Shown: one piece after another, positions 1 to 64,000 of the stretch
Layout of the letters: each line of letters opens with the position of its first letter
How positions within the stretch are numbered: the stretch's first letter is position 1
Source: a virus
Length of the DNA: 64,000 nt
IMG/VR virus record: IMGVR_UViG_3300028888_000124
Span: 2,407 to 66,406 of that record
Strand: one strand, 5' to 3'
Notes under the pieces: model-generated
Databases searched by the model: none
What the model was told of the DNA's origin: nothing
Seen by the model: only the letters and a program-made list of their open reading frames with translations
Position numbers and translations under genes: made by a program

Positions 1-22
1 GCTTTGCGCACTGGCCCTGATC

Positions 23-241
23 ATGCTGGGCTTGTCACTGACGGCACTGATCGCCGTGCACTTCTTCCGACTGGGTATGGAGAGCGCGGAAAGGCGGGAG
101 CAAGTGCAAGTGCAGTATGTTCCCGTTTCTGTTCCTCAGCCTGTCTCCCCCGGCTTTACTCAGCGTCTTCCGGGACAGGAACCCGGTTATGTGGAAGAGC
201 TTCCCGATAATGTGATCTATGTGAAAGGATGGATTGAATGA
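23..241 (+). CDS. hypothetical protein, hydrophobic N-terminus; the reading frame is open back to base 2, so the 5-prime end may be truncated by the window edge
   Basis: ORF track. The in-frame upstream codons are open to the window start. Confidence 0.3.
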   Translation: MLGLSLTALIAVHFFRLGMESAERREQVQVQYVPVSVPQPVSPGFTQRLPGQEPGYVEELPDNVIYVKGWIE

Positions 242-735
242 AAAAGAATGATTTGAAAACCGGCATGATGGTGGAATGCCGCAATGGAAATGTGTATACC
301 GTGATGCTCGGTGTAGAAGTTTCTTCGAGTGATGTGCTTGTTCGCCCGGAGGGCTGGATGGGCCTCAACGGTTACGATGATAACATGAAATGTCGTGGAG
401 CCAGGGAATGGGACATTATGAAAGTTTATCAGCCAAAGCTTGAAGCGCACATCGGACACAAGGATTCTTGTAACCTCATTTGGGAGCGGGATGAAGAGTT
501 CACAAAGGAAGATTTGCAGGTCGGAATGAGTGTAATCACCAGGGGAGGCAAACGGTATGATGTCTGCTCGAAAGTCGATGAACAAAAAATTACACATATT
601 CTATTCTGCAATGATGGAACCTGGAGACCTCTGTCTTGTTACGAGGATAATTTGATGTGGTGCGATTTCGCTACCGACGCCGACATCATGAAAGTATACA
701 GCGACCTCCAGCTTGTGTACGAACGTGAAAAATAA
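238..735 (+). CDS. hypothetical protein (165 aa)
   Basis: ORF track. The ATG is preceded by AAAGGATGG. Part of a tightly packed run of co-oriented early genes. Confidence 0.5.
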   Translation: MKKNDLKTGMMVECRNGNVYTVMLGVEVSSSDVLVRPEGWMGLNGYDDNMKCRGAREWDIMKVYQPKLEAHIGHKDSCNLIWERDEEFTKEDLQVGMSVITRGGKRYDVCSKVDEQKITHILFCNDGTWRPLSCYEDNLMWCDFATDADIMKVYSDLQLVYEREK

Positions 736-747
736 GGAGGTGAGAGC

Positions 748-918
748 ATGAGCGAACAATGGAAAACGGACGGCAAGTGCCTGGAGTGCCGCCGTCATGG
801 TTACTGCAAAACCCAGTGCAGCAAAAACAAGCAGGCTGTGCGGGCGTTTATTCTGCAATCGCTGAGAAACAAACTGCAGGGAACCGGCAAAGAAAAGGAG
901 GCCGAACCTGCCCAGTAA
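748..918 (+). CDS. small Cys-rich protein (56 aa, CxxC...C)
   Basis: RBS AAGGAGGTG 5 nt before the ATG; TAA stop. Not in the track because it is under 60 aa. Confidence 0.4.
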   Translation: MSEQWKTDGKCLECRRHGYCKTQCSKNKQAVRAFILQSLRNKLQGTGKEKEAEPAQ

Positions 919-926
919 TAACAAAA

Positions 927-956
927 GTCCCGGAAAAGCAGCAACTCTTCCGGGAC
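927..956 (+). terminator. hairpin gtcccggaa..ttccgggac after the small Cys-rich gene; the U-tract is weak
   Basis: Inverted repeat read directly from the sequence. Confidence 0.3.
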
Positions 957-1060
957 TGCCTTTGAAATCCCCTCTACTACAAGCGGATTCCACGGTAATT
1001 ATACCACATAGCCGTGTGATTCCGCAAGCATCTTGAAAACAGAATACGGAGGAATCACGC

Positions 1061-1711
1061 ATGGCTAAGACGTTCATGTCTATTCACGTCACAAATCACT
1101 CCGAAAACACGAAGATGGCGGGCATCCAGTCCATCGGCACAACATCACTTTGCAATCCCATCTGCCAGAAAAGAAAGGAACAATGCGACGGCGTCTGCGC
1201 TCATTGCTATGCGGATTCCCTGTGCAAGATGCGGAAGAACCTGAATGAGCATTTGATTCAGAATTATGAAAAGCTGACTTCCCGCCTGCTCTCCCCCACG
1301 GAAGCCGCCGCTGTTCCGGTCACCAGCCTGATCGCCCGCATCGAATCCTTCGGCGACGTGGCCAACGTGACGCAGGCGCGGAATTACCTGAGAATCATCC
1401 GCGCACACAAATGGATTCAGTTCGGCATCTGGAGCAAAAACTGGGGCATCTGGCTGGCGGCGTTCAAAAAGGAGGGAAAGCCCAGGAATTGTACTTATGT
1501 GCACAGCAGTATGCACCTGAACTTTGCGGACGGTGTGTATCCCGGCATGCAGAAATATGTGGACCATGTGTTCACCGTGTGGACGAAGGACGTTTATGAG
1601 GAAGTGATCAAGAAGAATCCTTCGTCTGAATGCGCGGGGCTGTGCTGTGCGAAGTGCCAGAAGTGCTACCACAAGGGCGGTAGCTTTTATATTAACGAAC
1701 GGCTCAGGTGA
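1061..1711 (+). CDS. hypothetical Cys-rich protein (216 aa)
   Basis: ORF track. RBS ACGGAGGAA upstream of the ATG. Confidence 0.5.
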   Translation: MAKTFMSIHVTNHSENTKMAGIQSIGTTSLCNPICQKRKEQCDGVCAHCYADSLCKMRKNLNEHLIQNYEKLTSRLLSPTEAAAVPVTSLIARIESFGDVANVTQARNYLRIIRAHKWIQFGIWSKNWGIWLAAFKKEGKPRNCTYVHSSMHLNFADGVYPGMQKYVDHVFTVWTKDVYEEVIKKNPSSECAGLCCAKCQKCYHKGGSFYINERLR

Positions 1712-1754
1712 GCAGGAGTTCCCACATTCACAAGAACACAAAAGGGAGGAACAG

Positions 1755-2342
1755 ATGATGAACGCACCCCGCTACATAGTCACCAATGGCTTTCAGTACA
1801 TGACCAAGTGTTCCGGTAACAGTTTGGGGCCGAAAGAACAGGCGTATTGCTGGAAAACACAGCGAGCAGCGGAGACCCAGGTGACGGTGAAGAACCGGTG
1901 TCATCCCGAATTTTCCTGGATGGTAGAAGAGGTGAAATCAGAGGACGCAACGCTTCAAGTGTTTGATACGGAGGATCGTGCCTTCAAAAATTCTCCTGAG
2001 TTTGTGAAAATGACCGAAGTTTTGTACGATTGTGTCCATAGTATAGGGCGCATCAAAGAAATGATCGAGCAATGCTCCCGTGGATTGTCCGAACAGGATA
2101 AAATTCAGGAAGATTTGCTCCACAAGATTGAGTTTGAATCAACTGGCCGTGGACAAGCCGGTCATTTGTGCGTTCTGCTTCGTGAATGCAGAAAAAAGAG
2201 ACGAGGCTACAAAGATATGCTGACCATGCTGCAGGGTGTCAGCACTGTGGCAATCAACAATGTGTCCACTGAATCACTGAACAATATCCAGGAGAGGATG
2301 AACGGACGGATGTACTCAACCCGTTCAAAGGAGGTGTTCTGA
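1755..2342 (+). CDS. hypothetical protein
   Basis: Internal ATG of track ORF 1647..2342, preceded by AAAGGGAGGAACAG. Confidence 0.5.
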   Translation: MMNAPRYIVTNGFQYMTKCSGNSLGPKEQAYCWKTQRAAETQVTVKNRCHPEFSWMVEEVKSEDATLQVFDTEDRAFKNSPEFVKMTEVLYDCVHSIGRIKEMIEQCSRGLSEQDKIQEDLLHKIEFESTGRGQAGHLCVLLRECRKKRRGYKDMLTMLQGVSTVAINNVSTESLNNIQERMNGRMYSTRSKEVF

Positions 2343-2719
2343 TGACTTATGACGATATCGTAAACAAAGTTGTGGAGCGTTATCGCAACGGAGAATTTCC
2401 CGGCTGGACGATGACGGACCCAGACAGTGCCCAGATGAGGAAGAATTGCGAGGATAGGCGCTATGAATTTGTTGAGCTGACCGAAAACTGGGATGGCGGT
2501 GTTGTAATTCACCATGACACCGTTAGCCTGGATGATTTTTCAGAAGGCGAATTGTGGTTTTTCGGGTCTGTATATTACGAAACCAAGGAGCAGTTTGAAT
2601 CTCAGGGCGCAGACGTTATGGCTGAGTGTATCTTCGAGCAAAATTTTTGGAACGTGGAGAGCTATGGCAACCCTCAAAAAATGCTGAACAAATACTTGAA
2701 GATTGTCAAGGAGGGCTAA
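2342..2719 (+). CDS. hypothetical protein (125 aa)
   Basis: ORF track; start overlaps the upstream stop. Confidence 0.5.
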   Translation: MTYDDIVNKVVERYRNGEFPGWTMTDPDSAQMRKNCEDRRYEFVELTENWDGGVVIHHDTVSLDDFSEGELWFFGSVYYETKEQFESQGADVMAECIFEQNFWNVESYGNPQKMLNKYLKIVKEG

Positions 2720-2722
2720 GAA

Positions 2723-3103
2723 ATGAACCAGCACGAAGTCAAGGTTTCCGAAAGTTTCTTTTTCACGGATCAGGACATGGAAGATATCATGGTCACCGCT
2801 TTGGAGGGCGGCATTGGCTACTGGGCCTGCCTGGATAACACCCTGCCTGAATGGGACGGCCAGCCCAGCGACACACCCACAGCGGTATGGGCCTGGAAGA
2901 TCCTAAGCGAAGGCGGCATCCTCCATTTTCAGGATGCTGAGGATGACGAAGAAAAGTGGGAGTTGACCCTGCAAAAGCTGTACTGCGGCATTGCCAAAAC
3001 CATTCAGGAAACCTACTGGGACGGTGATATGGACTGCATCGACGCGGAGGTGGCAGATATGATCATTCAGTACGCTCTGTTCGGAGAGCTGGTGTATGGC
3101 TGA
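2723..3103 (+). CDS. hypothetical protein (126 aa)
   Basis: ORF track; RBS AAGGAGGGC. Confidence 0.5.
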   Translation: MNQHEVKVSESFFFTDQDMEDIMVTALEGGIGYWACLDNTLPEWDGQPSDTPTAVWAWKILSEGGILHFQDAEDDEEKWELTLQKLYCGIAKTIQETYWDGDMDCIDAEVADMIIQYALFGELVYG

Positions 3104-3273
3104 TGGAAAGCATTTATCAGAAGAACGGCTACAAAAACCGGCGGGATTATCTGATGAACCTATCCGAAGAATACGGCGTGCCTTATGACGCTGTGGTTGC
3201 CGCCGCTCAAGCCCTGGGACCTGATGAAGATTTCGACGGGCTGCCCGCAATGCTGGAAGATTGGGAGGATTGA
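3103..3273 (+). CDS. small hypothetical protein (56 aa)
   Basis: ATG overlaps the upstream stop; the ORF fills the gap before 3277. Confidence 0.35.
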   Translation: MESIYQKNGYKNRRDYLMNLSEEYGVPYDAVVAAAQALGPDEDFDGLPAMLEDWED

Positions 3274-3276
3274 AGC

Positions 3277-3678
3277 ATGAAAACACGTTATCGAGTGCTG
3301 GTGGAAGAAAAGTATTCCAAGTGGGTGGAAGTAACTGTGGAGGACCCGGACTTAATTGATGAAGAGATCGCCGCCATGCAGGAATGCGGCGAAATCGAAT
3401 GGGATCGCGGTGAAGATTTCGATGAATGGAACGTCATCGAGTATGAGCAGAACAGCTACTCTCCCTGTGAGATTGAAATGGTTCGTACCTGGTGCCGGGA
3501 TATGGTTTCCGCTGCGGAAATCTTTGATCCCCAGTGGGTGATGGACAGCATGGATGAATACCAGTGCCAGGACTGGCTGGAGCAGATGCGGGACCGTGGC
3601 ATTACGATTCCAGACCCCGTTACTTCCTCTGATTTGTGGGACGCGGTGGAAAGCCGCAGAAAGGAGAAGAAACAGTGA
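3277..3678 (+). CDS. hypothetical acidic protein (133 aa)
   Basis: ORF track; RBS GGGAGGATTGAAGC before the ATG. Confidence 0.5.
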   Translation: MKTRYRVLVEEKYSKWVEVTVEDPDLIDEEIAAMQECGEIEWDRGEDFDEWNVIEYEQNSYSPCEIEMVRTWCRDMVSAAEIFDPQWVMDSMDEYQCQDWLEQMRDRGITIPDPVTSSDLWDAVESRRKEKKQ

Positions 3679-3806
3679 CAAAATATCGCATTACCCTGGA
3701 AACCGTGCTGGATATCGAAGCGGAAAGCGAGGAAGAAGCGCTGGATAAGCTGCCTGAAACCGTTTCTTTGAATGAAATGTATATCCTGGATGTTGTGGAG
3801 GGTTGA
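3675..3806 (+). CDS. small hypothetical protein (43 aa, GTG start)
   Basis: RBS AAGGAGAAGAAACA then GTG; the ORF fills the gap to 3810. Confidence 0.3.
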   Translation: MTKYRITLETVLDIEAESEEEALDKLPETVSLNEMYILDVVEG

Positions 3807-3809
3807 ACC

Positions 3810-4088
3810 ATGGAAATTGCCACCAGTTTGGGCACTATCACCGCCACCGTCAACAATGATCCCTATTATCCCGGCATTTATCTCTCACTCAAACGGGACG
3901 GTCGCACCTTTCCCATCGTATGGCTGGAAGCAGATCAGGTAGATGAGAAAAATCCAGAGCTGAAAGCCCATGTGTATGCCCCGGAAGAAATTTGGGACGA
4001 ACCGGTATTTTCCATGACCTCTCAGAAAGAAACAGTGGACGCGATGTTTGAGGAGGCGGCGGATGAGTATGCAAAAGATCACCCATGA
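3810..4088 (+). CDS. hypothetical protein (92 aa)
   Basis: ORF track; RBS GGAGGGTTGAACC. Confidence 0.5.
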   Translation: MEIATSLGTITATVNNDPYYPGIYLSLKRDGRTFPIVWLEADQVDEKNPELKAHVYAPEEIWDEPVFSMTSQKETVDAMFEEAADEYAKDHP

Positions 4089-4395
4089 AATGATCCTGCA
4101 TGGCATTCAAAATGGCGTGATTAAAATCACTGACGAAGGAACACACTTTGGCAATCCAGAACACGGCGGTTGTGTGATTTGCGTCATTGGAGACAGTTGG
4201 TTCTACGCTTTCGGATTAACCGGAGAAACCACACCTTTGAACGAATTCCTAAGGGCTGTTCCGATGGAAGATATTGTCCAGGAAATCTTTGATGTGCTGG
4301 ATGGCGACGGTGGGTTTGAAACCGAACTGCCGGACGAATACCTTTACTACTATTTTCTTCTCAAGGAGGCCGAGGATGGAAGAAAAAGCTTATAA
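4063..4395 (+). CDS. hypothetical protein (start ambiguous, 4048 or 4063)
   Basis: ORF track 4048..4395. Confidence 0.4.
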   Translation: MSMQKITHEMILHGIQNGVIKITDEGTHFGNPEHGGCVICVIGDSWFYAFGLTGETTPLNEFLRAVPMEDIVQEIFDVLDGDGGFETELPDEYLYYYFLLKEAEDGRKSL

Positions 4396-4582
4396 AGCCC
4401 GTGTTGAAATAAGTTTTATTGTGGAATTTGATATACAAGCCGCTTATGATGACGATGCGGAGAATGCCGCAGTGGAATGCGCATTGAAGAATGCTGAAAA
4501 AATAGCTGATGACATTCGTTCTTACGGGCGTGTGCGAGTTCCGAATTATGATGCACGAGTTATTGAAATGGAGGAGATATGA
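4376..4582 (+). CDS. hypothetical protein (68 aa)
   Basis: Internal ATG of track ORF 4274..4582, preceded by AAGGAGGCCGAGG. Confidence 0.4.
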   Translation: MEEKAYKARVEISFIVEFDIQAAYDDDAENAAVECALKNAEKIADDIRSYGRVRVPNYDARVIEMEEI

Positions 4583-4854
4583 AAAAAGAAATCGTTACCT
4601 ACCCCGACAAAATTCTCCCCACTGTCCGCTCAGATATGATGAGCTACCACAAGCACGGCTACACATTCGAGGAATACTGCGACCGCAATACCCATGGCAG
4701 AAATTATGGAAAGGAGCTTTACCCCATCTGGCTGGAAACCAAAGCGAAATTTGATAAGGAGCATGATCAGGATGATCGCGTATCAGAAAATCACCGTGAT
4801 GAAGGACGAGAAGAAAGACAAGATCGTCGTAGAACACGAAAGCAACACCTTTGA
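4579..4854 (+). CDS. hypothetical protein; the C-terminal third overlaps the next gene in another frame
   Basis: ORF track. Confidence 0.35.
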   Translation: MKKEIVTYPDKILPTVRSDMMSYHKHGYTFEEYCDRNTHGRNYGKELYPIWLETKAKFDKEHDQDDRVSENHRDEGREERQDRRRTRKQHL

Positions 4855-4921
4855 ATTCTTCGACTGCACCATGGAGGAAGCCGCCGCCTTCTTCAAAAAG
4901 ATGATCGATGAGGAATATTGA
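4763..4921 (+). CDS. small hypothetical protein (52 aa)
   Basis: ATG after TAAGGAGC, in the frame of track ORF 4694..4921. Confidence 0.3.
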   Translation: MIRMIAYQKITVMKDEKKDKIVVEHESNTFEFFDCTMEEAAAFFKKMIDEEY

Positions 4922-4922
4922 C

Positions 4923-5177
4923 ATGAATAAATTCTATTTCACCTTCGGTTCCGACCCCGCTTATCCCTATGGTATCAACGACTATGTGATTGTGGAGGCA
5001 AACGGAGTGAACGAAGCCTGCATCCTGTTCAATCTGGTGCATCCGCCGAGAAAGGGAAGCGATCTTGTCAACTGTGCCTTCTTTTACAGCGAAGAACAAT
5101 TCAATAAGAACTGCGCCCAATATTATCCCGGTGTCCAGCCCAGGGAAATCATCCGCTTGCAGGTTTATCAAAACTAA
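4923..5177 (+). CDS. hypothetical protein
   Basis: Internal ATG of track ORF 4908..5177, after GAGGAA. Confidence 0.45.
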   Translation: MNKFYFTFGSDPAYPYGINDYVIVEANGVNEACILFNLVHPPRKGSDLVNCAFFYSEEQFNKNCAQYYPGVQPREIIRLQVYQN

Positions 5178-5190
5178 AGGAGCGTGCTGC

Positions 5191-5580
5191 ATGGACGAAC
5201 TCTACTTCTTTATGATGAAAACTTGTCCTGAAACTGTGCCGCCTGAACTGAAACGGATGTACCGTTCCAAGTATCGGAAAAAGGAGGATCGTCTCGCCCG
5301 TTCTATCCGGGACTGCCGCTGGAGCGATCTGTTCGACGCGAACAAATATCCCTGGCGTGCTGTCGCAAAGAAAGGCGACTGGGAATCTTATTATGAATAC
5401 CTGATTGTTCCTGACGCGGATGGCTGGGATGATCAGGACATCAGCGAAACGGTGAAGGAGCTGGAAATCCATATCAACAGCGCTTACGATTGTACGGGAA
5501 AGTTTTTTACGCCCTGGGTCATCTGGTCCCGCACAAAAGCAGGCATCGTGATCATCCGCTGTATGAGCATAGATGTGTGA
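5191..5580 (+). CDS. hypothetical protein
   Basis: Internal ATG of track ORF 5065..5580, preceded by AAAGGAGCG. Confidence 0.5.
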   Translation: MDELYFFMMKTCPETVPPELKRMYRSKYRKKEDRLARSIRDCRWSDLFDANKYPWRAVAKKGDWESYYEYLIVPDADGWDDQDISETVKELEIHINSAYDCTGKFFTPWVIWSRTKAGIVIIRCMSIDV

Positions 5581-5594
5581 AAGGAGGAAAAAAC

Positions 5595-5795
5595 TTGGTC
5601 GTTGATAGTCAACTTAGGAGATATGCCCGGCGCGGCATCCTGGCGGAAATGGAGGAATGGACGGCGAAACGCCAGGCGGTCGCTGCTCTGACCGGCGTTC
5701 TTTCGGAGGCTGAATTGGAAAGAATGCTGGCTGGAATCGACCTGGAAATCGAAGCGCTGAAAATTGATCTTGACGAATTGGATGGGAGGATGTAA
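5595..5795 (+). CDS. small coiled-coil protein (TTG start)
   Basis: AAAGGAGGAAAAAAC then TTG, in the frame of track ORF 5490..5795. Confidence 0.4.
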   Translation: MVVDSQLRRYARRGILAEMEEWTAKRQAVAALTGVLSEAELERMLAGIDLEIEALKIDLDELDGRM

Positions 5796-5824
5796 AATAA
5801 GAACATACATTCGCATTTTTCCTC

Positions 5825-5853
5825 TTGACAAACGCCCGGAAATGTGATAAGTT
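5825..5853 (+). promoter_or_regulatory. candidate sigma70-like promoter (TTGACA, 17 nt spacer, TAAGTT) with an adjacent CAAAC..GTTTG palindrome
   Basis: Hexamers read from the sequence, in the intergenic gap before the 5903 gene and the integrase-like gene. Confidence 0.3.
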
Positions 5854-5902
5854 TAATAAGCAAACAATAAAGTTTGTAATTTAAATTGAAAGGAACAAAG
5901 CC

Positions 5903-6136
5903 ATGATGAATAAGATCACCGCCACTTCTTCCCACAATTTTGAAACGAACTCCCGCAAGCTGGAACAGTTCCTTTTCATGCACGATATCCAGCATAAGCG
6001 CTTCTATAAGAACGAGGACAACATGACCGTGTGGGTCTACCCCGATAATGCGGAAGTGCGTGAAGTGGTGAGTGAGTACCGGCGCATTGTCGCCCGCCGT
6101 CAGGCCCGGATGAACAGCAGCACCTACACCGCGTAA
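5903..6136 (+). CDS. hypothetical protein (77 aa)
   Basis: ORF track; RBS GAAAGGAACAAAGCC. Confidence 0.5.
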   Translation: MMNKITATSSHNFETNSRKLEQFLFMHDIQHKRFYKNEDNMTVWVYPDNAEVREVVSEYRRIVARRQARMNSSTYTA

Positions 6137-6150
6137 AGGAGGAACAAAAG

Positions 6151-7074
6151 ATGCGCCCCATGATTCAGTTCTATGTGCAGTCCATGCGTGTGAAGGGCAG
6201 AAAACCCATGCCCTCCACCGCAGCCCATGTGTCCGAAATGCTGGACCGTGTGTTCAATACCCTGGAAAGCAGCTACGGCGTCGTGATGCGGGATAATAAA
6301 ATCACGGGGCTGAACACCGAAGTTCTCCAGCGCTGGATCAATGACGCTTCGGAAAGCTGGAAGCCCGCCACGTTCAACAACTACATCAGCATTCTCAATC
6401 CCTTTCTCCGCTGGGCGCACAAAATGAAGGGAAGCGATGGCGAATATATCGAGGATGATCTTTCCATCCTCCTGCGCACCCAATCTTTGCCGAACCCGGA
6501 GGATCTGCCGGAAGAAGATCGCCCCAAGAGCAAGTATTATTCCGTGGATCAAGTGGAAAATCTTCTGCATGGCGGCTATGGGCGCAACAATATCCGGGAC
6601 ACAGCCATTGTCGCCATGATTCTTTGGTCCTCCCTTCGTGTGTCGGAGCTGTGCCAGATCACGGTGGGCAATTTCCGCCAAGGCAAAGCGGCGCACACCG
6701 TTCGGGTGCAGCGGAAGGGCAGCGTGGCCATGAAGGATGTTGAAATCGCAGACCCCGCGTATTCCTATGTGGAAGCGTACCTGAAAACCAGAAAGGAGCT
6801 GCGGGACGATCAGCCCTTGTTCATGACCACACATGGGCAGCCCTGCAACAGGACACAGATTTACAAATGCCTGTCATTCAAGCAGAAGCAATTGGGCCTT
6901 GCCACTGGCCCCCACGCTCTGCGCCACACCTCCCTCTCCGCCCAGGAAAAGGAAGCGCCGCTCAGTGTGGTGCGCGATATCGCCAACCACAAGGACTTCC
7001 GTGTCACCAACCGCTACACTCACTCCACCCACGAAGAACGGCTTGCCGCCCTGAACGCGCTGCCGTGGAAGTAA
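6151..7074 (+). CDS. tyrosine site-specific recombinase (XerC/D-like integrase)
   Basis: Catalytic motifs R..., HALRHT (HxxR) and NRYTH with the catalytic Tyr; RBS AAGGAGG. Confidence 0.85.
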   Translation: MRPMIQFYVQSMRVKGRKPMPSTAAHVSEMLDRVFNTLESSYGVVMRDNKITGLNTEVLQRWINDASESWKPATFNNYISILNPFLRWAHKMKGSDGEYIEDDLSILLRTQSLPNPEDLPEEDRPKSKYYSVDQVENLLHGGYGRNNIRDTAIVAMILWSSLRVSELCQITVGNFRQGKAAHTVRVQRKGSVAMKDVEIADPAYSYVEAYLKTRKELRDDQPLFMTTHGQPCNRTQIYKCLSFKQKQLGLATGPHALRHTSLSAQEKEAPLSVVRDIANHKDFRVTNRYTHSTHEERLAALNALPWK

Positions 7075-7092
7075 GACGAAGGAGATGATTTT

Positions 7093-7674
7093 ATGCCCCT
7101 GTTTCTCGCCAAGTACACAGACCGGAAGAAAAAAGAGAAAAAGTATCTGATCCTGGAAGAAAACGAACGGGCGGCGTTCGATCAAGCCTGTCCCATGCGA
7201 AGCTTCCTTGGGGATGATTGGGAATTGAGCGATCTTTTTCCCGTGGAAGACAACACAGAGGCGGAGGCGCTGCCCAAAATCCCCAAAGAATACGGGAAGC
7301 TGTATTATCCCACCAAATATTATTACAAAGTCATGATCGTGGAAGGTACAAGGCTGCTGAATATCCGGGACGATGGCAAATCCTCCAGTTATGGCGCGCT
7401 TCTTCGGAACCAGGACACCGGAGAAATGACTTATGCCTGCGCAAACGGGGAATTCTTCACGCACGAAGATATTCTGAAGCATAAACGCCTGTACTTTGAC
7501 CATACGGCGTTCCCATGGAAGCCCGTTTTGTTTCCTTTTGCGGAAAAAGACACGGTGGATCTTTGTTACTATGTTACGAGCCGCTTCCTGCTCACTTATC
7601 CCATCCAGTTCTGGGGCCACAAGGCTTACGACCGGCAAATCGAATGGCTGGCCAGGCAGGAAGGGCTGCTATGA
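7093..7674 (+). CDS. hypothetical protein (193 aa)
   Basis: ORF track; RBS GAAGGAGATG. Confidence 0.5.
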   Translation: MPLFLAKYTDRKKKEKKYLILEENERAAFDQACPMRSFLGDDWELSDLFPVEDNTEAEALPKIPKEYGKLYYPTKYYYKVMIVEGTRLLNIRDDGKSSSYGALLRNQDTGEMTYACANGEFFTHEDILKHKRLYFDHTAFPWKPVLFPFAEKDTVDLCYYVTSRFLLTYPIQFWGHKAYDRQIEWLARQEGLL

Positions 7675-7757
7675 TCACACACACATTTCCCCATCACAAA
7701 ATCAGGAGGAAAAAATCTTCCTGATTTTTTTATTTTGCCTGAAAAATCCTTTGGATT

Positions 7758-7798
7758 CTGTTTCCATTATGGATGAGTAAGGAAAATTACTCATCCAT
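7758..7798 (+). promoter_or_regulatory. conserved intergenic motif CTGTTTCCATTAT followed by a perfect 12-bp palindrome ATGGATGAGTAA-ggaaaa-TTACTCATCCAT
   Basis: The motif recurs at least 8 times in intergenic regions (see findings); palindrome read directly. Confidence 0.5.
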
Positions 7799-7834
7799 GT
7801 TTCGATGATTAAGGAAGAAAAGGAGAAAAGGTAC

Positions 7835-8830
7835 ATGATTCAGTTACAGAAAGCAAAACGCAGTTAGGCGCGTATCAAATAGGCTTTGGGCGGTCCTTCC
7901 GGCAGCGGAAAAACGCTCAGTTCTCTTTTGATGGCGTATGGCCTGGTAAAAGGAGAGCATCCCGAGTGGCCGGATGATAAAATCTGGGAAAACATCTGCA
8001 TCATTGATACGGAAAACGGTTCTGCCAGCCTGTATGCCAACAGTTCTGTAGGTCAGTATAAAACAGGCTCGTATTTCACCATTCCGATGGAACCGCCTTA
8101 TACATTCGAGAGCTATGAAGCTGCGATTCATGCTGCGGAGGACGCCAATATCAAGGTAATCATCATCGACAGCCTGACGCACCTGTGGCAAGGCGAAGGC
8201 GGCGCTTTGGATATGCAGAGCAAGGTTGCTTCCGCCCGGTATCAGGGCAATAGCTACATGGCTTGGCGTGATATTACCCCCAAGCTGAATCATCTGATGG
8301 ATGTGATCCTGCAAAGCCCCTGCCACATCATTGGCAATATCCGCGCCAAGACAGACTATGTGCAGGAGAAAAACGCGGCAGGAAAAACCGTTGTAAAAAA
8401 TGTTGGTATGGGCCTGCAGATGAGAGACGGCGTGGAATTTGAATTCTCCACCGTGTTCATGTTGGATCAGGATCATATCGCAAACGCCACCAAGGATCGT
8501 ACCGGCTTGTTTGACGGAAAGTATTTCACCATCACGCCCGAAACCGGCAAGGAAATCTATCGTTGGCTGGCTTCCAGCGACAGTGCCAGCGTTCCCGAAA
8601 AGAAAACTGCGCCCGCTCCTGTGAAAACGGAGCCTGAACCTGCGGAAACCACCGACGCCGTTACCGTGGAACAGGTGGACGCATTGATCAAGAGCCGCGT
8701 GGCTGGCGTCACCCCAGAAGAGAAGAAGCAAATCATTGCGGAGCTCAAGGAAATCGCTGGAACGGCAAACTATATGAAGATTACCGACCCCGGCGTCCTG
8801 AAAGCGATCTATGATCACTTCAACGGATAA
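7835..8830 (+). CDS. RecA-like / Sak4-like ATPase (Walker A GGPSGSGKT); contains 2 in-frame TAG codons (7865, 7880) read as sense
   Basis: Strong RBS AAGGAGAAAAGG then ATG at 7835, in frame with track ORF 7886..8830; P-loop immediately after the TAGs; TAA stop. Confidence 0.75.
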
Positions 8831-8847
8831 AAGAAAGGAAAACAAGC

Positions 8848-9258
8848 ATGAATAAAGTTATGATTATTGGCAGGTAGACCGGTGATCCAACCCAGGGTCA
8901 GGGCGCTACACCCTGCGCCAACTTTTCCGTCGCGTCCGACACGCGAGTCAAAGGAAAAGACGGCGAATTCATCACCAATTTTTACCGCTGCACCGCATGG
9001 CGCGGCCAGGGCGAAAACTGCATGAAATATCTCCATAAAGGAGATCGGGTTTCCATCATTGGTGATCTGGTGCTGCAGTCCTATGTGGACATCAAGGGCC
9101 AGGAGCGCTACAGCATGCAGGTAAGCATTACCGATATCGAATTTCTGAGCGCCAAACGCTCAAAAGACGAACCGCAGCAATCACAAGCATCACGAGCAAG
9201 TTCACAGCCAACGGCAGCGGCAGTCACCGATGATAACGAGGATGACCTGCCGTTCTAA
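8848..9258 (+). CDS. ssb: single-stranded DNA-binding protein (SSB); in-frame TAG at 8875
   Basis: N-terminus MNKVMIIGR(TAG)TGDP matches the canonical SSB start MNKVILIGRLTKDP; acidic C-terminal tail DDLPF; RBS AAAGGAAAACAAGC. Confidence 0.85.
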
Positions 9259-9326
9259 ATCATGAATTCACGGCCAGGTTGCACGCGCTTCGATTCGCAA
9301 ACACGAATTGAAGGGAGACGCGCAAC

Positions 9327-9875
9327 ATGAAACTCACCTCTTATCAGGAAGAACAATTGATTCAGCAGTATGACAGGCTCCTGTGGAGCGTTGTGCATCG
9401 TTTCAAGCGCAGGAACCACGGAGGATATGACAACAAGGAAGATCTTCACAGCGAATGTACGCTTGTGTTTCTTCGCCATATCCGTTCCTGCGAAACGATG
9501 GATGAAGTGCGGAAAGTCCCCATCCGTGACATGATCAATGCCATGTGCCGTTTCGTACTGGAAGAACAGGCGCTTACCTATCCTCAGCGCACCACCAACT
9601 TTTCCCATGTAATAAAAAATGCGGCGCATAAAACAGACTATACCGCCGTTGACCGCGATGAGGATCGGCGCTCCGACCCCATGAACGACACGCTGGACGA
9701 GATCGCTTTCAGCAATTTTTACCATGGCTTATCGGCGGAAGATCGTATAATCGTGAAAATGAAGCTGGATGGAAGGCGAAATTGTGATGTCGCCCACGAT
9801 CTTGGTGTCACGGATGTTATCATTACGCGGGCCTTGAAAAGACTGCGTAAAATTTACACGGCTCAGGCGGCGTAA
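9327..9875 (+). CDS. sigma-70 family / ECF-like sigma factor (region 2 and region 4 HTH)
   Basis: C-terminal HTH DVAHDLGVTDVIITRALKRLRKIY with region-2-like N-terminus; RBS GAAGGGAG. Confidence 0.65.
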   Translation: MKLTSYQEEQLIQQYDRLLWSVVHRFKRRNHGGYDNKEDLHSECTLVFLRHIRSCETMDEVRKVPIRDMINAMCRFVLEEQALTYPQRTTNFSHVIKNAAHKTDYTAVDRDEDRRSDPMNDTLDEIAFSNFYHGLSAEDRIIVKMKLDGRRNCDVAHDLGVTDVIITRALKRLRKIYTAQAA

Positions 9876-9917
9876 TGCAAAATAATATTTACATAAAAGA
9901 AGTTAAAGGAAGTAAAT

Positions 9918-10091
9918 ATGGATATCAGCGTAACGATGACAAAAGAAATGTACAGGATTTTGCTGAACGGACGAAAAGCCACGGAAGATCATCCTGGCGT
10001 GAACGGATGCGGAACACCTGAAAAGGTGGCGGAATACGTGGATGAGACGTTTGGCCTGTTGGGCCATGTTGTGGAGGTCGTAACACAGTGA
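9918..10091 (+). CDS. small hypothetical protein (57 aa)
   Basis: RBS AAAGGAAGTAAAT then ATG. Confidence 0.35.
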   Translation: MDISVTMTKEMYRILLNGRKATEDHPGVNGCGTPEKVAEYVDETFGLLGHVVEVVTQ

Positions 10092-10366
10092 CTACGCAAG
10101 AATTTGAAATCGCGGCAAAGAACGCGGTCATCGGAATCATGAAACAGAACCATGGCGTCACGGTTGAGTTCAAGAACCTGCAGTTTGTGTGGTTCGCTCA
10201 TGAATTGGGGTATAAAAAGTGTACGCTGTATGCCCGTGAGCTTGGGCACTATTACCCTGAAGTGACTTATAACCTGGAGAAAAACGAAATGTATGTGGAT
10301 ATCTATTTGAAGCAAAGCAACACATGCATTCCGGGAGATCGGATGGATTTTCATACCCGCAATTAA
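10088..10366 (+). CDS. hypothetical protein (92 aa)
   Basis: ORF track. Confidence 0.45.
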   Translation: MTTQEFEIAAKNAVIGIMKQNHGVTVEFKNLQFVWFAHELGYKKCTLYARELGHYYPEVTYNLEKNEMYVDIYLKQSNTCIPGDRMDFHTRN

Positions 10367-10437
10367 AGGAAAACGTTGACAGCAATATCTTTTGCAGCCA
10401 TTTATGCAAAAACACGTTTTGAAAAGGAGAAATCAAT

Positions 10438-11991
10438 ATGAACTTTTATGATCAGCTTCAAAAGACCATCACCAACAGTGATTCCAATCGTTCTGTAACG
10501 GAAAACGGCGCTGTCGGATTCAAAACCACCGGCAGAAAGCTGCTGGATCTGAACTTTGCCGTGTCCTCTCTTCGCTCCAAGACCGACAGCGAAGTGGAGC
10601 GCATGTTTGCCGACGCTTTGGCGGACGATTTCAACACCGCCATCGTGTGGTTGTTCTTTGCCCGTGATGTGCGCGGCGGACTGGGCGAACGCCGTCTGTT
10701 CCGGGTGGCCATGAAGTATCTCGCCCGGGAATTTCCCGATACGGTGCGGAAGCTGCTGCCTCTGATCGCCGAATACGGGCGGTGGGACGATCTGCTGTGT
10801 CTGATGGGCTCCGACAAGGTAAAGAACGATGTGATTTCCATCGTGAAGGCGCAGCTCACCAGCGATATGGCGAGCATGAAAGCTGGAAAGAGCGTTTCCC
10901 TGCTCGCCAAGTGGATGTATTCGCTCAACACCTCCAGCGAAAACACCCGCAAGAAAGCGGAAATTTTTAGACGTGCCTTGGGCGTCACTCCCCGCCAGTA
11001 CCGCCTGATGCTGTCCAACCTGCGCCGCTACATTGATGTGACAGAACGGAAGATGAGCGCCAACCAGTGGGAGCAGATCAAGTATGAGGCTGTTCCCTCC
11101 CGCGCCAATTTGAATTATAACTCCGCGTTCCTCCGGCACGACGAGGCTCGCCGCCGTGCGTTCCTGGGCAAAGTGGAAAATGGAGAAGCCAAGATCAACG
11201 CTTCCGTGCTCTTCCCCCACGACATCGTGCATAAGTACAAGCAAGGGTCCTATGGTCTTACATTTGCAAACACCTCCGATCAGGCGCTGGAAGCCATGTG
11301 GAAAGCGCTGCCCAATACGGTCAAGGATGGGGAGGGCACCATCGTGGTGGCCGACGGTTCCGGCAGCATGTCTTCTCATGTGGGAAATACGGATGTTTCC
11401 GCCTGGGAAGTTGCGCATGCCCTGGCCATCTACTTTGCGGAACGGTTGCCCGGAGCGTACAAGGATCAGTACATCACCTTCTCCGAGCATCCCCAGTTGG
11501 TAAGGCTGGGCGGCAGCGGCACCTTGCTTGGCAAGATCAAGACCGCCCGTTCTCACAGCGAAGTGGCGAACACCAATATCGAAGCGGTGTTCGAGCTGAT
11601 TCTGGCAACCGCCGTTCAAAACGGCCTGCGTCAGAGCGAATTGCCCAAGAATATCCTGATCATCAGCGACATGGAGTTCGACGCCTGCGCAACTACGAAT
11701 AATGGCTGCAGCCGCTGGGACACTGTTCGCCCCACCAAGACGCTGTTCAATGCTATCGCCCGCCGCTATCACGCTCACGGGTATCAGCTTCCCCGACTGG
11801 TGTTCTGGAATGTGAACAGCCGCACCGGTACTATTCCCGTCAAGGAAAATGACCTGGGGGTGGCGTTGGTGTCCGGTTTCAGCCCCAACGTGGCGAAGAT
11901 GGTGATGTCCGGCAAGCTGGATCCCATGGACGCGCTGCTGGAAACGCTGAACGCGCCTCGGTATAACCCCGTGCGGGAAGCCCTGCGGTAA
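10438..11991 (+). CDS. DUF2828-like protein with a vWA-like MIDAS motif (DGSGSM)
   Basis: 517 aa; N-terminal GAVGFKTTGRKLLDLNF and a central vWA-like motif; RBS GAAAAGGAGAAATCAAT. Confidence 0.55.
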   Translation: MNFYDQLQKTITNSDSNRSVTENGAVGFKTTGRKLLDLNFAVSSLRSKTDSEVERMFADALADDFNTAIVWLFFARDVRGGLGERRLFRVAMKYLAREFPDTVRKLLPLIAEYGRWDDLLCLMGSDKVKNDVISIVKAQLTSDMASMKAGKSVSLLAKWMYSLNTSSENTRKKAEIFRRALGVTPRQYRLMLSNLRRYIDVTERKMSANQWEQIKYEAVPSRANLNYNSAFLRHDEARRRAFLGKVENGEAKINASVLFPHDIVHKYKQGSYGLTFANTSDQALEAMWKALPNTVKDGEGTIVVADGSGSMSSHVGNTDVSAWEVAHALAIYFAERLPGAYKDQYITFSEHPQLVRLGGSGTLLGKIKTARSHSEVANTNIEAVFELILATAVQNGLRQSELPKNILIISDMEFDACATTNNGCSRWDTVRPTKTLFNAIARRYHAHGYQLPRLVFWNVNSRTGTIPVKENDLGVALVSGFSPNVAKMVMSGKLDPMDALLETLNAPRYNPVREALR

Positions 11992-12002
11992 AAGATGTTT
12001 TT

Positions 12003-12048
12003 ACGGCGGAGAAGCGGAAATGCAGCCGCTCTCCGCTCTTTTTATAGA
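12003..12048 (+). terminator. Rho-independent terminator (GC hairpin plus TTTTTAT)
   Basis: ggcggagaagcgg..ccgctctccgctc followed by ttttta. Confidence 0.5.
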
Positions 12049-12070
12049 AGAAAAAAGAGAAGGAGAAAAC

Positions 12071-12598
12071 ATGAGCAGACAATTAAAAGCCCGTCCGCTT
12101 TCCAAGGCGAAAATTCATAGTATCTTATCACAAAATCTCAGCGAGAAAATTTCCCCTTCCAATCCCTCGCCTGTGATCATGAAGCCCGCCGCTCCTAAGT
12201 TCATTACCTTGAAAAGACAGGAAGAATTTGATTCTCTGCAGCCGGAAGAGAATCTGAAAACGTTTTTGACCTTCGCCCGGAATGTGATTGCCCGCTATGA
12301 GGACGATCAACGGCTGCAAACGGATCTGGAAACGGAAACGCAGGATCTTCTGCATCTGATTGAGCTCTCCCCTAACATGAACGCCTGTGAGTACACCAAG
12401 AAGTGCATTCAGCTGCGGGATGTGCGCCGTCAGCGCCGCGCCTGCAAGAATGAAATTGATTTACTCAAGCCTCTCTATGATTATCTGTCAGATAAGACGC
12501 TGATCAATCAGCTTTCGCAGCTTCAGGGCAAATGCAAGACCTCTAAAGAAGTGATCAGCCAGCGGCAGTATACTTTACGAACGGACGTGATGGAATGA
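12071..12598 (+). CDS. hypothetical coiled-coil protein
   Basis: ATG after GAAGGAGAAAAC, in the frame of track ORF 12020..12598. Confidence 0.5.
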   Translation: MSRQLKARPLSKAKIHSILSQNLSEKISPSNPSPVIMKPAAPKFITLKRQEEFDSLQPEENLKTFLTFARNVIARYEDDQRLQTDLETETQDLLHLIELSPNMNACEYTKKCIQLRDVRRQRRACKNEIDLLKPLYDYLSDKTLINQLSQLQGKCKTSKEVISQRQYTLRTDVME

Positions 12599-14430
12599 GC
12601 GAGGAAATCCGCTCCGCCGTCATCAAATTGGCGGATGAACACCTTTCCCCTTACGAAATCAAGCGCAAGCCCCACGGCGACGAGCTGATCCCGGAATTTT
12701 GCCCCTTCTGCATGGGCGGAAGCCACGGACAGGACAAAAAAACCTTCGCGGTCTCGCTGGATCGCGGCGTTTATGTGTGTAAACGCGGTTCCTGCGGAAA
12801 ACGCGGCACTTTGCAGATGCTGGCGGAGTTTTTTCATGAAACTGTGCAAGTGAGCGGCCAAAAAGCTGACCGTTCCAGCGCCGGAAGCCGGAATTTTGTG
12901 CTTCCCAGCGTAAAAATGCTGCCACCCACGGAAAAAATCTATCAATACTTTGAAACGAGGAAAATTTCCCGGAAAACGGTGGACTTTTTTAAGCTTGGCT
13001 CTGATGAAAAGGGAAATATCGTGTTCCCTTTTTATGTAAACGGCGAAAATGTGTTCGTTAAGTTCCGCAAGCCGGAAAAACACCGCCCGGAAGATAAATC
13101 TCCCAAGGAATGGCGCGAACCAGGCACAAAACCCGTGCTCTTTGGCATGGATATGTGCGTTTTCAGCCGCCCGTTGGTCATTACAGAAGGTCAATGCGAC
13201 GCTATGGCGCTCTACGAAGCGGGAATTGACAATGTGGTGTCGGTTCCTTCGGGGTGCGAAGACTTTTCCTGGATCGAAAACTGCTACGACTGGCTGGAGA
13301 AGTTCAAAACCATCATCCTCTTTGGCGATAACGACGAGCCGGGACAGAAAATGGTGAAAACCCTGTGCAAAAGGCTGGATGAAAGCCGCTGCCGAATCGT
13401 GGAGGATTATCCAGAGTACAGTCCGGGGAAGTTTTGCAAGGATGCCAACGAAATTCTTGCCCGCTGCGGTGAATTTACGCTCATTGACATGGTGGAAAAC
13501 GCCAAAGAGATTCCCGTTCGCGGGCTGTTGGACCTCGCTTCCGTCGCGCCCGAGGATCCCACGCTGGTGCCACGCATTAAAACCAATATTCCCAAGCTGG
13601 ACGCGCTGACGGGCGGCCTTCACGAGGGCGGCGTTACGGTGATCATGGGTCAGGCGGGGTCTGGCAAGAGCTGCCTGAGCAATATGATCATGCTCAATGC
13701 CGTGGAACAAGGGCATACCGTGGCTTTGTATACCGGCGAGTTCAACGCGCCCCGCGCTCAATATTGGATCAATCTTCAGGCGGCTGGCAGCGATTATCTC
13801 ACCACCAAATTTGATCCCATCAAAGGAAAAATGGTTCCTGTGCTCCCTTATGCGGTTCAGGAAAGGATTATGAACTGGTACAGAGGAAAACTGCTGGTGT
13901 TTGATAACGAAGAGATGTTCGATATCGACCAGGCAGACGCCGTGCTCAATGTGTTTACTGGCGCTGTGCGGCGCTATGGGGTGAGCCTGATCGTGATCGA
14001 CAACCTGATGACCCTGACATCCGATAAGGAAGATGAAACTACAGCCCAGCGCATCTTTGCCAATAAGGCCAAGCGTTTTGCCAACCGTTATGGCGTGGCG
14101 ATTCTGCTGGTAGCCCACGCCCGCAAAACAAAGGCGGGTGAAAAGCTTCGGGCGGATGATCTTTCCGGCGCTTCCGCCACGAATAATCTGGCAGAGACTA
14201 CCATGTCTGTGGAGCCTGGGCATATCACGATCCTCAAGAATCGGGACGAAGGAGTGAAGCAGGTAATTGATTTCTGCTACTGCCCGGATTCCAAACGGAT
14301 TTATCAGGCGGATGCCGGGGATCAAATGCAACTTTCCTGGGATAAGTCCGGCATTGCCCCGCCCGCTCACCTGGCCTGTTCCCTGCCGGAATATCAGGTG
14401 GTTCCACCGCCACCGTCTCAGCCTTTTTAA
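12595..14430 (+). CDS. primase-helicase (zinc finger, TOPRIM and DnaB-like helicase with Walker A GQAGSGKS)
   Basis: CPFC..C..C zinc motif, TOPRIM motifs EGQCD and DNDEPG, then a helicase domain; 611 aa. Confidence 0.85.
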   Translation: MSEEIRSAVIKLADEHLSPYEIKRKPHGDELIPEFCPFCMGGSHGQDKKTFAVSLDRGVYVCKRGSCGKRGTLQMLAEFFHETVQVSGQKADRSSAGSRNFVLPSVKMLPPTEKIYQYFETRKISRKTVDFFKLGSDEKGNIVFPFYVNGENVFVKFRKPEKHRPEDKSPKEWREPGTKPVLFGMDMCVFSRPLVITEGQCDAMALYEAGIDNVVSVPSGCEDFSWIENCYDWLEKFKTIILFGDNDEPGQKMVKTLCKRLDESRCRIVEDYPEYSPGKFCKDANEILARCGEFTLIDMVENAKEIPVRGLLDLASVAPEDPTLVPRIKTNIPKLDALTGGLHEGGVTVIMGQAGSGKSCLSNMIMLNAVEQGHTVALYTGEFNAPRAQYWINLQAAGSDYLTTKFDPIKGKMVPVLPYAVQERIMNWYRGKLLVFDNEEMFDIDQADAVLNVFTGAVRRYGVSLIVIDNLMTLTSDKEDETTAQRIFANKAKRFANRYGVAILLVAHARKTKAGEKLRADDLSGASATNNLAETTMSVEPGHITILKNRDEGVKQVIDFCYCPDSKRIYQADAGDQMQLSWDKSGIAPPAHLACSLPEYQVVPPPPSQPF

Positions 14431-14439
14431 TATTTGCTT

Positions 14440-14465
14440 CGCTTTGAAAAAGCGCTCGTCTTTTG
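14440..14465 (+). terminator. hairpin cgctttgaaaaagcg plus CTTTTG, immediately followed by the TTTGTTTCCATTAT motif and the GTTTCCA..TGGAAAC palindrome (14462..14485)
   Basis: Read directly from the sequence. Confidence 0.45.
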
Positions 14466-14513
14466 TTTCCATTATCTGTGGAAACCCAATAAACGATAAG
14501 GAGTTTTAAAACA

Positions 14514-15113
14514 ATGGAATTTATGTATGACTGGGAAGATCGTTCCAATAATTCTTGGAGCAAAATCTTTGGTTTCAACGCAAGTCCTGTCTATCAGAAA
14601 ATCATCCAGAAGCCGGATGAAATTGAAATCAAGGTAAGTATGCCCTACGTTCTCCCCCGTGTTGAACAGGTGATTTTCAATGAAGAATCCGCCACCACCG
14701 TGATCATCTGGGCGGACGGCAAAAAGACCATCGTCCATTGTGGCGAGGGTGAAACCTTTGACCGCTACACTGGTTTCATGGCCGCTGTGTGCAAGCGTCT
14801 GTTTGGCGGCACCACGACAGCAAAGAAGCTGATGAACTCTCTGGACAAACAGTATCAGGCCAAGCTCAAAGCCGAAGCAGAAGCGAAGGAGAAAGCCAAG
14901 CGGATGGCCGAGCAGGAAGAAGCCCGGAAGAAGGCCGAAGCCCGCCATGCCAAGGAAAATGATATGCTGCTGGAAGCAATGGTGGAGCATTACCTGCTGG
15001 AAGCGGAAGCCAAGCAGCGTGCCGCTGAGATCCTGGCTGCCCGCGATACCTCCGCGCTGACCGTTCCTTTTGAGGCTGCCGCCGAAGCAGAAGGAGAAAA
15101 AAATGAAAACTAA
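14514..15113 (+). CDS. hypothetical protein with an Ala/Glu/Lys-rich C-terminus
   Basis: ORF track. Confidence 0.5.
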   Translation: MEFMYDWEDRSNNSWSKIFGFNASPVYQKIIQKPDEIEIKVSMPYVLPRVEQVIFNEESATTVIIWADGKKTIVHCGEGETFDRYTGFMAAVCKRLFGGTTTAKKLMNSLDKQYQAKLKAEAEAKEKAKRMAEQEEARKKAEARHAKENDMLLEAMVEHYLLEAEAKQRAAEILAARDTSALTVPFEAAAEAEGEKNEN

Positions 15114-15666
15114 GTTTCTGATTGTCGTAGACATGCAGAATGATTTTGTCACCGGTTCCCTGGGCTCTCAAGAAGCCCAGGGGATCGTTTCCAATGTGGT
15201 AAAGCGGATTGAAAATGCCAGAGAAAACGGCTGGTCTATCTACGCCACGCAGGATACCCATTACGACGATTACCTTGAAACGCAGGAAGGAAAGAAGCTT
15301 CCCGTCCCGCATTGCGTGATCGGAACGGAGGGCTGGGAGCTGGCTCCCGCTGTAGCGGATTGCCTGGAAAAGGAGCCCTTCATGTGCTATGAAAAGAATA
15401 CGTTTGGCAGCGTGAATCTGGCCGAGGATCTTGCCGAGATCATTCACACCGGAGATTTTGACGAGCCTGAATGCGAGATCGAATTGATCGGCCTGTGCAC
15501 GGATATCTGCGTGGTGTCCAACGCTTTGCTTTTGAAAGCCTATCTGCCTGAAGCAAACATTTCCGTCAATGCTTCCTGCTGTGCTGGGGTCACACTGGAA
15601 AAGCACAAGGCCGCACTGGAAGTAATGAGGTCCTGCCACATTAAAGTAATTGAAGGAGAAGAATAA
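15103..15666 (+). CDS. pncA: nicotinamidase / isochorismatase-family cysteine hydrolase (PncA-like)
   Basis: VVDMQNDF, conserved Lys and LCTDICV catalytic Cys motifs. Sits in an operon with nadE, nadD and pncB. Confidence 0.7.
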   Translation: MKTKFLIVVDMQNDFVTGSLGSQEAQGIVSNVVKRIENARENGWSIYATQDTHYDDYLETQEGKKLPVPHCVIGTEGWELAPAVADCLEKEPFMCYEKNTFGSVNLAEDLAEIIHTGDFDEPECEIELIGLCTDICVVSNALLLKAYLPEANISVNASCCAGVTLEKHKAALEVMRSCHIKVIEGEE

Positions 15667-16454
15667 TGTACGATTTTGACCCCGTGGAAACTCGTGATAT
15701 GTTGGTGGCGGGCATCCACCGTATTGCCCGTCAAGGCGGATTTAACAAAGTAGTTATCGGTATTTCTGGCGGAAAGGATTCTACTGTGGCTGCTGCTCTG
15801 TGCGTTCGCGCTCTTGGCAAACAAAATGTGTATGGGGTGCTGTTGCCGGATGGTGTACAAGATGACATTGATGACAGCTATAAAGTTTGTGAAACTCTTG
15901 GCATTCCTTACACAATCATCAATATTGATGAAATGCATGACTCCTTAAAAAATGGAATCATTCTTTCTCTTGACCACAATCACAATATGTCGATTCCATT
16001 TTCCGAAGAAGCTGACATCAACGTGGCTCCCCGCCTTCGTATGACGGTGCTTCGATATATCACGCAAGCATTGGGCGCTCGATTAGCCGGCACTGGAAAT
16101 CTTTCCGAAATGACCGTCGGGTATTGCACAAAAGACGGCGATACCTCCTGCGATTTCTCTGTATTGGGCGGATTAACCAGCATTGAAGTTGTTCAGGTTG
16201 GCTTGACCATGCCTGAGATTCCCCGTGAATTGGTGCTCAAAACGCCCTCCGACGGTTTGTCTGGTATGAGTGATGAAGAAAAGCTGGGTGTTTCCTACGA
16301 GGATATTCATAAGTATATTCGCGGCCTCAAAGGCGTTCCTGAAGATGTGAAGGAAAAGATTTGCAAGCTTCAGGATAGAAGTTCGCACAAGCGCCGTTGG
16401 CCTCCTATTGCTTCTTATACGGTTCACGGGAATAATCTTTGGGAGCCATTTTAA
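15666..16454 (+). CDS. nadE: NH3-dependent NAD+ synthetase
   Basis: PP-loop GISGGKDST; 262 aa. Confidence 0.85.
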   Translation: MYDFDPVETRDMLVAGIHRIARQGGFNKVVIGISGGKDSTVAAALCVRALGKQNVYGVLLPDGVQDDIDDSYKVCETLGIPYTIINIDEMHDSLKNGIILSLDHNHNMSIPFSEEADINVAPRLRMTVLRYITQALGARLAGTGNLSEMTVGYCTKDGDTSCDFSVLGGLTSIEVVQVGLTMPEIPRELVLKTPSDGLSGMSDEEKLGVSYEDIHKYIRGLKGVPEDVKEKICKLQDRSSHKRRWPPIASYTVHGNNLWEPF

Positions 16455-16463
16455 GGAGGCCGT

Positions 16464-17111
16464 ATGAAAAAAGTTTTGGCGTATTGCGGCGCGTTTAATC
16501 CGCCAACAAATGCCCATGTCAATCTTGCGGAATTGGCTTTGAAAGAAACGGGACGGGAACAGGTGGTTTTCGTCCCATCTAAAGCTGAATATATTGTGGA
16601 TGAACAAAAAAAAGAGTATGCGTATGAAGATGCTTTGCGGCTGAATATGCTGGAAGACTTGGCGCTTACTCGCCCATGGATGCATATATGCCGTCATGAT
16701 ATGGAAGGCGAAACACAGCCTCGCACTTACGAAACTTTGTGTTGGCTGAAAGAGCAGGGATATGATCCCGCTTTGCTGATTGGTTCGGATGTGCTTGAAA
16801 GCATGGAAAGAGAATGGAAGAACGCTGATAAGATCGCGCAGGAGTTTGGCATTGTTTGCCTGACAAGAAGTACCCTTCAGTTACCAGATGCCTATCAAGA
16901 TGACGCTTTTCTTGCTCCGCTGCTTCCGCGCATCACTTTTGTCCATTCGCCGGAAGAATATTTGTTGAAGTCATCCACTGGTGCACGCTACCAATATGAT
17001 CAATCCATTCGCTATTGGGAAGGGCTTTGCGATATTGTTCCGCCAGAAGTGGCTGCTTATTTGCTAAAAGATTTTGTGGATATTTTATTAGGAGGTTCTC
17101 ATGAAGCTTGA
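16464..17111 (+). CDS. nadD: nicotinate-nucleotide adenylyltransferase (NadD / NMNAT family)
   Basis: CGAFNPPTNAH nucleotidyltransferase motif; 215 aa. Confidence 0.75.
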   Translation: MKKVLAYCGAFNPPTNAHVNLAELALKETGREQVVFVPSKAEYIVDEQKKEYAYEDALRLNMLEDLALTRPWMHICRHDMEGETQPRTYETLCWLKEQGYDPALLIGSDVLESMEREWKNADKIAQEFGIVCLTRSTLQLPDAYQDDAFLAPLLPRITFVHSPEEYLLKSSTGARYQYDQSIRYWEGLCDIVPPEVAAYLLKDFVDILLGGSHEA

Positions 17112-18318
17112 GCCTATTATTATTTCTTTGCTGGATACTGACCTATATAAATTTAACATGAATCAGGTCATGTTTCATCACCACACGGATTTGTGCGGTA
17201 CTTATGTATTTAAATGCCGAAACAAGGGCGTTCGATTTACACCTGAAATGCTGGATGAGATCAATACACAGATCGATCATTTGTGCACGCTGACATTCCA
17301 GGAAGATGAATTGAATTATCTACGTTCCATCCGTTTTATCAAGCCTGATTATGTTGAGTTTTTGCGCCTGTGGCGTCCCATCCGTGATTATGTGTTTACC
17401 GCTTTGAAGGAGGATACGGGCGAACTGATTGTTCAAGTGAAAGGTCCGCTGTTCTCCGCCATGCAGTTTGAAATCTATCTATTGGAAATCATTAACGAGG
17501 TTTATTTTGCTTTCCAATACAAGGATTATTATGTTGGCATGACAATGGAAGCTGTCAATCGGTTGGATAAAAAGATCGGCGGTTTCATTACCGGACAATA
17601 CACTTTTAAATTTGCCGAATTTGGATGCCGCCGCCGTTGGAACCGAAACTGGGAAGACCGTGTGGTGGAACGCTTTGCCACAGAAACAAATAACATGGTT
17701 GGCACCAGCAACGTGTACCTTGCCAAGAAATATGGACTTACGCCTATTGGCACTTACGCCCATGAATATGTTCAAATGTATCAGGGTATTGACAAAATTC
17801 CTTTGGCATATACCAATTACTATGCGCTAAAGGATTGGTACAATGAATACAAGGGCGATAACGGCACCGCGCTGACCGATACTATCACCACCGATTTGTT
17901 CCTATTGGATTTTGACCGTTCTATGTGCAACAACTTTACCGGCGTTCGTCATGACAGCGGCGATCCCTATGTATGGGGAGAAAAGATCATTGCCCATTAT
18001 CAGAAGTACGGCATCGACCCCAAGACCAAGACGCTGTTATTCTCCGACTCTCTGAATTTCGATAAAGCCCAGGCTTTGTACGATCATTTCAAAGACAGGG
18101 CGCGGGTATCCTTTGGTATCGGCACGTTTGTTTCCAATGATACCGGTGTTGAGCCGCTGAATATTGTGATCAAGCTGCAGGAGGTCAATGGAAAACCTGT
18201 TGCTAAGCTGAGTGATTCCTTGGGCAAAACCATGTGTCAAGACGAAGAATATGTAAAGTATCTTCGCAGCGCGGTGCAATTCAGATTAGATAGAGAAGGA
18301 GCTGGCTATGGAACCTAA
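17101..18318 (+). CDS. pncB: nicotinate phosphoribosyltransferase
   Basis: N-terminal signature LLDTDLYKFNM typical of NAPRTase; 405 aa. Confidence 0.8.
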   Translation: MKLEPIIISLLDTDLYKFNMNQVMFHHHTDLCGTYVFKCRNKGVRFTPEMLDEINTQIDHLCTLTFQEDELNYLRSIRFIKPDYVEFLRLWRPIRDYVFTALKEDTGELIVQVKGPLFSAMQFEIYLLEIINEVYFAFQYKDYYVGMTMEAVNRLDKKIGGFITGQYTFKFAEFGCRRRWNRNWEDRVVERFATETNNMVGTSNVYLAKKYGLTPIGTYAHEYVQMYQGIDKIPLAYTNYYALKDWYNEYKGDNGTALTDTITTDLFLLDFDRSMCNNFTGVRHDSGDPYVWGEKIIAHYQKYGIDPKTKTLLFSDSLNFDKAQALYDHFKDRARVSFGIGTFVSNDTGVEPLNIVIKLQEVNGKPVAKLSDSLGKTMCQDEEYVKYLRSAVQFRLDREGAGYGT

Positions 18319-18676
18319 ATGGCTGTATCGTTTAGAGAGCACCGATCCGTCCATGGGGCTTTGGTATAACGCTAACGGCGAATATGTGTGGACGATTGGT
18401 ACACTGCCGGATTGCCAAACCAGAGATCTTCCCATGGGCTATGATGAACGGTATCGGAAGGACGGGCGTTCCTGGAATTCTTCCTGCTCCAACCCGGAGG
18501 ACTTGGCGCATTGGTTCTCCTTGGATGATGCGCTGACGTTGATGAAAAAGGGTTTCCGGTTTATGAGGTATTTGGCAACGGAATATACGGAATATCCTTT
18601 GGAAACTGTGTTTATTAAAGATACCTGCCTTGCCAGTGAACCTGTAGACCCGCGTACATTATACAAGGAGATATAA
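18308..18676 (+). CDS. hypothetical protein (122 aa)
   Basis: ORF track. Confidence 0.45.
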   Translation: MEPKWLYRLESTDPSMGLWYNANGEYVWTIGTLPDCQTRDLPMGYDERYRKDGRSWNSSCSNPEDLAHWFSLDDALTLMKKGFRFMRYLATEYTEYPLETVFIKDTCLASEPVDPRTLYKEI

Positions 18677-18677
18677 A

Positions 18678-19472
18678 ATGTGCACGATTCCTGCCAATTT
18701 TAAATGGAGCTTTTCAAAATAGGAAAGCTATTCTCACTGTCCCATGATGTTCAAGCTGCATTATTTGGACGGGATCAAGGGAGATAACAATGCTTTTGCG
18801 CTGTACGGTTCGCTGTGCCATTCCCTCCTGGAGGATTATGAGAAAGGCAATATCCCCTCCTTTGCTTTGGCTGAGGAATATGAATCCCGCTATGATGGCA
18901 GCATTACTGCTCCGTGGCCGCCATTTCCCAAAGGCATGGCGCAAAAGTATTACGAGCAAGGGCTTCAGTATTTTGAATCCTTTGATGGGTTCGGCGATCA
19001 ATATGAAATCATTTCCGTAGAAGAAAAGTTTGAGCTGAACATTGAAGGATATCCTTTGGTTGGGCTGGCCGACCTGGTGCTCAGGGACAAAGAAACGGGT
19101 GAGATCACCGTCATCGATCATAAGTCCAAGTCCTCCTCCACCATGCAGAAGGATCTTCCCACTTACCGAAGGCAGCTTTATATCTATGCCGCTTACGTGA
19201 AAGAAAAGTTCGGCGTGTACCCCAAGTATTTGAAATTCAATTTGTTCCGGGAGAACGAATGGGTCACAGAAGAATTTGACCTGAACATGCTCAACGAAAC
19301 GATGAAGTGGGTGGTGGAAACGATTGAAAACATTTTGTTTGAAACGGATTGGAAGGTGTCGTGCTCGTCCTACTTCTGCCGCTTTGTCTGTTCAGTTTTC
19401 GATCATTGTCCCGCCAAGGAAGCGGTGCTGAATCCTCCGCCGAAAGAAAAGAAAGAGAAAAAGAATGAATAA
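18678..19472 (+). CDS. PD-(D/E)xK Cas4/RecB-like exonuclease with a Cys cluster; in-frame TAG at 18720
   Basis: RBS AAGGAG then ATG at 18678, in frame with track ORF 18744. N-terminus SFSK(TAG)ESYSHCP fits the S.S.L..Y..CP motif; QhxxY (YRRQLY) and C-terminal CxxxCxxxxxC. Confidence 0.7.
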
Positions 19473-20763
19473 AATAAAACAAGAACTCGAAGAAATCAGA
19501 GATTATTTTCTTCCTATCATGCAGTCCTCCGGTAAGGCAAAAGAACCGTTCATCATCGATTGCGTAAGCCATCGTCTCCCCCATCTTGCGCTGTATTTTC
19601 TTCTGAATCCTTCTTATGTCACGCATGTCGGGCCCAAGTCCTTTGAGAAAAAAAAAGACATCGAGCCGAATAAGTTTTATGAGTCGATCTTTGATATCAT
19701 CGATGACTTAAAATCTGTTCCCGCTGTGAATGACCAAATGATCGCCAATATTCACAATGCGTTCTGGGATCTCGGAGATATTAAACTATTTGCTTATCAG
19801 TTTATCTGCAAAGATATTTCCCTCGGCATCACGGCAAAGACAGTCAATAAAGTGATGGATGTGGAAGTGATTCCTGAATTCCGGTGCATGCTTGCCAATA
19901 AATACTTCGAGCATCCAGAGAAGGTGGAAGGAAAGCATTTCTATTTGACGGAAAAACTGGACGGTATTCGATGCATTGCCAAAGTGACACCCGAAGAAGT
20001 GAAATTATTTTCCCGACAAGGCCAGCCGATTGAAGGTTTATTGGATATCGAAGCCGAGCTGTTGGAAACAGCTTACCGTCTGGATAAATCCTTTGCTGTG
20101 GACGGCGAACTGCTGATAATTGACCGTGACAAGATCCCGTCCAAGGAACAGTATAAACGCACCACCATGATCGTGCGGAAGGATGGCGTGAAGCAGGGCG
20201 TTGCTTATAACGTTTTTGACATCCTGGATCTGGACGCTTTCGAGAACCGCCATTGCGAGATGCCGTATTATCAGCGCCGCCAAAGATTGGAAACCTATTT
20301 CCTTGACAAGACTTATGTAAAGGTTCTTCCTGTTTTGTACCACGGCAAAGATACTTCCAAGATCATGGAGCATTTGAATATCCAGCGCAAACTGGAGCAC
20401 GAAGGTGTTATGATCAATCTGGCGGATGAGTATTATCAGTTCAGCCGCACCAACGCCTTGCTCAAAGTAAAGGTGATGCAGGACTGCGACCTTGAAATCA
20501 CGGGCGTACAGGAAGGACAAGGCAAATTTGCCGGGACGCTTGGCGCATTGATCGTTGATTACAAGGGTACTCCCGTAGGCGTAGGCTCCGGCATCAGCGA
20601 TGAGATTCGCCGTATGATTTGGGCCGACCCTGACCAATACATTGGCCGCGTTGCTACCATTCAATACTTTGAAGAAACTAACGACGCGGATGGAAAACCA
20701 TCCATTCGTTTCCCCGTGTTCAAAGAACTGCGGGAAGAAGGAAAGGAAGTAAGCTATGAGTGA
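19465..20763 (+). CDS. ATP-dependent DNA ligase
   Basis: Motif I EKLDGIR (KxDGxR), motif III DGELL, motif IV EGVMI, motif V LLKVK. Confidence 0.8.
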   Translation: MNKIKQELEEIRDYFLPIMQSSGKAKEPFIIDCVSHRLPHLALYFLLNPSYVTHVGPKSFEKKKDIEPNKFYESIFDIIDDLKSVPAVNDQMIANIHNAFWDLGDIKLFAYQFICKDISLGITAKTVNKVMDVEVIPEFRCMLANKYFEHPEKVEGKHFYLTEKLDGIRCIAKVTPEEVKLFSRQGQPIEGLLDIEAELLETAYRLDKSFAVDGELLIIDRDKIPSKEQYKRTTMIVRKDGVKQGVAYNVFDILDLDAFENRHCEMPYYQRRQRLETYFLDKTYVKVLPVLYHGKDTSKIMEHLNIQRKLEHEGVMINLADEYYQFSRTNALLKVKVMQDCDLEITGVQEGQGKFAGTLGALIVDYKGTPVGVGSGISDEIRRMIWADPDQYIGRVATIQYFEETNDADGKPSIRFPVFKELREEGKEVSYE

Positions 20764-21295
20764 TTCGGAAAAGAAATACTACATTGATGGGCCGGTAACC
20801 ATCGAGCTCATAAAGTCTACACCCCAGAAAGCGTTTTCCAATCCATATTACACCGTCGAGCCTATCATGAAACGTGTTACGAGGGCTGAGTTTGAAGCGT
20901 GGATTAAAGCGTATCCTCGTGACCTTGATGTTGATGTATATGGCGCGTGTGATCCACCCGCAGTTTCATATAACGACTTTTCTCTGGCGGATCGTTGGCC
21001 TCACAGCATTGTTGCAAGAACGTATGCCTACGATGAAAAGCCGGGAAGCTATTATTATTTCCCCGAAGAACAGCGCCATTATTACGTGATGGTGAACTAC
21101 GAAGAAGTATTCGCCAGCAAGACAGGATATATGGCTGATCATTCGGGAGGCGATCCATTTATTGTTGGAACGTTGACAATCAGTGTTCCGAGCAATGAGA
21201 AAGGCGAGATTGTTGCAGAGTTTCATGATGTGAAGACTTGTACATTTGACGTGTTTGCGAATTCGCAGGCTGATGGAGGTGAACGAGATGCCTGA
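20756..21295 (+). CDS. hypothetical protein (179 aa)
   Basis: ORF track. Confidence 0.45.
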   Translation: MSDSEKKYYIDGPVTIELIKSTPQKAFSNPYYTVEPIMKRVTRAEFEAWIKAYPRDLDVDVYGACDPPAVSYNDFSLADRWPHSIVARTYAYDEKPGSYYYFPEEQRHYYVMVNYEEVFASKTGYMADHSGGDPFIVGTLTISVPSNEKGEIVAEFHDVKTCTFDVFANSQADGGERDA

Positions 21296-22067
21296 TTCTC
21301 TCGGCGACCGTATGAAGGGCTACGAAAATGTATCCCGTATTTATTTGCCGCGCCGCCTGCCCGTTATCATCCGGGTGGACGGCAGGGCATTTCATACTTT
21401 TACAAAGGGCTTTCAAAGGCCGTTTGATGAGGTGCTTGCCCAAGCAATGCGTGAAACCGCAATCGCGCTGTGCAAGGAAATCAGCGGCGCGAAGCTGGCG
21501 TACACGCAAAGCGATGAGATTTCTATTCTGGTAACCAATAACGACACGTTAGAAACTCAGCCTTGGTTTAATAATAACTTACAAAAATTAGTTTCTTTAT
21601 CTGCGTCTACTGCGACATTGGCTTTTGACAAGGCGTTTTATTGGGCCACAGTAACGTATAAGGGTGACGGACAAATGTTTCAAGTTTATGCAAAGGCATC
21701 CAAAACCGCCACATTTGATTCCCGTGCATTTGTTTTGCCTCCAGACGAAGTTACCAATTATTTTATCTGGCGGCAGCAGGACGCTGTCCGTAATTCTATC
21801 CAGATGGTTGCACAAAGCCTATATTCTCACAAGGAACTGCAAAACAAAAACTGCGATGACCTTCAGGAAATGATATTCCAAAAAGGCATCAACTGGAATC
21901 ATTATGAGCCCTGGAAAAAGCGTGGCATTTGTGTAAGAAAAAACGATATGGCGCTCATTGCGGGTGGTAAAGAAATATTACGTGGCACTTGGGAGCCGGA
22001 TTTCAACACACCTGTTTTTACCCAGGATCGTAACTATATCAACAACTTACTTCCAAAAGGAGATTAA
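21288..22067 (+). CDS. Thg1-like protein (tRNA-His guanylyltransferase family, 3-prime to 5-prime polymerase)
   Basis: IIRVDGRAFHTF and SDEIS motifs; ATG after GGAGGTGAACGAG, in the frame of track ORF 21246..22067. Confidence 0.7.
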   Translation: MPDSLGDRMKGYENVSRIYLPRRLPVIIRVDGRAFHTFTKGFQRPFDEVLAQAMRETAIALCKEISGAKLAYTQSDEISILVTNNDTLETQPWFNNNLQKLVSLSASTATLAFDKAFYWATVTYKGDGQMFQVYAKASKTATFDSRAFVLPPDEVTNYFIWRQQDAVRNSIQMVAQSLYSHKELQNKNCDDLQEMIFQKGINWNHYEPWKKRGICVRKNDMALIAGGKEILRGTWEPDFNTPVFTQDRNYINNLLPKGD

Positions 22068-22070
22068 CGA

Positions 22071-23090
22071 ATGACGCTTGATGAAATCAAAACTTAGGTC
22101 GCTTCACCGACCTACGACTTCCTGCGTACCGATCCCCATTTGCAGGGCCGCATGGCGATGCTGTGTCTTGGCGGTTCTCATGCCTATGGCACGAATACCG
22201 AAACGAGTGATCTGGATCTTCGGGGCTGCGCCTTGAACCGTCCTGAAGAACTGCTTGGCCTTTCCCATTTTGAACAAGTTCGCAACGACGAGCTGGACGT
22301 ATGTATCTATTCCTTCAATAAAATGGTGCCGCTCCTGTATGGCTGCAACCCTAACATCATTGAGATCCTGGGCTGTAAACCGGAGCACTATTTGTTCCTG
22401 TCGGATGTTGGGAAAGAGTTGATCAGCAACCGTCATATGTTCCTGTCTCAGCGGGCATCGTATACGTTTGGGGGCTATGCCTTTTCCCAGCTTCGCCGCC
22501 TGGAGAACGCTATTGCGCGGGACAAACTGCCGCAAGCGCAAAAGGAAGGCCACATCTGCAACAGTATCGAAAAGGTGATCCGTAACTTCAACACGGAAAG
22601 CCGCGCCAAACCCGTTTCCTATATGCTTTTCCTGGCCGATGCCGTACACGATGATCTTGAAAAGGAAACGTTCATCACCACCACATTGGATATGTATCCT
22701 GTTCGTGATCTCAAGGCTTTTGTGAATGACATCAACAATGTGATTAGGGATTATGAAAACGATTTGCACGGGCGCAACAAAAAGAAGGATGACCTCCATC
22801 TGAACAAGCACGCCATGCACCTTGTCCGATTGTATCTGATGGCGATTGATATCCTGGAAAAGGAAGAGATCATCACGTACCGCGAAGCTGACCACGATCT
22901 GCTGATGGATATCCGGCATGGGAAATATCAGCTTGAAGACGGCACGTTCGATTCTGCTTTCTTCGATATGGTCAACGACTTATCCAAGAAAATGGATTAC
23001 GCAAAGGCCAATACCTCCCTTCCCCGTTCGCCCGATATGAGACGCATTGAGGAATTTATGATTGAGGTCAATAAAAAATCAATTGTTTAA
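22071..23090 (+). CDS. nucleotidyltransferase (Pol-beta-like NTase fold, GS..DLDL); in-frame TAG at 22095
   Basis: RBS AAAAGGAG then ATG at 22071, in frame with track ORF 22140; GGSHAYGTNTETSDLDL motif. Confidence 0.65.
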
Positions 23091-23101
23091 GGAGAGCTTG
23101 A

Positions 23102-23941
23102 ATGAACTATACAGGCTATAAAACTGTTCGGTAGGACGATTCTTTGATTCCGACCCTCTACACAGAGAAGGATAAAAACTGGTTTGACTTATTGGAAAAT
23201 CAATATCTTTTGATTGTGGATGAAAATGGTGCGCCGGTTGACCGCTATAAGTGGCAGGATGGAAAGCATAAGGCGGTATATAAAAAGCCCGTTGAATCCA
23301 TGGCGATGGACAAGGTGAAGCCAAAAAACCCGGAGCAGGCATTTGCCCTGGATATGTTGCTTGATCCAACGATCACCGTGAAGGTTATGACTGGATCATT
23401 TGGTTCTGGCAAAACTATGCTGGCCTGCTGCGCCGCTTTCCAAATGATGCAGGCAACGCTGTATGATAAAATCGTTTGGATCAGAAACAACATCGAGGTA
23501 AAGGACACCAACTCCATCGGCGCTTTGCCCGGAACATATGCCGATAAAATGTCGGTTTGGGCCATGCCCCTGGCGGATCACCTGGGCGGCGTAGAGGAAC
23601 TGAACAAACAAATCATGTTCGGCAAGGTCGAGGTGGAGCACCTGGGTTTTCTTCGCGGACGCGATATCAAGAACAGCATTATCATTTGTTCGGAAGCCGA
23701 GCATTTGACCCGCGAGCATGTGCAGCTTCTGCTTGGCCGTGTGGCGGAAGGGTCTGTGCTGATTCTTGAGGGAGACTGGAAGCAGATCGATAAAAAGGCA
23801 TTTGAAAAGGACAACGGCCTGCACGCCGCCATTGACTGCCTGACGGGAAACCGCCTTTTTGGTTATGTTCATTTGAATGAATCCGTTCGCAGCGAGACCG
23901 CGAAGCTGGCTGACTTGCTGGATAAAAAAGAAGGAGATTAA
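23102..23941 (+). CDS. phoH: PhoH-like ATPase; in-frame TAG at 23132
   Basis: Walker A GSFGSGKT and ICSEAEHLT; RBS AAGGAG then ATG at 23102, in frame with track ORF 23144. Confidence 0.8.
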
Positions 23942-23945
23942 ACGA

Positions 23946-24560
23946 ATGTATATTGAAACGCCAAATCTGATTATTGATACACCGGAAAACAAACTCGCCC
24001 AGCCTGATGAAATCAGTTATTACGAATAGGAAAAGAAGCGAAAGCTGTTTCTGGATTATGATGTGAACGCGGATGTGATGGCCATTGTGCGGATGATTCT
24101 GCGCTGGAATATGGAAGACGCCGGAACCCCCCCCGAATCCCGCAAACCCATCTGGCTCTACATTGAATCCATTGGCGGCAACGCGATTTATATGTGGACT
24201 TTGATCGACGCGATCTTCGCCTCCGTTACGCCTGTGTATACTGTGAATATGGGGTTGGCTGCGTCCGCTGCTGGGCTCATCTTTATGGCGGGTTCCAAAC
24301 GATTCATGATGCCGCGTGCCAAGGTGATGATTCATGAAGGCTCCGCTTCCTTTGAAGGCGACGCGGGCAAGGTGCTGGATTTTTCCGATGCCTACAAAAA
24401 AGATTTGAAAGCAACCCGCGATTTTATCCTGGATCATACTTCCATTCCCAAGGCACAGCTCACCAAAAAACGAAGCAACGATTGGGAATTGGATTCTGCG
24501 CTTTGTTTGCAGTATCATGTGTGCGATCAGATCGTGCAAAGCCTGGAAGATATTCTATAA
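23946..24560 (+). CDS. ClpP-like serine protease subunit; in-frame TAG at 24027
   Basis: IESIGGNAIY..MGLAASAAG..MIHEGS is ClpP-like; RBS AAGGAG then ATG at 23946, in frame with track ORF 24063. Confidence 0.7.
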
Positions 24561-24570
24561 AAATTCTTGG

Positions 24571-24597
24571 CCCGGTGAAATCCGGGTCTTTTTTTGT
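24571..24597 (+). terminator. Rho-independent terminator (cccgg-tgaaat-ccggg plus T-run), merging into the TTTGTTTCCATTAT motif at 24593..24606
   Basis: Read directly from the sequence. Confidence 0.55.
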
Positions 24598-24650
24598 TTC
24601 CATTATAAGCGGATATCAATTTTTCAAATAACGATAAAGGAGCTTGAACG

Positions 24651-25091
24651 ATGATTTACCGTGAAGAAAAGATGAATCTGTTTTCTGTTCCCCAGGGTTA
24701 TATGCTGGCTCACTGCATCAGCGGTGACTTTGCTTTGGGCGCTGGCGTTGCCAAAGAAATGGACAGGGTATTCAATATGAAGGAGATGCTGAATCTTCTG
24801 TGGGGACCCATCAGCCCGATGAAGGATAAGTGGTCCGCCCCCTGCTGTCTCCCCTGTGCCAACGTGTTTAACCTGGTAACCAAAGAAAAATACTGGCATA
24901 AGCCTACGCTGGCCTCCCTTCGCACTGCGCTGGAAGAAATGTGTTCCCTCGCTGTGGAAATGGGCGTCACCAAAATTGCCATGCCCAAGATCGGCTGCGG
25001 CCTGGATCGCCTGGACTGGGAAAAAGTAAGCCCTATGATCCAGGAGATTTTCGCTGATACGGATATCGAAATTCTGGTGTGCGTATTATGA
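24651..25091 (+). CDS. macrodomain protein (ADP-ribose binding / processing)
   Basis: 146 aa with a macro-domain-like pattern (NLFSVPQGYMLAHCISGDFALGAGVA ... GVTKIAMPKIGCGLDRLDW). Confidence 0.6.
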   Translation: MIYREEKMNLFSVPQGYMLAHCISGDFALGAGVAKEMDRVFNMKEMLNLLWGPISPMKDKWSAPCCLPCANVFNLVTKEKYWHKPTLASLRTALEEMCSLAVEMGVTKIAMPKIGCGLDRLDWEKVSPMIQEIFADTDIEILVCVL

Positions 25092-25321
25092 GTGAAGACA
25101 AGTATGAAGGTTTGACCGTTGATTTCATTGACCGCCCGCTGCCTGAATCGCATCCCGATTTCGTGATGAGGATTAGCTGGTCCTGTCCGGGGCTTGGGTT
25201 TGGCACAGTGGATTTTATCTGGAGAGGCAACGATCTTCACGCTGATACGGAACATATGAGTAAAGCTTTCTTGGAGCGTCTGATGGCATTGGTGCTGCAG
25301 CGTGTGGTCATTGATGGTTGA
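25088..25321 (+). CDS. small hypothetical protein
   Basis: ORF track frame 25079..25321. Confidence 0.35.
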   Translation: MSEDKYEGLTVDFIDRPLPESHPDFVMRISWSCPGLGFGTVDFIWRGNDLHADTEHMSKAFLERLMALVLQRVVIDG

Positions 25322-25333
25322 GAGGAATACAAC

Positions 25334-26548
25334 ATGAAAGAACAAAGCGTTGTTTATCTGGTGAAGGTCGAGCCAGGAGCCAATAATAACAAATACTGGA
25401 AAGCAATGGCTCAAGGCGATCATTTCAACGTTGAGTATGGAAGGGTCGGCGGAACACCGCAGAAGTATTCCTATCCTATTTCCCAATGGAATAAAAAGTA
25501 CAACGAGAAGATAAAAAAAGGTTACGTTGACCGAACGGAATTGGTAGAGGATCTGATTGAAAAAGAAAAGCCCGCTACGCCGGATGGCTATCGTGCTATT
25601 GAAAACAAGGTGATCGCGGATATCGTGTCACGCTTGCAGGCCATGGCAAAGAAAGCGGTCAGCGAAAACTACACCATATCCTCCAGCAAGGTCACCATGG
25701 CAATGGTGTCTGCCGCTCAGGATCAATTAGCAAAGATGGCGGGCATGGCCGCCGCTTCCGTGGAAGAATTCAACCGCGCCTTGATTGAGCTGTTCGGTAT
25801 CATTCCCCGCAAGATGGGCCATGTATCATCCTATATTGCCACCAGCCAAAAGGAGTTTGGCCGTATTCTTGAACGCGAACAGGATCTGCTGGATGTGATG
25901 CGCGGTCAGGTGTATGTGCCGTCCAAGGAAAGCGAAATTGCCCCTCCTCCAAACGGTGAAGCCCACACGATCCTGGAAGAAAAGGGCCTTGTGTTTGAAG
26001 AAGTAACGGACGATGATATCGCCGTGATCAAATCCGCGCTTGGATCCTGTGCCGATAAATTCTGCCGCGCATGGCGAGTTACCAACCTGGCCACACAAAA
26101 ACGCTTTGATGAATATGTGCAGGGCGGCGTGAAGACAAAGCTTCTCTGGCACGGCTCCCGGAATGAAAACTGGTGGAGCATTGTGGGCAGCGGGCTGGTG
26201 TTGCGTCCCACCAATGCGGTCATCACCGGCAAGATGTTTGGCTATGGTATTTACTTTGCCACGAAAGCGCGAAAGTCTCTTGGGTACACCTCTCTTTCCG
26301 GCTCCTATTGGGCGCATGGTTCTTCCCCATCCGCGTTCATGGGGCTGTATGAAGTTGCCTACGGCAAGCCTTACGATGTGCATTCCTTTGATTCCAAATA
26401 TTATTCCCTGAATTATGAAGGGCTGCAGAAGATGTGTCCTGGGGCGAACTGCCTGCACGCGCACGAGGGCCAGATGCTTCGCAATGATGAAATCATTGTG
26501 TATCAGGAATGCCAAACGACAATCAAATATCTGGTGGAGCTCAAATAA
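25334..26548 (+). CDS. WGR-domain plus PARP catalytic-domain protein (H-Y-E triad present)
   Basis: N-terminal WGR-like YLVKVEPGANNNKYWKAMAQG..YGRVG; catalytic LLWHGSRNENWWSIVGSGL, GYGIYFATKA and NDEIIVYQ. Confidence 0.75.
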   Translation: MKEQSVVYLVKVEPGANNNKYWKAMAQGDHFNVEYGRVGGTPQKYSYPISQWNKKYNEKIKKGYVDRTELVEDLIEKEKPATPDGYRAIENKVIADIVSRLQAMAKKAVSENYTISSSKVTMAMVSAAQDQLAKMAGMAAASVEEFNRALIELFGIIPRKMGHVSSYIATSQKEFGRILEREQDLLDVMRGQVYVPSKESEIAPPPNGEAHTILEEKGLVFEEVTDDDIAVIKSALGSCADKFCRAWRVTNLATQKRFDEYVQGGVKTKLLWHGSRNENWWSIVGSGLVLRPTNAVITGKMFGYGIYFATKARKSLGYTSLSGSYWAHGSSPSAFMGLYEVAYGKPYDVHSFDSKYYSLNYEGLQKMCPGANCLHAHEGQMLRNDEIIVYQECQTTIKYLVELK

Positions 26549-26554
26549 TAAAAA

Positions 26555-26575
26555 GCCCGCGTTTTGCGGGCTTCA
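26555..26575. terminator. bidirectional hairpin agcccgc-gttt-tgcgggct
   Basis: Inverted repeat between convergent genes. Confidence 0.5.
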
Positions 26576-26577
26576 TT

Positions 26578-26952
26578 TTATGGATTCTGGCAAATATTTT
26601 TTATTTCCTCAACATCGCGTTTGATGTCGTAAGAAAGCTCGTTGGCTCTCATGAGGAGGCTGGCTTTGCCGTATGAAAAAGCCGAAAGAAACAGCAGCAG
26701 CATTCCTCCTGCAAAAACGATTGCTTTCATAGCAAGAACACCTGCGAGATATCCTGCTTTCAAACTTGCCTCTACCTGATAATTATATGCATCCCCTCCT
26801 ACATATGCTGCGCCCCTGTTTTTCATCCAATCATAGTCGTAGGCGTCGATACCGCTGTCTACACGCACGTATTTTTCCGGTACAGGATAAAGGATTCCAA
26901 ACCCAATCATTACCAACGCAACAATGATTCCCAGGACGGCCATGCCTTTCAT
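26578..26952 (-). CDS. small membrane protein (two TM segments)
   Basis: ATG after GAGGTGATACGA on the minus strand; same frame as track ORF 26578..27198. Confidence 0.5.
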   Translation of the reverse strand: MKGMAVLGIIVALVMIGFGILYPVPEKYVRVDSGIDAYDYDWMKNRGAAYVGGDAYNYQVEASLKAGYLAGVLAMKAIVFAGGMLLLFLSAFSYGKASLLMRANELSYDIKRDVEEIKNICQNP

Positions 26953-27066
26953 TCGTATCACCTCGTCATTTTTTATATCTTTTCTTTCGTCACTTTTTTC
27001 AATAATCCTGCCTTTGAAAACAATTATTGTTTTTGTTCCCATTTCTTTTAGAAAGGAAGTGGTTTT

Positions 27067-30000
27067 ATCTCTTATGTAAATTATCACCGCCATTCCCACT
27101 ATTCCAACATCATGCTGACTGATTCTGTTGCTACCAACGAGGACTATTGCAAGCGTGCAGTAGAGTTGGGCCACACCATTGTTTCCTCCTGCGAGCATGG
27201 AACACCCGGCGCGTACAGAGAAGTGTACGACCTTGCCAAGAAATACGGTTTACGCTGGCGGTATGTTGCCGAGGCTTATTTTGTGAAAGACCGCCTGACT
27301 GAGGATGAGAATGGCCGTCGTGACCGCAAGAATTGCCATTTGATTCTGGCAGCGAAAACCGCAAAGGGTATCGGTGATTTGAACGAAGTCCTCAGCGAGG
27401 CCAATATCTCCGGCTATTATTTCCGTCCCCGTGTGGATATGGAATTGCTGCTGCGCCTGGACCCCAGGGACGTATTTGTTACTACGGCCTGCATCGGCGG
27501 TATCTGGGTATATGGCTATAACAGCGACAAAGAAACGGGCGAATGGTCCTATGACTTTACCGAGCCCGACGCGCTTGTCCGTCAGCTTCACGCCCACTTT
27601 GGCGATAGCTTCATGCTCGAAGTCCAGTCTCACAATGTTGAAAAACAGAAAGCGGTCAACGCCCATATCCTTGATCTTTACCGCAAAGAAGGCATCAAGA
27701 TCATCGCGGGCATGGACAGCCATTTCATTTACCCGGAGGACAAAGCGCTGCGGGATATGCGGCTTGAAGCCAATGGTCTGCATTACGAGGATGAAGAAGG
27801 ATGGGCATTGGATTATCCTTCCGATGAAGAAGCTTACCTCCGCTTTGAGGAACAGGGCGTCTTGTCTCCCGCGCAGATTCAGGAAGCGATGGAGAACACA
27901 AACATCTTCCTTGACTTTGAGGACGTTGAATTTGACAAAGGCAAAAAGCTGCCGACCATTTATCCCGATCTGACCCAAGAAGAACGGAATGAAAAATACC
28001 GTCAGCTCGTGCTGTCCAAGTGGGATGAATACAAGAAGACAGTTCCGCAGGAAAGGTGGCCGGAGTACGAAGCTGGAATCAAATATGAAATGGACACCAT
28101 CACCTCCACGAACACCAGCGACTATTTCCTCCTGGATTACGAGTGGATTCGCAAAGCCAAAGAAATGGGCGGGCAATTGACAAAAACCGGAAGAGGTTCG
28201 GCTCCGTCCTATTTCACCAACACACTGCTTGGCTTCTCTTCCATTGACCGCTTTGCCTTGCCCATCACCATGTATCCTGACCGTTTCATTTCCGCTGACC
28301 GCCTAAAGGCAGGGTCGTTGCCAGATATAGATATGAACGTTTCCGATCAGGCTTTGTTTGGCGAAGCGATGACCGAAGTCATGGGGGAATGGCATTGCGC
28401 TCCCATGGTTGCTTATGGCACCTTGAAGAGACTGGCTGCGTGGAAGATGTATTGCCGCGCTGCCAACGTGCCATTTGATGTAGCCAATGAACTTTCGGAT
28501 AAGCTGAAAGCTTATGAACTGGATTATAAACATGCCGATGAAGATGAAAAGGATGAGATCAACGTCGAGGATTATGTGCCGGAAAAGTACCGCGAGTATT
28601 TGAAGGCTTCTGAAAAATACCTTGGGATGGTTGATTCCATTTCTCCTCACCCTTGTGCTTATCTGATTTGCAATCAGGATATTCGGCGCGAGGTTGGTAT
28701 CTTTCGCATCAACTCCAAGACGAGCAAAAAGAAGGTTGTCTATGCCGCGTTTATTGACGGCGCTACTGCCGATGCGTATGGCTATCTAAAGAACGACGAT
28801 CTCCAGGTCACGGTTGTGAAGCTGAACGATGAAATCTATAAGCGCATTGGGATTCCCCAACCTTCCGTGCCTGAGCTTTTGAAGATGACGGATGGGGATC
28901 AGCAGACGTGGGATATGTACGCGCAAGGATGGACGCTGGGCTTGAACCAGGCCGAGAAAGAAAAGTCCACCGAAAAAGTGATGCGCTATAAGCCCAAGAA
29001 TATTTCTGAACTTTCTGCTTTTGTGGCTGGTATCCGTCCCGCTTTTCAAAGCATGCTTCCCAAGCTGCTGAATCGTGGAAGCTTTTCCTATGATATTCCG
29101 GCTTTGGATAAACTGCTTCAAACCAAAGAACTCCCTCAATCATTTATTCTATACCAGGAGCAGATGATGAAGGTTCTCCAGTGGGGTGGATTCTCAGCTC
29201 CTGAGTCCTATGCGGCCATTAAAGCCATTGCAAAAAAACATCCTGAAAAAGTTCTTCCGCTGAAAGAAAGATTCATGGAGGGTTTTGCAAAGCGTCTGAT
29301 CGAAGAAGAAAATACGGAAGCAAGCGTTGCCAAAGAAACGACGGATAAAGTTTGGACGATCATTGCAGATGCTTGCGGCTATGGGTTCAATAGCAGCCAC
29401 TCCACCGCAGTTGCTCTGGACTCCCTCTATACTGCCTGGGCAAAGGCACACCACCCTTATGAGACTTACGTGTCGCTCCTTTCCCTTTACGCAGAGAAAA
29501 AAGATAAGGACCGCATCGCCAAAGCCAAGGTGGAAATGAAGAAAGCCTTTGGCATCAGTATCGCCCCCTGCCGCTTCCGTCAGGATAACCGCAGCTACTT
29601 TGTGGATAAAGACGCGCACACCATATCTGACGCGCTCACATCCGTCAAAGGCATTTCATTTGCCGTGGCCGGGAAGCTGTACCAGATGCGGAACAACCAA
29701 TACGATTCCGCCGTGGATCTGTTCTATGATCTTGAGGTGAACACCTCCATCAATTCCGCTGTGGTAAAAACTCTGATCCAGATGGGTTACTTTGAAGAGT
29801 TCGGCAAGGCCGGAAAGCTGCTCAAGCTCTATCAGGAATTCCGTGAAGGCGAAAGTAAGTTTTCCAAGACTCATGTGAAAACTACACAGGAAAAGCGGCT
29901 GGATACACTTCGGCAAATTGAAAAGAAATTGCCGGATGAAGATATTCCCATGCAGGATCAAATGGCGTTTGAGGTAGAGTTTTACGGTACACCACTGTCC

Positions 30001-30291
30001 GTCTATCCAGAGCATCTTGGCTGCTTTGCCATTCTGGAAGTGGACGACAAGTACAGTCCCAAGGTAAAGATGTACAATGTTGCCAAGGGTACGGTGGGCG
30101 TGATGAAGATGCGCAAGTCGCTGTATAAGTTGCATCCCCTTGCGGAAGGAAATGTGATCCGTCTGATTGATTGGAAACGGAAACCGGCTTACCAATACAT
30201 TGACGGGAAGCAAACGGTAAAAGCGGGGGTTTTTGATTTGTGGATCGAGGATTACGAAATTCTTTCCGGCAGTCCTGAAAAAGCGGCGTGA
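27067..30291 (+). CDS. dnaE: DNA polymerase III alpha-like replicative polymerase (PHP domain plus polymerase core); probable non-canonical ATC start
   Basis: Track ORF 27112..30291 (PDIDMN catalytic motif). In-frame upstream codons ISYVNYHRHSHYS match the DnaE N-terminus MSFVHLHVHSEYS. The only start 7 nt after SD AAGGAAG is ATC at 27067. Confidence 0.75.
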   Translation: MSYVNYHRHSHYSNIMLTDSVATNEDYCKRAVELGHTIVSSCEHGTPGAYREVYDLAKKYGLRWRYVAEAYFVKDRLTEDENGRRDRKNCHLILAAKTAKGIGDLNEVLSEANISGYYFRPRVDMELLLRLDPRDVFVTTACIGGIWVYGYNSDKETGEWSYDFTEPDALVRQLHAHFGDSFMLEVQSHNVEKQKAVNAHILDLYRKEGIKIIAGMDSHFIYPEDKALRDMRLEANGLHYEDEEGWALDYPSDEEAYLRFEEQGVLSPAQIQEAMENTNIFLDFEDVEFDKGKKLPTIYPDLTQEERNEKYRQLVLSKWDEYKKTVPQERWPEYEAGIKYEMDTITSTNTSDYFLLDYEWIRKAKEMGGQLTKTGRGSAPSYFTNTLLGFSSIDRFALPITMYPDRFISADRLKAGSLPDIDMNVSDQALFGEAMTEVMGEWHCAPMVAYGTLKRLAAWKMYCRAANVPFDVANELSDKLKAYELDYKHADEDEKDEINVEDYVPEKYREYLKASEKYLGMVDSISPHPCAYLICNQDIRREVGIFRINSKTSKKKVVYAAFIDGATADAYGYLKNDDLQVTVVKLNDEIYKRIGIPQPSVPELLKMTDGDQQTWDMYAQGWTLGLNQAEKEKSTEKVMRYKPKNISELSAFVAGIRPAFQSMLPKLLNRGSFSYDIPALDKLLQTKELPQSFILYQEQMMKVLQWGGFSAPESYAAIKAIAKKHPEKVLPLKERFMEGFAKRLIEEENTEASVAKETTDKVWTIIADACGYGFNSSHSTAVALDSLYTAWAKAHHPYETYVSLLSLYAEKKDKDRIAKAKVEMKKAFGISIAPCRFRQDNRSYFVDKDAHTISDALTSVKGISFAVAGKLYQMRNNQYDSAVDLFYDLEVNTSINSAVVKTLIQMGYFEEFGKAGKLLKLYQEFREGESKFSKTHVKTTQEKRLDTLRQIEKKLPDEDIPMQDQMAFEVEFYGTPLSVYPEHLGCFAILEVDDKYSPKVKMYNVAKGTVGVMKMRKSLYKLHPLAEGNVIRLIDWKRKPAYQYIDGKQTVKAGVFDLWIEDYEILSGSPEKAA

Positions 30292-30293
30292 CT

Positions 30294-30345
30294 TTGTTTC
30301 CATTATGTGTGAAGAGGAGCGATTCTTCTTCACACAATTTTTTAT
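30294..30345 (+). promoter_or_regulatory. TTTGTTTCCATTAT motif followed by the palindrome TGTGTGAAGA..TCTTCACACA
   Basis: Read directly from the sequence. Confidence 0.45.
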
Positions 30346-30359
30346 GAAAGGATAAACAT

Positions 30360-31451
30360 ATGAGAAAATAGGCGAGCATTAAAACCATTACCAGCATTGC
30401 CCCGATTGAAGGAAAAGATTTGATCGGGCTGGCTGCCGTGGATGGCTGGGGTGTGATCGTGCAGAAGAGTCAGTTCAAGCCAGGCGATAAATGCGTGTAC
30501 GTTGAAATTGATTCCGTCATGCCTGAGAAGCCGGAGTTTGAATTTCTGCGCAAGAGAGATTTTCGCATTCGCACCATGAAGATGGCTGGCGTGATCAGTC
30601 AGGGCATCTGCTTCACGTTGGACATTCTTCCGCCCAAGAAAAACGGAAAAGAATATGCTCTGGACGAAGATGTGACGGAGGTCATCGGTGTTACCCAGTA
30701 CGAGCCTACAATGGATAAGGAACAGAACACCGAGAAAAAAGAACAGACAAAGAAATACCCCAAATGGCTGATGCGGTTTGCCTGGTTCCGGCGATTGGTA
30801 CTGGGGCCTCAAAAGAAAAAGGGCGGCTTCCCATCTTTCATTTCAAAAACAGACGAAGTGCGTATTCAGAATATCCCTCATATTCTGCAGGATAAGCGGG
30901 AATGGATCGCCACTGAAAAGGTGGATGGACAGAGCGGTACGTTTGCGCTGGTTCGCCATAAGCGCCGCATTCCCTTTATGAAGGACAAGTTTGAATACAT
31001 CGTCTGCTCCCGGAACTTGCGTTTGGCAAAGCCGGACAGTTCTTCTTACTGGCGTGTGTCCGAACGGTACAAGATCGAAAACGTTCTTGAGAATATGATT
31101 GGAGATCGTGAGTGGATCGCTATTCAGGGCGAGTGCGTTGCCCCCAACGTGCAGGGCAACAAATACAAAGTTACCGAGCCCGACCTGTATGTGTTCAATT
31201 TGATCTATCCCACCGGAAGGCTGGGAAGCAAGGTCGCCAAGTCAATCATCGAAAACCACGGCATGAAGTTTGTTCCCATCGTGGCTGAGGATTATGTGCT
31301 GCCGGATACCGTACAGGAAGTATTGGATTATGCTCATGGCCAGAGTGTATTGGGTGACACGCTGCGAGAAGGCATTGTTTTTCGCAGTAAAGACGGCGTG
31401 CATTCATTCAAAGCTGTCGATCCATTATTCCTGATCAAATACAACGAATAA
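30360..31451 (+). CDS. ATP-dependent RNA ligase (KxDG nucleotidyltransferase; N-terminal domain of the MRKLASI-type); in-frame TAG at 30369
   Basis: ATG at 30360 after GAAAGGA, in frame with track ORF 30420. N-terminus MRK(TAG)ASIKTI..PIEGKD; EKVDGQSGT motif. Confidence 0.7.
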
Positions 31452-31466
31452 AGAAAGGATATCATT

Positions 31467-32552
31467 ATGTCCAGAAGCTACGAGGAAGATCGTATCAAAC
31501 TGCAAAAGCTGATCAAGAGGATCATCATTGCTGTTGTTTCTCTGATTGCTGCTTTGGTTCTGGTCACCCAGACCATTGGTATTGTGCCTGTCAACCATAC
31601 GGGCGTATGGAAACGAGCTGGGGTTGTGCAGGATGCGGCAGTCAAAGAAGGTTGGCATTTGAAGATTCCTTTTGTGGATTCTATCGAAACCATTTCCAAC
31701 TTGGTGCAGACCACTACTGTTTCCTTTGCTCAGACAAAAGAAACGGCAGAAACCAAGGATCAGCAACTGATTATGGATTACGCTTTTGAAATTCAGCATC
31801 AGTTAGTGCCCGAGCAAAGCTTTGTCGTCTATAAGAATTATGGCAAAAACTATGAGCAAATGCTCATCACCTCTAATGTTCTTCCTGTGATCAAGCAAGC
31901 CTTCGCCAATTATGAAAGCGAGGAAATCACCACGCACAAAGAAGATATTGCGCTGTATATTCAAGGCAAATTGCAGTCATTCACTAAGGAATTCGGTATC
32001 AAAATCCTTCGTGTCAATTTCCAAAGCTATGATTTCACGAAGGAGTACGACGCGATTCTGGAAGAACGCGCCACCCTGAAAGCAAGAGTCACCAATGAAG
32101 AACTGCGCCAGAATCAGGAGCGGGTAGCGGCACAGACCGCCTATGATGTGGCGGTAAAACGCGCCGAGCAAGAAGCCGAAACAGCGAGGATTGCGGCAGA
32201 CAACGCCAAAGAAGTAGCGCTCGTAAAGGCCGAACAGGATAAGCAGACTGCATTGATCCAGGCGAACGCAAAAGCGGAGGCGGCGAAGATCGAGGCTGAC
32301 AACAAAGCATATGTAACTGTTACTTTGGCGGACGCGGATCGTGACGCCCGGCTTGCGGCAGCGGAAGCAACCAAAGCAGAATTGGAAGCGCAGGCCGCAG
32401 GGCTGACCGACCTTGTGATTCAGCGTGAATGGATCAACCGCTGGAATGGTAAGCTGATTCCCAGTTTTGGAACAGGCAGCGGATTGAGTTTTACTAATAT
32501 GACCGATATCATGAAATACTTTTTTGAGGAGACGGTAAAGGATGCAGAATAA
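31467..32552 (+). CDS. SPFH / band-7 domain membrane protein
   Basis: N-terminal TM then GVWKRAGVVQDAAVKEGWHLKIPFVDSI and an Ala/Glu coiled coil. Confidence 0.65.
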   Translation: MSRSYEEDRIKLQKLIKRIIIAVVSLIAALVLVTQTIGIVPVNHTGVWKRAGVVQDAAVKEGWHLKIPFVDSIETISNLVQTTTVSFAQTKETAETKDQQLIMDYAFEIQHQLVPEQSFVVYKNYGKNYEQMLITSNVLPVIKQAFANYESEEITTHKEDIALYIQGKLQSFTKEFGIKILRVNFQSYDFTKEYDAILEERATLKARVTNEELRQNQERVAAQTAYDVAVKRAEQEAETARIAADNAKEVALVKAEQDKQTALIQANAKAEAAKIEADNKAYVTVTLADADRDARLAAAEATKAELEAQAAGLTDLVIQREWINRWNGKLIPSFGTGSGLSFTNMTDIMKYFFEETVKDAE

Positions 32553-32844
32553 ATTCGCCCATATCGGAATGGGCACAGTGGTTCAGGTCAGCCGCATTGT
32601 ATTTATTACTTCCCTTGGCACCACCACAGCTAACCGCTATGTGGAGAACGCGAAGGCAGCCGGGAAGCTACACAATGCCACATTGGGGCATAAATACAGA
32701 AGCCTGATTGTTATGGACGATGGCACTGTACTGATTTCCTGCATTAAACCCATGACGCTGATGAAAAGAATGAACGGTATCATGGGGCTTGAAAACGAAA
32801 CCGAAGAAGACGAGGGCGAGGAAAGCGAGGAACCTGAAGCATGA
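32542..32844 (+). CDS. DUF370 / RemA-like protein
   Basis: HIGMGTVVQVSRIVFITS..GKLHNATLGHKYRSLIVMDDGTVLIS pattern. Confidence 0.45.
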   Translation: MQNKFAHIGMGTVVQVSRIVFITSLGTTTANRYVENAKAAGKLHNATLGHKYRSLIVMDDGTVLISCIKPMTLMKRMNGIMGLENETEEDEGEESEEPEA

Positions 32845-33503
32845 GGATCATCAACCAATCCGCTGTCGCCCTGGACCCGCTCTGCATGGATGAAGGCATT
32901 CGCGCACTGAAGCTGTGTGAGCGGGCGGGGCGTACCTGCTATAATTCCATTGACAAAATTACTGATGACAGCTACGAACGTTTCCTGCGCAGTATCATCA
33001 AGCGCGGCCATACCTCCGTGCTGGAGCATGGCAAGGTTACGCTGGAAGTGGTAACGGGGCGTGACGTGCTGGCTGAGATCACGCGGCATCGTCTCTGCTC
33101 TTTCAGTGTACAGAGCCAGCGCTATGTGCAGGCGGATAAGGAAGGCGGTATCGCGTTCATCAAGCCGCACTTCTATGTTCCCAAAGATGGCAGTCTGTTG
33201 GACGCTAAAGCCTACGTTGCCTCCCGTGCCTGGGAAACGGATATGCAATACACCGAAGCGGCCTATGCCCGCAACATCAACGAATACGGTCTGCCTCCAG
33301 AGGATGCCAGGAAGGTACTGCCTAATTCAGCGGCCACCCAGTTTGTGATCACAACGAATTTCCGTGAGCTTCTGCACATCATTGAGCTTCGCACTTCCGT
33401 CCGTGCGTATCCTGAAATGCGCCAAATGATGGATTGCGTGATTGACGCCTTAGAGCGTGTTATCCCGCCTATCTGGACCTGGGGAAAGGATGAAACCGTA
33501 TGA
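32841..33503 (+). CDS. thyX: flavin-dependent thymidylate synthase
   Basis: ThyX signature RHRLCSFSVQSQRY (RHRx7S..R). Confidence 0.85.
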   Translation: MRIINQSAVALDPLCMDEGIRALKLCERAGRTCYNSIDKITDDSYERFLRSIIKRGHTSVLEHGKVTLEVVTGRDVLAEITRHRLCSFSVQSQRYVQADKEGGIAFIKPHFYVPKDGSLLDAKAYVASRAWETDMQYTEAAYARNINEYGLPPEDARKVLPNSAATQFVITTNFRELLHIIELRTSVRAYPEMRQMMDCVIDALERVIPPIWTWGKDETV

Positions 33504-33703
33504 TCAAGCTGTATTCCCTGAAAGGCTGCCCCATGTGCAGTCACGCCAAAGAAGTGCTGTCGAAAAAGAATATTCCGTTCGAGCAAATAATGGACGCGGA
33601 TATCATGTCCGCGAAAGGGATCACCCATGTGCCCGTCCTTGAAACAGAAAATGGGAACCTCCTCACTGGGAAAGCTCTTGTCCAATATTTGAATACATTA
33701 TAA
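33500..33703 (+). CDS. nrdH: glutaredoxin-like NrdH redoxin
   Basis: CPMC active site; 67 aa; lies upstream of nrdD. Confidence 0.65.
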   Translation: MIKLYSLKGCPMCSHAKEVLSKKNIPFEQIMDADIMSAKGITHVPVLETENGNLLTGKALVQYLNTL

Positions 33704-33718
33704 AGGAGCTTTAGCTTT

Positions 33719-35611
33719 ATGTCGATGTAGATTGACAAATATGAACCTTTCCGAAAAGACTTGAACTTTATCAAGCGATATGCCAAATCAGTCAATGCCG
33801 CGTCCGCCTCTGAGGTGGACGCTAATTCCAACGTATCCAATAAGAACATCGCAACCATGGCCCCGGAGATTCACAAGAAGGATAATATTTATTGCAATCG
33901 ACTGGCTATGCACGATAAAATCACAGAGCTGTACGGACGGGAGTTGGCTGACGAATATATTCGCCAGCTGGAAGCGCACGAGATTTACCGCCACGATGAA
34001 TCTGGTATGCCGGTGGGGACTCCTTACTGTGCCAGCATTACCCTGTATCCCTTCCTGTTTGACGGGATGAAAAAGATTGGCGGTACAACGTCGGCCCCCA
34101 AGCATCTGAAGTCGTTTATCGGCGGCTTTATCAATCTGGTGTTCGCCGTATCCGCTCAGTTATGCGGGGCCGTTGCCACCCCGGAGTTCCTGGCTTACAT
34201 GGATTACTTTGTAAGAAAAGAATATGGCGATGATTACTATCTGAAATCTGAAACGGTGGTGGATGTTCAGGGCAATACCATCAAGGATATCATCGAAGGG
34301 TACTTCAATCAGGTTGTGTATTCTTTGAATCAGCCAGCGGCAGCAAGAGGAAGCCAATCAGTATTTTGGAACCTGGCCTATTTTGACCATCCTTATTTTG
34401 AACAACTCTTTGAGGGATTTGTATTCCCGGATGGAACGGGTATGCAGTGGGAAAGCGTAAGCTGGCTGCAGAAGGTATTTATGAAGTGGTTCAATGCCGA
34501 ACGGCTGAAGAACGTTTTGACATTCCCTGTTGAAACCATGTCACTTCTCAACGACGGAGAAGATTTTGTGGACAAGGAATGGGCAGACTTCGCTGCAGAA
34601 ATGTACGCTGAGGGACACAGCTTCTTTACTTATACCTCGGACAGCGTAGACAGCTTGGCGTCCTGCTGCCGCCTCCGCAATGGCATTCAGGACAATCAGT
34701 TCTCTTATACTCTGGGTGCTGGCGGTGTAAGCACAGGAAGCAAATGTGTGATGACCATCAACATCAACCGTTTGGTCCAGAATACAACTAAGAAATATGG
34801 ATGGGATCTCTTCGGCGTCAATCTTTCTGAACTGTCTGACGAAGTAACTGAGCAAGTTGAAAAGATTCATAAGTATCTCACAGCCTTCAATGCCATTATC
34901 AAAGACATGGAAGCCGCCCATATGATTCCAATTTATGACGCTGGATTTATCTCGCCGGAAAAACAATATCTGACAGTGGGTATAAATGGATTGGTTGAAG
35001 GCGCTGAGTATCTTGCTATCAGCATCTCCAACAATGAAACATATCAGGCTTATGTGAACGCCATTATGCGTCCCATCTATGATCTGAATAAGCGTGATAA
35101 AACACAGGCAATTATGTTCAATTGTGAAATGGTCCCGGCAGAAAATCTTGGTGTTAAGTTTTGTGGTTGGGATAAGAAGGATGGCTACGCTGTTCCCCGC
35201 GACTGCTACAACAGCTACTTCTATGTCGTGGAGGATGAGGGAACCAATATCCTTGATAAGTTCCAGCTCCATGGCAAACGGTTTACCCAGTATCTCGACG
35301 GAGGTTCCGCTCTGCACATGAATTTGGAAGAGCACCTGACGAAGGATCAGTATGCCCGCCTGCTCCGTTATGCGGTCAAGACCGGATGCAATTATTTCAC
35401 CTTCAACATTCCCAACACCGTTTGCAATGATTGCGGGCACATCAGCAAACACAAGCTGGCGAAGTGTCCCAAGTGCGGCGGCGAGAATTTGGATTATGCC
35501 ACAAGGATCATCGGTTATCTCACCTTGATCTCCAAGTGGTCGGAAGAGCGAAAGAAAGAATCCGCACGGAGATACTATGATAACCGAGGTCTGAACAAAC
35601 ATGAAGTATAA
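33719..35611 (+). CDS. nrdD: anaerobic ribonucleoside-triphosphate reductase; in-frame TAG at 33728
   Basis: C-terminal zinc ribbon CNDCGH..CPKCGG and glycyl-radical motif RIIGY. ATG at 33719, in frame with track ORF 33761. Confidence 0.85.
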
Positions 35612-35801
35612 AACAATCAAAAATCCCGATAAAGAATTTCTGAAGCAATTCAAAAAAGAACTGAAGGATAACTCCGGCTACTGCCCTTGCCGCCCCATCA
35701 AAACGCCGGACACAAAATGTCCATGCAAACCTTTCCGGGATACAGGAGAATGCATTTGCGGCCTGTATATCCAGGTTCCCACTTATGATGATGAGGAATA
35801 A
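35601..35801 (+). CDS. small CPC/CxC Cys-rich protein (ferredoxin-thioredoxin-reductase-like motif)
   Basis: CPCRP..CPCKP..CIC pattern. Confidence 0.35.
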   Translation: MKYKTIKNPDKEFLKQFKKELKDNSGYCPCRPIKTPDTKCPCKPFRDTGECICGLYIQVPTYDDEE

Positions 35802-35804
35802 GCG

Positions 35805-36047
35805 ATGTATTACTGCGATTCCTGCGGTGCTGAATTTGAAACGCCGCATTTGTAGAAAGAAAACTATGGCATGGCGGGACCTTATTATGATGAGGTTCCC
35901 GTCTGCCCTCGCTGCAGAGAGCCGATGATCATTCAAATGGTTCAATGTTCCTGCTGTAACGAATGGACACCGCTGCGTTATATCAGAACAGATGACGGGC
36001 GCGTCTACTGCGAAAATTGTTTTCACTGGGAGGATCCTTCATGGTAA
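35805..36047 (+). CDS. zinc-ribbon protein; in-frame TAG at 35853
   Basis: RBS GAGGAATAAGCG then ATG; CxxC..CxxC..CxxC..CxxC. Confidence 0.4.
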
Positions 36048-36532
36048 AGTATTGCGGCCATTATATCACCGTGCAAGAAGTGCCAAACGAGATTAGTCTT
36101 GTCCTAAGCATTACCAACTGTCCCCATCGTTGCGAAGGCTGCCATTCCCCTTGGCTGCAAAAAGACTTTGGCGACGAGCTGACACCGGATGTATTGAGCG
36201 ATCTCATAAAGAAATATCAGGATGGGATTACCTGTGTGTGTTTCATGGGAGAGGGTGAGGATCAGGAGGCATTGGATCTCCTGATTGGTTTTGCCCATGA
36301 ATTCGGTTTAAAAACATGTCTATATTCCGGCCAGGACATTGGGCATGATTTGGGAAACTTCCGTGCCCGTCCCCTGGTTGACTACATCAAAACCGGAAGC
36401 TACAAAAAAGAACTGGGCGGTTTGGATCACCCCACCACCAACCAAAGGATGTGGAAGCTGAGTGGGTTTACCGATGATGGCGTTGCGGTGTACGAAGATA
36501 TTACTTCATGGTTCTGGAGGAAGAAAGAATGA
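36041..36532 (+). CDS. nrdG: anaerobic RNR activating enzyme (radical SAM)
   Basis: CPHRCEGC cluster motif. ATG after GGGAGGATCCTTC, in the frame of track ORF 36017..36532. Confidence 0.75.
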   Translation: MVKYCGHYITVQEVPNEISLVLSITNCPHRCEGCHSPWLQKDFGDELTPDVLSDLIKKYQDGITCVCFMGEGEDQEALDLLIGFAHEFGLKTCLYSGQDIGHDLGNFRARPLVDYIKTGSYKKELGGLDHPTTNQRMWKLSGFTDDGVAVYEDITSWFWRKKE

Positions 36533-36714
36533 AACAGCATGAGTATATGGTGCGGTGTGATAAGGATGTTTTTGAGGACACTCGTTCGCACTATTTGTTA
36601 GAAGTATCGACCAATAACTTTGAGTGCTATCGTGAAATAAAGAATGCCGTTTTTCAAATTATCACAAGATACGAAGCTCAAGAGAATCGAGAGAACAAAG
36701 AGGAGAAAGAGTAA
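36529..36714 (+). CDS. small hypothetical protein
   Basis: ATG after GGAGGAAGAAAGA. Confidence 0.35.
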   Translation: MKQHEYMVRCDKDVFEDTRSHYLLEVSTNNFECYREIKNAVFQIITRYEAQENRENKEEKE

Positions 36715-36716
36715 AC

Positions 36717-37217
36717 ATGGAAAAAATTGCTACATTTGAAAAGGTATCCTTTGAACAATATCTGGAAGACCGGCGGAAATGCGACGGGGAAGATATTGAA
36801 GCCAGCGCTATCCATAAAGAATGGGAAGATATTCGTTTGCCCGAACGGGCGACGGTCGGTTCTGCCGGTTACGATTTCTTTTTGCCGATGGCCTGCTGCT
36901 TTGATAAGAAGCCTTTGCTTTTCCCAACAGGTGTTCGGTGCAAGATGGAGCCCGGATGGGTGCTGATGCTGTTTCCCAAGTCCGGGCTTGGATTCAAGAA
37001 CCGCATGGCTCTGGCAAATACGGTCGGGATTGTTGATGCCGATTATTATTCCAGTACAAATGAAGGCCACATCATGGCAAAGTTCAACTCCAAAAAGCCT
37101 TTCCACCTGGAAGCCGGAGATAAATATATGCAGGGCATTTTTGTTCCGTTCGGTGTAACAACGGATGACGTAGCCGTGGGTGTCCGTGATGGAGGCTTTG
37201 GCTCAACTGGAGCATAA
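36717..37217 (+). CDS. dut: dUTP diphosphatase
   Basis: GSAGYDF motif and C-terminal RDGGFGSTG. Confidence 0.8.
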   Translation: MEKIATFEKVSFEQYLEDRRKCDGEDIEASAIHKEWEDIRLPERATVGSAGYDFFLPMACCFDKKPLLFPTGVRCKMEPGWVLMLFPKSGLGFKNRMALANTVGIVDADYYSSTNEGHIMAKFNSKKPFHLEAGDKYMQGIFVPFGVTTDDVAVGVRDGGFGSTGA

Positions 37218-37220
37218 TGT

Positions 37221-37481
37221 ATGAAAAAGAAAAGAGATCCATGGGATGATCCTGAGTTTGAGGAATTTTATCAGAGCGTAGAAGAAAACAACGCATGGTA
37301 TATTCCACTTTTTATGATCGTATTTATTCTCCTTCTGTCGCTTGGCATTACGGAATTGATTGTCTGGTTTCTTTGCACAATCACAAGTGTTCCTTTCTCA
37401 TTACTCTTAGGGTTTGCCGGTTGGCTGTTGTTTCTGGTTGTCCGATACAACATCGTTATTCGCATGAAAAACGAAGAATAA
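37221..37481 (+). CDS. small membrane protein
   Basis: ORF track; two hydrophobic segments. Confidence 0.4.
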   Translation: MKKKRDPWDDPEFEEFYQSVEENNAWYIPLFMIVFILLLSLGITELIVWFLCTITSVPFSLLLGFAGWLLFLVVRYNIVIRMKNEE

Positions 37482-37509
37482 TTTTGGCCAACTGTAAAAA
37501 ACGCTGATA

Positions 37510-37545
37510 TTTGTTTCCATTACAGTCGGAGGGAAACCTCCGGCT
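37510..37545 (+). promoter_or_regulatory. TTTGTTTCCATTAC motif followed by the hairpin cggagg-gaaa-cctccg
   Basis: Read directly from the sequence. Confidence 0.45.
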
Positions 37546-37572
37546 TATTTGATTTGAATAGAGGTGTTGTAA

Positions 37573-37779
37573 ATGATTAGTCATCGATGTTATTGTGACC
37601 GATGCGGCAGTCTTGCTCCGCTCTCAATTTTTCATGTTGATGGTAATACAACGGCACAGTATACTCTCCTCCTTGAAGATACTGGTGACGAAAACTGGGC
37701 CTTAAATCGGATAAAATGTCATCTTTGCGAAAACTGTTATGCACAGATTCGTCGATTTATTAAAGGAGACAGCGAATAA
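37573..37779 (+). CDS. small zinc-finger protein
   Basis: ORF track; CxxC pairs. Confidence 0.4.
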   Translation: MISHRCYCDRCGSLAPLSIFHVDGNTTAQYTLLLEDTGDENWALNRIKCHLCENCYAQIRRFIKGDSE

Positions 37780-37789
37780 TATGCCTCAT

Positions 37790-38515
37790 GTTTTTGTTAC
37801 CGGGGATAAACATGGTGATTACAAGGATGTAGAACGCTGGTGCCTCAAATGGAATACTTCAAAGGATGATCTATTGGTCGTTCTTGGCGATAACGGTGTG
37901 AACTACTGGGGCCCACATCGGGATAAGAAGCTCAAGAACTATCTCTCCGCTCTGCCAATCACCTTCTTTATGATCAAAGGCAATCATGACCAGCGTCCGT
38001 CCACAAAACTGTATCACATTTCCGACGAAGTTCACCCGCTTGTAAAAGGGCCCTGCTATGTGGAACCGGATTATCCGTCGCTCCTGTTCTCCGCTATGTA
38101 TGGCGGCTATGAATTCCTGTGCAGCGATCTATGGAAGAAAGCTTTTGTTCTTGGCGGCGCATACAGCGCGGATAAGTGGTATCGCCTGGAAATGCAAGCG
38201 CTGGGTCACAGCGGGTATCGCTGGTTTGCGGACGAACAGATGAACAATTGGGAAATGAAGGAAGCCTCCTCCATGATCCATGCTTTCGAGCCGGACTTTG
38301 TTTTGTCCCACACCTGCCCGTTCCGCTACATACCGAGAGATATGTTTTTGCCTATGGTAGATCAGTCCACCGTAGACGATACCATGGAGCATTGGATGGA
38401 CATCGTTGAAGATGAGGTGCCTTATCAGAAATGGTACTGCGGCCACTGGCACACAGACAGAACGGTGGATCAAATGCGGTATATGTATCATGATATTATT
38501 TTGTTAGGAGAATAA
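37790..38515 (+). CDS. calcineurin-like metallophosphoesterase
   Basis: GDKHGD, GDNGVNYWG and GNHD motifs. Confidence 0.65.
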   Translation, partial: VFVTGDKHGDYKDVERWCLKWNTSKDDLLVVLGDNGVNYWGPHRDKKLKNYLSALPITFFMIKGNHDQRPSTKLYHISDEVHPLVKGPCYVEPDYPSLLFSAMYGGYEFLCSDLWKKAFVLGGAYSADKWYRLEMQALGHSGYRWFADEQMNNWEMKEASSMIHAFEPDFVLSHTCPFRYIPRDMFLPMVDQSTVDDTMEHWMDIVEDEVPYQKWYCGHWHTDRTVDQMRYMYHDIILLGE

Positions 38516-38519
38516 ATCT

Positions 38520-38762
38520 ATGCTGCGTAATCTCATTGACAAGATGCACGAAAAAAAATTCCGTGAATGGAAGTTTGAGTATTTTCTTGTTTTTGTTGTA
38601 ATTAACGTGATGGCTTGGGGTGGATGTATTGCTACCATGGCTACGCTTATACTTTTCTTTGCTCAAAAGTGTACCTTTCAGTATGTCGTTTATGCTGTTG
38701 GTTCCGCCATTCTTGGCATATCAGCTTTTGCTTATATTACCTCAGGGAAAGATGAATGGTGA
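38520..38762 (+). CDS. small membrane protein
   Basis: ORF track. Confidence 0.4.
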   Translation: MLRNLIDKMHEKKFREWKFEYFLVFVVINVMAWGGCIATMATLILFFAQKCTFQYVVYAVGSAILGISAFAYITSGKDEW

Positions 38763-38958
38763 TTCAGCTATGTTGTCCACGGAAGAACAAAAGAGAATCT
38801 GTGCTCAATACAGTAAGAAAGTAAACGGAAAGGTTCGATGTCCAGACTGCCCGCTCGTTATATCAATCAACGATTTGATGTGCCACGCCAATTCGCATTA
38901 TGACCCAGCCTTATGTGACTTTGTTGCGGATGAATATGCGGAACCAGAGGATGGATAA
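38752..38958 (+). CDS. small Cys-rich protein
   Basis: Internal ATG of track ORF 38620..38958. Confidence 0.3.
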   Translation: MNGDSAMLSTEEQKRICAQYSKKVNGKVRCPDCPLVISINDLMCHANSHYDPALCDFVADEYAEPEDG

Positions 38959-38960
38959 CA

Positions 38961-39275
38961 ATGGCTACGCTATATTGTAATGATGAAAAAAGACGGCAAT
39001 GGAACTTTGGCCCAAGCTTTCACTGTGACGGAGACTCTGCAAAGTGCAGATACCTTGTGAAGTTTGGCAAGCAAGAGTATTGCGGCTACTGTCCTCCCCG
39101 CTGCACGCTGCATCAAGTGATACGCAGTCAGGCTGGATGTCTGTTTTGTTTGTTCGCCACAAAAGATTTAAGCTGCGCAAAGTGCTTGCCATGTCTTAGT
39201 GCGGAAACAAGAATCAACTTCGCAGATCAAAGAGAACTGGAGAAACGAATAGAGATAAAACACAGGAAGGGATAA
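38961..39275 (+). CDS. Cys-rich hypothetical protein
   Basis: ORF track. Confidence 0.4.
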   Translation: MATLYCNDEKRRQWNFGPSFHCDGDSAKCRYLVKFGKQEYCGYCPPRCTLHQVIRSQAGCLFCLFATKDLSCAKCLPCLSAETRINFADQRELEKRIEIKHRKG

Positions 39276-39281
39276 CTTATT

Positions 39282-39899
39282 ATGTTGGTTAGTATGAGCG
39301 AATTACGGGAAAAGGTGATACGCGGCTTGGAATGCGTTATATGCCCGAATAAGTTCTGCGGAGATTGTTCGTACTTTATCCGCAACGAAAACGATCCCGA
39401 TACTGGATGGTGCAATCGTGACGCTATTTATAAAGACGCCATCACCCTGCTGAAAGTGCAGGAGCTGCCAGACGTAAAGCCAGAAAAGCTGGAAGAAAGA
39501 ACGACCAAGTGGCTCGACCAAATGACAGCCGAAGAACGTCTCGAGGAAATCGCAGCTATACTTGATGACTGGGACGGGTACAGGACGGCGAAGGGGCTTG
39601 GCGGGCTTATCAATGAAGTATGGGCGTATGCGCTATATCCTGTGAAAGCGCAGGAACCCAGGGTGATGACGTGGGAAGAATTATCCGCATTACCATTTGA
39701 TACTCCTGTTTTCATTGAAGAAAACAATGGCGAATGCGGATGGAATGTTTTTTGCGGTATTGAGGAAGAAAATGATGTTTGCTTCTGTGGATTTAAAGCG
39801 TCGGCAGACTATTACGATTTAGAAGAATACGGCGAATCATGGCGCTGCTGGACTTCCCGGCCCACGGACGAACAGAGGGAGAACACACCATGGATATAA
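39282..39899 (+). CDS. hypothetical protein (205 aa)
   Basis: ORF track. Confidence 0.45.
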   Translation: MLVSMSELREKVIRGLECVICPNKFCGDCSYFIRNENDPDTGWCNRDAIYKDAITLLKVQELPDVKPEKLEERTTKWLDQMTAEERLEEIAAILDDWDGYRTAKGLGGLINEVWAYALYPVKAQEPRVMTWEELSALPFDTPVFIEENNGECGWNVFCGIEEENDVCFCGFKASADYYDLEEYGESWRCWTSRPTDEQRENTPWI

Positions 39900-39996
39900 T
39901 TAAAATATTATTGGTTCTAATGTTGATTTATTGGTTTGGTTTTATCGTTTATACAATAATTAAGTATGGATGAACAGAGGGAGAAGGTGAAGTGGA

Positions 39997-40218
39997 ATGG
40001 CTGAATACCACGTCGGATGCGGTGCATTTGGCATTTACGCTGGAACACTGAACAGCAAAAATAAGTCACTTTGGCAAAACAAATCAGATGTAACAAACGA
40101 GGCTATTTCGGCTGTCGCACAATACCTACTTCAAGAGGATAAAAGTTTGCTGTTTAACTATCATGGTTGCCGTTACAGGTTAAGCGTAACGCCTGAACCG
40201 CCGAAGGAGGAAACATGA
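39997..40218 (+). CDS. hypothetical protein
   Basis: ORF track. Confidence 0.35.
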   Translation: MAEYHVGCGAFGIYAGTLNSKNKSLWQNKSDVTNEAISAVAQYLLQEDKSLLFNYHGCRYRLSVTPEPPKEET

Positions 40219-40397
40219 AGTGCAAGCACTGTAAATTCTGGAAGTTGGAAGATGAACTGCCGTACATATCCGAATTTATGGAATGTACACGGGTTGACAA
40301 AAACGACCCTGATTGGTGGAAGAAATATCACTTTAGAGGGCCGGAAGATTCGTGTGAATATGGGGTGTTGAAAATAACCGATAGAGAAGAGGTTTAG
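40215..40397 (+). CDS. small Cys-containing protein
   Basis: ORF track. Confidence 0.35.
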   Translation: MKCKHCKFWKLEDELPYISEFMECTRVDKNDPDWWKKYHFRGPEDSCEYGVLKITDREEV

Positions 40398-40486
40398 TAT
40401 ATGTCGCCTGAATTGTTGTTTGGTTTAAAGATTGCTGGTGTTGTTCTTCTTGTCATTTTTTGGATCACAATGGAGGTGTTTAAGAA

Positions 40487-40807
40487 ATGAAAAAAGGTAT
40501 TGCGTTAGTGATTCTTCTTGTGATGCTGGTGCTCTGTCTGTGCGGCTGCGAAGTAAAAAGCGGCAACCGTATTATCGAAGGAAAGGACGTGCAAACATTT
40601 ACTTATGCCTATGTCCGCTTGGGCGACAGGGACATTGCTGAAGGATACGTCACCCAATGGCGGGACTACAACAACAGCGATGAGGTTCAAGTGTTGGTAA
40701 ACGGTAAATATTATCTGACCCATTATAGCTGTGTTGTCCTTGTGGCAGATCCTGCTCAAGGCGCATTGCAGTATTCCAACCCAACCACATTTGGAGGGGA
40801 GAATTAA
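40487..40807 (+). CDS. putative lipoprotein (signal peptide plus LCGC lipobox)
   Basis: ORF track. Confidence 0.45.
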   Translation: MKKGIALVILLVMLVLCLCGCEVKSGNRIIEGKDVQTFTYAYVRLGDRDIAEGYVTQWRDYNNSDEVQVLVNGKYYLTHYSCVVLVADPAQGALQYSNPTTFGGEN

Positions 40808-41101
40808 ATGCTGGGACATATAAGAATGATAACACCGGATAAAATAGAATTTCCGAATCTCCCCACATATGATATTCCTTTGCGAGATCATGCGGTTCCC
40901 ATGGTGCGTGTCATAGATTTAAAGAGATTCGCGTCAGCAGCGTTAGATAACTTATGTGAGTATCTGTCACAAAATGCCACCTTGGTGTGTCATGTATGTG
41001 CGAAATACAGAGACACTTGTGACAATGGATGCGGGTTGACTTCCGATGAATGGAAGACATTGATATTAGAATGGGCGGAGAAACAGAATGAGACCAATTG
41101 A
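40808..41101 (+). CDS. hypothetical protein
   Basis: ORF track. Confidence 0.35.
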   Translation: MLGHIRMITPDKIEFPNLPTYDIPLRDHAVPMVRVIDLKRFASAALDNLCEYLSQNATLVCHVCAKYRDTCDNGCGLTSDEWKTLILEWAEKQNETN

Positions 41102-41402
41102 CGCTGATAAATTGTCCGAACAATATGAGACGTCGATGTGTGAACTTTTGAAAAGCACAAATTGTGAGAACATCAGCATAGAAGCTTTAAGTCTACTTTG
41201 CGGGGCGAAGCTCATTGCGGATGCGCCCACCGTTTGCGCTGTGCCCGTGAAGCATGGGCGGTGGCTGAACATGAGAAACGGAAACGCCGATTGTTCCGTT
41301 TGCGGACGGCATGTAATAGGCGTTTACGATGACGATAACGCCGATAGATTTTGCCGATGCTGCGGCGCAAAAATGGATTTGGAGGCACAAGGTAATGGAT
41401 GA
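41088..41402 (+). CDS. hypothetical Cys-rich protein
   Basis: ORF track. Confidence 0.35.
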   Translation: MRPIDADKLSEQYETSMCELLKSTNCENISIEALSLLCGAKLIADAPTVCAVPVKHGRWLNMRNGNADCSVCGRHVIGVYDDDNADRFCRCCGAKMDLEAQGNG

Positions 41403-41685
41403 TCTGATAAGCCGGGAAAGGGCAATTGAAGCCGTAAAAATTCCTGATGATGGATGCAACAATCCATCAGAACGGCATGGAATCATTTTTGCGCGAGTTG
41501 AAGCCAGAAGAGCAATCCAATCTATTCCATCCGTCCCCGCCGTGCCGCTGGATAAGCTGTGCGAATGGCTGGCGAAGAATGCTTCATGGTATGCAGCTGA
41601 AATTGATGGTGATTCAGAAGAATGGAAATCAATATTAACAGAGTGGATGGAGGAACAAGATAATGGCAATTATAATGGACGGTAA
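41395..41685 (+). CDS. hypothetical protein
   Basis: Internal ATG of track ORF 41329..41685. Confidence 0.35.
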   Translation: MDDLISRERAIEAVKIPDDGCNNPSERHGIIFARVEARRAIQSIPSVPAVPLDKLCEWLAKNASWYAAEIDGDSEEWKSILTEWMEEQDNGNYNGR

Positions 41686-42490
41686 AGCTCTTGCCGAAAA
41701 AATAAAAAACGCATGTAAATACACAAACGAAAAAGTTCGTCGTCCTGTTCTGACAGTGTGTCAGGTTGGAAATGATCCAGCCAGCGATATCTATGTGCGG
41801 AACAAAGAAAAGGCGTGTCGGGAAGCGGGCATCATTTTTTTACATGAGAGAGTCCCGGAATACGTGGAACAGCCGATGCTTGAAGCGCAGCTCCGCAGAG
41901 GTTCAAAAGAAGCCTGCATGCTGCAATTGCCCATCCCGAAGCATTTGGACGCTAACAAAGCCATTGACGCTATTGAGCCATTTTCAGATGTGGATGGCCT
42001 ACACCCCAGAAACATGGGCCTCCTGATGCAGGGAAGACCATTCATGATTCCTTGTACAGCCAAAGGAATCCTGCGTCTGCTCAAAGAGTATCAAGTTCCT
42101 CTTGACGGAAAGCACGCCGTTATCGTTGGCAGAAGCAATATCGTTGGAAAGCCTACGGCTATGCTTCTTCTGAATGAAAATTGCACAGTCACGATCTGCC
42201 ATTCCCACACAGAGAACCTGGCAAGCATAACCAAGCAAGCCGATATTCTTGTTGTCGCCGTCGGCAAAGCCAAACTCATTACAGCAGACATGGTAAAGCC
42301 CGGAGCAGCCGTCATCGACGTAGGGATCAACCGAGTGGACGGGAGAGTCGTTGGGGATGTGGACTTTGAAAACGTAGAGAAGGTCGCCGGATGGATCACG
42401 CCTGTCCCTGGCGGTGTGGGACCGATGACTGTTGCCATGCTGTTGGAGAATACAGTTCAGGCCGCAGAACAGGATCATTGGCCCTGGTAA
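41663..42490 (+). CDS. folD: bifunctional methylenetetrahydrofolate dehydrogenase / cyclohydrolase
   Basis: GRSNIVGKP and PVPGGVGPMT motifs; 275 aa. Confidence 0.85.
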   Translation: MAIIMDGKALAEKIKNACKYTNEKVRRPVLTVCQVGNDPASDIYVRNKEKACREAGIIFLHERVPEYVEQPMLEAQLRRGSKEACMLQLPIPKHLDANKAIDAIEPFSDVDGLHPRNMGLLMQGRPFMIPCTAKGILRLLKEYQVPLDGKHAVIVGRSNIVGKPTAMLLLNENCTVTICHSHTENLASITKQADILVVAVGKAKLITADMVKPGAAVIDVGINRVDGRVVGDVDFENVEKVAGWITPVPGGVGPMTVAMLLENTVQAAEQDHWPW

Positions 42491-42503
42491 AGGAGAGAAA
42501 ATT

Positions 42504-42707
42504 TTGAATTCGTTAGTGGTTGTTGTTATTACTCTGTTTTCTTATTGGGGATTGGGCTGGATCATCTATTTTCTCACGGATCAGAATGAACAGTTCATGC
42601 TTTATTGGGGAGCAGGGCTTTGGTATTGGATATTTTATATCATCTTTTGGCCTGTACGGCAAGTGCGTACAGGGCGATGGAAATTGAAATGGAGGAAAAG
42701 AAAATGA
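42504..42707 (+). CDS. small membrane protein (TTG start after AAAGGAG)
   Basis: In the frame of track ORF 42432..42707. Confidence 0.35.
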   Translation: MNSLVVVVITLFSYWGLGWIIYFLTDQNEQFMLYWGAGLWYWIFYIIFWPVRQVRTGRWKLKWRKRK

Positions 42708-42991
42708 CAAAGACTGAACGGCACATGGAAATCTGTGAGGAATAGAACCATCTTTATGATCAAAAGAATCACGATTACGGCGACAGCTTCCACACCACTT
42801 ATCTGGAAGAAGGCATGGCGATGCCAAGAATCCGCTTGGGGGATAAGCTGAACCGTTTTAAAACACTGACCAAAGGAATGGAAATCGCTTTGGTGAATGA
42901 TGAATCTGTTCGTGACACACTTGTTGATCTGGCGAACTATGCCATTATGACGATCATGGAGATCGACGAGGAAAGAGGAAGAAATGTGTGA
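42704..42991 (+). CDS. DUF1599-like protein (KNHDYGDSF); in-frame TAG at 42743
   Basis: ATG overlaps the upstream TGA; coding-like continuation after the TAG through to a TGA at 42989. Confidence 0.4.
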
Positions 42992-43400
42992 GTTTGAAGA
43001 AAAAACAAATGTATGGTTCCGTGGGAAACGATGCGATAATGGCGAATGGGTCGTTGGCCGTCTCCTCGCTGACGATGTAATCGTCCCGCTAAATCAACCG
43101 TTTGAAATAATCAACGGAAAAATCAACGGACATTTAATCGCTTATGAAGTTCGTCCTACTACCGTGGGACAGTTTACGGGATTGCGCGATAAGCATGACG
43201 TTCCCATTTATGAGGGGGACATTGTGATGAAGCGCACATATCACGGGAAGAAACCAATGAAAGTTGTGTTCAGCTCCGGCTGTTTCCATTGCGGCTGGGG
43301 CGGCGGCAGTTCAACCGCAACGCATCCTTACACGCTGGAAGATAAGCAAATCGAAGTAATTGGAAACGCTTACGATCATCCCGAATTATTGGAGGAATAA
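42984..43400 (+). CDS. YopX-like phage protein
   Basis: C-terminal IGNAYDHPELL is a YopX hallmark. Confidence 0.6.
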   Translation: MCEFEEKTNVWFRGKRCDNGEWVVGRLLADDVIVPLNQPFEIINGKINGHLIAYEVRPTTVGQFTGLRDKHDVPIYEGDIVMKRTYHGKKPMKVVFSSGCFHCGWGGGSSTATHPYTLEDKQIEVIGNAYDHPELLEE

Positions 43401-43401
43401 T

Positions 43402-43734
43402 ATGGAAATTCTTTATGAACATGTTGCTGGTTCCGCGCCATGTATGCCGCTTGCAATTGTGGCGTGGAGTATCGCTGGGCTGATTTCTCTCTGGACTATC
43501 TATGAAGCAATTAAAGATGAAGATTCTTCATACTTGCTTATTCTTTTCCTCACGGGCATTATAGCGCTTCTTGGGTTCAAATCTACAGCTGATACCCGCT
43601 ACAACGAAGTAGTCGCTACAATCAATGAAAACGTTTCCTGGACTGAAGTGAACGATAGGTATGAACTGCTAAAACAAGAGGGTCAGCTTTATACCTTCAA
43701 AGTCAAAGAGGCACCCGATGAAGCAGAAGAATGA
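43402..43734 (+). CDS. small membrane protein
   Basis: ATG after GGAGGAATAAT, in the frame of track ORF 43360..43734. Confidence 0.4.
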   Translation: MEILYEHVAGSAPCMPLAIVAWSIAGLISLWTIYEAIKDEDSSYLLILFLTGIIALLGFKSTADTRYNEVVATINENVSWTEVNDRYELLKQEGQLYTFKVKEAPDEAEE

Positions 43735-44230
43735 TCTTGATTTAATCTGCGCCGATTAGTCGATGCGCTGTCCCGGCTTCGCGTAGATTCATTACAGCGC
43801 CAAAGAGCGTAAAGCGGCAGTAGTTCGCATGAGCTACGTGGATAACCACTATTCCAAAAAGCCACACGGCCAAATGCTTTCCGAGATCGCCCATGAATTC
43901 CGCACCTATCTCAAGGAAAAGCCAGACGCTATCCTCGTTCGGGAGCGTGGCTTCTTTCGGTTCGCAGCGGAAACAGAAGTGTAGTGCCGGGTCATTGGGG
44001 TGTCCGACCTGTATGCTTGGGCAACGGGGGAAAAGGTGTTTCAGGAAATCTCCCCAAAGGAAATCAAAAAATAGGTTGCAGGTTCCGGCAAAGCCGACAA
44101 ACAAGCGGTAGCGGATGCTTTGGAAAAATATGTGGGCAAATTGGAATATGAGCGTGACGACTGCAGTGATGCTGTGGCTGTAGGAATCGCCTGGCTGATT
44201 CAAAATAAATAGATCGATACCAAAGATTAA
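43718..44230 (+). CDS. RuvC-family Holliday-junction resolvase with 5 in-frame TAG codons (43757, 43784, 43982, 44072, 44210)
   Basis: RBS AAAGAGG then ATG. Translation LICAD(TAG)SMRCPGFA(TAG)IHY ... DCSDAVAVGIAWLIQNK resembles RuvC N- and C-terminal motifs; TAA stop. Not in the track because TAG splits it. Confidence 0.65.
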
Positions 44231-44254
44231 ATTGTCAAGAAACATGTGCAGCAA

Positions 44255-44290
44255 AACAAACAAAGAGGCTTGCGCCTCTCCGCTCACGGT
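44255..44290 (-). terminator. minus-strand hairpin agaggc-gcaa-gcctct plus TTGTTTGTTTTG
   Basis: Read directly from the sequence. Confidence 0.4.
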
Positions 44291-44321
44291 GTGCACGTAT
44301 TCCAGGTATGCGATGAGGAGA

Positions 44322-44528
44322 GCGACCTACCCCGTCGCCGGATTCACCAGGGATACGAACGCCACGATTACATCAAACATAGATTCGAGTGTTGGATCGC
44401 TCAGGCATATGCTCAAGGAAAATAGGACGCCCAACAATCCGAATTGAAGTCCCGCCATTCCAAGAACCGCCTAAGCAAGAGCCACCGCCGTCTTCCAGAT
44501 TTGGATATTTTTGTTCTTAATCACACCA
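44322..44528 (-). CDS. putative small two-TM membrane protein (GTG start after AAGGAG); contains a TAG, and a second TAG just before the terminator may act as its stop
   Basis: Sigma70-like promoter TTGCGA, 17 nt spacer, TATAGT upstream on the minus strand; hydrophobic translation. The end point is uncertain. Confidence 0.3.
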
Positions 44529-44623
44529 ACCACTCCTTATGAGGTGAACACAAAAATTGAAGGAGTAATCGGCATGGAGAACAGTATAACTATATCACGA
44601 GTAGGCATGTTTCGCAAATAGTT

Positions 44624-44658
44624 TTTTAAGGGCGGGTGAAAATCCGCCCCGTTTTTGT
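44624..44658 (+). terminator. Rho-independent terminator (gggcggg-tgaaaat-ccgcccc plus GTTTTTG), followed by the TTTGTTTCCATTAT motif at 44654..44667
   Basis: Read directly from the sequence. Confidence 0.5.
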
Positions 44659-44686
44659 TTCCATTATGGGTGTAGGAGGGCAACGA

Positions 44687-45628
44687 ATGAATTCAGTACA
44701 TGAGCTCATTGAGCAATTAAGGAAGTCTGATTATGTGCGCGAAAAGAGATTTGGAGACATATCGTCTTTCAACTTCACGCGCTCCGCTTTCTATGAGGGA
44801 CATTGGAACGCAGTAACGACGAAAGCACGAGGTCTGTTCATCAACACCCGCACAGAAAAAATCGTAGCCAGAGGATACGATAAGTTTTTCAATGTTGACG
44901 AAAATTCCCAAACCACCATGGACGCAATCCGGCAAAAGATTCTCTTTCCAATAAAAGTGTACAAGAAAGAAAACGGCTTCCTGGGACTCATCTCCTGGGA
45001 CCATGAGAAAGATGATTTCTTTTTTGCCACCAAGTCTATGATGGAGGGACCCTACGTTGACACCTTGAAGCATCTCTTCTTCACCACGGGTATCAACACA
45101 GAAGAAGTAAAAGCGTTTCTGCGCGAAGACAATTCTACTATGATTGTTGAGGTCATCGATCCTGTGTTTGACCCGCACATCATCGAATACGAAACAGCGC
45201 ATCTGGTTCTTCTGGATATAGTAGCCAATGCTCTGAGCACTGCCTATATGCCCTACTGGCGTCTTACTATACAAGCTTCCAATTTTCATATGGAAATAAA
45301 GAAGCTTCAAAGCACCCTCATGAAATTTCCATCTTTGGAAATTATTAAGCTGCTTTGCGATAAGCCCTATTTCGTTGACGAGAGCGGCAAGCCTTTTGAA
45401 GGCTATGTGTTCCGGGACGCCCGCAACTTTATGTTCAAAATGAAAACCGCCTACTATCTCAAGTGGAAACGGTATCGGAGATATGCCGATATGCTTCTTA
45501 ACGGCAAACAGCCTCAGGTTAAAGGGGATCTATTTCTTGCCTGGGTTGAAAAGAACAAGGACAAGCTGGGCTGTAAAAGCATTATTGAAATGAGGAATCT
45601 GTATGAGGCTGACAGCACGGAATTGTAA
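44687..45628 (+). CDS. T4 Rnl1-like RNA ligase
   Basis: KARGLFINTRTEKIVARGYDKFFNVDE parallels T4 Rnl1 ECRGIMFE..KPVRIASRPMEKFFNLNE, and a KKENG lysine motif follows. ATG after GTAGGAGGGCAACGA, in the frame of track ORF 44636..45628. Confidence 0.65.
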   Translation: MNSVHELIEQLRKSDYVREKRFGDISSFNFTRSAFYEGHWNAVTTKARGLFINTRTEKIVARGYDKFFNVDENSQTTMDAIRQKILFPIKVYKKENGFLGLISWDHEKDDFFFATKSMMEGPYVDTLKHLFFTTGINTEEVKAFLREDNSTMIVEVIDPVFDPHIIEYETAHLVLLDIVANALSTAYMPYWRLTIQASNFHMEIKKLQSTLMKFPSLEIIKLLCDKPYFVDESGKPFEGYVFRDARNFMFKMKTAYYLKWKRYRRYADMLLNGKQPQVKGDLFLAWVEKNKDKLGCKSIIEMRNLYEADSTEL

Positions 45629-45809
45629 CGGCATGGTGTATATCCCCGGATATGCTCCCAAATGTGATGACCCCGCTACGTGCGAAATGATCGTAAAGGC
45701 AGTCACCTGGCTGGCGGCGTTGGAGGATCTGCTGGAATATCCCGGCATTTTTGACTCTATGCCGCAGGAAGCAATTGATAATCTTAAAAAGGAAGGAATA
45801 CTCGAATGA
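45603..45809 (+). CDS. hypothetical protein
   Basis: ORF track. Confidence 0.35.
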   Translation: MRLTARNCNGMVYIPGYAPKCDDPATCEMIVKAVTWLAALEDLLEYPGIFDSMPQEAIDNLKKEGILE

Positions 45810-46468
45810 AAGATAACCTCACTGAAATTGTTTTTATTCTGGATCAAAGCGGTTCTATGGAAAGCCTGCGTGACGACACCATTGGCGGCTACAACAGCTA
45901 CATAGAAGATCAAAAAAAGGAAGAGGGAGAAGCGTATCTCACCACCGTCCTATTTGATCATCGGTACGAATTGCTTCACGACCATGTGAACATTCAGAAT
46001 GTTGCTCCGATCACGACAAAGGAATATCGTCCTGGTGGAACCACCGCTCTGATGGATGCCGTTGGCCGCACGATCAACAGCGTCGGACAGCGGTTGGCTG
46101 ACACGCCGGAAGAGGAACGTCCCGCCCATGTCATCTTCGTGATCACCACGGATGGCTATGAGAACGACAGCCAGGAGTTTACGCGGGAACAGGTCAAACG
46201 GATGATCGAACATCAGCAGGACAAGTATTCATGGCAATTCATTTTTATCGGCGCAGGGATTGACGCTTACGCCGAGGCCGAATCCATCGGGCTGGGCGGC
46301 TATCACACCATGTCTGTTTCCAAGAGCAGTGCCGGTGCGCAGTCCATGTTTAATTCCGTCACCTTCGCATCCAAAGCTATTCGATCCGCCAACACCTCCT
46401 ATGCTACGCTGGATAGCCTGGGTGATAGCTGGAAGACAGGAGATTTGGGAAATGACCTGCAGCAGTGA
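45806..46468 (+). CDS. von Willebrand factor A domain protein (MIDAS DQSGSM)
   Basis: ILDQSGSMESL motif. Confidence 0.6.
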   Translation: MKDNLTEIVFILDQSGSMESLRDDTIGGYNSYIEDQKKEEGEAYLTTVLFDHRYELLHDHVNIQNVAPITTKEYRPGGTTALMDAVGRTINSVGQRLADTPEEERPAHVIFVITTDGYENDSQEFTREQVKRMIEHQQDKYSWQFIFIGAGIDAYAEAESIGLGGYHTMSVSKSSAGAQSMFNSVTFASKAIRSANTSYATLDSLGDSWKTGDLGNDLQQ

Positions 46469-46604
46469 TTGTCAAAGGTGTGTTTACGGCGTACCGCAGC
46501 TAAAAGTAAAGTGCGGGAATAAGAATGCCACATGCAATGGCGAATGCACCAAATGTATATATAGACAGGAAATAGCCGTAAGATACATTTGCACATCTCA
46601 TTAA
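46452..46604 (+). CDS. small Cys-rich protein
   Basis: Internal ATG of track ORF 46260..46604. Confidence 0.3.
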   Translation: MTCSSDCQRCVYGVPQLKVKCGNKNATCNGECTKCIYRQEIAVRYICTSH

Positions 46605-46613
46605 GTAAGAGGA

Positions 46614-46838
46614 GTGTATATAATGAAGGAAGTCACTCAATATCAGTGTGAACATTGCGGCACCTTTTATAAAGAAGCCGCTAAAGCCAGAGAGTGTGAA
46701 GAGTTTCACATCCTGTCTGACACCGATTCTCCCATAGTATATAAATACAGGGCAAAGAACGAAGGTCATGAATCCAAATATCCTTACGCTGTAGTCATTA
46801 CTATGGCTAACGGCGAAAAGCTTACATTCAAGAGGTGA
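46614..46838 (+). CDS. small zinc-ribbon protein
   Basis: ORF track. Confidence 0.4.
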   Translation: MYIMKEVTQYQCEHCGTFYKEAAKARECEEFHILSDTDSPIVYKYRAKNEGHESKYPYAVVITMANGEKLTFKR

Positions 46839-46847
46839 GCCGCACCG

Positions 46848-47420
46848 ATGAACGATTTGATGATCAACCTGTTTATCCCCCGTACTTAGGATGGTTCCGC
46901 AGCCGCGATTGCCGCCCACATCTTTGCCAAAGAAAACAGCGGCGCTGTATCGATTGTGCGGTACGAAGACGAAGATGAGCTAAACAAAACCGTGGGAGAA
47001 TTGATGCGTCATATTACCGTTGCCGATGGATATGACGCGCCGCAGCCAAGCCGCCGTCTTGTATGGATCGTAGGCGAAGGCGTCAATGAAGATATCCACG
47101 ATGAACTGATATGGTTCGCCACCAACAAACCTGGGAGATCATATGCTCAAGCCTTTGACGGAAGTTTTCTCTATATAACGGAAGTGTGGAAACCAGACCA
47201 TCTTTTCAGCCTGCACCGATTCTTTTATCATCTGCGCTTATAGGATGACATAGGGAAAAACATTGAAGACCTCTACAATATGCTGGACGCTGACGAGTTT
47301 GAACACCTGATGGCTTATCTTCTGCAGGAACATCCGATGGCAGAAGACGTGACCAAAGAAGATTATGTGCTTAACCTGTTCGTTGAGCACGAGAAGAAAC
47401 GGAGAGAATCTTACATTTAA
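46848..47420 (+). CDS. hypothetical protein with 2 in-frame TAG codons (46887, 47241)
   Basis: RBS AGAGGTGA then ATG at 46848, in frame with track ORF 46956..47243. A coding-like continuation after the TAG at 47241 runs to a TAA at 47418. Confidence 0.45.
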
Positions 47421-47553
47421 ACCACCGTGAGGAAACGCTGCGCCGCGCAGTCGATTGGAAGCAGGGTCTACGTGGGCAAAGTAAGTGTGTTCATCCCCCT
47501 CGTCGTGGAGGAAAATTGTGTTGCCTCGTGACGGCTTTATGGTGTGTCCGTCC

Positions 47554-47658
47554 TTATTCGAAGATAAGTTTGAACAGGATGCTGATCTACTGCTTCACAG
47601 CTTCGATCAGCAGAGCCCATCCAAGATCAGACAGAAACTTGCGAATCTTATCTTTCAC
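47554..47658 (-). CDS. small hydrophobic peptide (34 aa, GTG start; TAG at 47587 read as sense)
   Basis: RBS GGGGCGGAGGTGATTCAA then GTG; consensus promoter immediately upstream. Confidence 0.35.
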
Positions 47659-47753
47659 TTGAATCACCTCCGCCCCAGGGCTTGCGTTTCAATTGCAGCC
47701 AATATGTAAACAATCGAATTCACCCCTGGCTGGTTTCCTCACGGCTTATCTGT

Positions 47754-47782
47754 ATTTTATCATATATCACCAATATTTTCAA
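47754..47782 (-). promoter_or_regulatory. near-consensus sigma70 promoter TTGAAA, 17 nt spacer, TAAAAT (leftward)
   Basis: Hexamers and spacing read on the minus strand. Confidence 0.5.
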
Positions 47783-47891
47783 CCACCGCAGAGAAGCAAG
47801 CAGATTCTCGTTCAGCCAGAAGATCTCTGCACTTTATCCTCAAGACACGTAAATGCCAGGTTATTGCTGCGAAGTGTCTTTTGTCTTGGGC

Positions 47892-47999
47892 TTATCCGAA
47901 GATTAGCTTACCAACAAACTATACGATCAAGCCGGTTATTACGCCGATCACAATCGCACGGGTGTCTCTTTGAAGTTTTTTCTTGGTTTTTTTCTTCAT
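47892..47999 (-). CDS. small hydrophobic peptide (35 aa; TAG at 47919 read as sense)
   Basis: RBS GAAGCGGAGGTGGTATCT then ATG; Lys-rich N-terminus and a single TM. Confidence 0.35.
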
Positions 48000-48072
48000 A
48001 GATACCACCTCCGCTTCAACATTATCAATCTATTTATAAATGGCTGATCGGGCTTCTCTGCGGCTTATCCAT

Positions 48073-48101
48073 ATAATATCATACTTTATCCAATGTTTCA
48101 A
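48073..48101 (-). promoter_or_regulatory. near-consensus sigma70 promoter TTGAAA, 17 nt spacer, TATTAT (leftward)
   Basis: Read on the minus strand. Confidence 0.5.
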
Positions 48102-48209
48102 TTACCGCCGGGTGTGTGTCTGTGCCGAACAGCCGACTGGCTTGTACTGCCCGACATGAGTTGTGCTTTGTGTTTCGTGGATTTGTGCTGTGTTAAGTGA
48201 AGTGTGTTA

Positions 48210-48296
48210 TCACTTTAGGATAGCAACAATCTACCTGGCAACCGATACCAGGAGTGTGGCTACTTTGATGATCCGGTCAAAGACTTTCTCGCTCAT
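48210..48296 (-). CDS. small hydrophobic peptide (28 aa; TAG at 48231 read as sense)
   Basis: RBS AAGAGGAGGCGGGCAAA then ATG. Confidence 0.35.
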
Positions 48297-48413
48297 TTTG
48301 CCCGCCTCCTCTTACGCAAAACACTGCCGCTGCGTTCACAGCGGGTTCTATGTCAACAGCCGTCCACCCGGCGGCTTACAAATATTATAGAAAATAAAAA
48401 GGAATATTGCAAG

Positions 48414-48935
48414 ATGAAAGAAACTTTTGTTTGCGCCGATCTTCACTTCTGCCACGAAAATATCATCAAGTATGAGAACCGCCCCTGGCTCAACGCAGAC
48501 GCCATGAACTGGGGCTTGATCCATAGCTGGAACCAGGTTGTTTCCAAGGATGATAAGGTATTCGTTCTGGGCGATGTTGGCTTCTGCGGCAAAGAAAAGA
48601 TGAGCGAGCTGGTTCATAAGCTGAACGGCTACAAGATTCTCATAATGGGCAATCATGATAGAGGACGGCCCACCCACTGGTGGAGAGAGGTCGGCTTCGA
48701 GGATGTTTCCAAGTATCCCGTGATCTATCACGAGCATATTGTTCTCATGCATGAGCCGCCCACGTATTTCAATGACGCCACGCCGTACTTCTATGTGTAC
48801 GGCCATGTTCATGGATGCCCTGATTATCAGGATCACACCGAGCATTCCGCCTGCGTCAGTATTGAGCGGCTGAATTATGCGCCCGCCAAACTGGATGACG
48901 TGATCAGTGGTTCGGCTTATACACATCAAAAATAA
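48414..48935 (+). CDS. calcineurin-like metallophosphoesterase
   Basis: CADLHF, GDVGFCG and GNHD motifs. Confidence 0.7.
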   Translation: MKETFVCADLHFCHENIIKYENRPWLNADAMNWGLIHSWNQVVSKDDKVFVLGDVGFCGKEKMSELVHKLNGYKILIMGNHDRGRPTHWWREVGFEDVSKYPVIYHEHIVLMHEPPTYFNDATPYFYVYGHVHGCPDYQDHTEHSACVSIERLNYAPAKLDDVISGSAYTHQK

Positions 48936-49039
48936 AACCGCCACGGAGCGACAAGCAGATGTTCGTTCGGCTGGAAAATCTCTGCAAGCTTATACCCAGT
49001 GTTCGTGAGATTGTGAATTGTGGAACGTGTAGTAAGGAA

Positions 49040-49147
49040 TTACTTCCTCATAAAACGGTCATACAACCAAGCAGCTATCTATCCGCCAAGGATACCCACC
49101 GCGAGGTCGTAGCCCAGCTTCAGAATTGCGTTTACAATAATCAGCAT
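49040..49147 (-). CDS. small hydrophobic peptide (35 aa; TAG at 49079 read as sense)
   Basis: RBS GAAAGGAAGGGAGG then ATG; single TM and a basic C-terminus. Confidence 0.35.
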
Positions 49148-49229
49148 GAGTAGCGACCTCCCTTCCTTTCACTTCCGGTTGCCCGGTTTCTATATCAACA
49201 GTCGAGCGGCCTCCCCGTGGCTTATCCAT

Positions 49230-49258
49230 ATTATATAATAAACTCCTTGGTTTTTCAA
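49230..49258 (-). promoter_or_regulatory. consensus sigma70 promoter TTGAAA, 17 nt spacer, TATAAT (leftward)
   Basis: Read on the minus strand. Confidence 0.55.
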
Positions 49259-49354
49259 CGCCCTGTCTCTGGATAACCTGTTTGTCGTCCAAGACAGGGT
49301 ACTTCATTTTTTTCTTGATAATTATCTAAGAAAAAATGAAAAAGTTGCCCTTCT

Positions 49355-49368
49355 GTGTCCCCATTATC
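49355..49368 (+). promoter_or_regulatory. variant of the recurring motif (TGTGTCCCCATTAT) upstream of the 49387 gene
   Basis: Read directly from the sequence. Confidence 0.3.
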
Positions 49369-49386
49369 AGTGTAAGGAGGAACGAA

Positions 49387-49701
49387 ATGAAAAAGATTGA
49401 GAAACAAAGCATCCAGTAGATCGAACAAGAAACGGATATCGTTCTTGATCCTTTGACAAAGCGGGCTACGGTATACTCCTGTATCCCGTCTATGGTGAAG
49501 AGGCTGTATGCCATGGCTGAGGAGCATGGGGATGAAGTAAAAGTCGAACTGGACAATTCTTATGGGTTCATGATCTCTGTTCCGCAAAGCTGGATCAAGG
49601 TTCGTCCGTCTGTGAAACGTCAATTGACTGATGAGCAAAAGGCGGCGCTGGCAGAAAGAATGAATAAGGTCCGAAAGGAAAAGAGAAAGGAAACAAAATG
49701 A
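49387..49701 (+). CDS. hypothetical protein (104 aa); in-frame TAG at 49417
   Basis: RBS AAGGAGGAACGAA then ATG at 49387, in frame with track ORF 49453..49701. Confidence 0.45.
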
Positions 49702-49865
49702 ACATCACAATTTTAGGAATACTTGACATCCTGATTGGCATAAGCGATTTAGCAATGGCCGTTGTCGATATCATGACAGGCGAATATGTCATGGCGGTCA
49801 TGTTATTCTTGTTCGGAATTTCTGTGCTTTGCTTCGGCATTTATTTTTTGGTGCACGAAAAATGA
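49698..49865 (+). CDS. small two-TM membrane protein (55 aa)
   Basis: ATG overlaps the upstream TGA. Confidence 0.4.
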   Translation: MNITILGILDILIGISDLAMAVVDIMTGEYVMAVMLFLFGISVLCFGIYFLVHEK

Positions 49866-50452
49866 AAATCAAAAATGTGCTTGCCCATCTGAAAAAGATC
49901 ATGACACATCGGCGCTGGGTTCGTTACTACTGCTTCAAAGCTGGGTTATACTGGCAGGGGCTGACGCATGATCTATCCAAATATTCCCCTACTGAGTTCT
50001 GGGAGTCGGTCAAGTATTATCAGGGCACATCATCTCCAATCATCGCATGCAAAAAAGATAAAGGCTATTCCATGGCCTGGTTCCATCACCGTGGCAGAAA
50101 CAAGCACCACTGGGAATACTGGGTAGATGACTTTGATCATGGCATGATCCCAAAGCTGATGCCTGAGCGGTATGCCATCGAAATGTTCTGCGATTTCCTG
50201 GCTGCTGGCCGCGCCTACATGGGCGAAGATTATTCCCGTCAAAAGGAGTACGCCTGGTGGACAGAAAAACGAAAGATCTATGTGATGCACCCTGCTGTCA
50301 GGGATTTCATCGACAGCTGCTTTGCCGGGTACTTAGCCTTCGGCGAACGCTATGCCTTAGATCGTGCACGGCTTCACAGGATCTATCAAACATGCGTAGC
50401 AGGTTATCAAACATGTGCAGAGGAAAACGGGAATGGCAAAAGCAAAACGTAA
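49862..50452 (+). CDS. hypothetical His/Trp-rich protein
   Basis: ATG in the frame of track ORF 49829..50452. Confidence 0.45.
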   Translation: MKIKNVLAHLKKIMTHRRWVRYYCFKAGLYWQGLTHDLSKYSPTEFWESVKYYQGTSSPIIACKKDKGYSMAWFHHRGRNKHHWEYWVDDFDHGMIPKLMPERYAIEMFCDFLAAGRAYMGEDYSRQKEYAWWTEKRKIYVMHPAVRDFIDSCFAGYLAFGERYALDRARLHRIYQTCVAGYQTCAEENGNGKSKT

Positions 50453-50612
50453 ACCTCGCCCCTCTATGCCGCGCTGGTGGTGGTTGGACTCAGATGGTTG
50501 CTGGTGGTGCCATAACCGCCAAAACTGTAATTCCTGTAAAATACTAAAACGGGCAGACTTGCCAAGGAAAAGTGATTTACAGGAACGTGAAAGAAGCAAA
50601 GAAGAAAAATGA
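50433..50612 (+). CDS. small basic Cys/His protein (CWWCHNRQNCNSC, HNH-like)
   Basis: ATG after GAGGAAAACGGGA. Confidence 0.35.
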   Translation: MAKAKRKPRPSMPRWWWLDSDGCWWCHNRQNCNSCKILKRADLPRKSDLQERERSKEEK

Positions 50613-50833
50613 AAGTTGAACTCGGATCGGGAATTACACCATATACCAAACCGCCTGATACACCAGTACCATTGAAACCGCGAAAGATCCCTTTAATCCA
50701 AAAATGCCCATTGTTTTCTATCTGTAACTGCAAGAGTGCTGTATGCGCCGTTCTTCCGCCAGACAATTCATGCTACTGGTACAGGTACTTCAAAACGCGG
50801 ATCAAAGAAGTAGAAGAAAACAAGCAGGAGTGA
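50609..50833 (+). CDS. small Cys-rich protein
   Basis: ORF track. Confidence 0.35.
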   Translation: MKVELGSGITPYTKPPDTPVPLKPRKIPLIQKCPLFSICNCKSAVCAVLPPDNSCYWYRYFKTRIKEVEENKQE

Positions 50834-50871
50834 GGTTCAGAGGGACGGCCTCTGGTTGTTGTCCTACTTGT

Positions 50872-50982
50872 TTAACGCTTCATATATTCTACCTTTTCCG
50901 TGCTGGCCGTTTGGCTGCGAACCTCACAAACAACCGCAGGGTATCCCATCAGAACCATCATAAGTGCATAACCAATGCTCAT
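50872..50982 (-). CDS. small hydrophobic peptide (36 aa)
   Basis: RBS GGAGGTAAAGTAATA then ATG; transcript driven by the promoter at 51147..51175. Confidence 0.35.
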   Translation of the reverse strand: MSIGYALMMVLMGYPAVVCEVRSQTASTEKVEYMKR

Positions 50983-51146
50983 TATTACTTTACCTCCATC
51001 AATTGTGATTTTCCAAAGAGTCTGACTTTTGTTATCGGCCTTTCGGCCAAGAGGTATTTCGCAACTTATATTGACGCAGCACAGCAAAATGTACATGAAG
51101 CAAACAAATAGCTTGCGTCAGCAGTTCATGGGATTCTGCCTGTTTG

Positions 51147-51175
51147 CAGTATAGCAGATACGGCCAGCTTTGTAA
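51147..51175 (-). promoter_or_regulatory. near-consensus sigma70 promoter TTTACA, 17 nt spacer, TATACT (leftward)
   Basis: Read on the minus strand. Confidence 0.5.
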
Positions 51176-51354
51176 ATAGCTACACCGCAGAGTGGATGAT
51201 GCGGGATAAAAATATCGACCATCCCTCATGGGTGGGGACACTGAAAGACTGTCAGCCACATGAGGTGAGTCCAATAGCCCATGGTTCTAATGGACGATGC
51301 GTGAACGGCGAAGCGTTAGCGAAGCCTAAAAAGAACCTGAAACGCTTGGCAAAA

Positions 51355-51392
51355 ACAAAACGAGCCCTTTCGGGCCCGCCCGGAAGCTCGGC
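51355..51392 (-). terminator. Rho-independent terminator downstream of hicA (gggccc-GAAA-gggctc plus GTTTTGTTTTTG)
   Basis: Read on the minus strand. Confidence 0.45.
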
Positions 51393-51399
51393 TGACATG

Positions 51400-51600
51400 T
51401 TACCGAAGTCGCACGTCAGTCGTACTCTCTATGCTTTTCTGCGTCCCTATGGGCTACTCTTTCGAGAACGGGATCGTAACGGTTTTCCCATCTAAGGACT
51501 TCATAACCGTGTGGCTGCCCTTGCCACGTTTCGGGATGGCGGTCCATCCCTACTTAACCAGCATAGAGATGACTTCCTTTGAAGAATAGGTTTTCTTCAT
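51400..51600 (-). CDS. hicA: HicA-family mRNA interferase toxin (66 aa) with 2 in-frame TAG codons (51550, 51454)
   Basis: RBS GGAGGTGAGGCCG then ATG. Translation VK(TAG)GWTAIPKRGKGSHTVMKSLDGKTVTIPFSKE(TAG)PIGT matches HicA motifs L.K.GW...KGSH...vT.P.H...lp.Gt. Promoter TTGACT, 17 nt spacer, TATGCT lies upstream. Confidence 0.6.
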
Positions 51601-51664
51601 CGGCCTCACCTCCAAATGAAGCATACACGATGAAGAATTCAAAGTCAAGTCCCGGGCGGGATTT

Positions 51665-51695
51665 ATATAAAAAGCTCCGCTGTGTGGAGCGGAGC
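51665..51695 (-). terminator. hairpin ctccgct-ccacaca-agcggag plus CTTTTTA on the minus strand
   Basis: Read directly from the sequence. Confidence 0.4.
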
Positions 51696-51699
51696 CGTT

Positions 51700-51830
51700 G
51701 GATGATCAGTCTTCTTTTTCTACGATGGTCACGCAGAAATCAATAAAGCCGATGATTCCAGCCGGTGCTACTAACCAGATCGGGAGGATTCCGCAGATAC
51801 CTGCGAAAGAGATCCAGTTAGAGACATACA
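51700..51830 (-). CDS. possible small membrane peptide; start uncertain, tandem TAG TAG near the 5-prime end
   Basis: Hydrophobic minus-strand ORF ..WISFAGICGILPIWLVAPAGIIGFIDFCVTIVEKED. Confidence 0.2.
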
Positions 51831-52025
51831 CCAGCCACCTTAGATATTTCTACTACCTCAATAGACATCACCCGACCTTTCTTTTTAGAGGGCGAGTAAT
51901 GTCATTATAACAGAATCGTTTGGTTAAAACAAGCTTACCAACGCAAGCCAAAACAAAAAAATAGGGGCCCCTTCATTTTAGAAGAGGCCCCAAATAATTA
52001 TATCGGAAGAAAGAGAGGAATCAAT

Positions 52026-53210
52026 TTGACGGTTGACACTTGTAATGAATCTTTATATACTAAAGATGAGTTGGAAGAAGTAGCCAAGATGACTGCCAGC
52101 GCGGTTGTCCAAGAACTGCTTCATTCCAACGTGAACCTTGACAACTCCATATCTGAGATTATAAATGTGCCAGAAAGGACAAATGATATGGCACGTATCA
52201 AACAAAGAGTTGTCCTCCCGAACGGACAGACCGTATGGTGCACAGGAGATACAATTGGAGACGCTATTACAAACCTCATGTCGCATATCGCTATAAACAA
52301 TAACGCGCCAAAACGAACAACCCCAACCTTACAGGAATACGGAGACAAATGGTATCACCTATACCACATCAAAAAAGTAAAGTGGAATACCGCGCAAAAC
52401 ACTCGTATCTATTTGGACAAACATATCTATCCGATAATTGGAGAAAAGCATCTTGATGAAATCACATTTGACGATATTCAATCTGTTTTCAACTCCATGG
52501 ATAGCTTGGCACGATCAACTGTTGAGAAGGTACAAATTGTCCTCAATCAAATTATGAAGAATGCAATAGAAGATGGCTACATCGAGAAAAACGTTATGTC
52601 ATCTTCTCGGTATGTGTTAAGCAAGAAAGTTAAGCAGAGAGAAGCTCTATCTACATCATCCGCACAAGATGTTATCAGACAGCTGGACACCCTGGAACCA
52701 AACGATAAAATTCTTATGGCACTCATTATCTTCACAGGACTTCGGCGTGGAGAAATTCTTGCGCTGACTTGGGACGATATTGATTTTGAAAACAAAGTAA
52801 TCCACGTAAAGCACAGCGTCACATTTAAAAATAACCAACCAATCATCTGCGGGACAAAAAGCAAGTCCGGCGTAAGAGACGTTCCAATAATAAAGGAGCT
52901 AAGGGAAATACTGAGCGCGGAAGAAGATAAGCATGGCTACATCATAAAGAATCATAAGTTCCCGGACATGCCGATTACAGAAAAAACATATCAGCGGGCA
53001 TGGGAGCGAATCAAAAAAACAATTGATCTTCACAATGCTACAGCCCATGTATTCAGACACACTTTTGCCACAATGATGGAGCCACACACAGACATAAAAA
53101 CTCTGCAGACAATAATGGGGCATGCGGATATTCAAACAACAATGAACCGATATACGCATAAAATTGATAAAAATATACAGGCACTTGCAGAAATCGATTC
53201 TTTTGTGTGA
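52026..53210 (+). CDS. int: tyrosine integrase (phage integrase family)
   Basis: AHVFRHTFAT (HxxR) and NRYTH catalytic Tyr motifs. AT-rich and TAG-free, compositionally distinct from its neighbours. Confidence 0.85.
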   Translation: MTVDTCNESLYTKDELEEVAKMTASAVVQELLHSNVNLDNSISEIINVPERTNDMARIKQRVVLPNGQTVWCTGDTIGDAITNLMSHIAINNNAPKRTTPTLQEYGDKWYHLYHIKKVKWNTAQNTRIYLDKHIYPIIGEKHLDEITFDDIQSVFNSMDSLARSTVEKVQIVLNQIMKNAIEDGYIEKNVMSSSRYVLSKKVKQREALSTSSAQDVIRQLDTLEPNDKILMALIIFTGLRRGEILALTWDDIDFENKVIHVKHSVTFKNNQPIICGTKSKSGVRDVPIIKELREILSAEEDKHGYIIKNHKFPDMPITEKTYQRAWERIKKTIDLHNATAHVFRHTFATMMEPHTDIKTLQTIMGHADIQTTMNRYTHKIDKNIQALAEIDSFV

Positions 53211-53300
53211 CATGAGTTGTGACATGAAACTACCCTGAAACCCTTATGCCACAACGGTTTCGAGACTTGTGTTGTGACACGAGATGTGACAAAGTCGGTA
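53209..53300 (+). repeat. four TGTGACA repeats and duplicated AAACCCTTATG near the integrase 3-prime end; candidate arm-type or Xis binding sites
   Basis: Direct repeats read from the sequence. Confidence 0.35.
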
Positions 53301-53384
53301 AAAATGAATATACACCCCATAATTTCCCTGCTCAAAACCACAATAAAAAATCCGCAAACCCTTATGTGGTAAGGATCTGCGGTT

Positions 53385-53425
53385 TGGTACGCCCGGTGCG
53401 ATTCGAACGCATGGCCTTCAGAGTC
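53385..53425 (-). other. attP-like core carrying a tRNA 3-prime fragment (T-arm GCGTTCGAATCGC, acceptor CGGGCGT, discriminator A, CCA)
   Basis: tRNA T-loop and acceptor signature on the minus strand. No matching 5-prime acceptor strand lies within 100 nt, so it is a fragment and not a gene; it is adjacent to int. Confidence 0.45.
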
Positions 53426-53544
53426 GGAGTCTACTATCTTTATGTAAAAGTGCATATTTATAATCTCGGTATGGAGATGTTAAGTTTCTATCAAAGTACC
53501 AATTTTGCTTGATATTTTGATAAGAACTTGAGCCAAAAAACAAA

Positions 53545-53572
53545 AAGAGGGAGGTCTTTCGACCTCCCTTAT
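53545..53572. terminator. bidirectional hairpin gagggaggtc-tttc-gacctccctt
   Basis: Downstream of the minus-strand holin gene. Confidence 0.5.
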
Positions 53573-53575
53573 TTA

Positions 53576-54037
53576 TTACATTTTGTCCCCACGAATCTCG
53601 GGAACGTTTTCATTTTCTTCTTCTGGTGCCTTCTTCTCGTGCGGTAGCACAATGCAAACCGCCTCAATGATCCCGTCGATAATCATAGCGATCTGCGGTG
53701 TAATCTCAATACCAGCATTACCCAATGTCTCCTTCACGAGAGATTTGGCGTAAGGATTCCGTTCTTCTTTTGTTAAGTTTCCAAGCTTCCACGCCTTCTC
53801 TGCAATCTCCGCCCCTTCGATAGCCGCCTTCATTACGGTTGAAACGGTCTTGAGCTCCTTCCGCTCAGGCCAGATATTGTATACAGCATCACAAGCAGCC
53901 TGCAGTCCGGCGATCACAGGGCGTGACAACACAATTCTCTTCAGGATGTCGATTCCCGTAAACCGTTTGACGAAGTACAAGATCGCTACAATCGCCGCAA
54001 AAACAATCTAAGCGATTTGATAAATGTTCAGTTCCAT
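53576..54037 (-). CDS. holin, LL-H family-like (N-terminal TM plus soluble domain); in-frame TAG at 54008 inside the TM segment
   Basis: RBS GAAGGAGGG then ATG at 54037, in frame with track ORF 53576..53980. The soluble domain resembles Holin_LLH proteins. Confidence 0.6.
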
Positions 54038-54039
54038 TA

Positions 54040-54330
54040 TCCATTCCCTCCTTCAGTTTCTTCGAATTCATTCTTTACGAATCCCAGCAGCTTCTTGTGT
54101 TTATCATAGTTTTCAAAACCAGCTTTGCCAAAGTAGCCAATCAGGACAGAGCCGGTCAGCGTGGCTGTGGTTTGAAAAATTTGCTATGAGGTTTCCCCCA
54201 CCCACTCAAACAGGATAGGGAGTGTATAGGAAACAACCATGGCAACACAAAATATACCAAGCACAAAGTAGACAATTCCTTTGGATGTTTCTCTTTTCTT
54301 TTCATTATTTTTTGCTGTTGCCACAGGCAT
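54040..54330 (-). CDS. small membrane protein (96 aa, holin-like accessory); in-frame TAG at 54184
   Basis: The ORF is exactly 97 codons from ATG to TAA, and its stop overlaps the start of the holin. Confidence 0.45.
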
Positions 54331-54334
54331 CACC

Positions 54335-54766
54335 TCAAATCAAAAAATCGTTTTCTATAGTAGACTTATGGTAAAGATTTACAATGTATTTATATTCTTC
54401 CTCGAACACGCCGTTTTTATCGCCCGTTACTTTCAGAAGATTTTCATATTTATCGTTCAGGGAAATGATGTGCTGAAATTCTTCCCGCGTGTGACGAACA
54501 CCATTTCTGCAGGATGTGGAAAAAGACAGCACCTCATATCGAATCCGGTCCTTCTCGTCAGCTAATTGCTGCTCCTTGATTTCCTTCATCTCAGTAGACA
54601 TCTTGTCCAGCTTATCTTCAACTGGCTTCACGATAATCCTGCCGATCCATGAAAACTACGCGCTGATCGGATTCCATTTGATTGCCGGTGTAAACTGAAT
54701 AACGATTCCAAGGAGAAAAGCGCACAGTCCCCAGTGATCCTATATCCACTTCAATACATCGTCCAT
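54335..54766 (-). CDS. membrane-anchored coiled-coil protein of the lysis cassette; 2 in-frame TAG codons (54740, 54656)
   Basis: ATG after GGGGGTG. The C-terminal part equals track ORF 54335..54631. Confidence 0.45.
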
Positions 54767-54769
54767 TGA

Positions 54770-55558
54770 TCACACCCCCAGAGAAGTGCCCAATGCTGCG
54801 AACAATTCTCTGGCAGCCTGCGTGGAAAGAATCACAACCACCGTGTCATCTGTGGCCGGAGTGGTTTGTCCTCCATCTACCTTTTGAAGGAACTTGCTCA
54901 TCATATAGCCATCCTTGTTTTTCGTATGAATTTTTGACCAACCGCTGTCCTATTCACCGAGTACCTGTACGATTGTGCCAATGCGGATGGGCTCCAGGAT
55001 TGTCGCGTTTGTGTTGGGATTCGCCCGCATGTTCACAGTAGCGCCGCTTTGCGCCACCACCTTTGCCGAATAATTGAGCTCGCTCATTTCACGATCATCT
55101 CCCCCATTTTGTTTAATCAAATCCAATGTTCCAGTATAGTGCCACGCACCAAGTTTACTGTCTCGCTGAATACCGCCCACCACGCTGGTGCAGTGTGTAA
55201 TACACAGCGGAGAAACAGATGTGACAACGCCGACATGGTAATAGTCTCTTTGGTCTGGATGATTTCTGTAAGCATCCGGCTACGACCATTTTGCGTCGCC
55301 TGGTTCCCGCGCCTTGAAGACAAGATCACCCAAAGACAATTCAGAGGCGGAGGATACATAATGGAAATTCACCACCCTGTTTCTGGCCGTGTAATTGCTT
55401 CCGTGTGTTCCAGTCCATTTAGCGCCGCAAAGACGGACAGCCCCGATGATCTATCCGATACAATCGCATTTGCCGCCGGTTCCGTCACAAGCGTTTTGAT
55501 ATTGATTCACACGGGAAACATTTTTTTGAACTCCGTCTAAAAATTCATTCAGGGTCAT
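54770..55558 (-). CDS. endolysin: CHAP-like amidase/peptidase domain plus a C-terminal SH3b cell-wall-binding domain; 3 in-frame TAG codons (55451, 55280, 54950)
   Basis: RBS AGGTGATAGTG then ATG. Catalytic Cys/His-region motifs KCDC.., PGDLVF, DYYHVGVVTSV; SH3b-like ATVNMRANPN..GWSKI..GYMMSKFL. Contains track ORF 54950..55183, whose stop is a TAG. Confidence 0.7.
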
Positions 55559-55781
55559 CACTATCACCTGATTCCGCGTCTTCGTTTTCTGTCTCTTCCT
55601 CTGGAAGGTCTGCCAACGGGATCATTTCGTTTGTTTCCTCATATTCCCGATCCTCATCGGCTGGATCAATTGCGTCCTCATATTTGACGCCGTCCCGCGT
55701 AATATATACCCCAATGTCTGAATACGTGCGGTACAGCGTCACACCGTCACTGCGAACCACATAAAGCTCTTTCACGATCAT
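55545..55781 (-). CDS. small acidic protein
   Basis: ORF track. Confidence 0.3.
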   Translation of the reverse strand: MIVKELYVVRSDGVTLYRTYSDIGVYITRDGVKYEDAIDPADEDREYEETNEMIPLADLPEEETENEDAESGDSDDPE

Positions 55782-56952
55782 GCTGATTCCTCCTTCTTAT
55801 TTCTCTCTTCGAAAACCATGGAAAATCTCTTTGCTCCTTCGGAAACAATTCCCTCACTAACTGTTCCATTTTACAAATCGTTCTGAACGCCATAAAATTT
55901 CTTGCGTATGCCCGCCAGGAAATGAAGGATTGAAAAACTTCAAGCGGTGTCATCTTTCCATTTTCCACCCGTGTCTTTAACCGTTTCAACTTCCGCCTTT
56001 CTACCACAACGCTGTGCTTATATATTTTTTTGATTACCTTGCCGCTGTTCGTCAGGTAGAATCGCGCTTTAAGAAAAGTGAATCCATGGGTCAGCTTCAC
56101 AATCTGCGTTTTCTTTGTATTCATCACAATGCCAAGCTCGTCGCAAATCCTGCGAATCTCTTTGAGGCAATGCCGCAAGTATTCCTTGGATGGGTGAATC
56201 AGGTATCCGTCATCCATATATCTTCCGTACCATTTGATCCTGAGCACTTCCTTCACGTAATGATCCAAACGGTTGGCGGAGGCAAGCGCCTATATCTGAC
56301 TTACCTGGCTGCCCAGTCCCAAACCTTTATCGCCAAACATGTGAACCATTTGCATAGCGACACTCTTTATTTCATTGTCCGAAACTGCCCGGTCGATCAC
56401 CTGTTCTATGACGGCGTGTGACACATTATCAAAGAATTTGCTGAAATCAAAAAGCAGCACATATCCATCATTTCCGTATTTCCGGTAATACTGGCGCAGG
56501 TGCGTTTCCATTCGCCTGATCGCAAATGCGTATCCCTTGTTCTCCATTGACGCGCCGTTATCATATATAAAAGAGCGTTTGACGGCGGGAACCAGGGCGT
56601 AATCGCAAAGACAGCGCTGTACACCACGCTCTCGAACTGTCACGCTTTTGATGTGGCGGTCATGGCCGCGTTCCCTGATATCAAACTCATAGAATTTATC
56701 TGGCTTGAATTTGCGTTTCTTCATTCTCCGGTAGCATTTTTCCACTTCCGTCGGAGCAAAGACGATTTGCTTTTGAATGCTGGCCTTCCATCTTACGCCA
56801 CGAGTGCATAGCTGAAAAGCCCGATAAAGGTGAGGATAGCTGAAAACCTGATCGTATGTGCCGATCTGGTTTTTGTTATATTCTTTCTATTTCTGTTTTC
56901 TCTTTTGAATACGGCGCTGGTATCTCGCCTCATGCCTTTCTTTGCTGTTCAT
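55747..56952 (-). CDS. DGR reverse transcriptase (motif 4 LGSQVSQ of the SQ type, YMDD); 2 in-frame TAG codons (56887, 56290)
   Basis: Fuses track ORFs 56290..56745 and 55747..56268 across the TAG at 56290, which sits in the S(P/Q)LLAN motif, and extends to the ATG at 56952 after GGAGGAAGA. RT motifs 1 to 7 are recognisable. Confidence 0.85.
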
Positions 56953-57180
56953 TCTTCCTCCAAAAATGGGCAGTCGCCCACGTCTGATAGATGGCTTTCC
57001 GCGATAGACGCATAGAACCACTGGGCATGAAACAAAGGGTTCGCCATCGACCTTTGCCATGCAAGAAGCGTCCGCCCAGGTTCGTCACGACTGATATTTA
57101 CGCTGAATGCGAAGGTTATTTCCTCCTTCTCTCCACCCGCGCTGATTTCGCAAAGCCTACTTTGTCTGACGGAGAGGATC

Positions 57181-57301
57181 CGAAGACCACGCCATTCGTG
57201 TTGGTCGGACCGTTATTGTTGTTGTTGCCGTTGTTGTTCACATTCACGAAGTTCGAAGTCGAATTCGCAGAACGGGTCCACCAGTTGTTCGTAGAGCCGG
57301 T
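57181..57301 (-). repeat. DGR template repeat (TR); AAC/AAT-rich, about 120 bp
   Basis: Aligns to VR1 and VR2 with all mismatches at TR adenines. Confidence 0.8.
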
Positions 57302-57336
57302 CTCATACAGGAAATAACCTCAATTAAAATGATAAA

Positions 57337-57750
57337 TTAAAATGGTTCGTTCAAAAACGACCAACGCTTTTTATCTGTTTCCATTACGCCTTGAATCAGG
57401 CGCATCTCTTCATTGATTTTTTCACTCCATTGCTGTATAATATTTTTGTCAATACCGAATCTGCCGTCTGCGAGGCCGATGAAACAGTCCAGCTTTTTCA
57501 GTTCACCAATGGCTTTCATGAAATAATCTTTTCTGGTCTGCAGCTCTCCTGCGTTCGTCGGCCAGATGTTATTGGCTTCGATCACATGACCGCAGGTATC
57601 AAGCGCTGCGTCGATGATTCTTTGCCCCAGGCCGAAGCGCTGTCCCTTTGGAAAATGCCCATACTGCACAAGCGTGAAGGCTGCCTATTCGCGGGCTTGA
57701 TAAATAAATTGCGTTGATGGTTCTGATCGTAGACTTTTAGGGACTGACAT
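57337..57750 (-). CDS. avd: Avd-like DGR accessory protein (four-helix-bundle protein family); in-frame TAG at 57685
   Basis: QRFGLGQRIIDAALDT..IEANN pattern of the four-helix-bundle family. ATG at 57750 after AGGAGG, in frame with track ORF 57337..57669. Sits between the target gene and TR-RT. Confidence 0.7.
57373..57405 (+). promoter_or_regulatory. plus-strand copy of the TCTGTTTCCATTAC motif followed by the hairpin cgcct-tgaatc-aggcg, inside the minus-strand avd gene
   Basis: Read directly from the sequence. Confidence 0.3.
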
Positions 57751-57769
57751 TTCCTTTTATCCTCCTGCG

Positions 57770-57800
57770 AAGAGTGGGGAGGGACGGAGCCCTCCCCGAT
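57770..57800 (-). other. GC-rich stem-loop ggggaggg-acggag-ccctcccc immediately 3-prime of VR1 (DGR homing-associated hairpin)
   Basis: Inverted repeat. An analogous hairpin, ggggcggcg..cgccgcccc, follows VR2 at about 58960..58990. Confidence 0.5.
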
Positions 57801-57817
57801 TTTAAGATTTTAGATTA

Positions 57818-58936
57818 TCAAATGCAGAAGCCGAAGACCACGCCATACGTGCCGGTCGGACCGTAATTGCCGCTGCCGCCGCCGCCGTACACACTCACGA
57901 AGTACGAAGTCGAAAACGCAGAACGGGTCCACCAGGAGTTCGTAGAGCCGGTTGATGTAAACCTGACCCTGCTTGAGCTATCATCAAAAATGCCGGTATA
58001 CTGCACGCCGCTTGTTTCTTTCAAATAGTTGCCCGTAAAACATACTTCGCGGGATGACGGGATCCACAGCTTGTCGCTGCTTGTTTTCTATTCCCCAGCG
58101 TTGCTGTTGGCGGTTGCGTCCCAATAGGTTTTGTTGACCGCCTTGATAACGCCTTCCGCCTGCAGTTCGGAAGGAAGCTGACTGAACACTGTATCGTTCA
58201 GCCAATACCGCATAGTGTTGGTTCCGCTTGCGCCCCAGCCATCGGTCATGCTGCTTCCCATTGCGTGGGTGCCATATTGCTGGGCAAGGAGCCACGTCAT
58301 TTTTGCGTTTCCGCCGCTGGTCAGTTCGTCCGCGTTTTTGGCTGCCAGCGTAATAATATAATTCGTTCCATTCAGGTTGATGTACGCCGTGTCCCCCACG
58401 TTGTATTTGGAATCAAACGTCCCATCCTCTCCGGCGGCAATGATTTGTGCCCAGGTATCGGTAATTGTTACGAAGCTTGTTTTCGGATAGGAGCTGATGG
58501 GAAAAATCACATTGCGGTATGCTTTCCAGTTGCTGGCAGCTTTATAGGTATCGACAAGATTGTCGGTCACATAAATACCCGCCTGGCCTTTTGCAATAGG
58601 AGTGCTGGCAAATGCGTCATAATTGTTCAACGTGCAAGCTTGGGCATTTTCCAGAATCACGCCCTTTAAAGCGGAGCACCCTGAAAAGGCAGACTGGATT
58701 GCACACTTGCCGCCAATTCTTACCGTTTCCTATGCGGTGCAGTCACTAAAAGCAGAAGAACCCAAAGAGGTCAGAGTGGGAAAATTCACGTCCTTCTACG
58801 TGGTCTGCTTATACATTGCGTATTGACCGAGCGTAGATATGCCGTCGTCCACAAACTCTGTCAGCGTATGGGCGATCAAAGCATCCAATGTTCCTTGGTC
58901 TCCCAGCGTTGCTTTGGTGTTGGTATATGTTGCCAC
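57818..58936 (-). CDS. DGR target protein 1: LRR (BspA-type) plus a C-terminal variable domain ending GVVFGFCI; 3 in-frame TAG codons (58796, 58730, 58088)
   Basis: Fuses track ORFs 57818..58024 and 58088..58660 and extends to the GTG at 58936. It is a paralogue of the C-terminus of the giant gene. VR1 lies at 57832..57952. Confidence 0.7.
57832..57952 (-). repeat. DGR variable repeat 1 (VR1)
   Basis: Matches TR except at TR adenine positions. Confidence 0.8.
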
Positions 58937-59003
58937 AAAAACACCTTCTTTCAAAGAGTGAGGGGCGGCAGGGACGCCGCCCCGATTTTAAGATTTCAGA
59001 TTA

Positions 59004-62000
59004 TCAAATGCAGAAGCCGAAGACCACGCCAAGCGTGCCGGTCGGACCGTTACTGCCGATGCTGCCGTAGTAGAGCACACTCACGAAGCCCGAAGTCGAA
59101 TACGCAGAACGGGTCCACCAGTTGCTCGTAGAGCCGGTAGTCAAATCGTATTTCTTCCTATTATTATTGCTTGTGAATTTGCTGGAATAAATAACGCCGC
59201 TCGTCTCCTGCGCGTATTGCCCAGTGAAGCCAACCTCCCGTCCAGATGCCAGCCAAACCTTCATTGCCGCAGTTTGAGTTGTGTTTGCTGAAGCGTCCCA
59301 GTATGTCTTATCAACAGACTTGATACCAGTTGACGCTTTCAACGCAGCGGGCAGACTGTTGTATACATCATTTTCCAGGTATGTGCACATTTCTGTCTGG
59401 ACATAAGGGACCATTGAACCGTGCATGCGTTTCGTTTCCGCAAAGTCCTTGACCATCCATGCAGTCTTCGCCGTTCCTTCTTCACCGATATTGACCAGCT
59501 CCATCATAACCAGCTTGCCGTCTCCGTAAGTAACGGACTTGGTTGCGCCCACCGTGTATGAGAATGTACCGGAGTTAATATTACTTACGATGGTAGCCCA
59601 GTCATCGGTAATAGAACCAAAGTCTGTTACAGGGTAATCTCCGATTGGATGGATTCTGCTGGCATATGCGCTCCAATTGGTTGCGGACTTGTACTGTGCC
59701 ACCAATGAGGCGGGCACATAAATTACTCCGAAACCGGAAGTGAACGGGTTAGAAGGCAAAGCGTTAGATGAAGCCAACGTAGCCACGCCAGATGTGGAAC
59801 GAATAAACAGAGCAGTCAGCGCATTACAGCTTGAGAATGCGTTTGCCGCAATACTCACTTGCCCGCTTGTCGCGGTCAAGTCAACGGTGTTCAGTTTGGA
59901 ACAGCCAGAGAAGGCATATTGCTCAATCGTGGTAGCGGATGTTGTTGCTGTTTCCAGCGTGCTCATATTATAGAACGCATATTGTCCAACCGTTGTAGCC
60001 GTGTCGCTCTCGTACTCCGTCATGGTTCTCGCCAGATACTTCACAATCGGAGAACTCATATCCCGGAACACAGCATAGCATGTGGTGTTGCCCTGAATAT
60101 TCGTAGGAGCAGGAGACCATCCGTCAAACACAAACGCGCTGCCGCGAGATGAGGTAGGCGTTGATCCGGTATAGCTTGCGCTTCCGCCATAAGGCACATT
60201 GTTCACTGTCTGCAATGTTCCGCCGCCGTCAGTAGAATTCTTGGCGAAAGTTACGGTGTAAACCTGTCCGGTCAGGCGGTAAGCCGCATAGACGTTTCTA
60301 TCCGCCGTCACGTTTTGCGTGGCCGTGCTGTCCACTGTGGTGGAATTTGTGTTCCTGCTCCATCCAATGAATGTAAAGGTATTCGCTGCCGTAGCCGCGT
60401 GTGTTGGTTGGCCGCTCCAAGTTCCATTACCACCGTCAACAATCGTATCGGTGTGGAGAAGCGTATCACCCTCGTAGTTATAGTAATGCAGATAACTGGT
60501 GATATGATCAAACAATACAGTAATATCGGGATATCGTTCCTGCAGGCTGGCCATTTGTGCGCCTGTCAAAGAAGGAATATGGATCACGCCGCGCACCTGC
60601 GCTCTGTCCACATTGCCGCCGTTTTCGTCCAGGCCCCGCATGGTATCCTACTTGTTATACAGCGCGTTTGCCGCCGCGTAGTCCACCATATTCCAGGTAA
60701 ATCCAATCAGCCGCAGACGGGAATTGGCCGCCAGGGAATTGACGATAGAAGCAGAATCAATTGTATTGCTCACGTTTTCCAGTCTCAAGGTGGTAATGTT
60801 CGCCCCAGAAGGAAGCGTGAATTCCGTAATGCCTGTCTGGTTCAGGATCGTCAGGTTGGTGATCGTAGAAGGAAGATGCAGTTTTTTCAGCACACCGCCG
60901 TTAGGCAGGGCCACGCCTGTAATCTGCGTTCCGTCAAAGTAGACTTCTTCAATGGCTATGCAGCCGGAAAGGTCAACCGATTTCTGGTCGCCCGTTCCAA
61001 GCGCTGTGCAGTTCCGAGCGTCCAATGTCTTGAGCAGCTTGTTGCTTCCCAGCGTCAGGTTGTTCAGGTTGGGGTTTTCATAGTTTGCGTCCGAATCGCC
61101 CACCTTGATGTGCTGCAGGTTGACGCCCATGGAGAAGTCGGCAAAGCCCACCTTCAACCCGGACAAGTCGCCGCAGGATGCAATCTGGGGCGCGGAATAG
61201 ATATAGATTTCTGTATCGTTCACGTTGTCCAGCGGGCAGGCCAGGGTTGTCGCCTGTCCATGCGTGCCGCGCTGCTGCACCAGGTAAGAGGCGTATTTCA
61301 CGGTTGGGTAAATGTCAGTGTAAGGAGTAAGGGTGATGTCCGCTTTTGCGTAACCGCGCAGCTGGATCACCTGGCTCAATGCCTCACCCGCATTCCATTT
61401 GGAATCCAGATACTTGAAGCGGTTATACAGCCACCATTTTCTTTGTTCCGTCTTTGATCCCTGCAGCATTGGCAGATATACGGCTGTTGGCTGCTTGCCG
61501 GGGTCGGGAGAAATCAGCGGCATAATGTATTTGAACCATGCGTCTTCGTTCCACACGGCTTCCGGCCATTTCTCCTGGTGCGTTTCAAAGCGCCGCTCCA
61601 CTTCCGCGTAAGACAGCGTTCCGTTTGAGCGCAGGGTTTGGTACATTTGCCGGATCTCGTTGGAGAATGCGTCGCGCACATTGCACCACAGCACGGAATC
61701 CTGTCCGTTGAACACGTTCGCGCCTCCGGCAAGATGGTCGGTGTCTTCCAAAGAATATCCAAACACCAGCGAGCCTTCGTTGTTCGTGCCAAGGCCGGTA
61801 TCCATGTCGTAAGGTTCCGCCACCGCTTTACGGTCAATATGCTGAATCTTTGTGGGGTCGGTGTCTGAGCCGGAGAAACCAATAAACAGGTTCTTGGCTC
61901 GGCTGTCCACCATCAGGAAGAATTCCGTAAAGATATAATAGAAGATAAAGGACTGCACTTCGGCGTAATTGCCAAACTCCGCCTTGAACTTCGCCAATCT

Positions 62001-64000
62001 GTAATTTGCGGAGTCGGTCGTATAGGTCACGCCGTCATAGGTCACGGAATCCGCCTAAGCGTCGCCCGTTGCCTCTGTTCTGTCGGTAGACACAATGAAG
62101 GATTGCAGTTCCTGAAGCTTCGTGTAATCCACCCATTCGTCAGATGGGAAGCGGGCTTCAAAGTCATAGCGCCACAGTTCTTTTGTTTCGCCGGTGTCAG
62201 GGTCGGTATACATGGTTTCGTCGAAATAGTCAGATTTGTAAACCATCAGGTCAGAAGTGTTGTTCTGGAATTCCCAGCTTTCCATGTTACCCGAATAGCC
62301 ATAAGGTTCCGGTGCTCTCTTGGGCAGGTTGAAGTTATATTTTCCAAGGAAAGAAGTGGTTCCGCTGTCCGTATTGTTCCAGAACACCACCATCGGGAAT
62401 CCGAAAATACCCTGGCGCACTTTGGGGTTGGCGATCATTTCCCGCGTCTTGAAAGGAGAAATGTCACAGTACAGCTTCACCAACTCCACGTTGTTCGCGC
62501 CTTCGCTGGAAGCCACGTCCGCCTTATACACAAAACGGTTGAAAGGAATAACGGAAGAATCCAGAGCATAATTGTCAATGTGTCCATAATTGGTTTCAAA
62601 TCCGCTCTTGTATTGCGTGTCGTAGTTTTTCCGGGCATAAGGAGCAGATGAAGTACCCTGCACGTTGATTTGCACGCCGGTCGCCACAAAGCTCTTTTCC
62701 GCATGAACAGGGTCAATGTAGCGGATAGTACATGTTTTTTTATCCCCTTTGTACTGGGGCAGCTCAGGCACCTCAATGATGACGTATGGCAGGTCGCCCG
62801 GCAAGCTGGAAATCACGATGTTTCCATACTCGTCATACACCTTGTTGCGGTTATACCGCGCCACCATATCTTCGATCACCTGGGTATCCGCAATCCAGTT
62901 GTCCAGAATCTGATTTCTGTTCAGGTCGTTGTCATACACGCGGATGCAATAGATGTCCACCGCGCAATCGTTTGAGCCGATGGAAATGTTCGCGGGTGTC
63001 GCTTGCGCAAAGTCGTCGTCGCTCGGATATTGCACCACGCCGCTCATGATGCCGTTCACGTAGCAGAAAACCAGCCGGTTTTCCGATCTCTTTTCCACCA
63101 CGAATGACAGCCGCACATGCTCGTTTTCTTTGTACTGCATGGAGATTTCGCTCTGCTCGGATTTCAGCGTCGCTTTCTGGGATGTCATCGAAAATCCCCG
63201 TCCGCCGTTCATGCTGGAAATAATTGTCGCGTCGTAGTCCAGCACGGAACGGGTGGCAAACTCAACCTCAATCGTCTTGCCTGTGCCGCGGAAGTCCGTC
63301 TCAAAAATCTTGTAAGGAATGGTCACTCTCGCGTCGCCAGCCACGCGCAGAACGGGCGTACCCTCCTCGTCGTGCTGCCATCCGTCAGAGGTCCAGTTAA
63401 AGTCGCTCATGGTCGCGGAGATATTGCCGGAAGTCCATGTCGCCCTTGCCACGGCGGATTCGTCGTTGCTTCGTCCGGCGCTGGTCAGGTACAGCGCAAG
63501 GTCTTCCGTTTCGGCAGCCACGTCGATCTCGCTTTCAGTCACGGTGATCGTGAACGCACGCACCTCTTCCCCGCTTGCAATGGTGACGGTCATCGTTCCG
63601 GTATTCACAGGCCGATAGTCAAACACATGGCTTGTGCGGTCCACGTTGGTCAGCGTGGAGACCACTTCATTGTTGATCGCAATGGTCACGTCGGACACCA
63701 TGCTCAAAGGATTATAAACAGTGTAATCAATATGAATAGGCGTATACTGCGTAACAGATGTTGTGGTGAAGTTTGATGTGATAATTGGTTCTGAGCTCAG
63801 AGGATCAATGCAGATGATTTCGTAATACAGCTCGTTGCTGCGAACGGTTTGGCCGTTGATCTCTGCTTCAAAATAACACCGCAGCGTATGCGCCCCGTGA
63901 GATTGCTGCAAAATTGTGTAAGATTGCTGGCGGTTGGAAACGGATGTAGTCGCTGTTCCAATAAATTCATTGGCGGTTCCTTCGTCCAGAATAAAATAAA
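59004..64000 (-). CDS. giant DGR target protein 2 (over 1650 aa, N-terminus beyond the window): lectin-like domain, LRR arrays and a C-terminal variable domain; at least 2 in-frame TAG codons (62055, 60648)
   Basis: Track ORFs 62055..63911, 60648..62045 and 59004..60641 share one frame and are separated only by TAG. The frame stays open upstream to the window end. VR2 lies at 59018..59138. Confidence 0.7.
59018..59138 (-). repeat. DGR variable repeat 2 (VR2)
   Basis: Matches TR except at TR adenine positions. Confidence 0.8.

What the first reader, a model, noticed from the sequence alone, without database searches (positions are those of the whole stretch)
27028..27114. DnaE polymerase appears to initiate at a non-canonical ATC codon
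The track ORF starts at ATG 27112, but no SD precedes it. That start would also delete the PHP-domain HxH motif.

In-frame upstream codons read I-S-Y-V-N-Y-H-R-H-S-H-Y-S. These match the universal DnaE N-terminus M-S-F-V-H-L-H-V-H-S-E-Y-S. The frame is closed by a TAG 6 codons further up. There is no in-frame ATG, GTG or TTG between that TAG and 27112.

The only candidate initiator, 7 nt after SD AAGGAAG, is ATC at 27067.
Basis: partly seen in the sequence, partly recalled or inferred. Interest (0 to 1): 0.5.

Follow-up and report, generated by a model that had tools for sequence, protein, structure and literature searches.

The report
Phage DnaE starts at ATC codon
The replicative DNA polymerase gene of this phage almost certainly begins at a rare ATC start codon behind an unusually strong ribosome-binding site; a whole clade of related phages uses ATT or ATC there, and gene callers usually cut the protein short.

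Summary
The reading frame of ATG 27112 is open back to TAG 27049. The 15 codons before 27112 encode the first strand and HxH motif of the PHP domain. The only table-11 start codon in that stretch is ATC 27067.

- The start region is identical in four contigs from different samples, so it is not an assembly error.
- Twelve further distinct relatives carry ATT or ATC at the homologous codon. An extended Shine-Dalgarno sequence always lies 7-9 nt upstream.
- In nine lineages an in-frame stop lies 1-6 codons upstream, with no ATG, GTG or TTG in between (in L013, none outside the SD itself).
- Codon-periodic conservation begins exactly at this codon.
- The SD-to-start spacer tolerates a 1-nt indel.
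- Relatives outside the clade have ATG, GTG or TTG at the same position.

The window's SD is the second strongest of 65 long ORFs. This matches the known "weak AUU-class start plus extended SD" design of infC, pcnB, cvfC1 and ccpN. It is a new member of a known kind.

In practice, 19 of the 39 closest database proteins are called without the HxH motif.

The parts
27049..27051 (+). In-frame TAG stop that closes the dnaE frame six codons before the ATC.
   Evidence: TAG acts as an ordinary stop in this window, ending 9 of 54 long ORFs.
27050..27064 (+). Extended Shine-Dalgarno sequence AGAAAGGAAGTGGTT. It can form 14 pairs with one mismatch against an assumed 16S 3' tail, GAUCACCUCCUUUCU.
   Evidence: Duplex energy is -16.5 kcal/mol, in the top ~0.1% of all 20-mers in the window. 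It is the second strongest of 65 long ORFs, whose median is -9.3. An equivalent SD lies 7-9 nt before the ATY in every ATY lineage.
27067..27069 (+). ATC, the proposed initiation codon of dnaE.
   Evidence: It is the only table-11 start codon between the TAG and the conserved Tyr-Val-Asn-Tyr-His codons. It is homologous to ATT/ATC in 12 other lineages and to ATG in L043, L034 and L037, which read M-[SP]-Y-[VQ]-N-Y-H.
27067..30291 (+). dnaE coding sequence as revised: 1074 codons plus a TGA stop. It encodes a C-family DNA polymerase III alpha subunit.
   Evidence: Pfam finds PHP, DNA_pol3_alpha and DNA_pol3_finger above their cut-offs. HHH_6 scores 23.6 bits, just under its 25.6-bit cut-off. 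The protein is 39% identical over 98-100% of its length to DnaE of Bacillus phages Sophrita and Tsamsa and Geobacillus virus E3.
27085..27093 (+). CAC CGC CAT, the His-x-His of PHP motif I. It would be lost if translation began at 27112.
27112..27114 (+). ATG used by ORF and gene callers. It is an internal Met codon.
   Evidence: No SD precedes it. The homologous codon is CTC, CTT, ACC, ATT or ATC in 8 of 13 ATY lineages.
27059..27079 (+). Out-of-frame mini-ORF GTG GTT TTA TCT CTT ATG TAA. Its GTG is part of the SD. This is the rival start and is rejected.
   Evidence: The GTG lies 1 nt after the GGA core. Its frame relative to dnaE differs between lineages: in frame in L013, L022 and L024; at one offset in WIN, L045 and L046; at the other offset in L001, L014, L015, L026 and L042.
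27039..27062 (+). Hairpin that pairs CCATTTCTTT with the SD AAGGAAGTGG. It is lineage-specific and probably incidental.
   Evidence: One search finds it. One search gives -9.9 kcal/mol and z = -1.4, and finds no counterpart in L013, L024 or L046.

Best explanation
dnaE of this phage is translated from ATC 27067.

The proposed mechanism has three steps:
1. The 30S subunit is placed by an unusually long SD:anti-SD duplex at 27050-27064.
2. Initiator fMet-tRNA reads AUC as a near-cognate codon, mismatched at the third position. The protein therefore begins with Met, not Ile: M-S-Y-V-N-Y-H-R-H.
3. Near-cognate AUU/AUC/AUA starts are selected against by IF3 and yield roughly 1-10% of an AUG start. 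The design therefore holds polymerase synthesis low, and the extended SD guarantees that the site is still used.

The same design, ATT or ATC behind an extended SD, is kept throughout a clade of related metagenomic phages down to about 73% amino-acid identity. Record names suggest these are probably ruminant-gut phages.

What is shown: the position of the coding start, the absence of any canonical alternative, the conservation of the ATY codon and SD, and the reality of the sequence.

What is inferred: that fMet-tRNA initiates there, the low efficiency, and any regulatory purpose such as dosage limitation or sensitivity to IF3.
For: 1. Frame anatomy is as described.

2. The start region is identical in four contigs from different samples.

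3. The homologous codon is:
- ATC in WIN, L023, L026 and L046;
- ATT in L001/L039, L013, L014, L015-17, L022, L024, L042, L044 and L045;
- ATG only in L043 and L034 within the clade.

4. In WIN, L045, L046, L001, L014, L015, L026, L042 and L013, an in-frame stop lies 1-6 codons upstream. In the first eight there is no canonical start in between. In L013 the only one is a GTG inside the SD GAGGTGATCC.

5. Column entropy by codon position is 0.46/0.37/1.30 for codons 2-25 and 1.58/1.51/1.53 for the 36 nt upstream. Synonymous against non-synonymous differences are 455:249 in codons 2-15 and 59:947 upstream.

6. The SD-to-ATY spacer carries a 1-nt indel: T4 in WIN and L045, T5 in L022. This switches the frame of the SD-internal GTG, as expected of non-coding spacer.

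7. SD duplex energies are -12.5 to -18.4 kcal/mol in all ATY lineages. The ATG lineage L043 has -9.1. The window's SD ranks second of 65 ORFs.

8. Relatives outside the clade have ATG, GTG or TTG at the same position behind an SD: L003, L004, L007, L011, L012, L025 and L037.

9. Precedents exist. E. coli infC and pcnB start at AUU, and near-cognates give 0.02-3% of AUG (10.1101/063800). S. aureus infC, cvfC1, ccpN and citZ use AUU or AUA with extended SDs and give ~10% of AUG (PMC13009471).
Against: - No experimental evidence of initiation exists: no N-terminal peptide and no ribosome profiling.
- Natural AUC starts, as opposed to AUU or AUA, are hardly documented in bacteria or phages. My literature searches found none.
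- The host and its 16S 3' end are unknown, so the duplex energies rest on an assumed anti-SD.
- In four lineages an in-frame canonical codon exists a few codons upstream (GTG in L013, L022 and L024; TTG in L023) and could be used there.
- An internal Ile codon would also toggle between ATT and ATC. The toggling is therefore not by itself evidence for a start or for selection of a weak one.
- ATG has reappeared twice inside the clade, so a weak start is not obligatory.
Confidence: 0.8

Rival explanations
1. Translation starts at the out-of-frame GTG 27059 and reaches the dnaE frame by a shift in the T-run 27063-66. The shift could be a -1 ribosomal frameshift or transcriptional slippage. Alternatively, the window carries a real 1-nt deletion relative to an ancestor that read GTG-ATT-TTT-ATY.
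For: L022 reads GTG ATT TTT ATT TCT, with the GTG in frame, and is called MIFISYV. The window differs by one T fewer. L013 and L024 also have the GTG in frame.
Against: - The GTG is part of the SD (AAGGAAGTG, GAGGTGATCC), only 0-2 nt after the GG core, and has no SD of its own.
- Its frame relative to dnaE takes all three values among lineages. No shared slippery site exists: GTT TTA in WIN, ATC TTA in L046, and none in L001, L014, L015, L026 or L042.
- The residues it would add (V/I-F/H/E) are not conserved, and entropy shows no codon periodicity upstream of the ATY.
- T4 with an in-frame TAG is shared by WIN and the ~84%-identical L045, and is identical in four samples.
Confidence: 0.06
2. 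The gene callers are right. Translation starts at ATG 27112 and yields a DnaE without PHP motif I. The 15 upstream codons would then be an untranslated relic.
For: ATG 27112 is the first canonical start in the frame. P0001 and P0004 are called the same way.
Against: - No SD precedes 27112.
- The 14 codons between the ATC and 27112 (codons 2-15) show purifying selection on the protein, 455 synonymous against 249 non-synonymous differences. They also show 3-periodic conservation.
- The Met codon is replaced by Leu, Thr or Ile codons in 8 of 13 lineages.
- Truncation would remove the first strand and the HxH of the PHP domain, which align to the N-termini of solved DnaE structures.
Confidence: 0.06
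3. It is a sequencing or assembly error: ATG misread as ATC, or a homopolymer error.
For: A single-base change would give ATG. A T-run lies next to the codon.
Against: The sequence is identical in four contigs from four samples in three repositories. The ATY state is shared by 12 other divergent lineages.
Confidence: 0.01
4. The TAG at 27049 is read through or recoded, as in TAG-recoded phages, and the gene starts further upstream.
For: A more distant subclade of relatives has in-frame TAG codons inside dnaE.
Against: - TAG ends 9 of 54 long ORFs in the window, and dnaE itself contains no internal TAG.
- The 33 codons upstream of the TAG that were read (27049 back to 26950) contain no ATG, GTG or TTG, and from about 26943 back the frame overlaps the divergent minus-strand gene.
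- Other ATY lineages have TGA or TAA stops there.
Confidence: 0.01

Closest known systems
AUU/AUA-initiated bacterial genes with strong SDs: E. coli infC and pcnB (AUU); S. aureus infC (AUA), cvfC1 (AUU), ccpN (AUA, also in B. subtilis) and citZ (AUA)
   Same: A near-cognate AUN start codon sits at the position where orthologues have AUG. It is conserved among relatives and preceded by an extended, correctly spaced SD. In those systems the measured effect is lowered translation.
   Different: Here the gene is a phage replicative polymerase, and the codon is AUC or AUU. I found no natural AUC case documented for bacteria or phages. Neither IF3 dependence nor efficiency has been measured. infC's autoregulatory logic has no obvious counterpart here.
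DnaE (C-family Pol III alpha) of cultured Firmicute phages: Bacillus phages Sophrita, Tsamsa and Izhevsk, Geobacillus virus E3, Psychrobacillus phage Perkons, and Lactococcus 949-group phages
   Same: They share the domain order PHP, palm/NTPase and fingers, with a borderline HhH match in the window. Identity is 36-40% over the full length. The N-terminus M/V/L-R-Y-x-N-[LY]-H-K-H is collinear with the window's I-S-Y-V-N-Y-H-R-H.
   Different: The three checked use canonical starts: GTG in Sophrita, TTG in E3 and ATG in Perkons. The window's clade uses ATT or ATC.

Membership tests
Non-canonical (AUU-class) SD-directed initiation sites | A near-cognate AUU, AUC or AUA codon at the position homologous to the start codon of orthologues. 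| tested here: met
   ATC 27067 aligns with ATG of L043, L034 and L037 (M-[SP]-Y-[VQ]-N-Y-H) and with ATT/ATC of 12 lineages.
Non-canonical (AUU-class) SD-directed initiation sites | No in-frame canonical start between the upstream stop and the conserved N-terminal residues. | tested here: met
   Met in the window. Also met in L045, L046, L001, L014, L015, L026 and L042.
Non-canonical (AUU-class) SD-directed initiation sites | A strong or extended SD at functional spacing. | tested here: met
   AAGGAAG followed by 7 nt. Duplex energy is -16.5 kcal/mol, second of 65 ORFs. All ATY lineages have 7-9 nt spacing and -12.5 to -18.4 kcal/mol. The anti-SD sequence is assumed.
Non-canonical (AUU-class) SD-directed initiation sites | The non-canonical codon is conserved among relatives. 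| tested here: met
   Thirteen distinct lineages form one clade in an NJ tree, with two ATG reversions.
Non-canonical (AUU-class) SD-directed initiation sites | Direct evidence of initiation: an N-terminal peptide, an initiation-arrested ribosome footprint or a toeprint. | not testable with these tools
   The sequences are known only from metagenomes. No host or isolate is available.
Non-canonical (AUU-class) SD-directed initiation sites | Reduced, IF3-sensitive translation relative to AUG. | not testable with these tools
   Inferred from E. coli and S. aureus measurements.
DnaE / C-family DNA polymerase III alpha | An N-terminal PHP domain with the HxH motif, followed by the Pol III alpha palm/NTPase and finger domains. 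| tested here: met
   PF02811 matches residues 6-189, PF07733 residues 319-553 and PF17657 residues 605-742. PF14579 falls just below its cut-off. 2HPI aligns from chain residue 8.
Programmed ribosomal frameshift at the 5' end | A conserved slippery site and a constant frame relation between the upstream start and the main ORF. | tested here: not met
   The frame relation of the SD-internal GTG or ATG varies among lineages, and no shared slippery motif exists.

The most novel reading that the evidence does not exclude
The weak AUU/AUC start behind an extended SD is a selected regulatory device of this phage clade. It would either cap replicase dosage or couple polymerase synthesis to the host's IF3 and translational state, much as infC senses IF3. 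That would make it the first conserved AUC/AUU-initiated replication gene described in phages.
Probability: 0.3. Interest if true: 0.6.

Novelty: new member of a known kind. Interest (0 to 1): 0.42.

Why it matters
- **Annotation.** Standard gene callers, which consider only ATG, GTG and TTG, cut the PHP motif-I segment off this polymerase. Of the 39 closest database cluster representatives, 19 are called without the HxH motif. At least six more are started at an SD-internal GTG, an upstream TTG or the Val codon. Domain and structure inferences made from those entries would be wrong at the N-terminus.
- **Biology.** Conserved natural AUU/AUC starts are few. A clade-wide case on an essential phage replication gene, always paired with an extended SD, supports the view that Firmicute-type ribosomes can be steered to weak start codons by long SD duplexes. 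It also offers a natural series of ATT, ATC and ATG variants for testing this.
- **AUC in particular.** I found no documented natural bacterial or phage start at AUC.

Tried and rejected
- **Near-identical DNA in cultured phages.** None was found. Only 36-40% protein matches exist.
- **Sequencing error.** Rejected, because four samples give the same sequence.
- **Frameshift or indel from GTG 27059.** Rejected on the variable frame relation, the lack of a slippery site and the position of the GTG inside the SD.
- **TAG recoding.** Rejected.
- **A phage-encoded special initiator tRNA.** The window contains no tRNA genes.
- **Genome-wide use of ATY starts.** A scan of the window's ORFs gave only dnaE plus one false positive at 19432. 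The feature is therefore gene-specific.
- **A conserved regulatory RNA structure around the SD.** The hairpin at 27039-27062 is weak (z = -1.4) and not conserved.
- **Truncated calls as a proxy for ATY starts in distant relatives.** This is not reliable. P0102/L051 has a proper SD + GTG start that the caller missed.
- **Literature on AUC, ATT or other non-canonical starts in phages or in Pol III genes.** Nothing specific was found.
- **Not used.** The metagenome scan gave 18 loci, so no genome-contig scan was run. Structure prediction was not needed.
Full report
**1. The observation**

Reading 26700-27500 and translating 27028-27330 confirm every stated detail. In the frame of ATG 27112 the sequence is:

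TAG(27049) AAA GGA AGT GGT TTT ATC(27067) TCT TAT GTA AAT TAT CAC CGC CAT TCC CAC TAT TCC AAC ATC ATG(27112)

This reads *KGSGF-ISYVNYHRHSHYSNI-M.

- No ATG, GTG or TTG lies in frame between the stop and 27112. The mechanical ORF list accordingly starts the 1059-aa ORF at 27112.
- AAGGAAG lies at 27053-59, 7 nt before the ATC.
- Nothing SD-like precedes 27112.

**2. Is the extension really DnaE?**

Translated from 27067, the 1074-aa protein matches four Pfam families:
- PHP, residues 6-189, from profile position 2 of 164;
- DNA_pol3_alpha;
- DNA_pol3_finger;
- HHH_6, at 23.6 bits, just below its 25.6-bit cut-off.

tblastn against cultured phages aligns from query residue 1 to DnaE of Bacillus phages Sophrita, Izhevsk and Tsamsa and Geobacillus virus E3, at 39-40% identity and 98-100% coverage.

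Against solved structures, query residue 4 aligns to residue 8 of Thermus aquaticus Pol III alpha (2HPI). Query residue 2 aligns to residue 3 of M. tuberculosis DnaE1 (5LEW). The ATC therefore sits exactly where DnaE proteins begin. A start at 27112 would remove the first strand and the HxH motif of the PHP domain.

**3. Not an error**

The exact protein is encoded on five contigs. Four were fetched, from ENA ERZ27257205, JGI 3300032030, JGI 3300024337 and Logan SRR7633495. Over the 150 nt upstream of 27112 all four are identical to the window, including the T4 run and the ATC. One of them may be the window's own source. The others are separate samples.

**4. Relatives**

A protein search returned 2,726 homologues at E <= 1e-30. 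Of the 39 closest cluster representatives (about 68-96% identity), 19 are called with N-termini that begin after the HxH motif. Examples are MLTDS, MSNIIL, MILTDS, MATNEDY and MGHTIL. Among the next 81, only 9 are.

I fetched DNA for six truncated calls (P0001, P0004, P0008, P0010, P0015, P0017). I also fetched three calls that start a few residues upstream (P0003, P0005, P0014), plus loci from IMG/VR and the JGI metagenome collection.

Anchored on the conserved Y-V-N-Y-H codons, the codon homologous to 27067 is:
- ATC in WIN, L023, L026 and L046;
- ATT in L001/L039, L013, L014, L015-17, L022, L024, L042, L044 and L045;
- ATG in L043, where a GIY-YIG gene has been inserted upstream and overlaps as ATGA, and in L034.

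In eight lineages (WIN, L045, L046, L001, L014, L015, L026, L042) an in-frame stop lies 1-6 codons upstream with no canonical start in between. In L013 a TAA lies six codons upstream, and the only canonical codon after it is a GTG inside the SD. Two examples:
- L014: GAGGAG TGA TGA ATC ATT CCG TAC GTA
- L042: AAAGGAG TGA TCC CGT ATT CCC TAT GTA

An SD precedes the ATY by 7-9 nt in every case. It takes the forms AAGGAG, AAGGAAG, AAGGGG or GAGGTGATCC.

Relatives outside this clade have ATG, GTG or TTG at the same place behind an SD:
- L003: GTG
- L004, L005, L006, L007: ATG
- L011, L012: TTG
- L025, L037: ATG

Cultured phages use GTG (Sophrita), TTG (E3) and ATG (Perkons).

**5. Where coding starts**

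Across 14 anchored sequences, column entropy for codons 2-25 is 0.46/0.37/1.30 bits at codon positions 1/2/3. For the 36 nt upstream it is 1.58/1.51/1.53 with no periodicity, apart from the conserved SD block.

Pairwise codon differences among the 13 ATY lineages in codons 2-15 are 455 synonymous against 249 non-synonymous. In the 14 pseudo-codons upstream they are 59 against 947. The segment between 27070 and 27111 is therefore translated, and the coding signal begins at the ATY codon.

The Met codon at 27112 is itself not conserved. It is CTC, CTT, ACC, ATT or ATC in 8 of 13 lineages.

**6. The main rival: GTG 27059 and the T-run**

L022 reads AAGGAAGTG ATT TTT ATT TCT, with the GTG in frame, and is called MIFISYV. 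The window reads AAGGAAGTG GTT TT- ATC TCT, one T fewer, which puts the GTG out of frame. One could read this as a frameshifted start. I reject that for four reasons:
- The GTG belongs to the SD, which complements the 16S 3' end (...GGAGGTGATC), and sits 0-2 nt after the GG core.
- Its frame relative to dnaE takes all three values across lineages. It is in frame in L013, L022 and L024. It takes one offset in WIN, L045 and L046, and the other in L001, L014, L015, L026 and L042.
- There is no shared slippery site.
- The residues it would add are not conserved.

A 1-nt indel in this stretch is what one expects of a non-coding spacer.

**7. SD strength**

The window's upstream 20-mer was tested against an assumed Firmicute-type 16S tail, GAUCACCUCCUUUCU. 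It forms a 14-pair duplex with one mismatch, at -16.5 kcal/mol. Only about 0.1% of all 20-mers in the window reach -16.

The window's SD is the second strongest of 65 long ORFs. This holds even though each ORF was credited with its best-SD start; the median is -9.3. All ATY lineages lie between -12.5 and -18.4. The ATG lineage L043 has -9.1.

Canonical SDs such as AAGGAGGT upstream of other window genes support the assumed anti-SD.

**8. Other alternatives**

- *TAG recoding.* A more distant subclade of relatives does carry in-frame TAGs in dnaE. In the window, however, TAG ends 9 of 54 long ORFs. The 33 codons read upstream of 27049 hold no canonical start codon, and further back the frame runs into the divergent minus-strand gene.
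- *Special tRNA.* The window has no tRNA genes.
- *A genome-wide habit.* A scan of the window's ORFs flags only dnaE and a false positive at 19432, which lies inside the preceding gene.
- *A conserved RNA switch.* A hairpin at 27039-27062 pairs with the SD. It is weak (-9.9 kcal/mol, z = -1.4) and absent from L013, L024 and L046.

**9. Phylogenetic pattern**

A rough NJ tree of the first 185 residues puts all ATY lineages in one clade. Identity to the window over this segment goes down to about 73%. ATT is probably ancestral. ATC arose several times (WIN, L026, L023, L046), and ATG reappeared twice (L043, L034).

The window's closest relative, L013, is 99% identical over this segment. It has ATT and a completely different upstream region, in which dnaE directly follows the PARP-like gene. 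The window instead has a minus-strand ORF and a 5' region like that of L045 and L022. The SD-plus-ATY module thus persists through recombination at this variable slot.

A more distant lineage, L002 (about 50% identity), appears to use ATA behind AGGTGGTGAT. This suggests the design arose more than once.

**10. Mechanism and comparison with known cases**

The anatomy matches the known class of weak AUU-type starts.
- E. coli infC and pcnB start at AUU, and AUA, AUC, AUU and CUG give 0.02-3% of AUG in reporters (10.1101/063800).
- In S. aureus, ribosome profiling found conserved AUU and AUA starts (infC, cvfC1, ccpN, citZ). All have extended SDs and give about 10% of AUG (PMC13009471).

I therefore propose the following:
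- SD-directed 30S placement, with fMet-tRNA decoding AUC as a near-cognate codon;
- Met as the first residue of the protein;
- throttled, possibly IF3-sensitive, synthesis of the polymerase.

The first two points are strong inference. The purpose of the throttling is conjecture. Two caveats apply: ATG revertants exist, and an internal Ile codon would show the same ATT/ATC toggling.

**11. Verdict**

It is a new member of a known kind. It is notable for three reasons: it uses AUC, it is clade-wide on a phage replicase, and it causes systematic N-terminal truncation in automatic annotation. One caution on that last point: truncated calls in distant relatives are not all ATY cases, since L051 has a missed GTG start.

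Noticed in passing
L029, L030, L032, L036, L040, L041 (for example L030, 18 codons after position 1510): A more distant subclade of DnaE relatives (58-67% identity) carries in-frame TAG codons inside the polymerase gene. One example is DSVAT[TAG]EDY, where others have L, N or M. These are probably TAG-recoded phages. The window itself uses TAG as a stop.
   Followed up: partly
window 25334-26548 (+); L015 1080-1508: The gene upstream of dnaE encodes a protein with WGR and PARP catalytic domains. This is conserved in that position in most relatives. Some relatives also have a Macro-domain gene next to it, which suggests an ADP-ribosylation module in the replication region.
   Followed up: partly
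window 26578-26943 (-): A 121-aa minus-strand ORF with no Pfam hit sits between the PARP-like gene and dnaE. It is absent from L013, whose DnaE N-terminus is 99% identical. Other relatives carry different small ORFs or a GIY-YIG gene (L043) in this slot. This is a hot spot for insertion that ends right at the SD/ATY module.
   Followed up: partly
window 27039-27062 (+): A hairpin pairs CCATTTCTTT with the dnaE SD AAGGAAGTGG and is followed by TTTT. It gives -9.9 kcal/mol and z = -1.4. It is not conserved in L013, L024 or L046, so it is probably incidental, though it could further damp initiation in this lineage.
   Followed up: yes
window 26552-26574 (both strands): A 9-bp GC-rich hairpin with T-runs on both strands lies between the convergent PARP-like gene and the minus-strand ORF. 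It looks like a bidirectional intrinsic terminator.
   Followed up: no
proteins P0011, P0017, P0019, P0084, P0090, P0110 and others: Many relatives carry intein (PF14890) and HNH insertions in DnaE, giving lengths of 1213-1681 aa. The window's copy has no intein.
   Followed up: no
L002 2980-3010: A DnaE about 50% identical (IMGVR_UViG_3300011724_000025) has no canonical start either. AGGTGGTGAT TTC ATA AAT AAT TAT CAT suggests an independent ATA start behind an extended SD.
   Followed up: partly
L051 560-600: P0102 is called truncated, although a well-spaced SD + GTG start exists (AAAGGAG CTCATTGTC GTG CTA AAT TAC CAC). This is a gene-caller error unrelated to non-canonical starts.
   Followed up: yes
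window 30420-32552 (+): Downstream of dnaE lie an RNA ligase (PHA02142 OB fold plus RNA_ligase) and a Band_7/SPFH protein. Relatives continue with RemA-like, ThyX, glutaredoxin and NrdD genes.
   Followed up: no

Follow-up and report, generated by a model that had tools for sequence, protein, structure and literature searches.

Leftward small-peptide cassettes with a single in-frame TAG and a predicted end-closing RNA helix in a TAG-recoded phage

Small leftward genes, each carrying one TAG within its reading frame, lie in otherwise rightward-transcribed DNA of a metagenomic virus (IMG/VR record IMGVR_UViG_3300028888_000124). We analysed positions 2,407 to 66,406 of this record, a stretch of 64,000 nt referred to here as the window, and asked what these units are and what the TAG does in them. 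Neighbouring genes code for RuvC, an RNA ligase, a vWA protein, a metallophosphatase, a DUF5662 protein and an integrase.

Organization of the leftward units

The preliminary description of this DNA listed six units of one type. For the four core open reading frames (ORFs), A to D, the minus-strand coordinates were as claimed (Table 1), and the strong SD assigned to each was borne out, located 6–9 nt 5' of the start codon (GGAGGTG in A, GGAGGTGG in B, AGGAGGCGG in C, and GGGAGGT in D). The three leftward TTGAAA promoters with 17-nt spacers that had been reported are present upstream of A, B, and D; a promoter that was not listed precedes C, and all four are near-consensus promoters of the sigma70 type. 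Promoter-like sites occur in the region at chance level (14 observed vs 12.9 expected), while the composite pattern of promoter plus GATAAGCC was found four times against an expectation of 0.03. The promoter sites of A–D are homologous repeats (repeat family D1), and A–D are paralogous cassettes that have the promoter, the GATAAGCC start, and a leader motif in common.

Cassettes C, B, and A are arranged head-to-tail with no terminator between C or B and the next promoter. The 3' strand of the helix predicted to close each RNA (P1, see below) adjoins the next -35 element, that of C lying next to the -35 of B and that of B next to the -35 of A, and the -35 of C lies immediately beside the start codon (ATG, 48414) of the metallophosphatase gene, which runs rightward. 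On the far side of this gene, GGTTTTATTTTT lies 3' of the P1 3' strand of cassette D and abuts the metallophosphatase stop codon.

Table 1. Features of cassettes A–D and of the HicA gene in window coordinates. Promoters are given with spacer length in nt and matches to consensus; RNA starts and P1 strands are predicted, and the 3' ends of the cassette RNAs are inferred.
Feature	Position	Strand	Details
Cassette A, whole unit	47419..47782	-	
A promoter	47782-47754	-	TTGAAA-17-TAAAAT, 10/12
A RNA start	~47749		AUAAGCC
A P1	47745-47733; 47436-47424		5' strand; 3' strand
A ORF	47554-47658	-	SD and GTG start 47658; TAG 47589-47587; TAA 47556-47554
A local GC hairpin			between TAA and P1 3' strand
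A peptide			MKDKIRKFLSDLGWALLIEAVKQ-TAG-ISILFKLIFE
Cassette B, whole unit	47780..48101	-	
B promoter	48101-48073	-	TTGAAA-17-TATTAT, 10/12
B RNA start	~48068		
B P1	48064-48052; 47797-47785		5' strand; 3' strand
B ORF	47892-47999	-	ATG 47999; TAG 47921-47919; TAA 47894-47892
B conserved 3' hairpin	47781-47831		repeat D2
B peptide			MKKKTKKKLQRDTRAIVIGVITGLIV-TAG-FVGKLIFG
Cassette C, whole unit	48099..48412	-	
C promoter	48412-48384	-	TTGCAA-17-TATAAT, 10/12
C RNA start	~48379		
C P1	48375-48365; 48114-48104		5' strand; 3' strand
C leader motif			CTGTTGACATAGAAC with hairpin CCGCTG/CAGCGG
C ORF	48210-48296	-	ATG 48296; TAG 48233-48231; TGA 48212-48210; then CA-rich 3' UTR
C peptide			MSEKVFDRIIKVATLLVSVAR-TAG-IVAILK
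Cassette D, whole unit	48934..49258	-	
D promoter	49258-49230	-	TTGAAA-17-TATAAT, 11/12
D RNA start	~49225		
D P1	49221-49213; 48948-48940		5' strand; 3' strand
D leader motif			CTGTTGATATAGAAAC with hairpin CCGG/CCGG
D ORF	49040-49147	-	ATG 49147; TAG 49081-49079; TAA 49042-49040
D repeat D2 copy	48936-48986		
D peptide			MLIIVNAILKLGYDLAVGILGG-TAG-IAAWLYDRFMRK
HicA unit	51400..51648	-	promoter TTGACT-17-TATGCT 51648-51620; terminator 51381-51358
HicA ORF	51400-51600	-	PF07927 HicA_toxin, E = 1.4e-11, 44.8 bits vs cut-off 27
HicA in-frame TAGs	51552-51550; about 51456-51454		codon 17; codon 49

Two further units had been placed in the same class. Unit E (50872-50982) does have the promoter described for it (TTTACA-17-TATACT) but contains neither a TAG nor the GATAAGCC leader, and an end-to-end helix of its own was not recovered in its fold. 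Unit F (start 44533) likewise has its promoter but carries two TAGs; with TAG as sense, its frame lies antisense to RuvC and extends as far as 43742. Of the six units listed, E and F fall outside the A–D group.

Coding capacity and the closing helix of the cassette RNA

Each core ORF contains a single in-frame TAG, as described. Termination there would give products of 23, 26, 21, and 22 aa for A, B, C, and D, close to the 22 aa estimated earlier, and read-through would give 34, 35, 28, and 35 aa. The resulting extensions of 10, 8, 6, and 12 residues agree with the claimed range of 6–12, and end at TAA in A, B, and D and at TGA in C. Eight more distinct cassettes were found in related metagenomic phage contigs (L029, L030, L044, L046, L047, L058, and L060). 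In each of the 12 distinct cassettes a single in-frame TAG stands at codon 18–27, about two-thirds along the ORF, followed 6–13 codons 3' by TAA or TGA; SD and start are also conserved in the 12. The peptides fall into about six unrelated-looking types, yet the TAG is present in all, invariant although the flanking codons diverge almost completely.

Substitution patterns point to translation beyond the TAG. Between cassette C and its counterpart in L058, five of the six post-TAG sense codons are changed, all synonymously, and the stop is TGA in one and TAA in the other. The B homologue of L058 retains the TAG and differs before it by eight synonymous vs three non-synonymous codon changes. A and B have the C-terminal KLIF after the TAG in common, with third-position differences. 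The synonymous evolution of post-TAG codons shows that the TAG is read through to yield peptides of 28–35 aa. On this comparative evidence, the synonymous substitutions together with an ORF length that relatives preserve, the cassette ORFs are real coding units, and the TAG of each is, by the same reasoning, translated as sense.

The 28–35 codons of the cassette ORFs specify hydrophobic or amphipathic cationic peptides, with a best 15-residue Kyte-Doolittle window of 1.8–3.0 and a net charge of 0 to +8. Their earlier designation as single-TM peptides suits B, D, and several relatives, which have uncharged runs of 15–27 residues, but not A and C, which have internal charges and an amphipathic look; the L046 peptide has the same appearance. 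Judged by sequence properties alone, the peptides qualify as small (<60 aa), hydrophobic or membrane-active products of the kind expected of type I toxins.

The cassette RNA is predicted to be ~260–330 nt long, with the first 10–13 nt after AUAA pairing with the last 10–13 nt. This closing helix, P1, begins 4–5 nt downstream of the predicted transcription start and appears as 9–13 bp in every one of the MFE folds calculated for 13 unit sequences (the 12 distinct cassettes and the A copy of L029 with its deletion); in cassette A it is found in both MFE and centroid folds. Among P1 cells 92% are paired, compared with 36–64% when the partner is slid as a control, counts that are somewhat inflated since the alignment was made from predicted partners. 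Both sides are altered in 10 of 13 pairs, indicating compensatory changes, and the covariation score was reached by none of 500 shuffles. The excess of G-U over A-C cells (10 vs 4) favours the minus-strand RNA as the paired molecule. Fold z-scores were -4.0 for A, -3.4 for B, -3.2 for C, and -1.8 for D. P1 resembles, at the level of these predictions, the mRNA lock of the type I toxins hok and AapA1.

Each cassette RNA also contains the conserved leader motif with a hairpin, and in C-type units conservation of the leader greatly exceeds that of the ORF. Reading of the sequence gave no support for the motif CTGTTGACATAG as a second promoter or a mini-ORF (no -10 element, no SD) or as a sequence pairing with the TAG region (no complementarity). 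The SD would be sequestered only in part, its predicted unpaired probability being 0.11–0.46 in an uncontrolled calculation, and no conserved anti-SD element was identified in the cassette RNAs. The preliminary description had held that conservation at the nucleotide level only would indicate a non-coding RNA function. This applies to half of the unit: leader and end helix show conservation at the RNA level, the ORF at the protein level. The unit is therefore a coding gene and a structured RNA at once.

Distribution, TAG usage, and toxin-related searches

Cassette number and order vary among relatives at two hot spots, one on either side of the phosphatase gene. In L029, B and D are absent and ORF A has an internal deletion, implying that individual cassettes are dispensable; homologous recombination between promoters accounts for this rearrangement. 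The identical contigs L021–L025 showed no variation, and no cassettes of the A–D family were found in the more distant relatives L051, L052, L055, L059, and L061. A DNA similarity search of GenBank phages and PLSDB plasmids returned no match, tblastn of peptide D against GenBank phages gave E-values of 3 or worse, and four motifs of the cassettes, used as patterns to scan IMG/VR, gave only chance matches or none. The 11 matches of a GTDB genome pattern scan all lay by chance within unrelated genes. In IMG/VR the metallophosphatase neighbour has only relatives of 33–41% identity, all without cassettes. The cassettes are best explained as a self-contained 'moron' family in a TAG-recoded phage-like lineage of gut or rumen-type metagenomes.

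TAG is found in 27 of 113 heuristic genes of the genome, a background of ~1.9 per 1000 codons over which the cassettes are enriched ~17-fold. Essential genes are among those affected: codon 10 of the SSB gene is an in-frame TAG at a conserved hydrophobic position, and RuvC, an NrdD-like gene and others also contain in-frame TAGs; the integrase gene has none. Elsewhere, TAG sites swap with CAG, AAG, AAA, or CTT among the same relatives. Neither the window nor the 2.4 kb upstream of it (L056) nor any of 11 related loci yielded a tRNA, suppressor or otherwise; the 70-kb contig may be partial, as relatives reach at least 95 kb. If the host reads TAG at all times, the codon would place no gate on the cassette peptides.

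Another TAG-containing gene 2 kb from the cassettes, and not of their family, encodes a HicA toxin (Table 1). Both of its TAGs are conserved in L029, L030, and L060, with two or three conserved TAGs per HicA gene, and its transcription unit holds no second ORF for a HicB antitoxin. We regard HicA as a parallel case that follows the logic of the cassettes, a toxin with in-frame TAG and without its partner. A gene near 56 kb considered as a lysogeny-expressed defence reverse transcriptase looks instead like a DGR reverse transcriptase beside a DUF6273/LRR target protein.

The peptides had been likened to type I toxins and to holins. Type I likeness stands for their size and, beyond what the preliminary description could show, for P1, a closing helix as in hok/AapA1, but not for an antisense promoter or a family match. 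Across the 13 unit sequences, no sigma70-like site of at least 9/12 was present on the opposite strand and no antisense promoter was positionally conserved; this is a weak test, limited to sigma70-like sites, which unusual promoters or rightward read-through could escape. Elsewhere within 43.5–52 kb the leader motif has no inverted copy, and Rfam at gathering thresholds and at E up to 10 gave no relevant match and no antitoxin family. Searches of ten peptides against Pfam, NCBIfam, and PHROGs yielded nothing above curated cut-offs, so that membership in Fst, Hol_Tox, or other type I toxin families was not supported; the best match was the L047 peptide to Hol_Tox PF16935 (E = 0.13, 12.5 bits, cut-off 23.3). 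The holin-like reading was not upheld, the cassettes lying outside a lysis cassette with no endolysin in the flanks examined.

Interpretation and implications

We favour, with confidence that is evenly balanced, the explanation that A–D are antitoxin-less, type I toxin-like cassettes whose full-length peptide needs TAG decoding, the toxicity and the conditional decoding both being inferred. P1 would close the mRNA into a long-lived, poorly translated form, as in hok and aapA1 mRNAs, and the peptide would act on the membrane. Since no antisense antitoxin was detected, the TAG may itself be the check on the peptide. A ribosome that takes TAG as a stop would release a 17–26-residue fragment in which the hydrophobic helix is incomplete at its end and the basic residues of the C-terminus are missing, and only a cell that decodes TAG would make the full peptide, assuming that decoding is conditional. 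Membrane-active peptides would thereby be delivered specifically in the recoded state, during lytic growth or with an arriving suppressor, and could serve to take over the host or time its lysis, or to keep other recoded phages out. A doubtful extension, which we think improbable as a whole, joins the cassettes and the orphan HicA into an immune sensor of genetic-code change, with the 'genetic code as antitoxin'. In a lysogen, host-type promoters would produce toxin mRNAs constitutively, which would be stored as stable end-paired RNAs and be harmless as the ribosomes of the host terminate at the TAG within the ORF; TAG suppression by a superinfecting recoded phage would then yield full-length toxins immediately and abort the infection. 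When the resident phage itself grows lytically, it would be spared by antisense RNA arising from rightward transcription through the cassettes.

Alternative explanations differ in how they treat the TAG and the RNA. A canonical type I toxin–antitoxin system, its antisense RNA missed because of a non-consensus or phage-specific promoter or because it arises by rightward operon read-through, is unlikely but deserves to be taken seriously: peptide size, strong promoter, and end-paired mRNA all fit the toxin side, antisense RNA is likely during lytic transcription given the rightward-transcribed surroundings, and an overlapping antisense gene would account for the leader of C-type units being more conserved than the ORF. 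The lack of any promoter-like site of at least 9/12 opposite the 13 sequences, conserved in position or not, and of an Rfam antitoxin match weighs against it, and it leaves the one TAG per ORF unexplained. Rather unlikely, too, is that the cassettes encode small phage membrane proteins of an ordinary kind for lysis timing, exclusion, or transport, in which TAG is a mere sense codon without regulation. TAG is sense genome-wide, small membrane morons are common in phages, and the RNA helix may serve message stability alone; nevertheless, the TAG is fixed in 12 of 12 cassettes where other TAG sites exchange, it is strongly enriched over the genome average, and it recurs in HicA, a bona fide toxin gene.

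Peptides without function, translated as regulatory leaders that sense TAG decoding and thereby alter the RNA fold or downstream transcription, would suit the conserved TAG position and the structured RNA, and translation of an upstream unit could affect read-through in the terminator-free C, B, A array. We consider this very improbable in view of purifying selection on the post-TAG amino acids, of products that are in every case a hydrophobic or cationic helix, and of the surroundings of D and A, after which only a terminator and a convergent gene follow and nothing remains to be regulated. It is scarcely credible that the paired ends, instead of forming an RNA helix, are inverted repeats in the DNA of a MITE-like or integron-like mobile cassette. 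Variable cassette number and order at the two hot spots and the tyrosine recombinases encoded by the genome speak for mobility, but the end sequences differ between cassettes and co-vary, whereas transposase or integrase sites (as in MITEs or attC) would be conserved; G-U pairs outnumber A-C mismatches, the helix begins just past the predicted transcription start, and recombination between promoters suffices for L029. The least probable of all is that the units are non-coding small RNAs with accidental ORFs: RNA-level conservation of the leader and P1, and the deletion that L029 tolerates within ORF A, would fit, but the synonymous substitution pattern, the conserved ORF length, the SD and start kept in 12 cassettes, and the uniformly hydrophobic products all argue for coding.

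Comparison with known systems places the antitoxin-less, toxin-like cassettes in context. The hok mRNA pairs its ends through tac/fbi. AapA1 is a 30-aa toxin whose 253-nt mRNA is locked by a 5'-3' long-distance interaction, and such end pairing yields a stable, poorly translated full-length toxin mRNA (PMC5416894). Like aapA1/IsoA1 of Helicobacter pylori and hok/Sok of enterobacterial plasmids, the cassettes combine a putative membrane-acting peptide (~30–50 aa in these systems), a strong, presumably constitutive promoter, a predicted end-paired mRNA (roughly 250–400 nt in theirs), and multiple paralogous copies per genome. Unlike them, they have no detectable antisense RNA gene, no sequence similarity, and an obligatory internal TAG, and they reside in Clostridia-type phages rather than in Proteobacteria or Campylobacterota. 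The 5'-3' pairing is found here; SD sequestration in the full-length form with release by 3' processing belongs to the hok/aapA-type design, and in the cassettes the SD may be partly sequestered. The type I toxins of Firmicutes prophages form stand-alone units that run against the genes around them (PMC6563280, PMC5961336). The cassettes are likewise independent and opposed to their neighbours, and their small single-helix peptides with terminal charges are reminiscent of Fst/par, TxpA/RatA, BsrG/SR4, C. difficile CD0956.2/RCd10, and Hol_Tox; in the Firmicutes systems, by contrast, an antitoxin RNA under a separate promoter converges on or overlaps the toxin gene, and the cassettes showed no membership in these toxin families, the best match being the sub-threshold one to Hol_Tox.

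Borges et al. proposed that recoding gates lysis-related membrane proteins, that a recoded small transmembrane protein controls lysis by membrane depolarisation, and that recoding might sense co-infecting phages (doi 10.1101/2021.08.26.457843). In-frame TAG and a TAG-free integrase are common to their phages and ours. The present case differs in its stand-alone cassettes with host-type promoters, a toxin-mRNA-like fold, and a single invariant TAG per gene, in their position outside any lysis cassette, in the additional orphan HicA, and in the suppressor tRNA, which was not found in the available sequence; the residue inserted at the cassette TAG may also differ from Gln.

The covariation-supported structure of the cassette RNA is not in Rfam. 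If the peptides are toxic, the cassettes would represent a toxin module without an antitoxin molecule, in which the safeguard is a codon, a stop for the host and sense in the recoded state. [quoted passage not shown]

Four promoter-led peptide cassettes

Four leftward cassettes, A to D, each comprise a promoter, leader, ORF and 3' end, and their ORFs lie exactly where the preliminary description had placed them. Each ORF has a strong GGAGG-type SD and a single in-frame TAG, as had been claimed. Textbook leftward promoters had been reported for three of the ORFs; promoter-like sites with 10-11 of 12 matches lie upstream of all four, including C, which had been missed. Such sites show no excess in the region overall (14 versus 12.9 expected). 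The composite TTGAAA-N17-TAnnAT-N3-GATAAGCC occurs four times against 0.03 expected, and the four sites are recognisable repeats of one another. The initial observation is essentially right for A to D and wrong for two further units, E and F, said to be of the same type with one TAG each. Their promoters are present, but E lacks both a TAG and the shared leader, and F has two TAGs in a frame that, read through, spans 265 codons antisense to RuvC; both were rejected as family members.

No cassette was found in the GenBank phages, PLSDB, IMG/VR or GTDB genomes searched. A metagenome scan with the promoter and leader pattern disclosed two related contigs, L029 and L030, and homologues of the neighbouring metallophosphatase (66-88% identity) led to L044/45, L046, L047-50, L058 and L060. 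The 12 distinct cassettes include C-type (two clades), an A-type leader with a different peptide (L046), B-type (L058), D and a further type (L030). Two positions flanking the phosphatase gene differ among relatives in the order and number of cassettes. L029 (780-1320, minus strand) is a natural recombinant relative to window 47552-48060 and 48921-49336: the B promoter is joined to the A leader with loss of ORF B, ORF A has a 73-nt internal deletion removing the TAG and C-terminus, and D is absent. Because copy number and order vary and L029 has lost B, D and part of ORF A, the cassettes are accessory and exchangeable; by these comparisons, single cassettes are dispensable and recombine via their common promoter and leader. 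The last codons of ORF B and the next bases (GGA TAA GCC; 47892-47900) form the 9-mer GGATAAGCC, as at the transcription start of B and D (B copy: 48062-48070), and the end of ORF A (GAA TAA GG) is similar; the repeat may be a trace of cassette duplication.

Coordinates of cassette ORFs and other features in the window
Feature	Position	Strand	Details
ORF A	47554-47658	-	34 aa; TAG 47589-47587; 23 aa if truncated at TAG
ORF B	47892-47999	-	35 aa; TAG 47921-47919; 26 aa if truncated
ORF C	48210-48296	-	28 aa; TAG 48233-48231; 21 aa if truncated
ORF D	49040-49147	-	35 aa; TAG 49081-49079; 22 aa if truncated
Unit E	50872-50982	-
Unit F	start 44533	-
HicA toxin gene	ORF 51400-51600; unit 51400-51648	-	PF07927, E = 1.4e-11
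Mini-gene	51668-51906	-	promoter TTGTTT-17-TATAAT; strong terminator 51696-51673
Mini-gene ORF	51706-51831	-	41 aa, hydrophobic, MYVSNWISFAGICGILPIWLVAPAGIIGFIDFCVTIVEKED, no TAG
Tyrosine integrase	52026-53210		no TAG
Reverse transcriptase	within 55747-58888	-	RVT_1, E = 1.3e-13; two in-frame TAGs
Rfam RT-2 RNA	56951-57174		127 bits; directly upstream of reverse transcriptase
DUF6273/BspA-LRR protein	57818-58888	-	Gly/Tyr-rich C-terminus
SSB	8848-9258		TAG codon 10 (8875-8877), aligned with Leu of GRLTKDP in B. subtilis SsbA
NrdD-like gene			TAG codon 4
Gene	33719-35611		TAG codon 4
Gene	30360-31451		TAG codon 4
Gene	23102-23941		TAG codon 11
Gene	22071-23090		TAG codon 9
Gene	7835-8830		TAG codons 11 and 16
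Gene	49387-49701		TAG codon 11

A helix joining the ends of each cassette RNA

In every cassette, the 10-13 nt after TAAGCC are a perfect or near-perfect complement of a segment 240-320 nt downstream; by our estimate, a search space of this kind would yield a perfect 10-nt complement by chance with a probability of about 0.004 per unit. The 3' segment of this helix, P1, lies directly before a GGTT/A-U-rich tail, and in B and C directly before the -35 of the next cassette. The sequence of P1 varies among cassettes and co-varies, as seen in A (CCGTGAGGAAAC with GTTTCCTCACGG, 5' and 3' strands), L046 (CCGTAAGGAAAC with GTTTCCTTACGG), B (CCGCAGAGAAGC with GCTTCTCTGCGG), the B-type cassette of L058 (CCACAGAG with CTCTGTGG), C (CCGCCGGGTG with CACCCGGCGG), L047 (CCATCGGACG with CGTCCGATGG) and L030 (GCCGTCGGGCAA with TTGCCCGACGGC). 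In the two-strand alignment, which was built from predicted partners and so favours pairing, 92% of cells are paired, compared with 36-64% after a shift of the partner by 1-3 columns. Both-sided changes occur in 10 of 13 pairs, and none of 500 shuffles reached the covariation score. G-U cells outnumber A-C cells (10 versus 4), which fits pairing in a minus-strand RNA better than a DNA repeat.

P1 was recovered in MFE and centroid folds of whole units. Compared with shuffles, the units A (z = -4.0), B (-3.4) and C (-3.2) fold significantly better, and D has a z of -1.8. The leader contains the conserved motif CTGTTGAYATAGAAC followed by a hairpin with a co-varying stem (C, CCGCTG/CAGCGG; L060, CCGTTG/CAACGG; L044, CCTCT/AGAGG; D, CCGG/CCGG; L030, CCAG/CTGG). 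No Rfam family matches the cassette RNA. The C-type 3' UTR (window 48115-48205, minus strand) is about 90 nt long, C/A-rich and G-poor, for example CACGAAACACAAAGCACAAC; its character is conserved in L029, L044, L058 and L060, its sequence is not, and possible roles are an unstructured spacer or Rho loading.

TAG as a sense codon and translation through it

The window belongs to a contig of about 70 kb; the compared stretches are identical in five metagenome assemblies, two of whose contigs measure 69,949 and 69,952 nt. Related contigs of up to 95 kb indicate that the complete genome may be larger. Genes at 1-51 kb run rightward and serve replication and nucleotide metabolism (AAA_24 ATPase, SSB, DnaB/primase, Pol III alpha-like, NrdD/NrdG-like, dUTPase, FolD, YopX, RuvC, RNA ligase, metallophosphatases), and the direction is leftward from 53.5 kb on. 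The annotated parts of the window showed no capsid, tail or lysis genes. Judging from in-frame TAGs that interrupt clearly functional genes (SSB, RuvC and the NrdD-like gene), the element translates TAG as an amino acid. ARAGORN and Rfam disclosed no tRNA gene, hence no suppressor tRNA, in the window, the 2.4 kb before it (L056 1-2438) or 11 related loci, the readable part of the element being 66.4 kb.

TAG occurs at about 1.9 per 1000 codons in a heuristic gene set. Of the 27 heuristic genes with a TAG, 18 have the first one by codon 30, the rare TAGs clustering near gene starts as if many genes were gated early in translation. TAGs occupy conserved Leu or hydrophobic positions in SSB (GR-L-T) and HicA (D-L-P and G-T-L), which suggests that Leu or another hydrophobic residue is inserted; it may be a residue other than Gln. 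The comparison covered window 8875-8877 (SSB), 51454-51456 (HicA), 46887 and 47241, and the relatives L029, L030, L046, L051 and L060. Outside the cassettes, TAG sites swap with CAG, AAG, AAA or CTT between relatives: the codon opposite TAG is CTT in L051 and AAG or AAA in both L046 and L029, and one HicA site has CAG there.

Unlike such sites, the cassette TAG is invariant. Exactly one in-frame TAG is found in 12 of 12 cassettes, at codon 18-27 of 28-35, against about 0.06 expected per ORF from the heuristic frequency, although the cassettes are related and not independent cases. The frame continues for another 6-13 codons to a TAA or TGA, and the TAG is kept where the peptides have diverged beyond alignment. 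Comparative evidence shows that the cassette ORFs are translated through the TAG, and the comparison of C with its homologues is decisive. Between C and L058, five of six sense codons after the TAG changed, all synonymously (ATT/ATC, GCT/GCG, ATC/ATT, CTA/TTG, AAG/AAA), and the stop is TGA in C but TAA in L058; upstream of the TAG, four changes are synonymous and six mostly conservative. B and its L058 homologue differ before the TAG by eight synonymous and three non-synonymous codons, and the C-terminal KLIFG after it is kept.

The HicA unit has its own promoter (TTGACT-17-TATGCT) and terminator. TAG interrupts its frame at codons 17 and 49, and its transcription unit contains no HicB partner. 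Both TAGs are kept in L029, L030 and L060, which carry a third where the window has CAG. That a known toxin gene stands alone near the peptide cassettes and is likewise interrupted by TAG hints that the two follow one logic. L053 (4800-5570, minus strand), a more distant relative with a serine recombinase in place of the tyrosine integrase, has two leftward units, paralogous to each other, that carry TG-extended consensus promoters and encode 53-aa membrane proteins starting MKK-TAG; one has an 11-nt 5'-3' complement (CATAATGCGGC/GCCGCATTATG). In L047, a called 38-aa 'gene' adjoining the integrase (5803-5919, minus strand) ends in a tRNA-like T-arm and acceptor (GGTTCAAACCCTGCCCGCTCCA), possibly the tRNA fragment of an attachment site; a hydrophobic ORF of 35 aa that ends at TAG lies upstream, together with a promoter like that of E. 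Window 55747-58888 (minus strand) is a probable diversity-generating retroelement.

Likeness to type I toxins and a proposed mechanism

Each unit has a strong, constitutive-looking promoter, an mRNA of 260-330 nt closed by 5'-3' pairing, several paralogues, and a hydrophobic or cationic-amphipathic peptide of about 30 residues. The design is that of hok and aapA1. In aapA1, the long-distance interaction keeps the full-length mRNA stable but prevents its translation until the 3' end is trimmed (PMC5416894; PMC6733600, PMC9841398). By definition, a type I system has an antisense RNA as its second component, and none was detected: no opposite-strand promoter-like site with at least 9 of 12 matches occurs in the 13 unit sequences (the 12 cassettes and the deleted A copy of L029), none is positionally conserved, and no inverted leader copy lies nearby. 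Compared with curated families, including type I toxins, the peptides have no match, and the holin-like reading finds no lysis genes adjoining the cassettes. For these reasons we describe them as type-I-toxin-like in mechanism, not as members of a type I family. The literature search returned no description of TAG-interrupted toxin cassettes.

The earlier interpretation is partly supported and can be sharpened: the cassettes are a family of end-paired, toxin-like mRNAs in which an internal TAG is obligatory and for which no antitoxin is visible. We infer that P1 would stabilise and restrain the mRNA and that the full-length peptide would be membrane-active and toxic. Most of the cassette peptides, if cut at the TAG, would lose their C-terminal basic residues and keep an uncharged run of 9-22 residues in place of 15-27. 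Because ribosomes stopping at the TAG would release a fragment of 17-26 residues, the full peptide would be made only in a TAG-decoding state. Borges et al. proposed that lysis-related membrane proteins are gated by recoding and remarked that it could sense other recoded phages (doi 10.1101/2021.08.26.457843); conditional decoding of this sort would fit both.

What the first reader, a model, noticed from the sequence alone, without database searches (positions are those of the whole stretch)
51355..51640. Orphan HicA toxin gene with its own promoter and terminator, and two recoded TAG codons
A 66 aa HicA-family mRNA interferase lies on the minus strand between two terminators, under a TTGACT, 17 nt spacer, TATGCT promoter. 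The motifs KGSH and the conserved His and Gly positions are present.

No HicB-like antitoxin (RNase-H-like fold plus HTH) is adjacent. Both TAGs sit at conserved Leu positions, so active toxin would be made only when the suppressor is present.

This could be a phage-timed host shut-off or abortive-infection countermeasure. Alternatively, its antitoxin may be encoded elsewhere.
Basis: partly seen in the sequence, partly recalled or inferred. Interest (0 to 1): 0.5.

Follow-up and report, generated by a model that had tools for sequence, protein, structure and literature searches.

The report
Orphan HicA toxin gated by TAG
A small RNA-cutting toxin gene in a rumen phage has no antidote gene next to it and is interrupted by two TAG "stop" codons that this phage seems to read as leucine, so the toxin can probably be made only when the phage's own decoding machinery is switched on.

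Summary
Window 51400-51600 (-) is a 66-codon HicA-family gene (Pfam 1.4e-11), with the GSH catalytic His intact and in-frame TAG at codons 17 and 49. It has a TTGACT-17-TATGCT promoter, a GGAGGTGA ribosome-binding site and hairpin terminators on both sides.

No HicB was found next to it, in the window's other likely-coding small ORFs, or in the 70-kb source contig. The closest standard-code homologues have hicB directly downstream.

The window is part of a temperate phage. Early genes and the integrase have no TAG. Late, lysis, DGR and RuvC genes carry in-frame TAGs, and no checked gene ends in TAG. Homologue columns and ortholog codon swaps point to TAG = Leu, not the Gln reported for recoded phages.

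The hicA cassette recurs at 79-95% nucleotide identity in rumen contigs, beside different integrases and never with hicB. It keeps its TAGs, and most relatives have a third. Its dN/dS is 0.3-0.5.

Most likely the amber codons stand in for the antitoxin, so HicA is made only when a Leu-inserting suppressor is present. That suppressor tRNA was not found, and roughly half the genome is unseen. The biological role is inferred.

The parts
51673..51696 (-). Upstream insulating intrinsic terminator (9-bp stem GGCUCCGCU/AGCGGAGCU followed by UUUUU), which ends the preceding 41-codon ORF.
   Evidence: Terminator scan. Fold of -16 kcal/mol, z = -5.2.
51620..51648 (-). Sigma-70-type promoter: -35 TTGACT (51643-51648), 17-nt spacer, -10 TATGCT (51620-51625).
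   Evidence: The -35 is kept in 5 of 6 diverged copies (TTGGCT in L139). The -10 is TATGCT or TAGAAT at the same position.
51606..51613 (-). Shine-Dalgarno site GGAGGTGA, 5 nt upstream of the ATG.
   Evidence: Invariant in all six copies.
51400..51600 (-). hicA coding sequence: 66 codons plus a TAA stop. His30 codon at 51511-51513.
   Evidence: Pfam HicA_toxin 1.4e-11. PHROG 353 toxin. PDB HicA hits. Family alignment. dN/dS 0.32-0.50 among copies.
51550..51552 (-). In-frame TAG, codon 17.
   Evidence: TAG is kept in all seven copies seen. The family column is A 42 / L 31 / others.
51454..51456 (-). In-frame TAG, codon 49.
   Evidence: TAG in window, L134, L135, L136 and L138; CTG (Leu) in L137 and L143. 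The family column is I 59 / L 46 / V 4 / M 2 / F 1 with no Gln.
51439..51441 (-). Codon 54. It is CAG (Gln) here, but TAG in L134, L135, L136, L137, L138 and L143.
   Evidence: The family column is Leu 100/112 and Gln 0/112.
51348..51381 (-). Intrinsic terminator 19 nt after the stop codon (GGGCGGGCCC-GAAA-GGGCUCG followed by UUUUGUUUUU).
   Evidence: Compensatory stem changes in relatives.
52026..53210 (+). Tyrosine integrase with no TAG. It places the hicA cassette in the lysogeny region.
   Evidence: Pfam Phage_integrase 1.4e-28. 0 TAG in 394 codons.

Best explanation
hicA is a single-gene, code-gated toxin cassette carried in the lysogeny region of a temperate rumen phage. That phage reads TAG as a sense codon, best fit Leu, in its late genes.

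Proposed steps:
1. The cassette is transcribed from its own host-type promoter.
2. In a cell that decodes TAG as stop, ribosomes terminate at codon 17 and no toxin is made.
3. When a Leu-inserting amber-suppressor tRNA is present, full-length HicA is made and cleaves RNA. The phage presumably supplies this tRNA in the late lytic phase, when its other TAG-bearing genes (lysin, holin-like protein, RuvC, DGR, fibre) must be translated.
4. The TAG codons therefore do the job normally done by the HicB antitoxin.

The likely use is a late-phase shut-off of host and early transcripts.

Shown by the data: family membership, intact catalytic residues, cassette anatomy, absence of hicB in the available DNA, stage-specific use of TAG, the Leu-like character of TAG positions, and conservation of the cassette and its TAGs.

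Inferred: the suppressor tRNA, the timing, RNase activity, toxicity and the biological role.
For: (1) HicA family with His30, Gly28 and Ser29 intact.

(2) No HicB.
- The flanks are terminators.
- A Pfam scan of 65 likely-coding small ORFs of the window returned 18 families, none of them HicB or UPF0150.
- A HicB HMM found nothing above noise in the six-frame translation of the 70-kb contig.
- The neighbours of the cassette in L134 and L136 also lack HicB.
- Control: the closest standard-code homologues do have hicB 10-60 nt downstream. This holds for L001-L005 and for P0133 and P0134.

(3) TAG is sense and stage-specific.
- There are 0 TAG against 427 Leu codons in 12 early or lysogeny genes, versus 27 TAG against 269 Leu codons in late-type genes (Fisher p = 1.6e-11).
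- All 26 checked genes whose stop codon was included in the count end in TAA or TGA; hicA itself ends in TAA.

(4) TAG is approximately Leu.
- Lysin columns are L 104/120 and L 117/120.
- Two TAGs in the LRR repeats align with Leu of the paralogue.
- hicA columns 49 and 54 are I/L and L.
- Summed log-odds over 6 columns are Leu +13.7 bits, with the next best Ile at -5.6.
- In ortholog comparisons TAG swaps with TTG, CTG, CTT or TTA in 8 of 21 changed pairs.

(5) The cassette (window 51349-51674) is 91-95% identical in L134, L135 and L136, and 79-80% in L137, L138 and L143. Its flanks and integrases differ. L143 comes from a Clostridiales rumen MAG.

(6) dN/dS is 0.32-0.50 at dS of about 0.5, with no frameshift or TAA/TGA in 6 of 7 copies. 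The part downstream of TAG17 is therefore under selection.

(7) hicA has the highest TAG density of any gene: 3.0 per 100 codons against 0.62 in the other TAG-bearing genes (p = 0.06). With the third TAG of the relatives it is 4.5 per 100 (p = 0.008). The only comparable gene is the other nuclease, RuvC, with 5 TAG.
Against: - No suppressor tRNA was found in the window or in the 70-kb contig.
- The contig lacks capsid, portal and terminase genes, so a large part of the genome is unseen. That part could hold both the tRNA and a hicB.
- The promoter is only a 9/12 consensus match.
- Several copies carry changes that might weaken the protein: Gln54 in the window copy, TAG in place of the near-invariant Gly18 in L137 and L143, and a 50-nt deletion in L139.
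- dN/dS of 0.3-0.5 is only moderate constraint.
- The TAG enrichment in the window copy alone is not significant (p = 0.06).
- An unselective RNase made late would also hit phage late mRNAs.
Confidence: 0.45

Rival explanations
1. The translational gating is the same, but the main role is defence of the lysogen. The prophage transcribes hicA constitutively, like a moron. A superinfecting phage that brings the same amber suppressor unlocks the toxin and aborts its own infection. The cassette would thus be a sensor of a foreign genetic code.
For: - The cassette has moron architecture: a host-type promoter and terminators on both sides. It sits next to the integrase, outside the late operon, in all three contexts where flanks are available.
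- It moves between phages with different integrases.
- Borges et al. raise the idea that recoding lets a phage sense superinfecting phages through suppressor tRNAs.
Against: - Induction of the prophage itself would also unlock the toxin.
- There are no expression data.
- PADLOC gives only a weak HicA-like hit (E = 0.0014).
- The same facts fit a late lytic role.
Confidence: 0.2
2. This is a conventional type II HicAB system whose HicB is encoded elsewhere, either in the unseen part of the phage genome or in the host. Under this view the TAG codons only reflect the phage's general late-gene codon usage.
For: - About half of the genome is missing.
- TAG occurs in many other genes of the phage.
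Against: - In every close standard-code homologue examined except one, hicB is immediately downstream (the exception is).
- In this clade a terminator follows hicA in all copies, and the cassette moves without a partner.
- hicA has the highest TAG density in the window.
- No HicB was found in 70 kb here or in the sequenced flanks of L134, L136 and L143 (about 2 kb downstream and 4-10 kb upstream of hicA in L134 and L136; 10 kb downstream and under 0.5 kb upstream in L143).
Confidence: 0.2
3. The gene is a decaying remnant. An orphan toxin left after loss of hicB is tolerated because the TAGs keep it silent in the host, and it has no current function.
For: Potentially damaging variants exist: Q54 in the window copy, Gly18 replaced by TAG in L137 and L143, and a 50-nt deletion in L139. 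Purifying selection is only moderate.
Against: - Six of seven copies keep an intact frame of 65-66 codons, with no TAA or TGA and all catalytic residues.
- The promoter, RBS and terminator are conserved, with compensatory changes.
- dN/dS is clearly below 1 at dS of about 0.5.
Confidence: 0.1
4. The TAGs are genuine stop codons, making this a plain pseudogene with two nonsense mutations in a standard-code genome.
For: No suppressor tRNA was found. Standard-code gene callers see no gene here.
Against: - In-frame TAGs also interrupt the lysin, RT, RuvC, holin-like and fibre genes, at positions where homologues have Leu.
- TAG is never used as a terminator.
- TAG17 is kept in every copy, while synonymous sites have diverged by about 0.5.
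- The sequence downstream of TAG17 is under purifying selection.
Confidence: 0.03

Closest known systems
HicAB type II toxin-antitoxin systems (E. coli K-12 hicAB; Burkholderia pseudomallei HicAB, PDB 4C26/6G26; Thermus 1WHZ; Streptococcus pneumoniae 5YRZ).
   Same: The same Pfam family (PF07927) and the same Gly-Ser-His catalytic motif. The size is similar, at about 60-70 aa. A Leu/Ile sits before the P-x-G-T motif.
   Different: There is no HicB partner. A terminator follows the toxin gene directly. Two (in relatives three) in-frame amber codons are present. The gene is carried as a mobile single-gene cassette in a phage lysogeny region.
Stop-codon-recoded phages (crAss-like, Lak, Agate and others; Borges et al., bioRxiv 10.1101/2021.08.26.457843; Peters et al., PMC9523058).
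   Same: In-frame TAG is confined to late, lysis and structural-type genes. Early replication genes and the integrase are free of it. The phage is large and gut-associated, and the host presumably uses the standard code (paper text).
   Different: [quoted passage not shown] No suppressor tRNA or release factor is seen in the 70 kb available. That preprint does not mention any toxin (0 occurrences of 'toxin').
Phage morons and PHROG 353 'toxin' (category: moron, auxiliary metabolic gene and host takeover).
   Same: It is an independent promoter-gene-terminator unit inserted in the lysogeny region, and it matches the phage toxin family at 3.8e-13.
   Different: No match was found in 50,697 GenBank phage records by tblastn at E <= 1e-3 or by megablast of the 12-kb surroundings. 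Gating by a reassigned stop codon is not a described feature of morons (my own knowledge).
T4 RegB endoribonuclease. This is a functional analogy only, from my own knowledge, and was not tested.
   Same: It is a phage-encoded small RNase whose proposed use is stage-specific removal of earlier transcripts.
   Different: The fold and family are unrelated. RegB is an early gene controlled at the transcriptional level, not by codon reassignment.

Membership tests
HicA toxin family (PF07927) | Sequence match to the family profile above the curated threshold. | tested here: met
   44.8 bits against a 27-bit cut-off, E = 1.4e-11, covering residues 7-57. PHROG 353 at 3.8e-13. PDB HicA chains at E about 2e-4.
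HicA toxin family (PF07927) | Conserved catalytic His in the G-S-H motif. | tested here: met
   G28, S29 and H30 are present. In homologues His is 112/112, Gly 112/112 and Ser 109/112.
HicA toxin family (PF07927) | dsRBD-like alpha-beta3-alpha fold. | not tested
The fold is inferred only from sequence alignment to solved HicA chains.
HicA toxin family (PF07927) | Ribosome-independent mRNA cleavage and growth arrest. | not testable with these tools
   This needs expression and RNA-cleavage assays.
HicAB type II toxin-antitoxin operon | An adjacent, co-transcribed HicB antitoxin gene. | tested here: not met
   A terminator lies 19 nt after the stop codon. No HicB or UPF0150 family appears among 65 small ORFs. 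The HicB HMM finds nothing in the 70-kb contig, and relatives L134 and L136 have none. Standard-code homologues do have it.
Stop-codon-recoded phage (TAG reassigned) | In-frame TAG in genes whose full-length homology continues across the TAG, with TAG not used as a terminator. | tested here: met
   This holds for the lysin, RT, RuvC, LRR/DUF6273 protein and HicA. All checked genes end in TAA or TGA.
Stop-codon-recoded phage (TAG reassigned) | Recoding confined to late genes; early genes and integrase compatible with the standard code. | tested here: met
   0 of 427 against 27 of 296 Leu-type codons, p = 1.6e-11.
Stop-codon-recoded phage (TAG reassigned) | TAG decoded as Gln (genetic code 15), as in described recoded phages. 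| tested here: not met
   Columns opposite TAG are Leu-dominated. Gln is 0/120, 0/112 and 0/112 at the three best-conserved sites. Log-odds are Leu +13.7 bits. Ortholog swaps are mainly to Leu codons.
Stop-codon-recoded phage (TAG reassigned) | A phage-encoded suppressor tRNA with a CUA anticodon. | tested here: inconclusive
   None in the window, in the 70-kb contig or in the related loci held. The genome is incomplete. Borges et al. find suppressor tRNAs in only 35-40% of recoded phages.
Phage moron | An autonomous promoter and terminator around an accessory gene, variable between related phages. | tested here: met
   The cassette is conserved while its flanks differ. It is absent near DUF5662 in 80 related large phage loci. 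Expression in the lysogen was not tested.

The most novel reading that the evidence does not exclude
A toxin-antitoxin logic with no antitoxin. A mobile one-gene HicA cassette is kept harmless by amber codons, and it fires only when a Leu-inserting amber-suppressor tRNA appears in the cell. It would then act as a sensor of the phage's alternative genetic code, either timing its own late phase or aborting superinfection by same-code phages. It occurs in a phage lineage that reads TAG as Leu, a reassignment not found in the phage recoding papers searched here.
Probability: 0.35. Interest if true: 0.85.

Novelty: new variant of a known kind. Interest (0 to 1): 0.62.

Why it matters
If correct, this is a concrete and easily testable case in which a change of genetic code serves as a safety catch on a lethal gene. 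The toxin needs no protein or RNA antidote, because the host simply cannot translate it.

That would turn the general proposal that phage recoding regulates late genes into a single-gene experiment: the TAG allele against the CTG allele, with and without a Leu amber suppressor.

It also flags two wider points. A rumen phage clade appears to read TAG as Leu rather than Gln, which matters for phage gene calling. Here standard-code gene callers miss hicA and report a spurious antisense ORF. In addition, 'orphan' toxins in metagenomes may be under-counted because recoded copies are truncated in protein databases.

Tried and rejected
- A word-indexed protein search with X at the TAG sites found no candidates. 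It was repeated successfully with a small alignment.
- An IMG/VR search with the RT gave nothing. With the integrase it gave only hits of 30% identity or less. With HicA it gave only 48-56% Desulfovibrio-type hicAB loci.
- Megablast of 46-58 kb and tblastn of HicA against 50,697 GenBank phages found no match.
- tRNA searches were negative. These covered ARAGORN on the window, the contig extensions and all hicA-bearing relatives, plus Rfam at gathering level and at E <= 1 around 46.4-53.7 kb. tRNAs near DUF5662 in distant relatives include no CUA anticodon.
- HicB was sought by local HMM and by Pfam on small ORFs, without result.
- Antisense control was considered. No promoter-like site on the + strand points into hicA. 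The antisense ORF 51196-51495 has a negative coding score.
- The 97%-conserved block 50980-51312 downstream of hicA was considered as a possible antitoxin. It is the promoter and first 39 codons of an unrelated 211-aa ORF that is intact in L134 and absent from L136, so it was rejected.
- A tally of residues opposite TAG in apparently TAG-rich IMG/VR relatives gave a mixed K/S/E signal, probably from spurious read-through ORFs, and was not used.
- RuvC against PDB gave V and S/A opposite two TAGs, which is uninformative.
- The conserved ORF-free stretch 47600-47810 shows no significant RNA structure.

Full report
**What is at the coordinates**

On the minus strand an ORF runs from ATG (51598-51600) to TAA (51400-51402). 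It has 66 sense positions, with TAG at codon 17 (51550-51552) and codon 49 (51454-51456).

With the TAGs masked as X, several searches place it in the HicA family:
- Pfam HicA_toxin matches residues 7-57 at E = 1.4e-11 (44.8 bits, cut-off 27), so the match runs across both TAGs.
- PHROG 353 'toxin' matches at 3.8e-13.
- Solved HicA chains match at E about 2e-4.
- In an alignment with 112 database homologues, His30 of the G-S-H motif is invariant (112/112). Gly28 is 112/112 and Ser29 is 109/112.

The expression signals are as follows:
- Upstream lie TTGACT, 17 nt, TATGCT (51648-51620) and GGAGGTGA 5 nt before the ATG.
- A 9-bp hairpin plus U-run (51696-51673) precedes the promoter.
- An 8-bp GAAA-loop hairpin plus U-run (51381-51348) follows the stop codon.

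The promoter is only a 9/12 consensus match, and such matches are not rare here (11 found against 5.8 expected). Its -35 box and the ribosome-binding site are nevertheless essentially unchanged in five diverged copies of the cassette, and the terminator stem shows compensatory changes.

The hicA frame has the best codon-usage score of the six frames. The antisense ORF 51196-51495 that standard-code gene calling reports on the source contig scores negative.

**Context**

The window is 64 kb of a roughly 69.95-kb metagenomic contig that was assembled twice independently (JGI 3300032030 and ENA ERZ27257205).

The plus strand from 1 to about 46 kb carries replication and nucleotide-metabolism genes. 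These include primase-helicase, Pol III alpha, NrdD/NrdG, DNA and RNA ligases, SSB, an NAD salvage set, PARP and Macro.

The minus strand from 64 kb down to 53.5 kb carries a giant fibre-like protein, a diversity-generating retroelement, an SH3 lysin and a holin-like protein. A tyrosine integrase (52026-53210, +) faces these genes, and hicA lies just beyond it.

No capsid, portal or terminase gene is present. The contig ends in repeats, so the genome is incomplete. DUF5662 relatives sit in 100-220-kb phage contigs.

**TAG is a sense codon in the late-type genes**

In-frame TAGs interrupt the following genes, in each case with homology continuing across the TAG:

| Gene | In-frame TAGs |
|---|---|
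| Lysin | 3 |
| RT | 2 |
| LRR_5/DUF6273 DGR target | 3 |
| Giant protein | 2 in the window |
| Holin-like protein and two neighbours | 1-2 each |
| RuvC-like resolvase (43718-44230) | 5 |
| Several small plus-strand genes at 40-50 kb | 1-2 each |

Twelve early or lysogeny genes contain 0 TAG against 427 Leu codons. The late-type genes contain 27 TAG against 269 Leu codons (p = 1.6e-11). Every checked gene ends in TAA or TGA.

**Which amino acid TAG encodes**

- In 120 full-length lysin homologues the columns opposite TAG are L 104 / Q 14, L 117 / I 2 / V 1, and one variable column.
- Two TAGs in the LRR repeats align with the defining Leu of the paralogous repeats.
- The hicA columns are A/L (variable), I 59 / L 46, and, for the third TAG carried by relatives, L 100/112.
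- Summed log-odds over six columns give Leu +13.7 bits, with the next residue (Ile) at -5.6.
- Between the window and its relatives L136 and L134, TAG exchanges with TTG (3 times), CTG (3), CTT and TTA. That is 8 of 21 changed pairs. It exchanges with CAG only at hicA codon 54.

The main survey of recoded phages reports only TAG to Gln and TGA to Trp. Two literature searches found no phage paper describing TAG as Leu.

No tRNA of any kind is detected in the 70 kb or in the related loci I hold. The decoding agent is therefore inferred. From general knowledge, bacterial LeuRS does not read the anticodon, and Leu-inserting amber suppressors such as E. coli supP work well. A tRNA-Leu(CUA) is thus a plausible agent.

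**No antitoxin found**

- Both flanks of hicA are terminators.
- The ORFs within about 800 nt have no family match.
- A Pfam scan of 65 likely-coding small ORFs of the window returned 18 families, with no HicB, HicB-like or UPF0150.
- A HicB profile built from the nearest hicAB loci found nothing in the six-frame translation of the whole contig with TAG read through.

As a control, the closest standard-code homologues do carry hicB immediately downstream. This holds for L001-L005 (48-56% identity) and for P0133 and P0134. One homologue, P0138, has no called hicB.

**Relatives of the cassette**

A metagenome scan and a genome scan with HicA found six further copies plus one duplicate:

| Locus | Source and features |
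|---|---|
| L134 / L135 | L134 is from a 116.8-kb contig |
| L136 | About 72-93% nucleotide identity and largely syntenic across lysin, holin, hicA and DUF5662 |
| L137 / L143 | Independent samples; L143 is binned in the Clostridiales rumen MAG RUG12722 |
| L138 | Short contig |
| L139 | Carries a 50-nt internal deletion |

- The segment from promoter to terminator (window 51349-51674) is 91-95% identical in L134-L136 and about 80% in L137, L138 and L143. The flanking DNA and the integrases differ. The cassette is therefore mobile.
- None of the contexts has hicB.
- TAG17 is present in every copy.
- TAG49 is present in all but L137 and L143, which have CTG (Leu).
- Six of the seven relative loci have a third TAG at codon 54, where the window has CAG; the seventh, L139, has lost that segment through its 50-nt deletion.
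- Pairwise dN/dS is 0.32-0.50 at dS of about 0.5, so the sequence beyond codon 17 is under purifying selection.

hicA has the highest TAG density in the window, at 3.0 per 100 codons against 0.62 for the other TAG-bearing genes (p = 0.06). With three TAGs, as in the relatives, p = 0.008. The only comparable gene is RuvC, the other nuclease.

**Interpretation**

The simplest account that covers these facts is that the amber codons act as the safety catch. The gene can be transcribed by host RNA polymerase, but a standard-code cell stops at codon 17. Full-length HicA appears only when a Leu-inserting amber suppressor is present, which is also the condition under which the phage's lysin, resolvase and fibre genes can be translated.

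I put this at about 0.45 as a late-phase function of the phage's own cycle. A further 0.2 goes to the variant in which the prophage uses the cassette to sense and abort superinfection by same-code phages. That variant fits the moron-like position beside the integrase.

The other rivals are:
- a conventional HicB encoded in the unseen half of the genome or in the host (0.2);
- a decaying remnant (0.1), supported by Q54 in this copy, TAG in place of Gly18 in L137 and L143, and the deletion in L139;
- a plain pseudogene (0.03).

**Limits**

Everything about activity, toxicity, timing and the suppressor is inferred. The TAG enrichment rests on a 66-codon gene and seven copies. The promoter is a modest consensus match. 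Structure prediction could not be run on the read-through sequence.

Noticed in passing
window 40000-64000, both strands; for example 43718-44230 (+), 54770-55558 (-), 57818-58954 (-): TAG behaves as a sense codon that best fits Leu, not the Gln reported for recoded phages. It occurs only in late-type genes. Early genes and the integrase have none, and no checked gene ends in TAG. No suppressor tRNA is present in the 70-kb contig.
   Followed up: yes
window 55747-59138 (-): A complete diversity-generating retroelement is present. It comprises RT 55747-56952, Rfam RT-2 RNA 56951-57174 (127 bits), template repeat 57120-57301 and a bAvd-like gene 57337-57750. There are two variable repeats: 57771-57952 in an LRR_5+DUF6273 protein and 58957-59138 at the C-terminus of the giant protein. 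TR/VR differences in the homologous ~120 nt appear, by eye, to fall mostly at TR adenines (over the full 182-nt blocks the count is about half: 34 of 67 and 33 of 63). The RT itself contains two TAGs.
   Followed up: partly
window 43718-44230 (+): A RuvC-like resolvase (PHROG 159, 1.2e-21) has five in-frame TAGs, the highest count per gene. Together with HicA it has the highest TAG density, and both are nucleases.
   Followed up: partly
window 51196-51495 (+): Standard-code gene calling on the public source contig misses hicA. Instead it reports a 98-aa antisense ORF with a negative coding score and no family match. This is an annotation artefact of the recoding.
   Followed up: yes
window 50980-51312 (-): This block is 97% identical to L134 and L135, more conserved than hicA itself. 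It holds a strong promoter-like site (TTTACA-17-TATACT with TG, 51176-51148) and the first 39 codons of a 211-aa ORF. That ORF is intact in L134 but truncated to 74 aa here (50872-51096), which marks a recombination scar. The protein has no family match.
   Followed up: partly
window 15070-18318, 24651-26548 (+): A cluster of NAD-related genes is present: a nicotinamidase/isochorismatase-like gene, a NadE-like gene, an NMNAT-like gene and NAPRTase (Pfam 8.7e-66). A Macro-domain protein and a PARP+WGR protein lie nearby. This may be an NAD-replenishing counter-defence set. The nicotinamidase-, NadE- and NMNAT-like identities are my reading of the translated sequences, not database hits; these three ORFs were dropped from the Pfam scan. 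NAPRTase, PARP+WGR and Macro are Pfam hits.
   Followed up: no
L137 and L143 (hicA codons 17-18); window 51439-51441: Two independent samples carry a hicA variant with TAG TAG, in which the second TAG replaces the near-invariant Gly18. The window copy has Gln (CAG) at codon 54, where relatives have TAG and the family has Leu in 100/112. TAG = Leu alone does not explain either observation.
   Followed up: partly
L006 1-870 and L010 1-1088 (ends of the source contig, outside the window): The left contig end is a tandem 'TGHRNTGDGN' peptide repeat. The right end is a tail-fibre-like repeat protein. Both ends point inward, and no structural genes lie in the 70 kb, so the assembly is a fragment broken at repeats.
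   Followed up: partly
window 6151-7074 (+): A second, shorter integrase-family gene (307 aa, Phage_integrase) lies among the early genes, far from the 394-aa integrase at 52026-53210.
   Followed up: no
window 47625-47789: This ORF-poor stretch is 93% identical to L136, whereas the flanking coding DNA is 78-81% identical. No Rfam hit and no significant RNA fold were found.
   Followed up: partly
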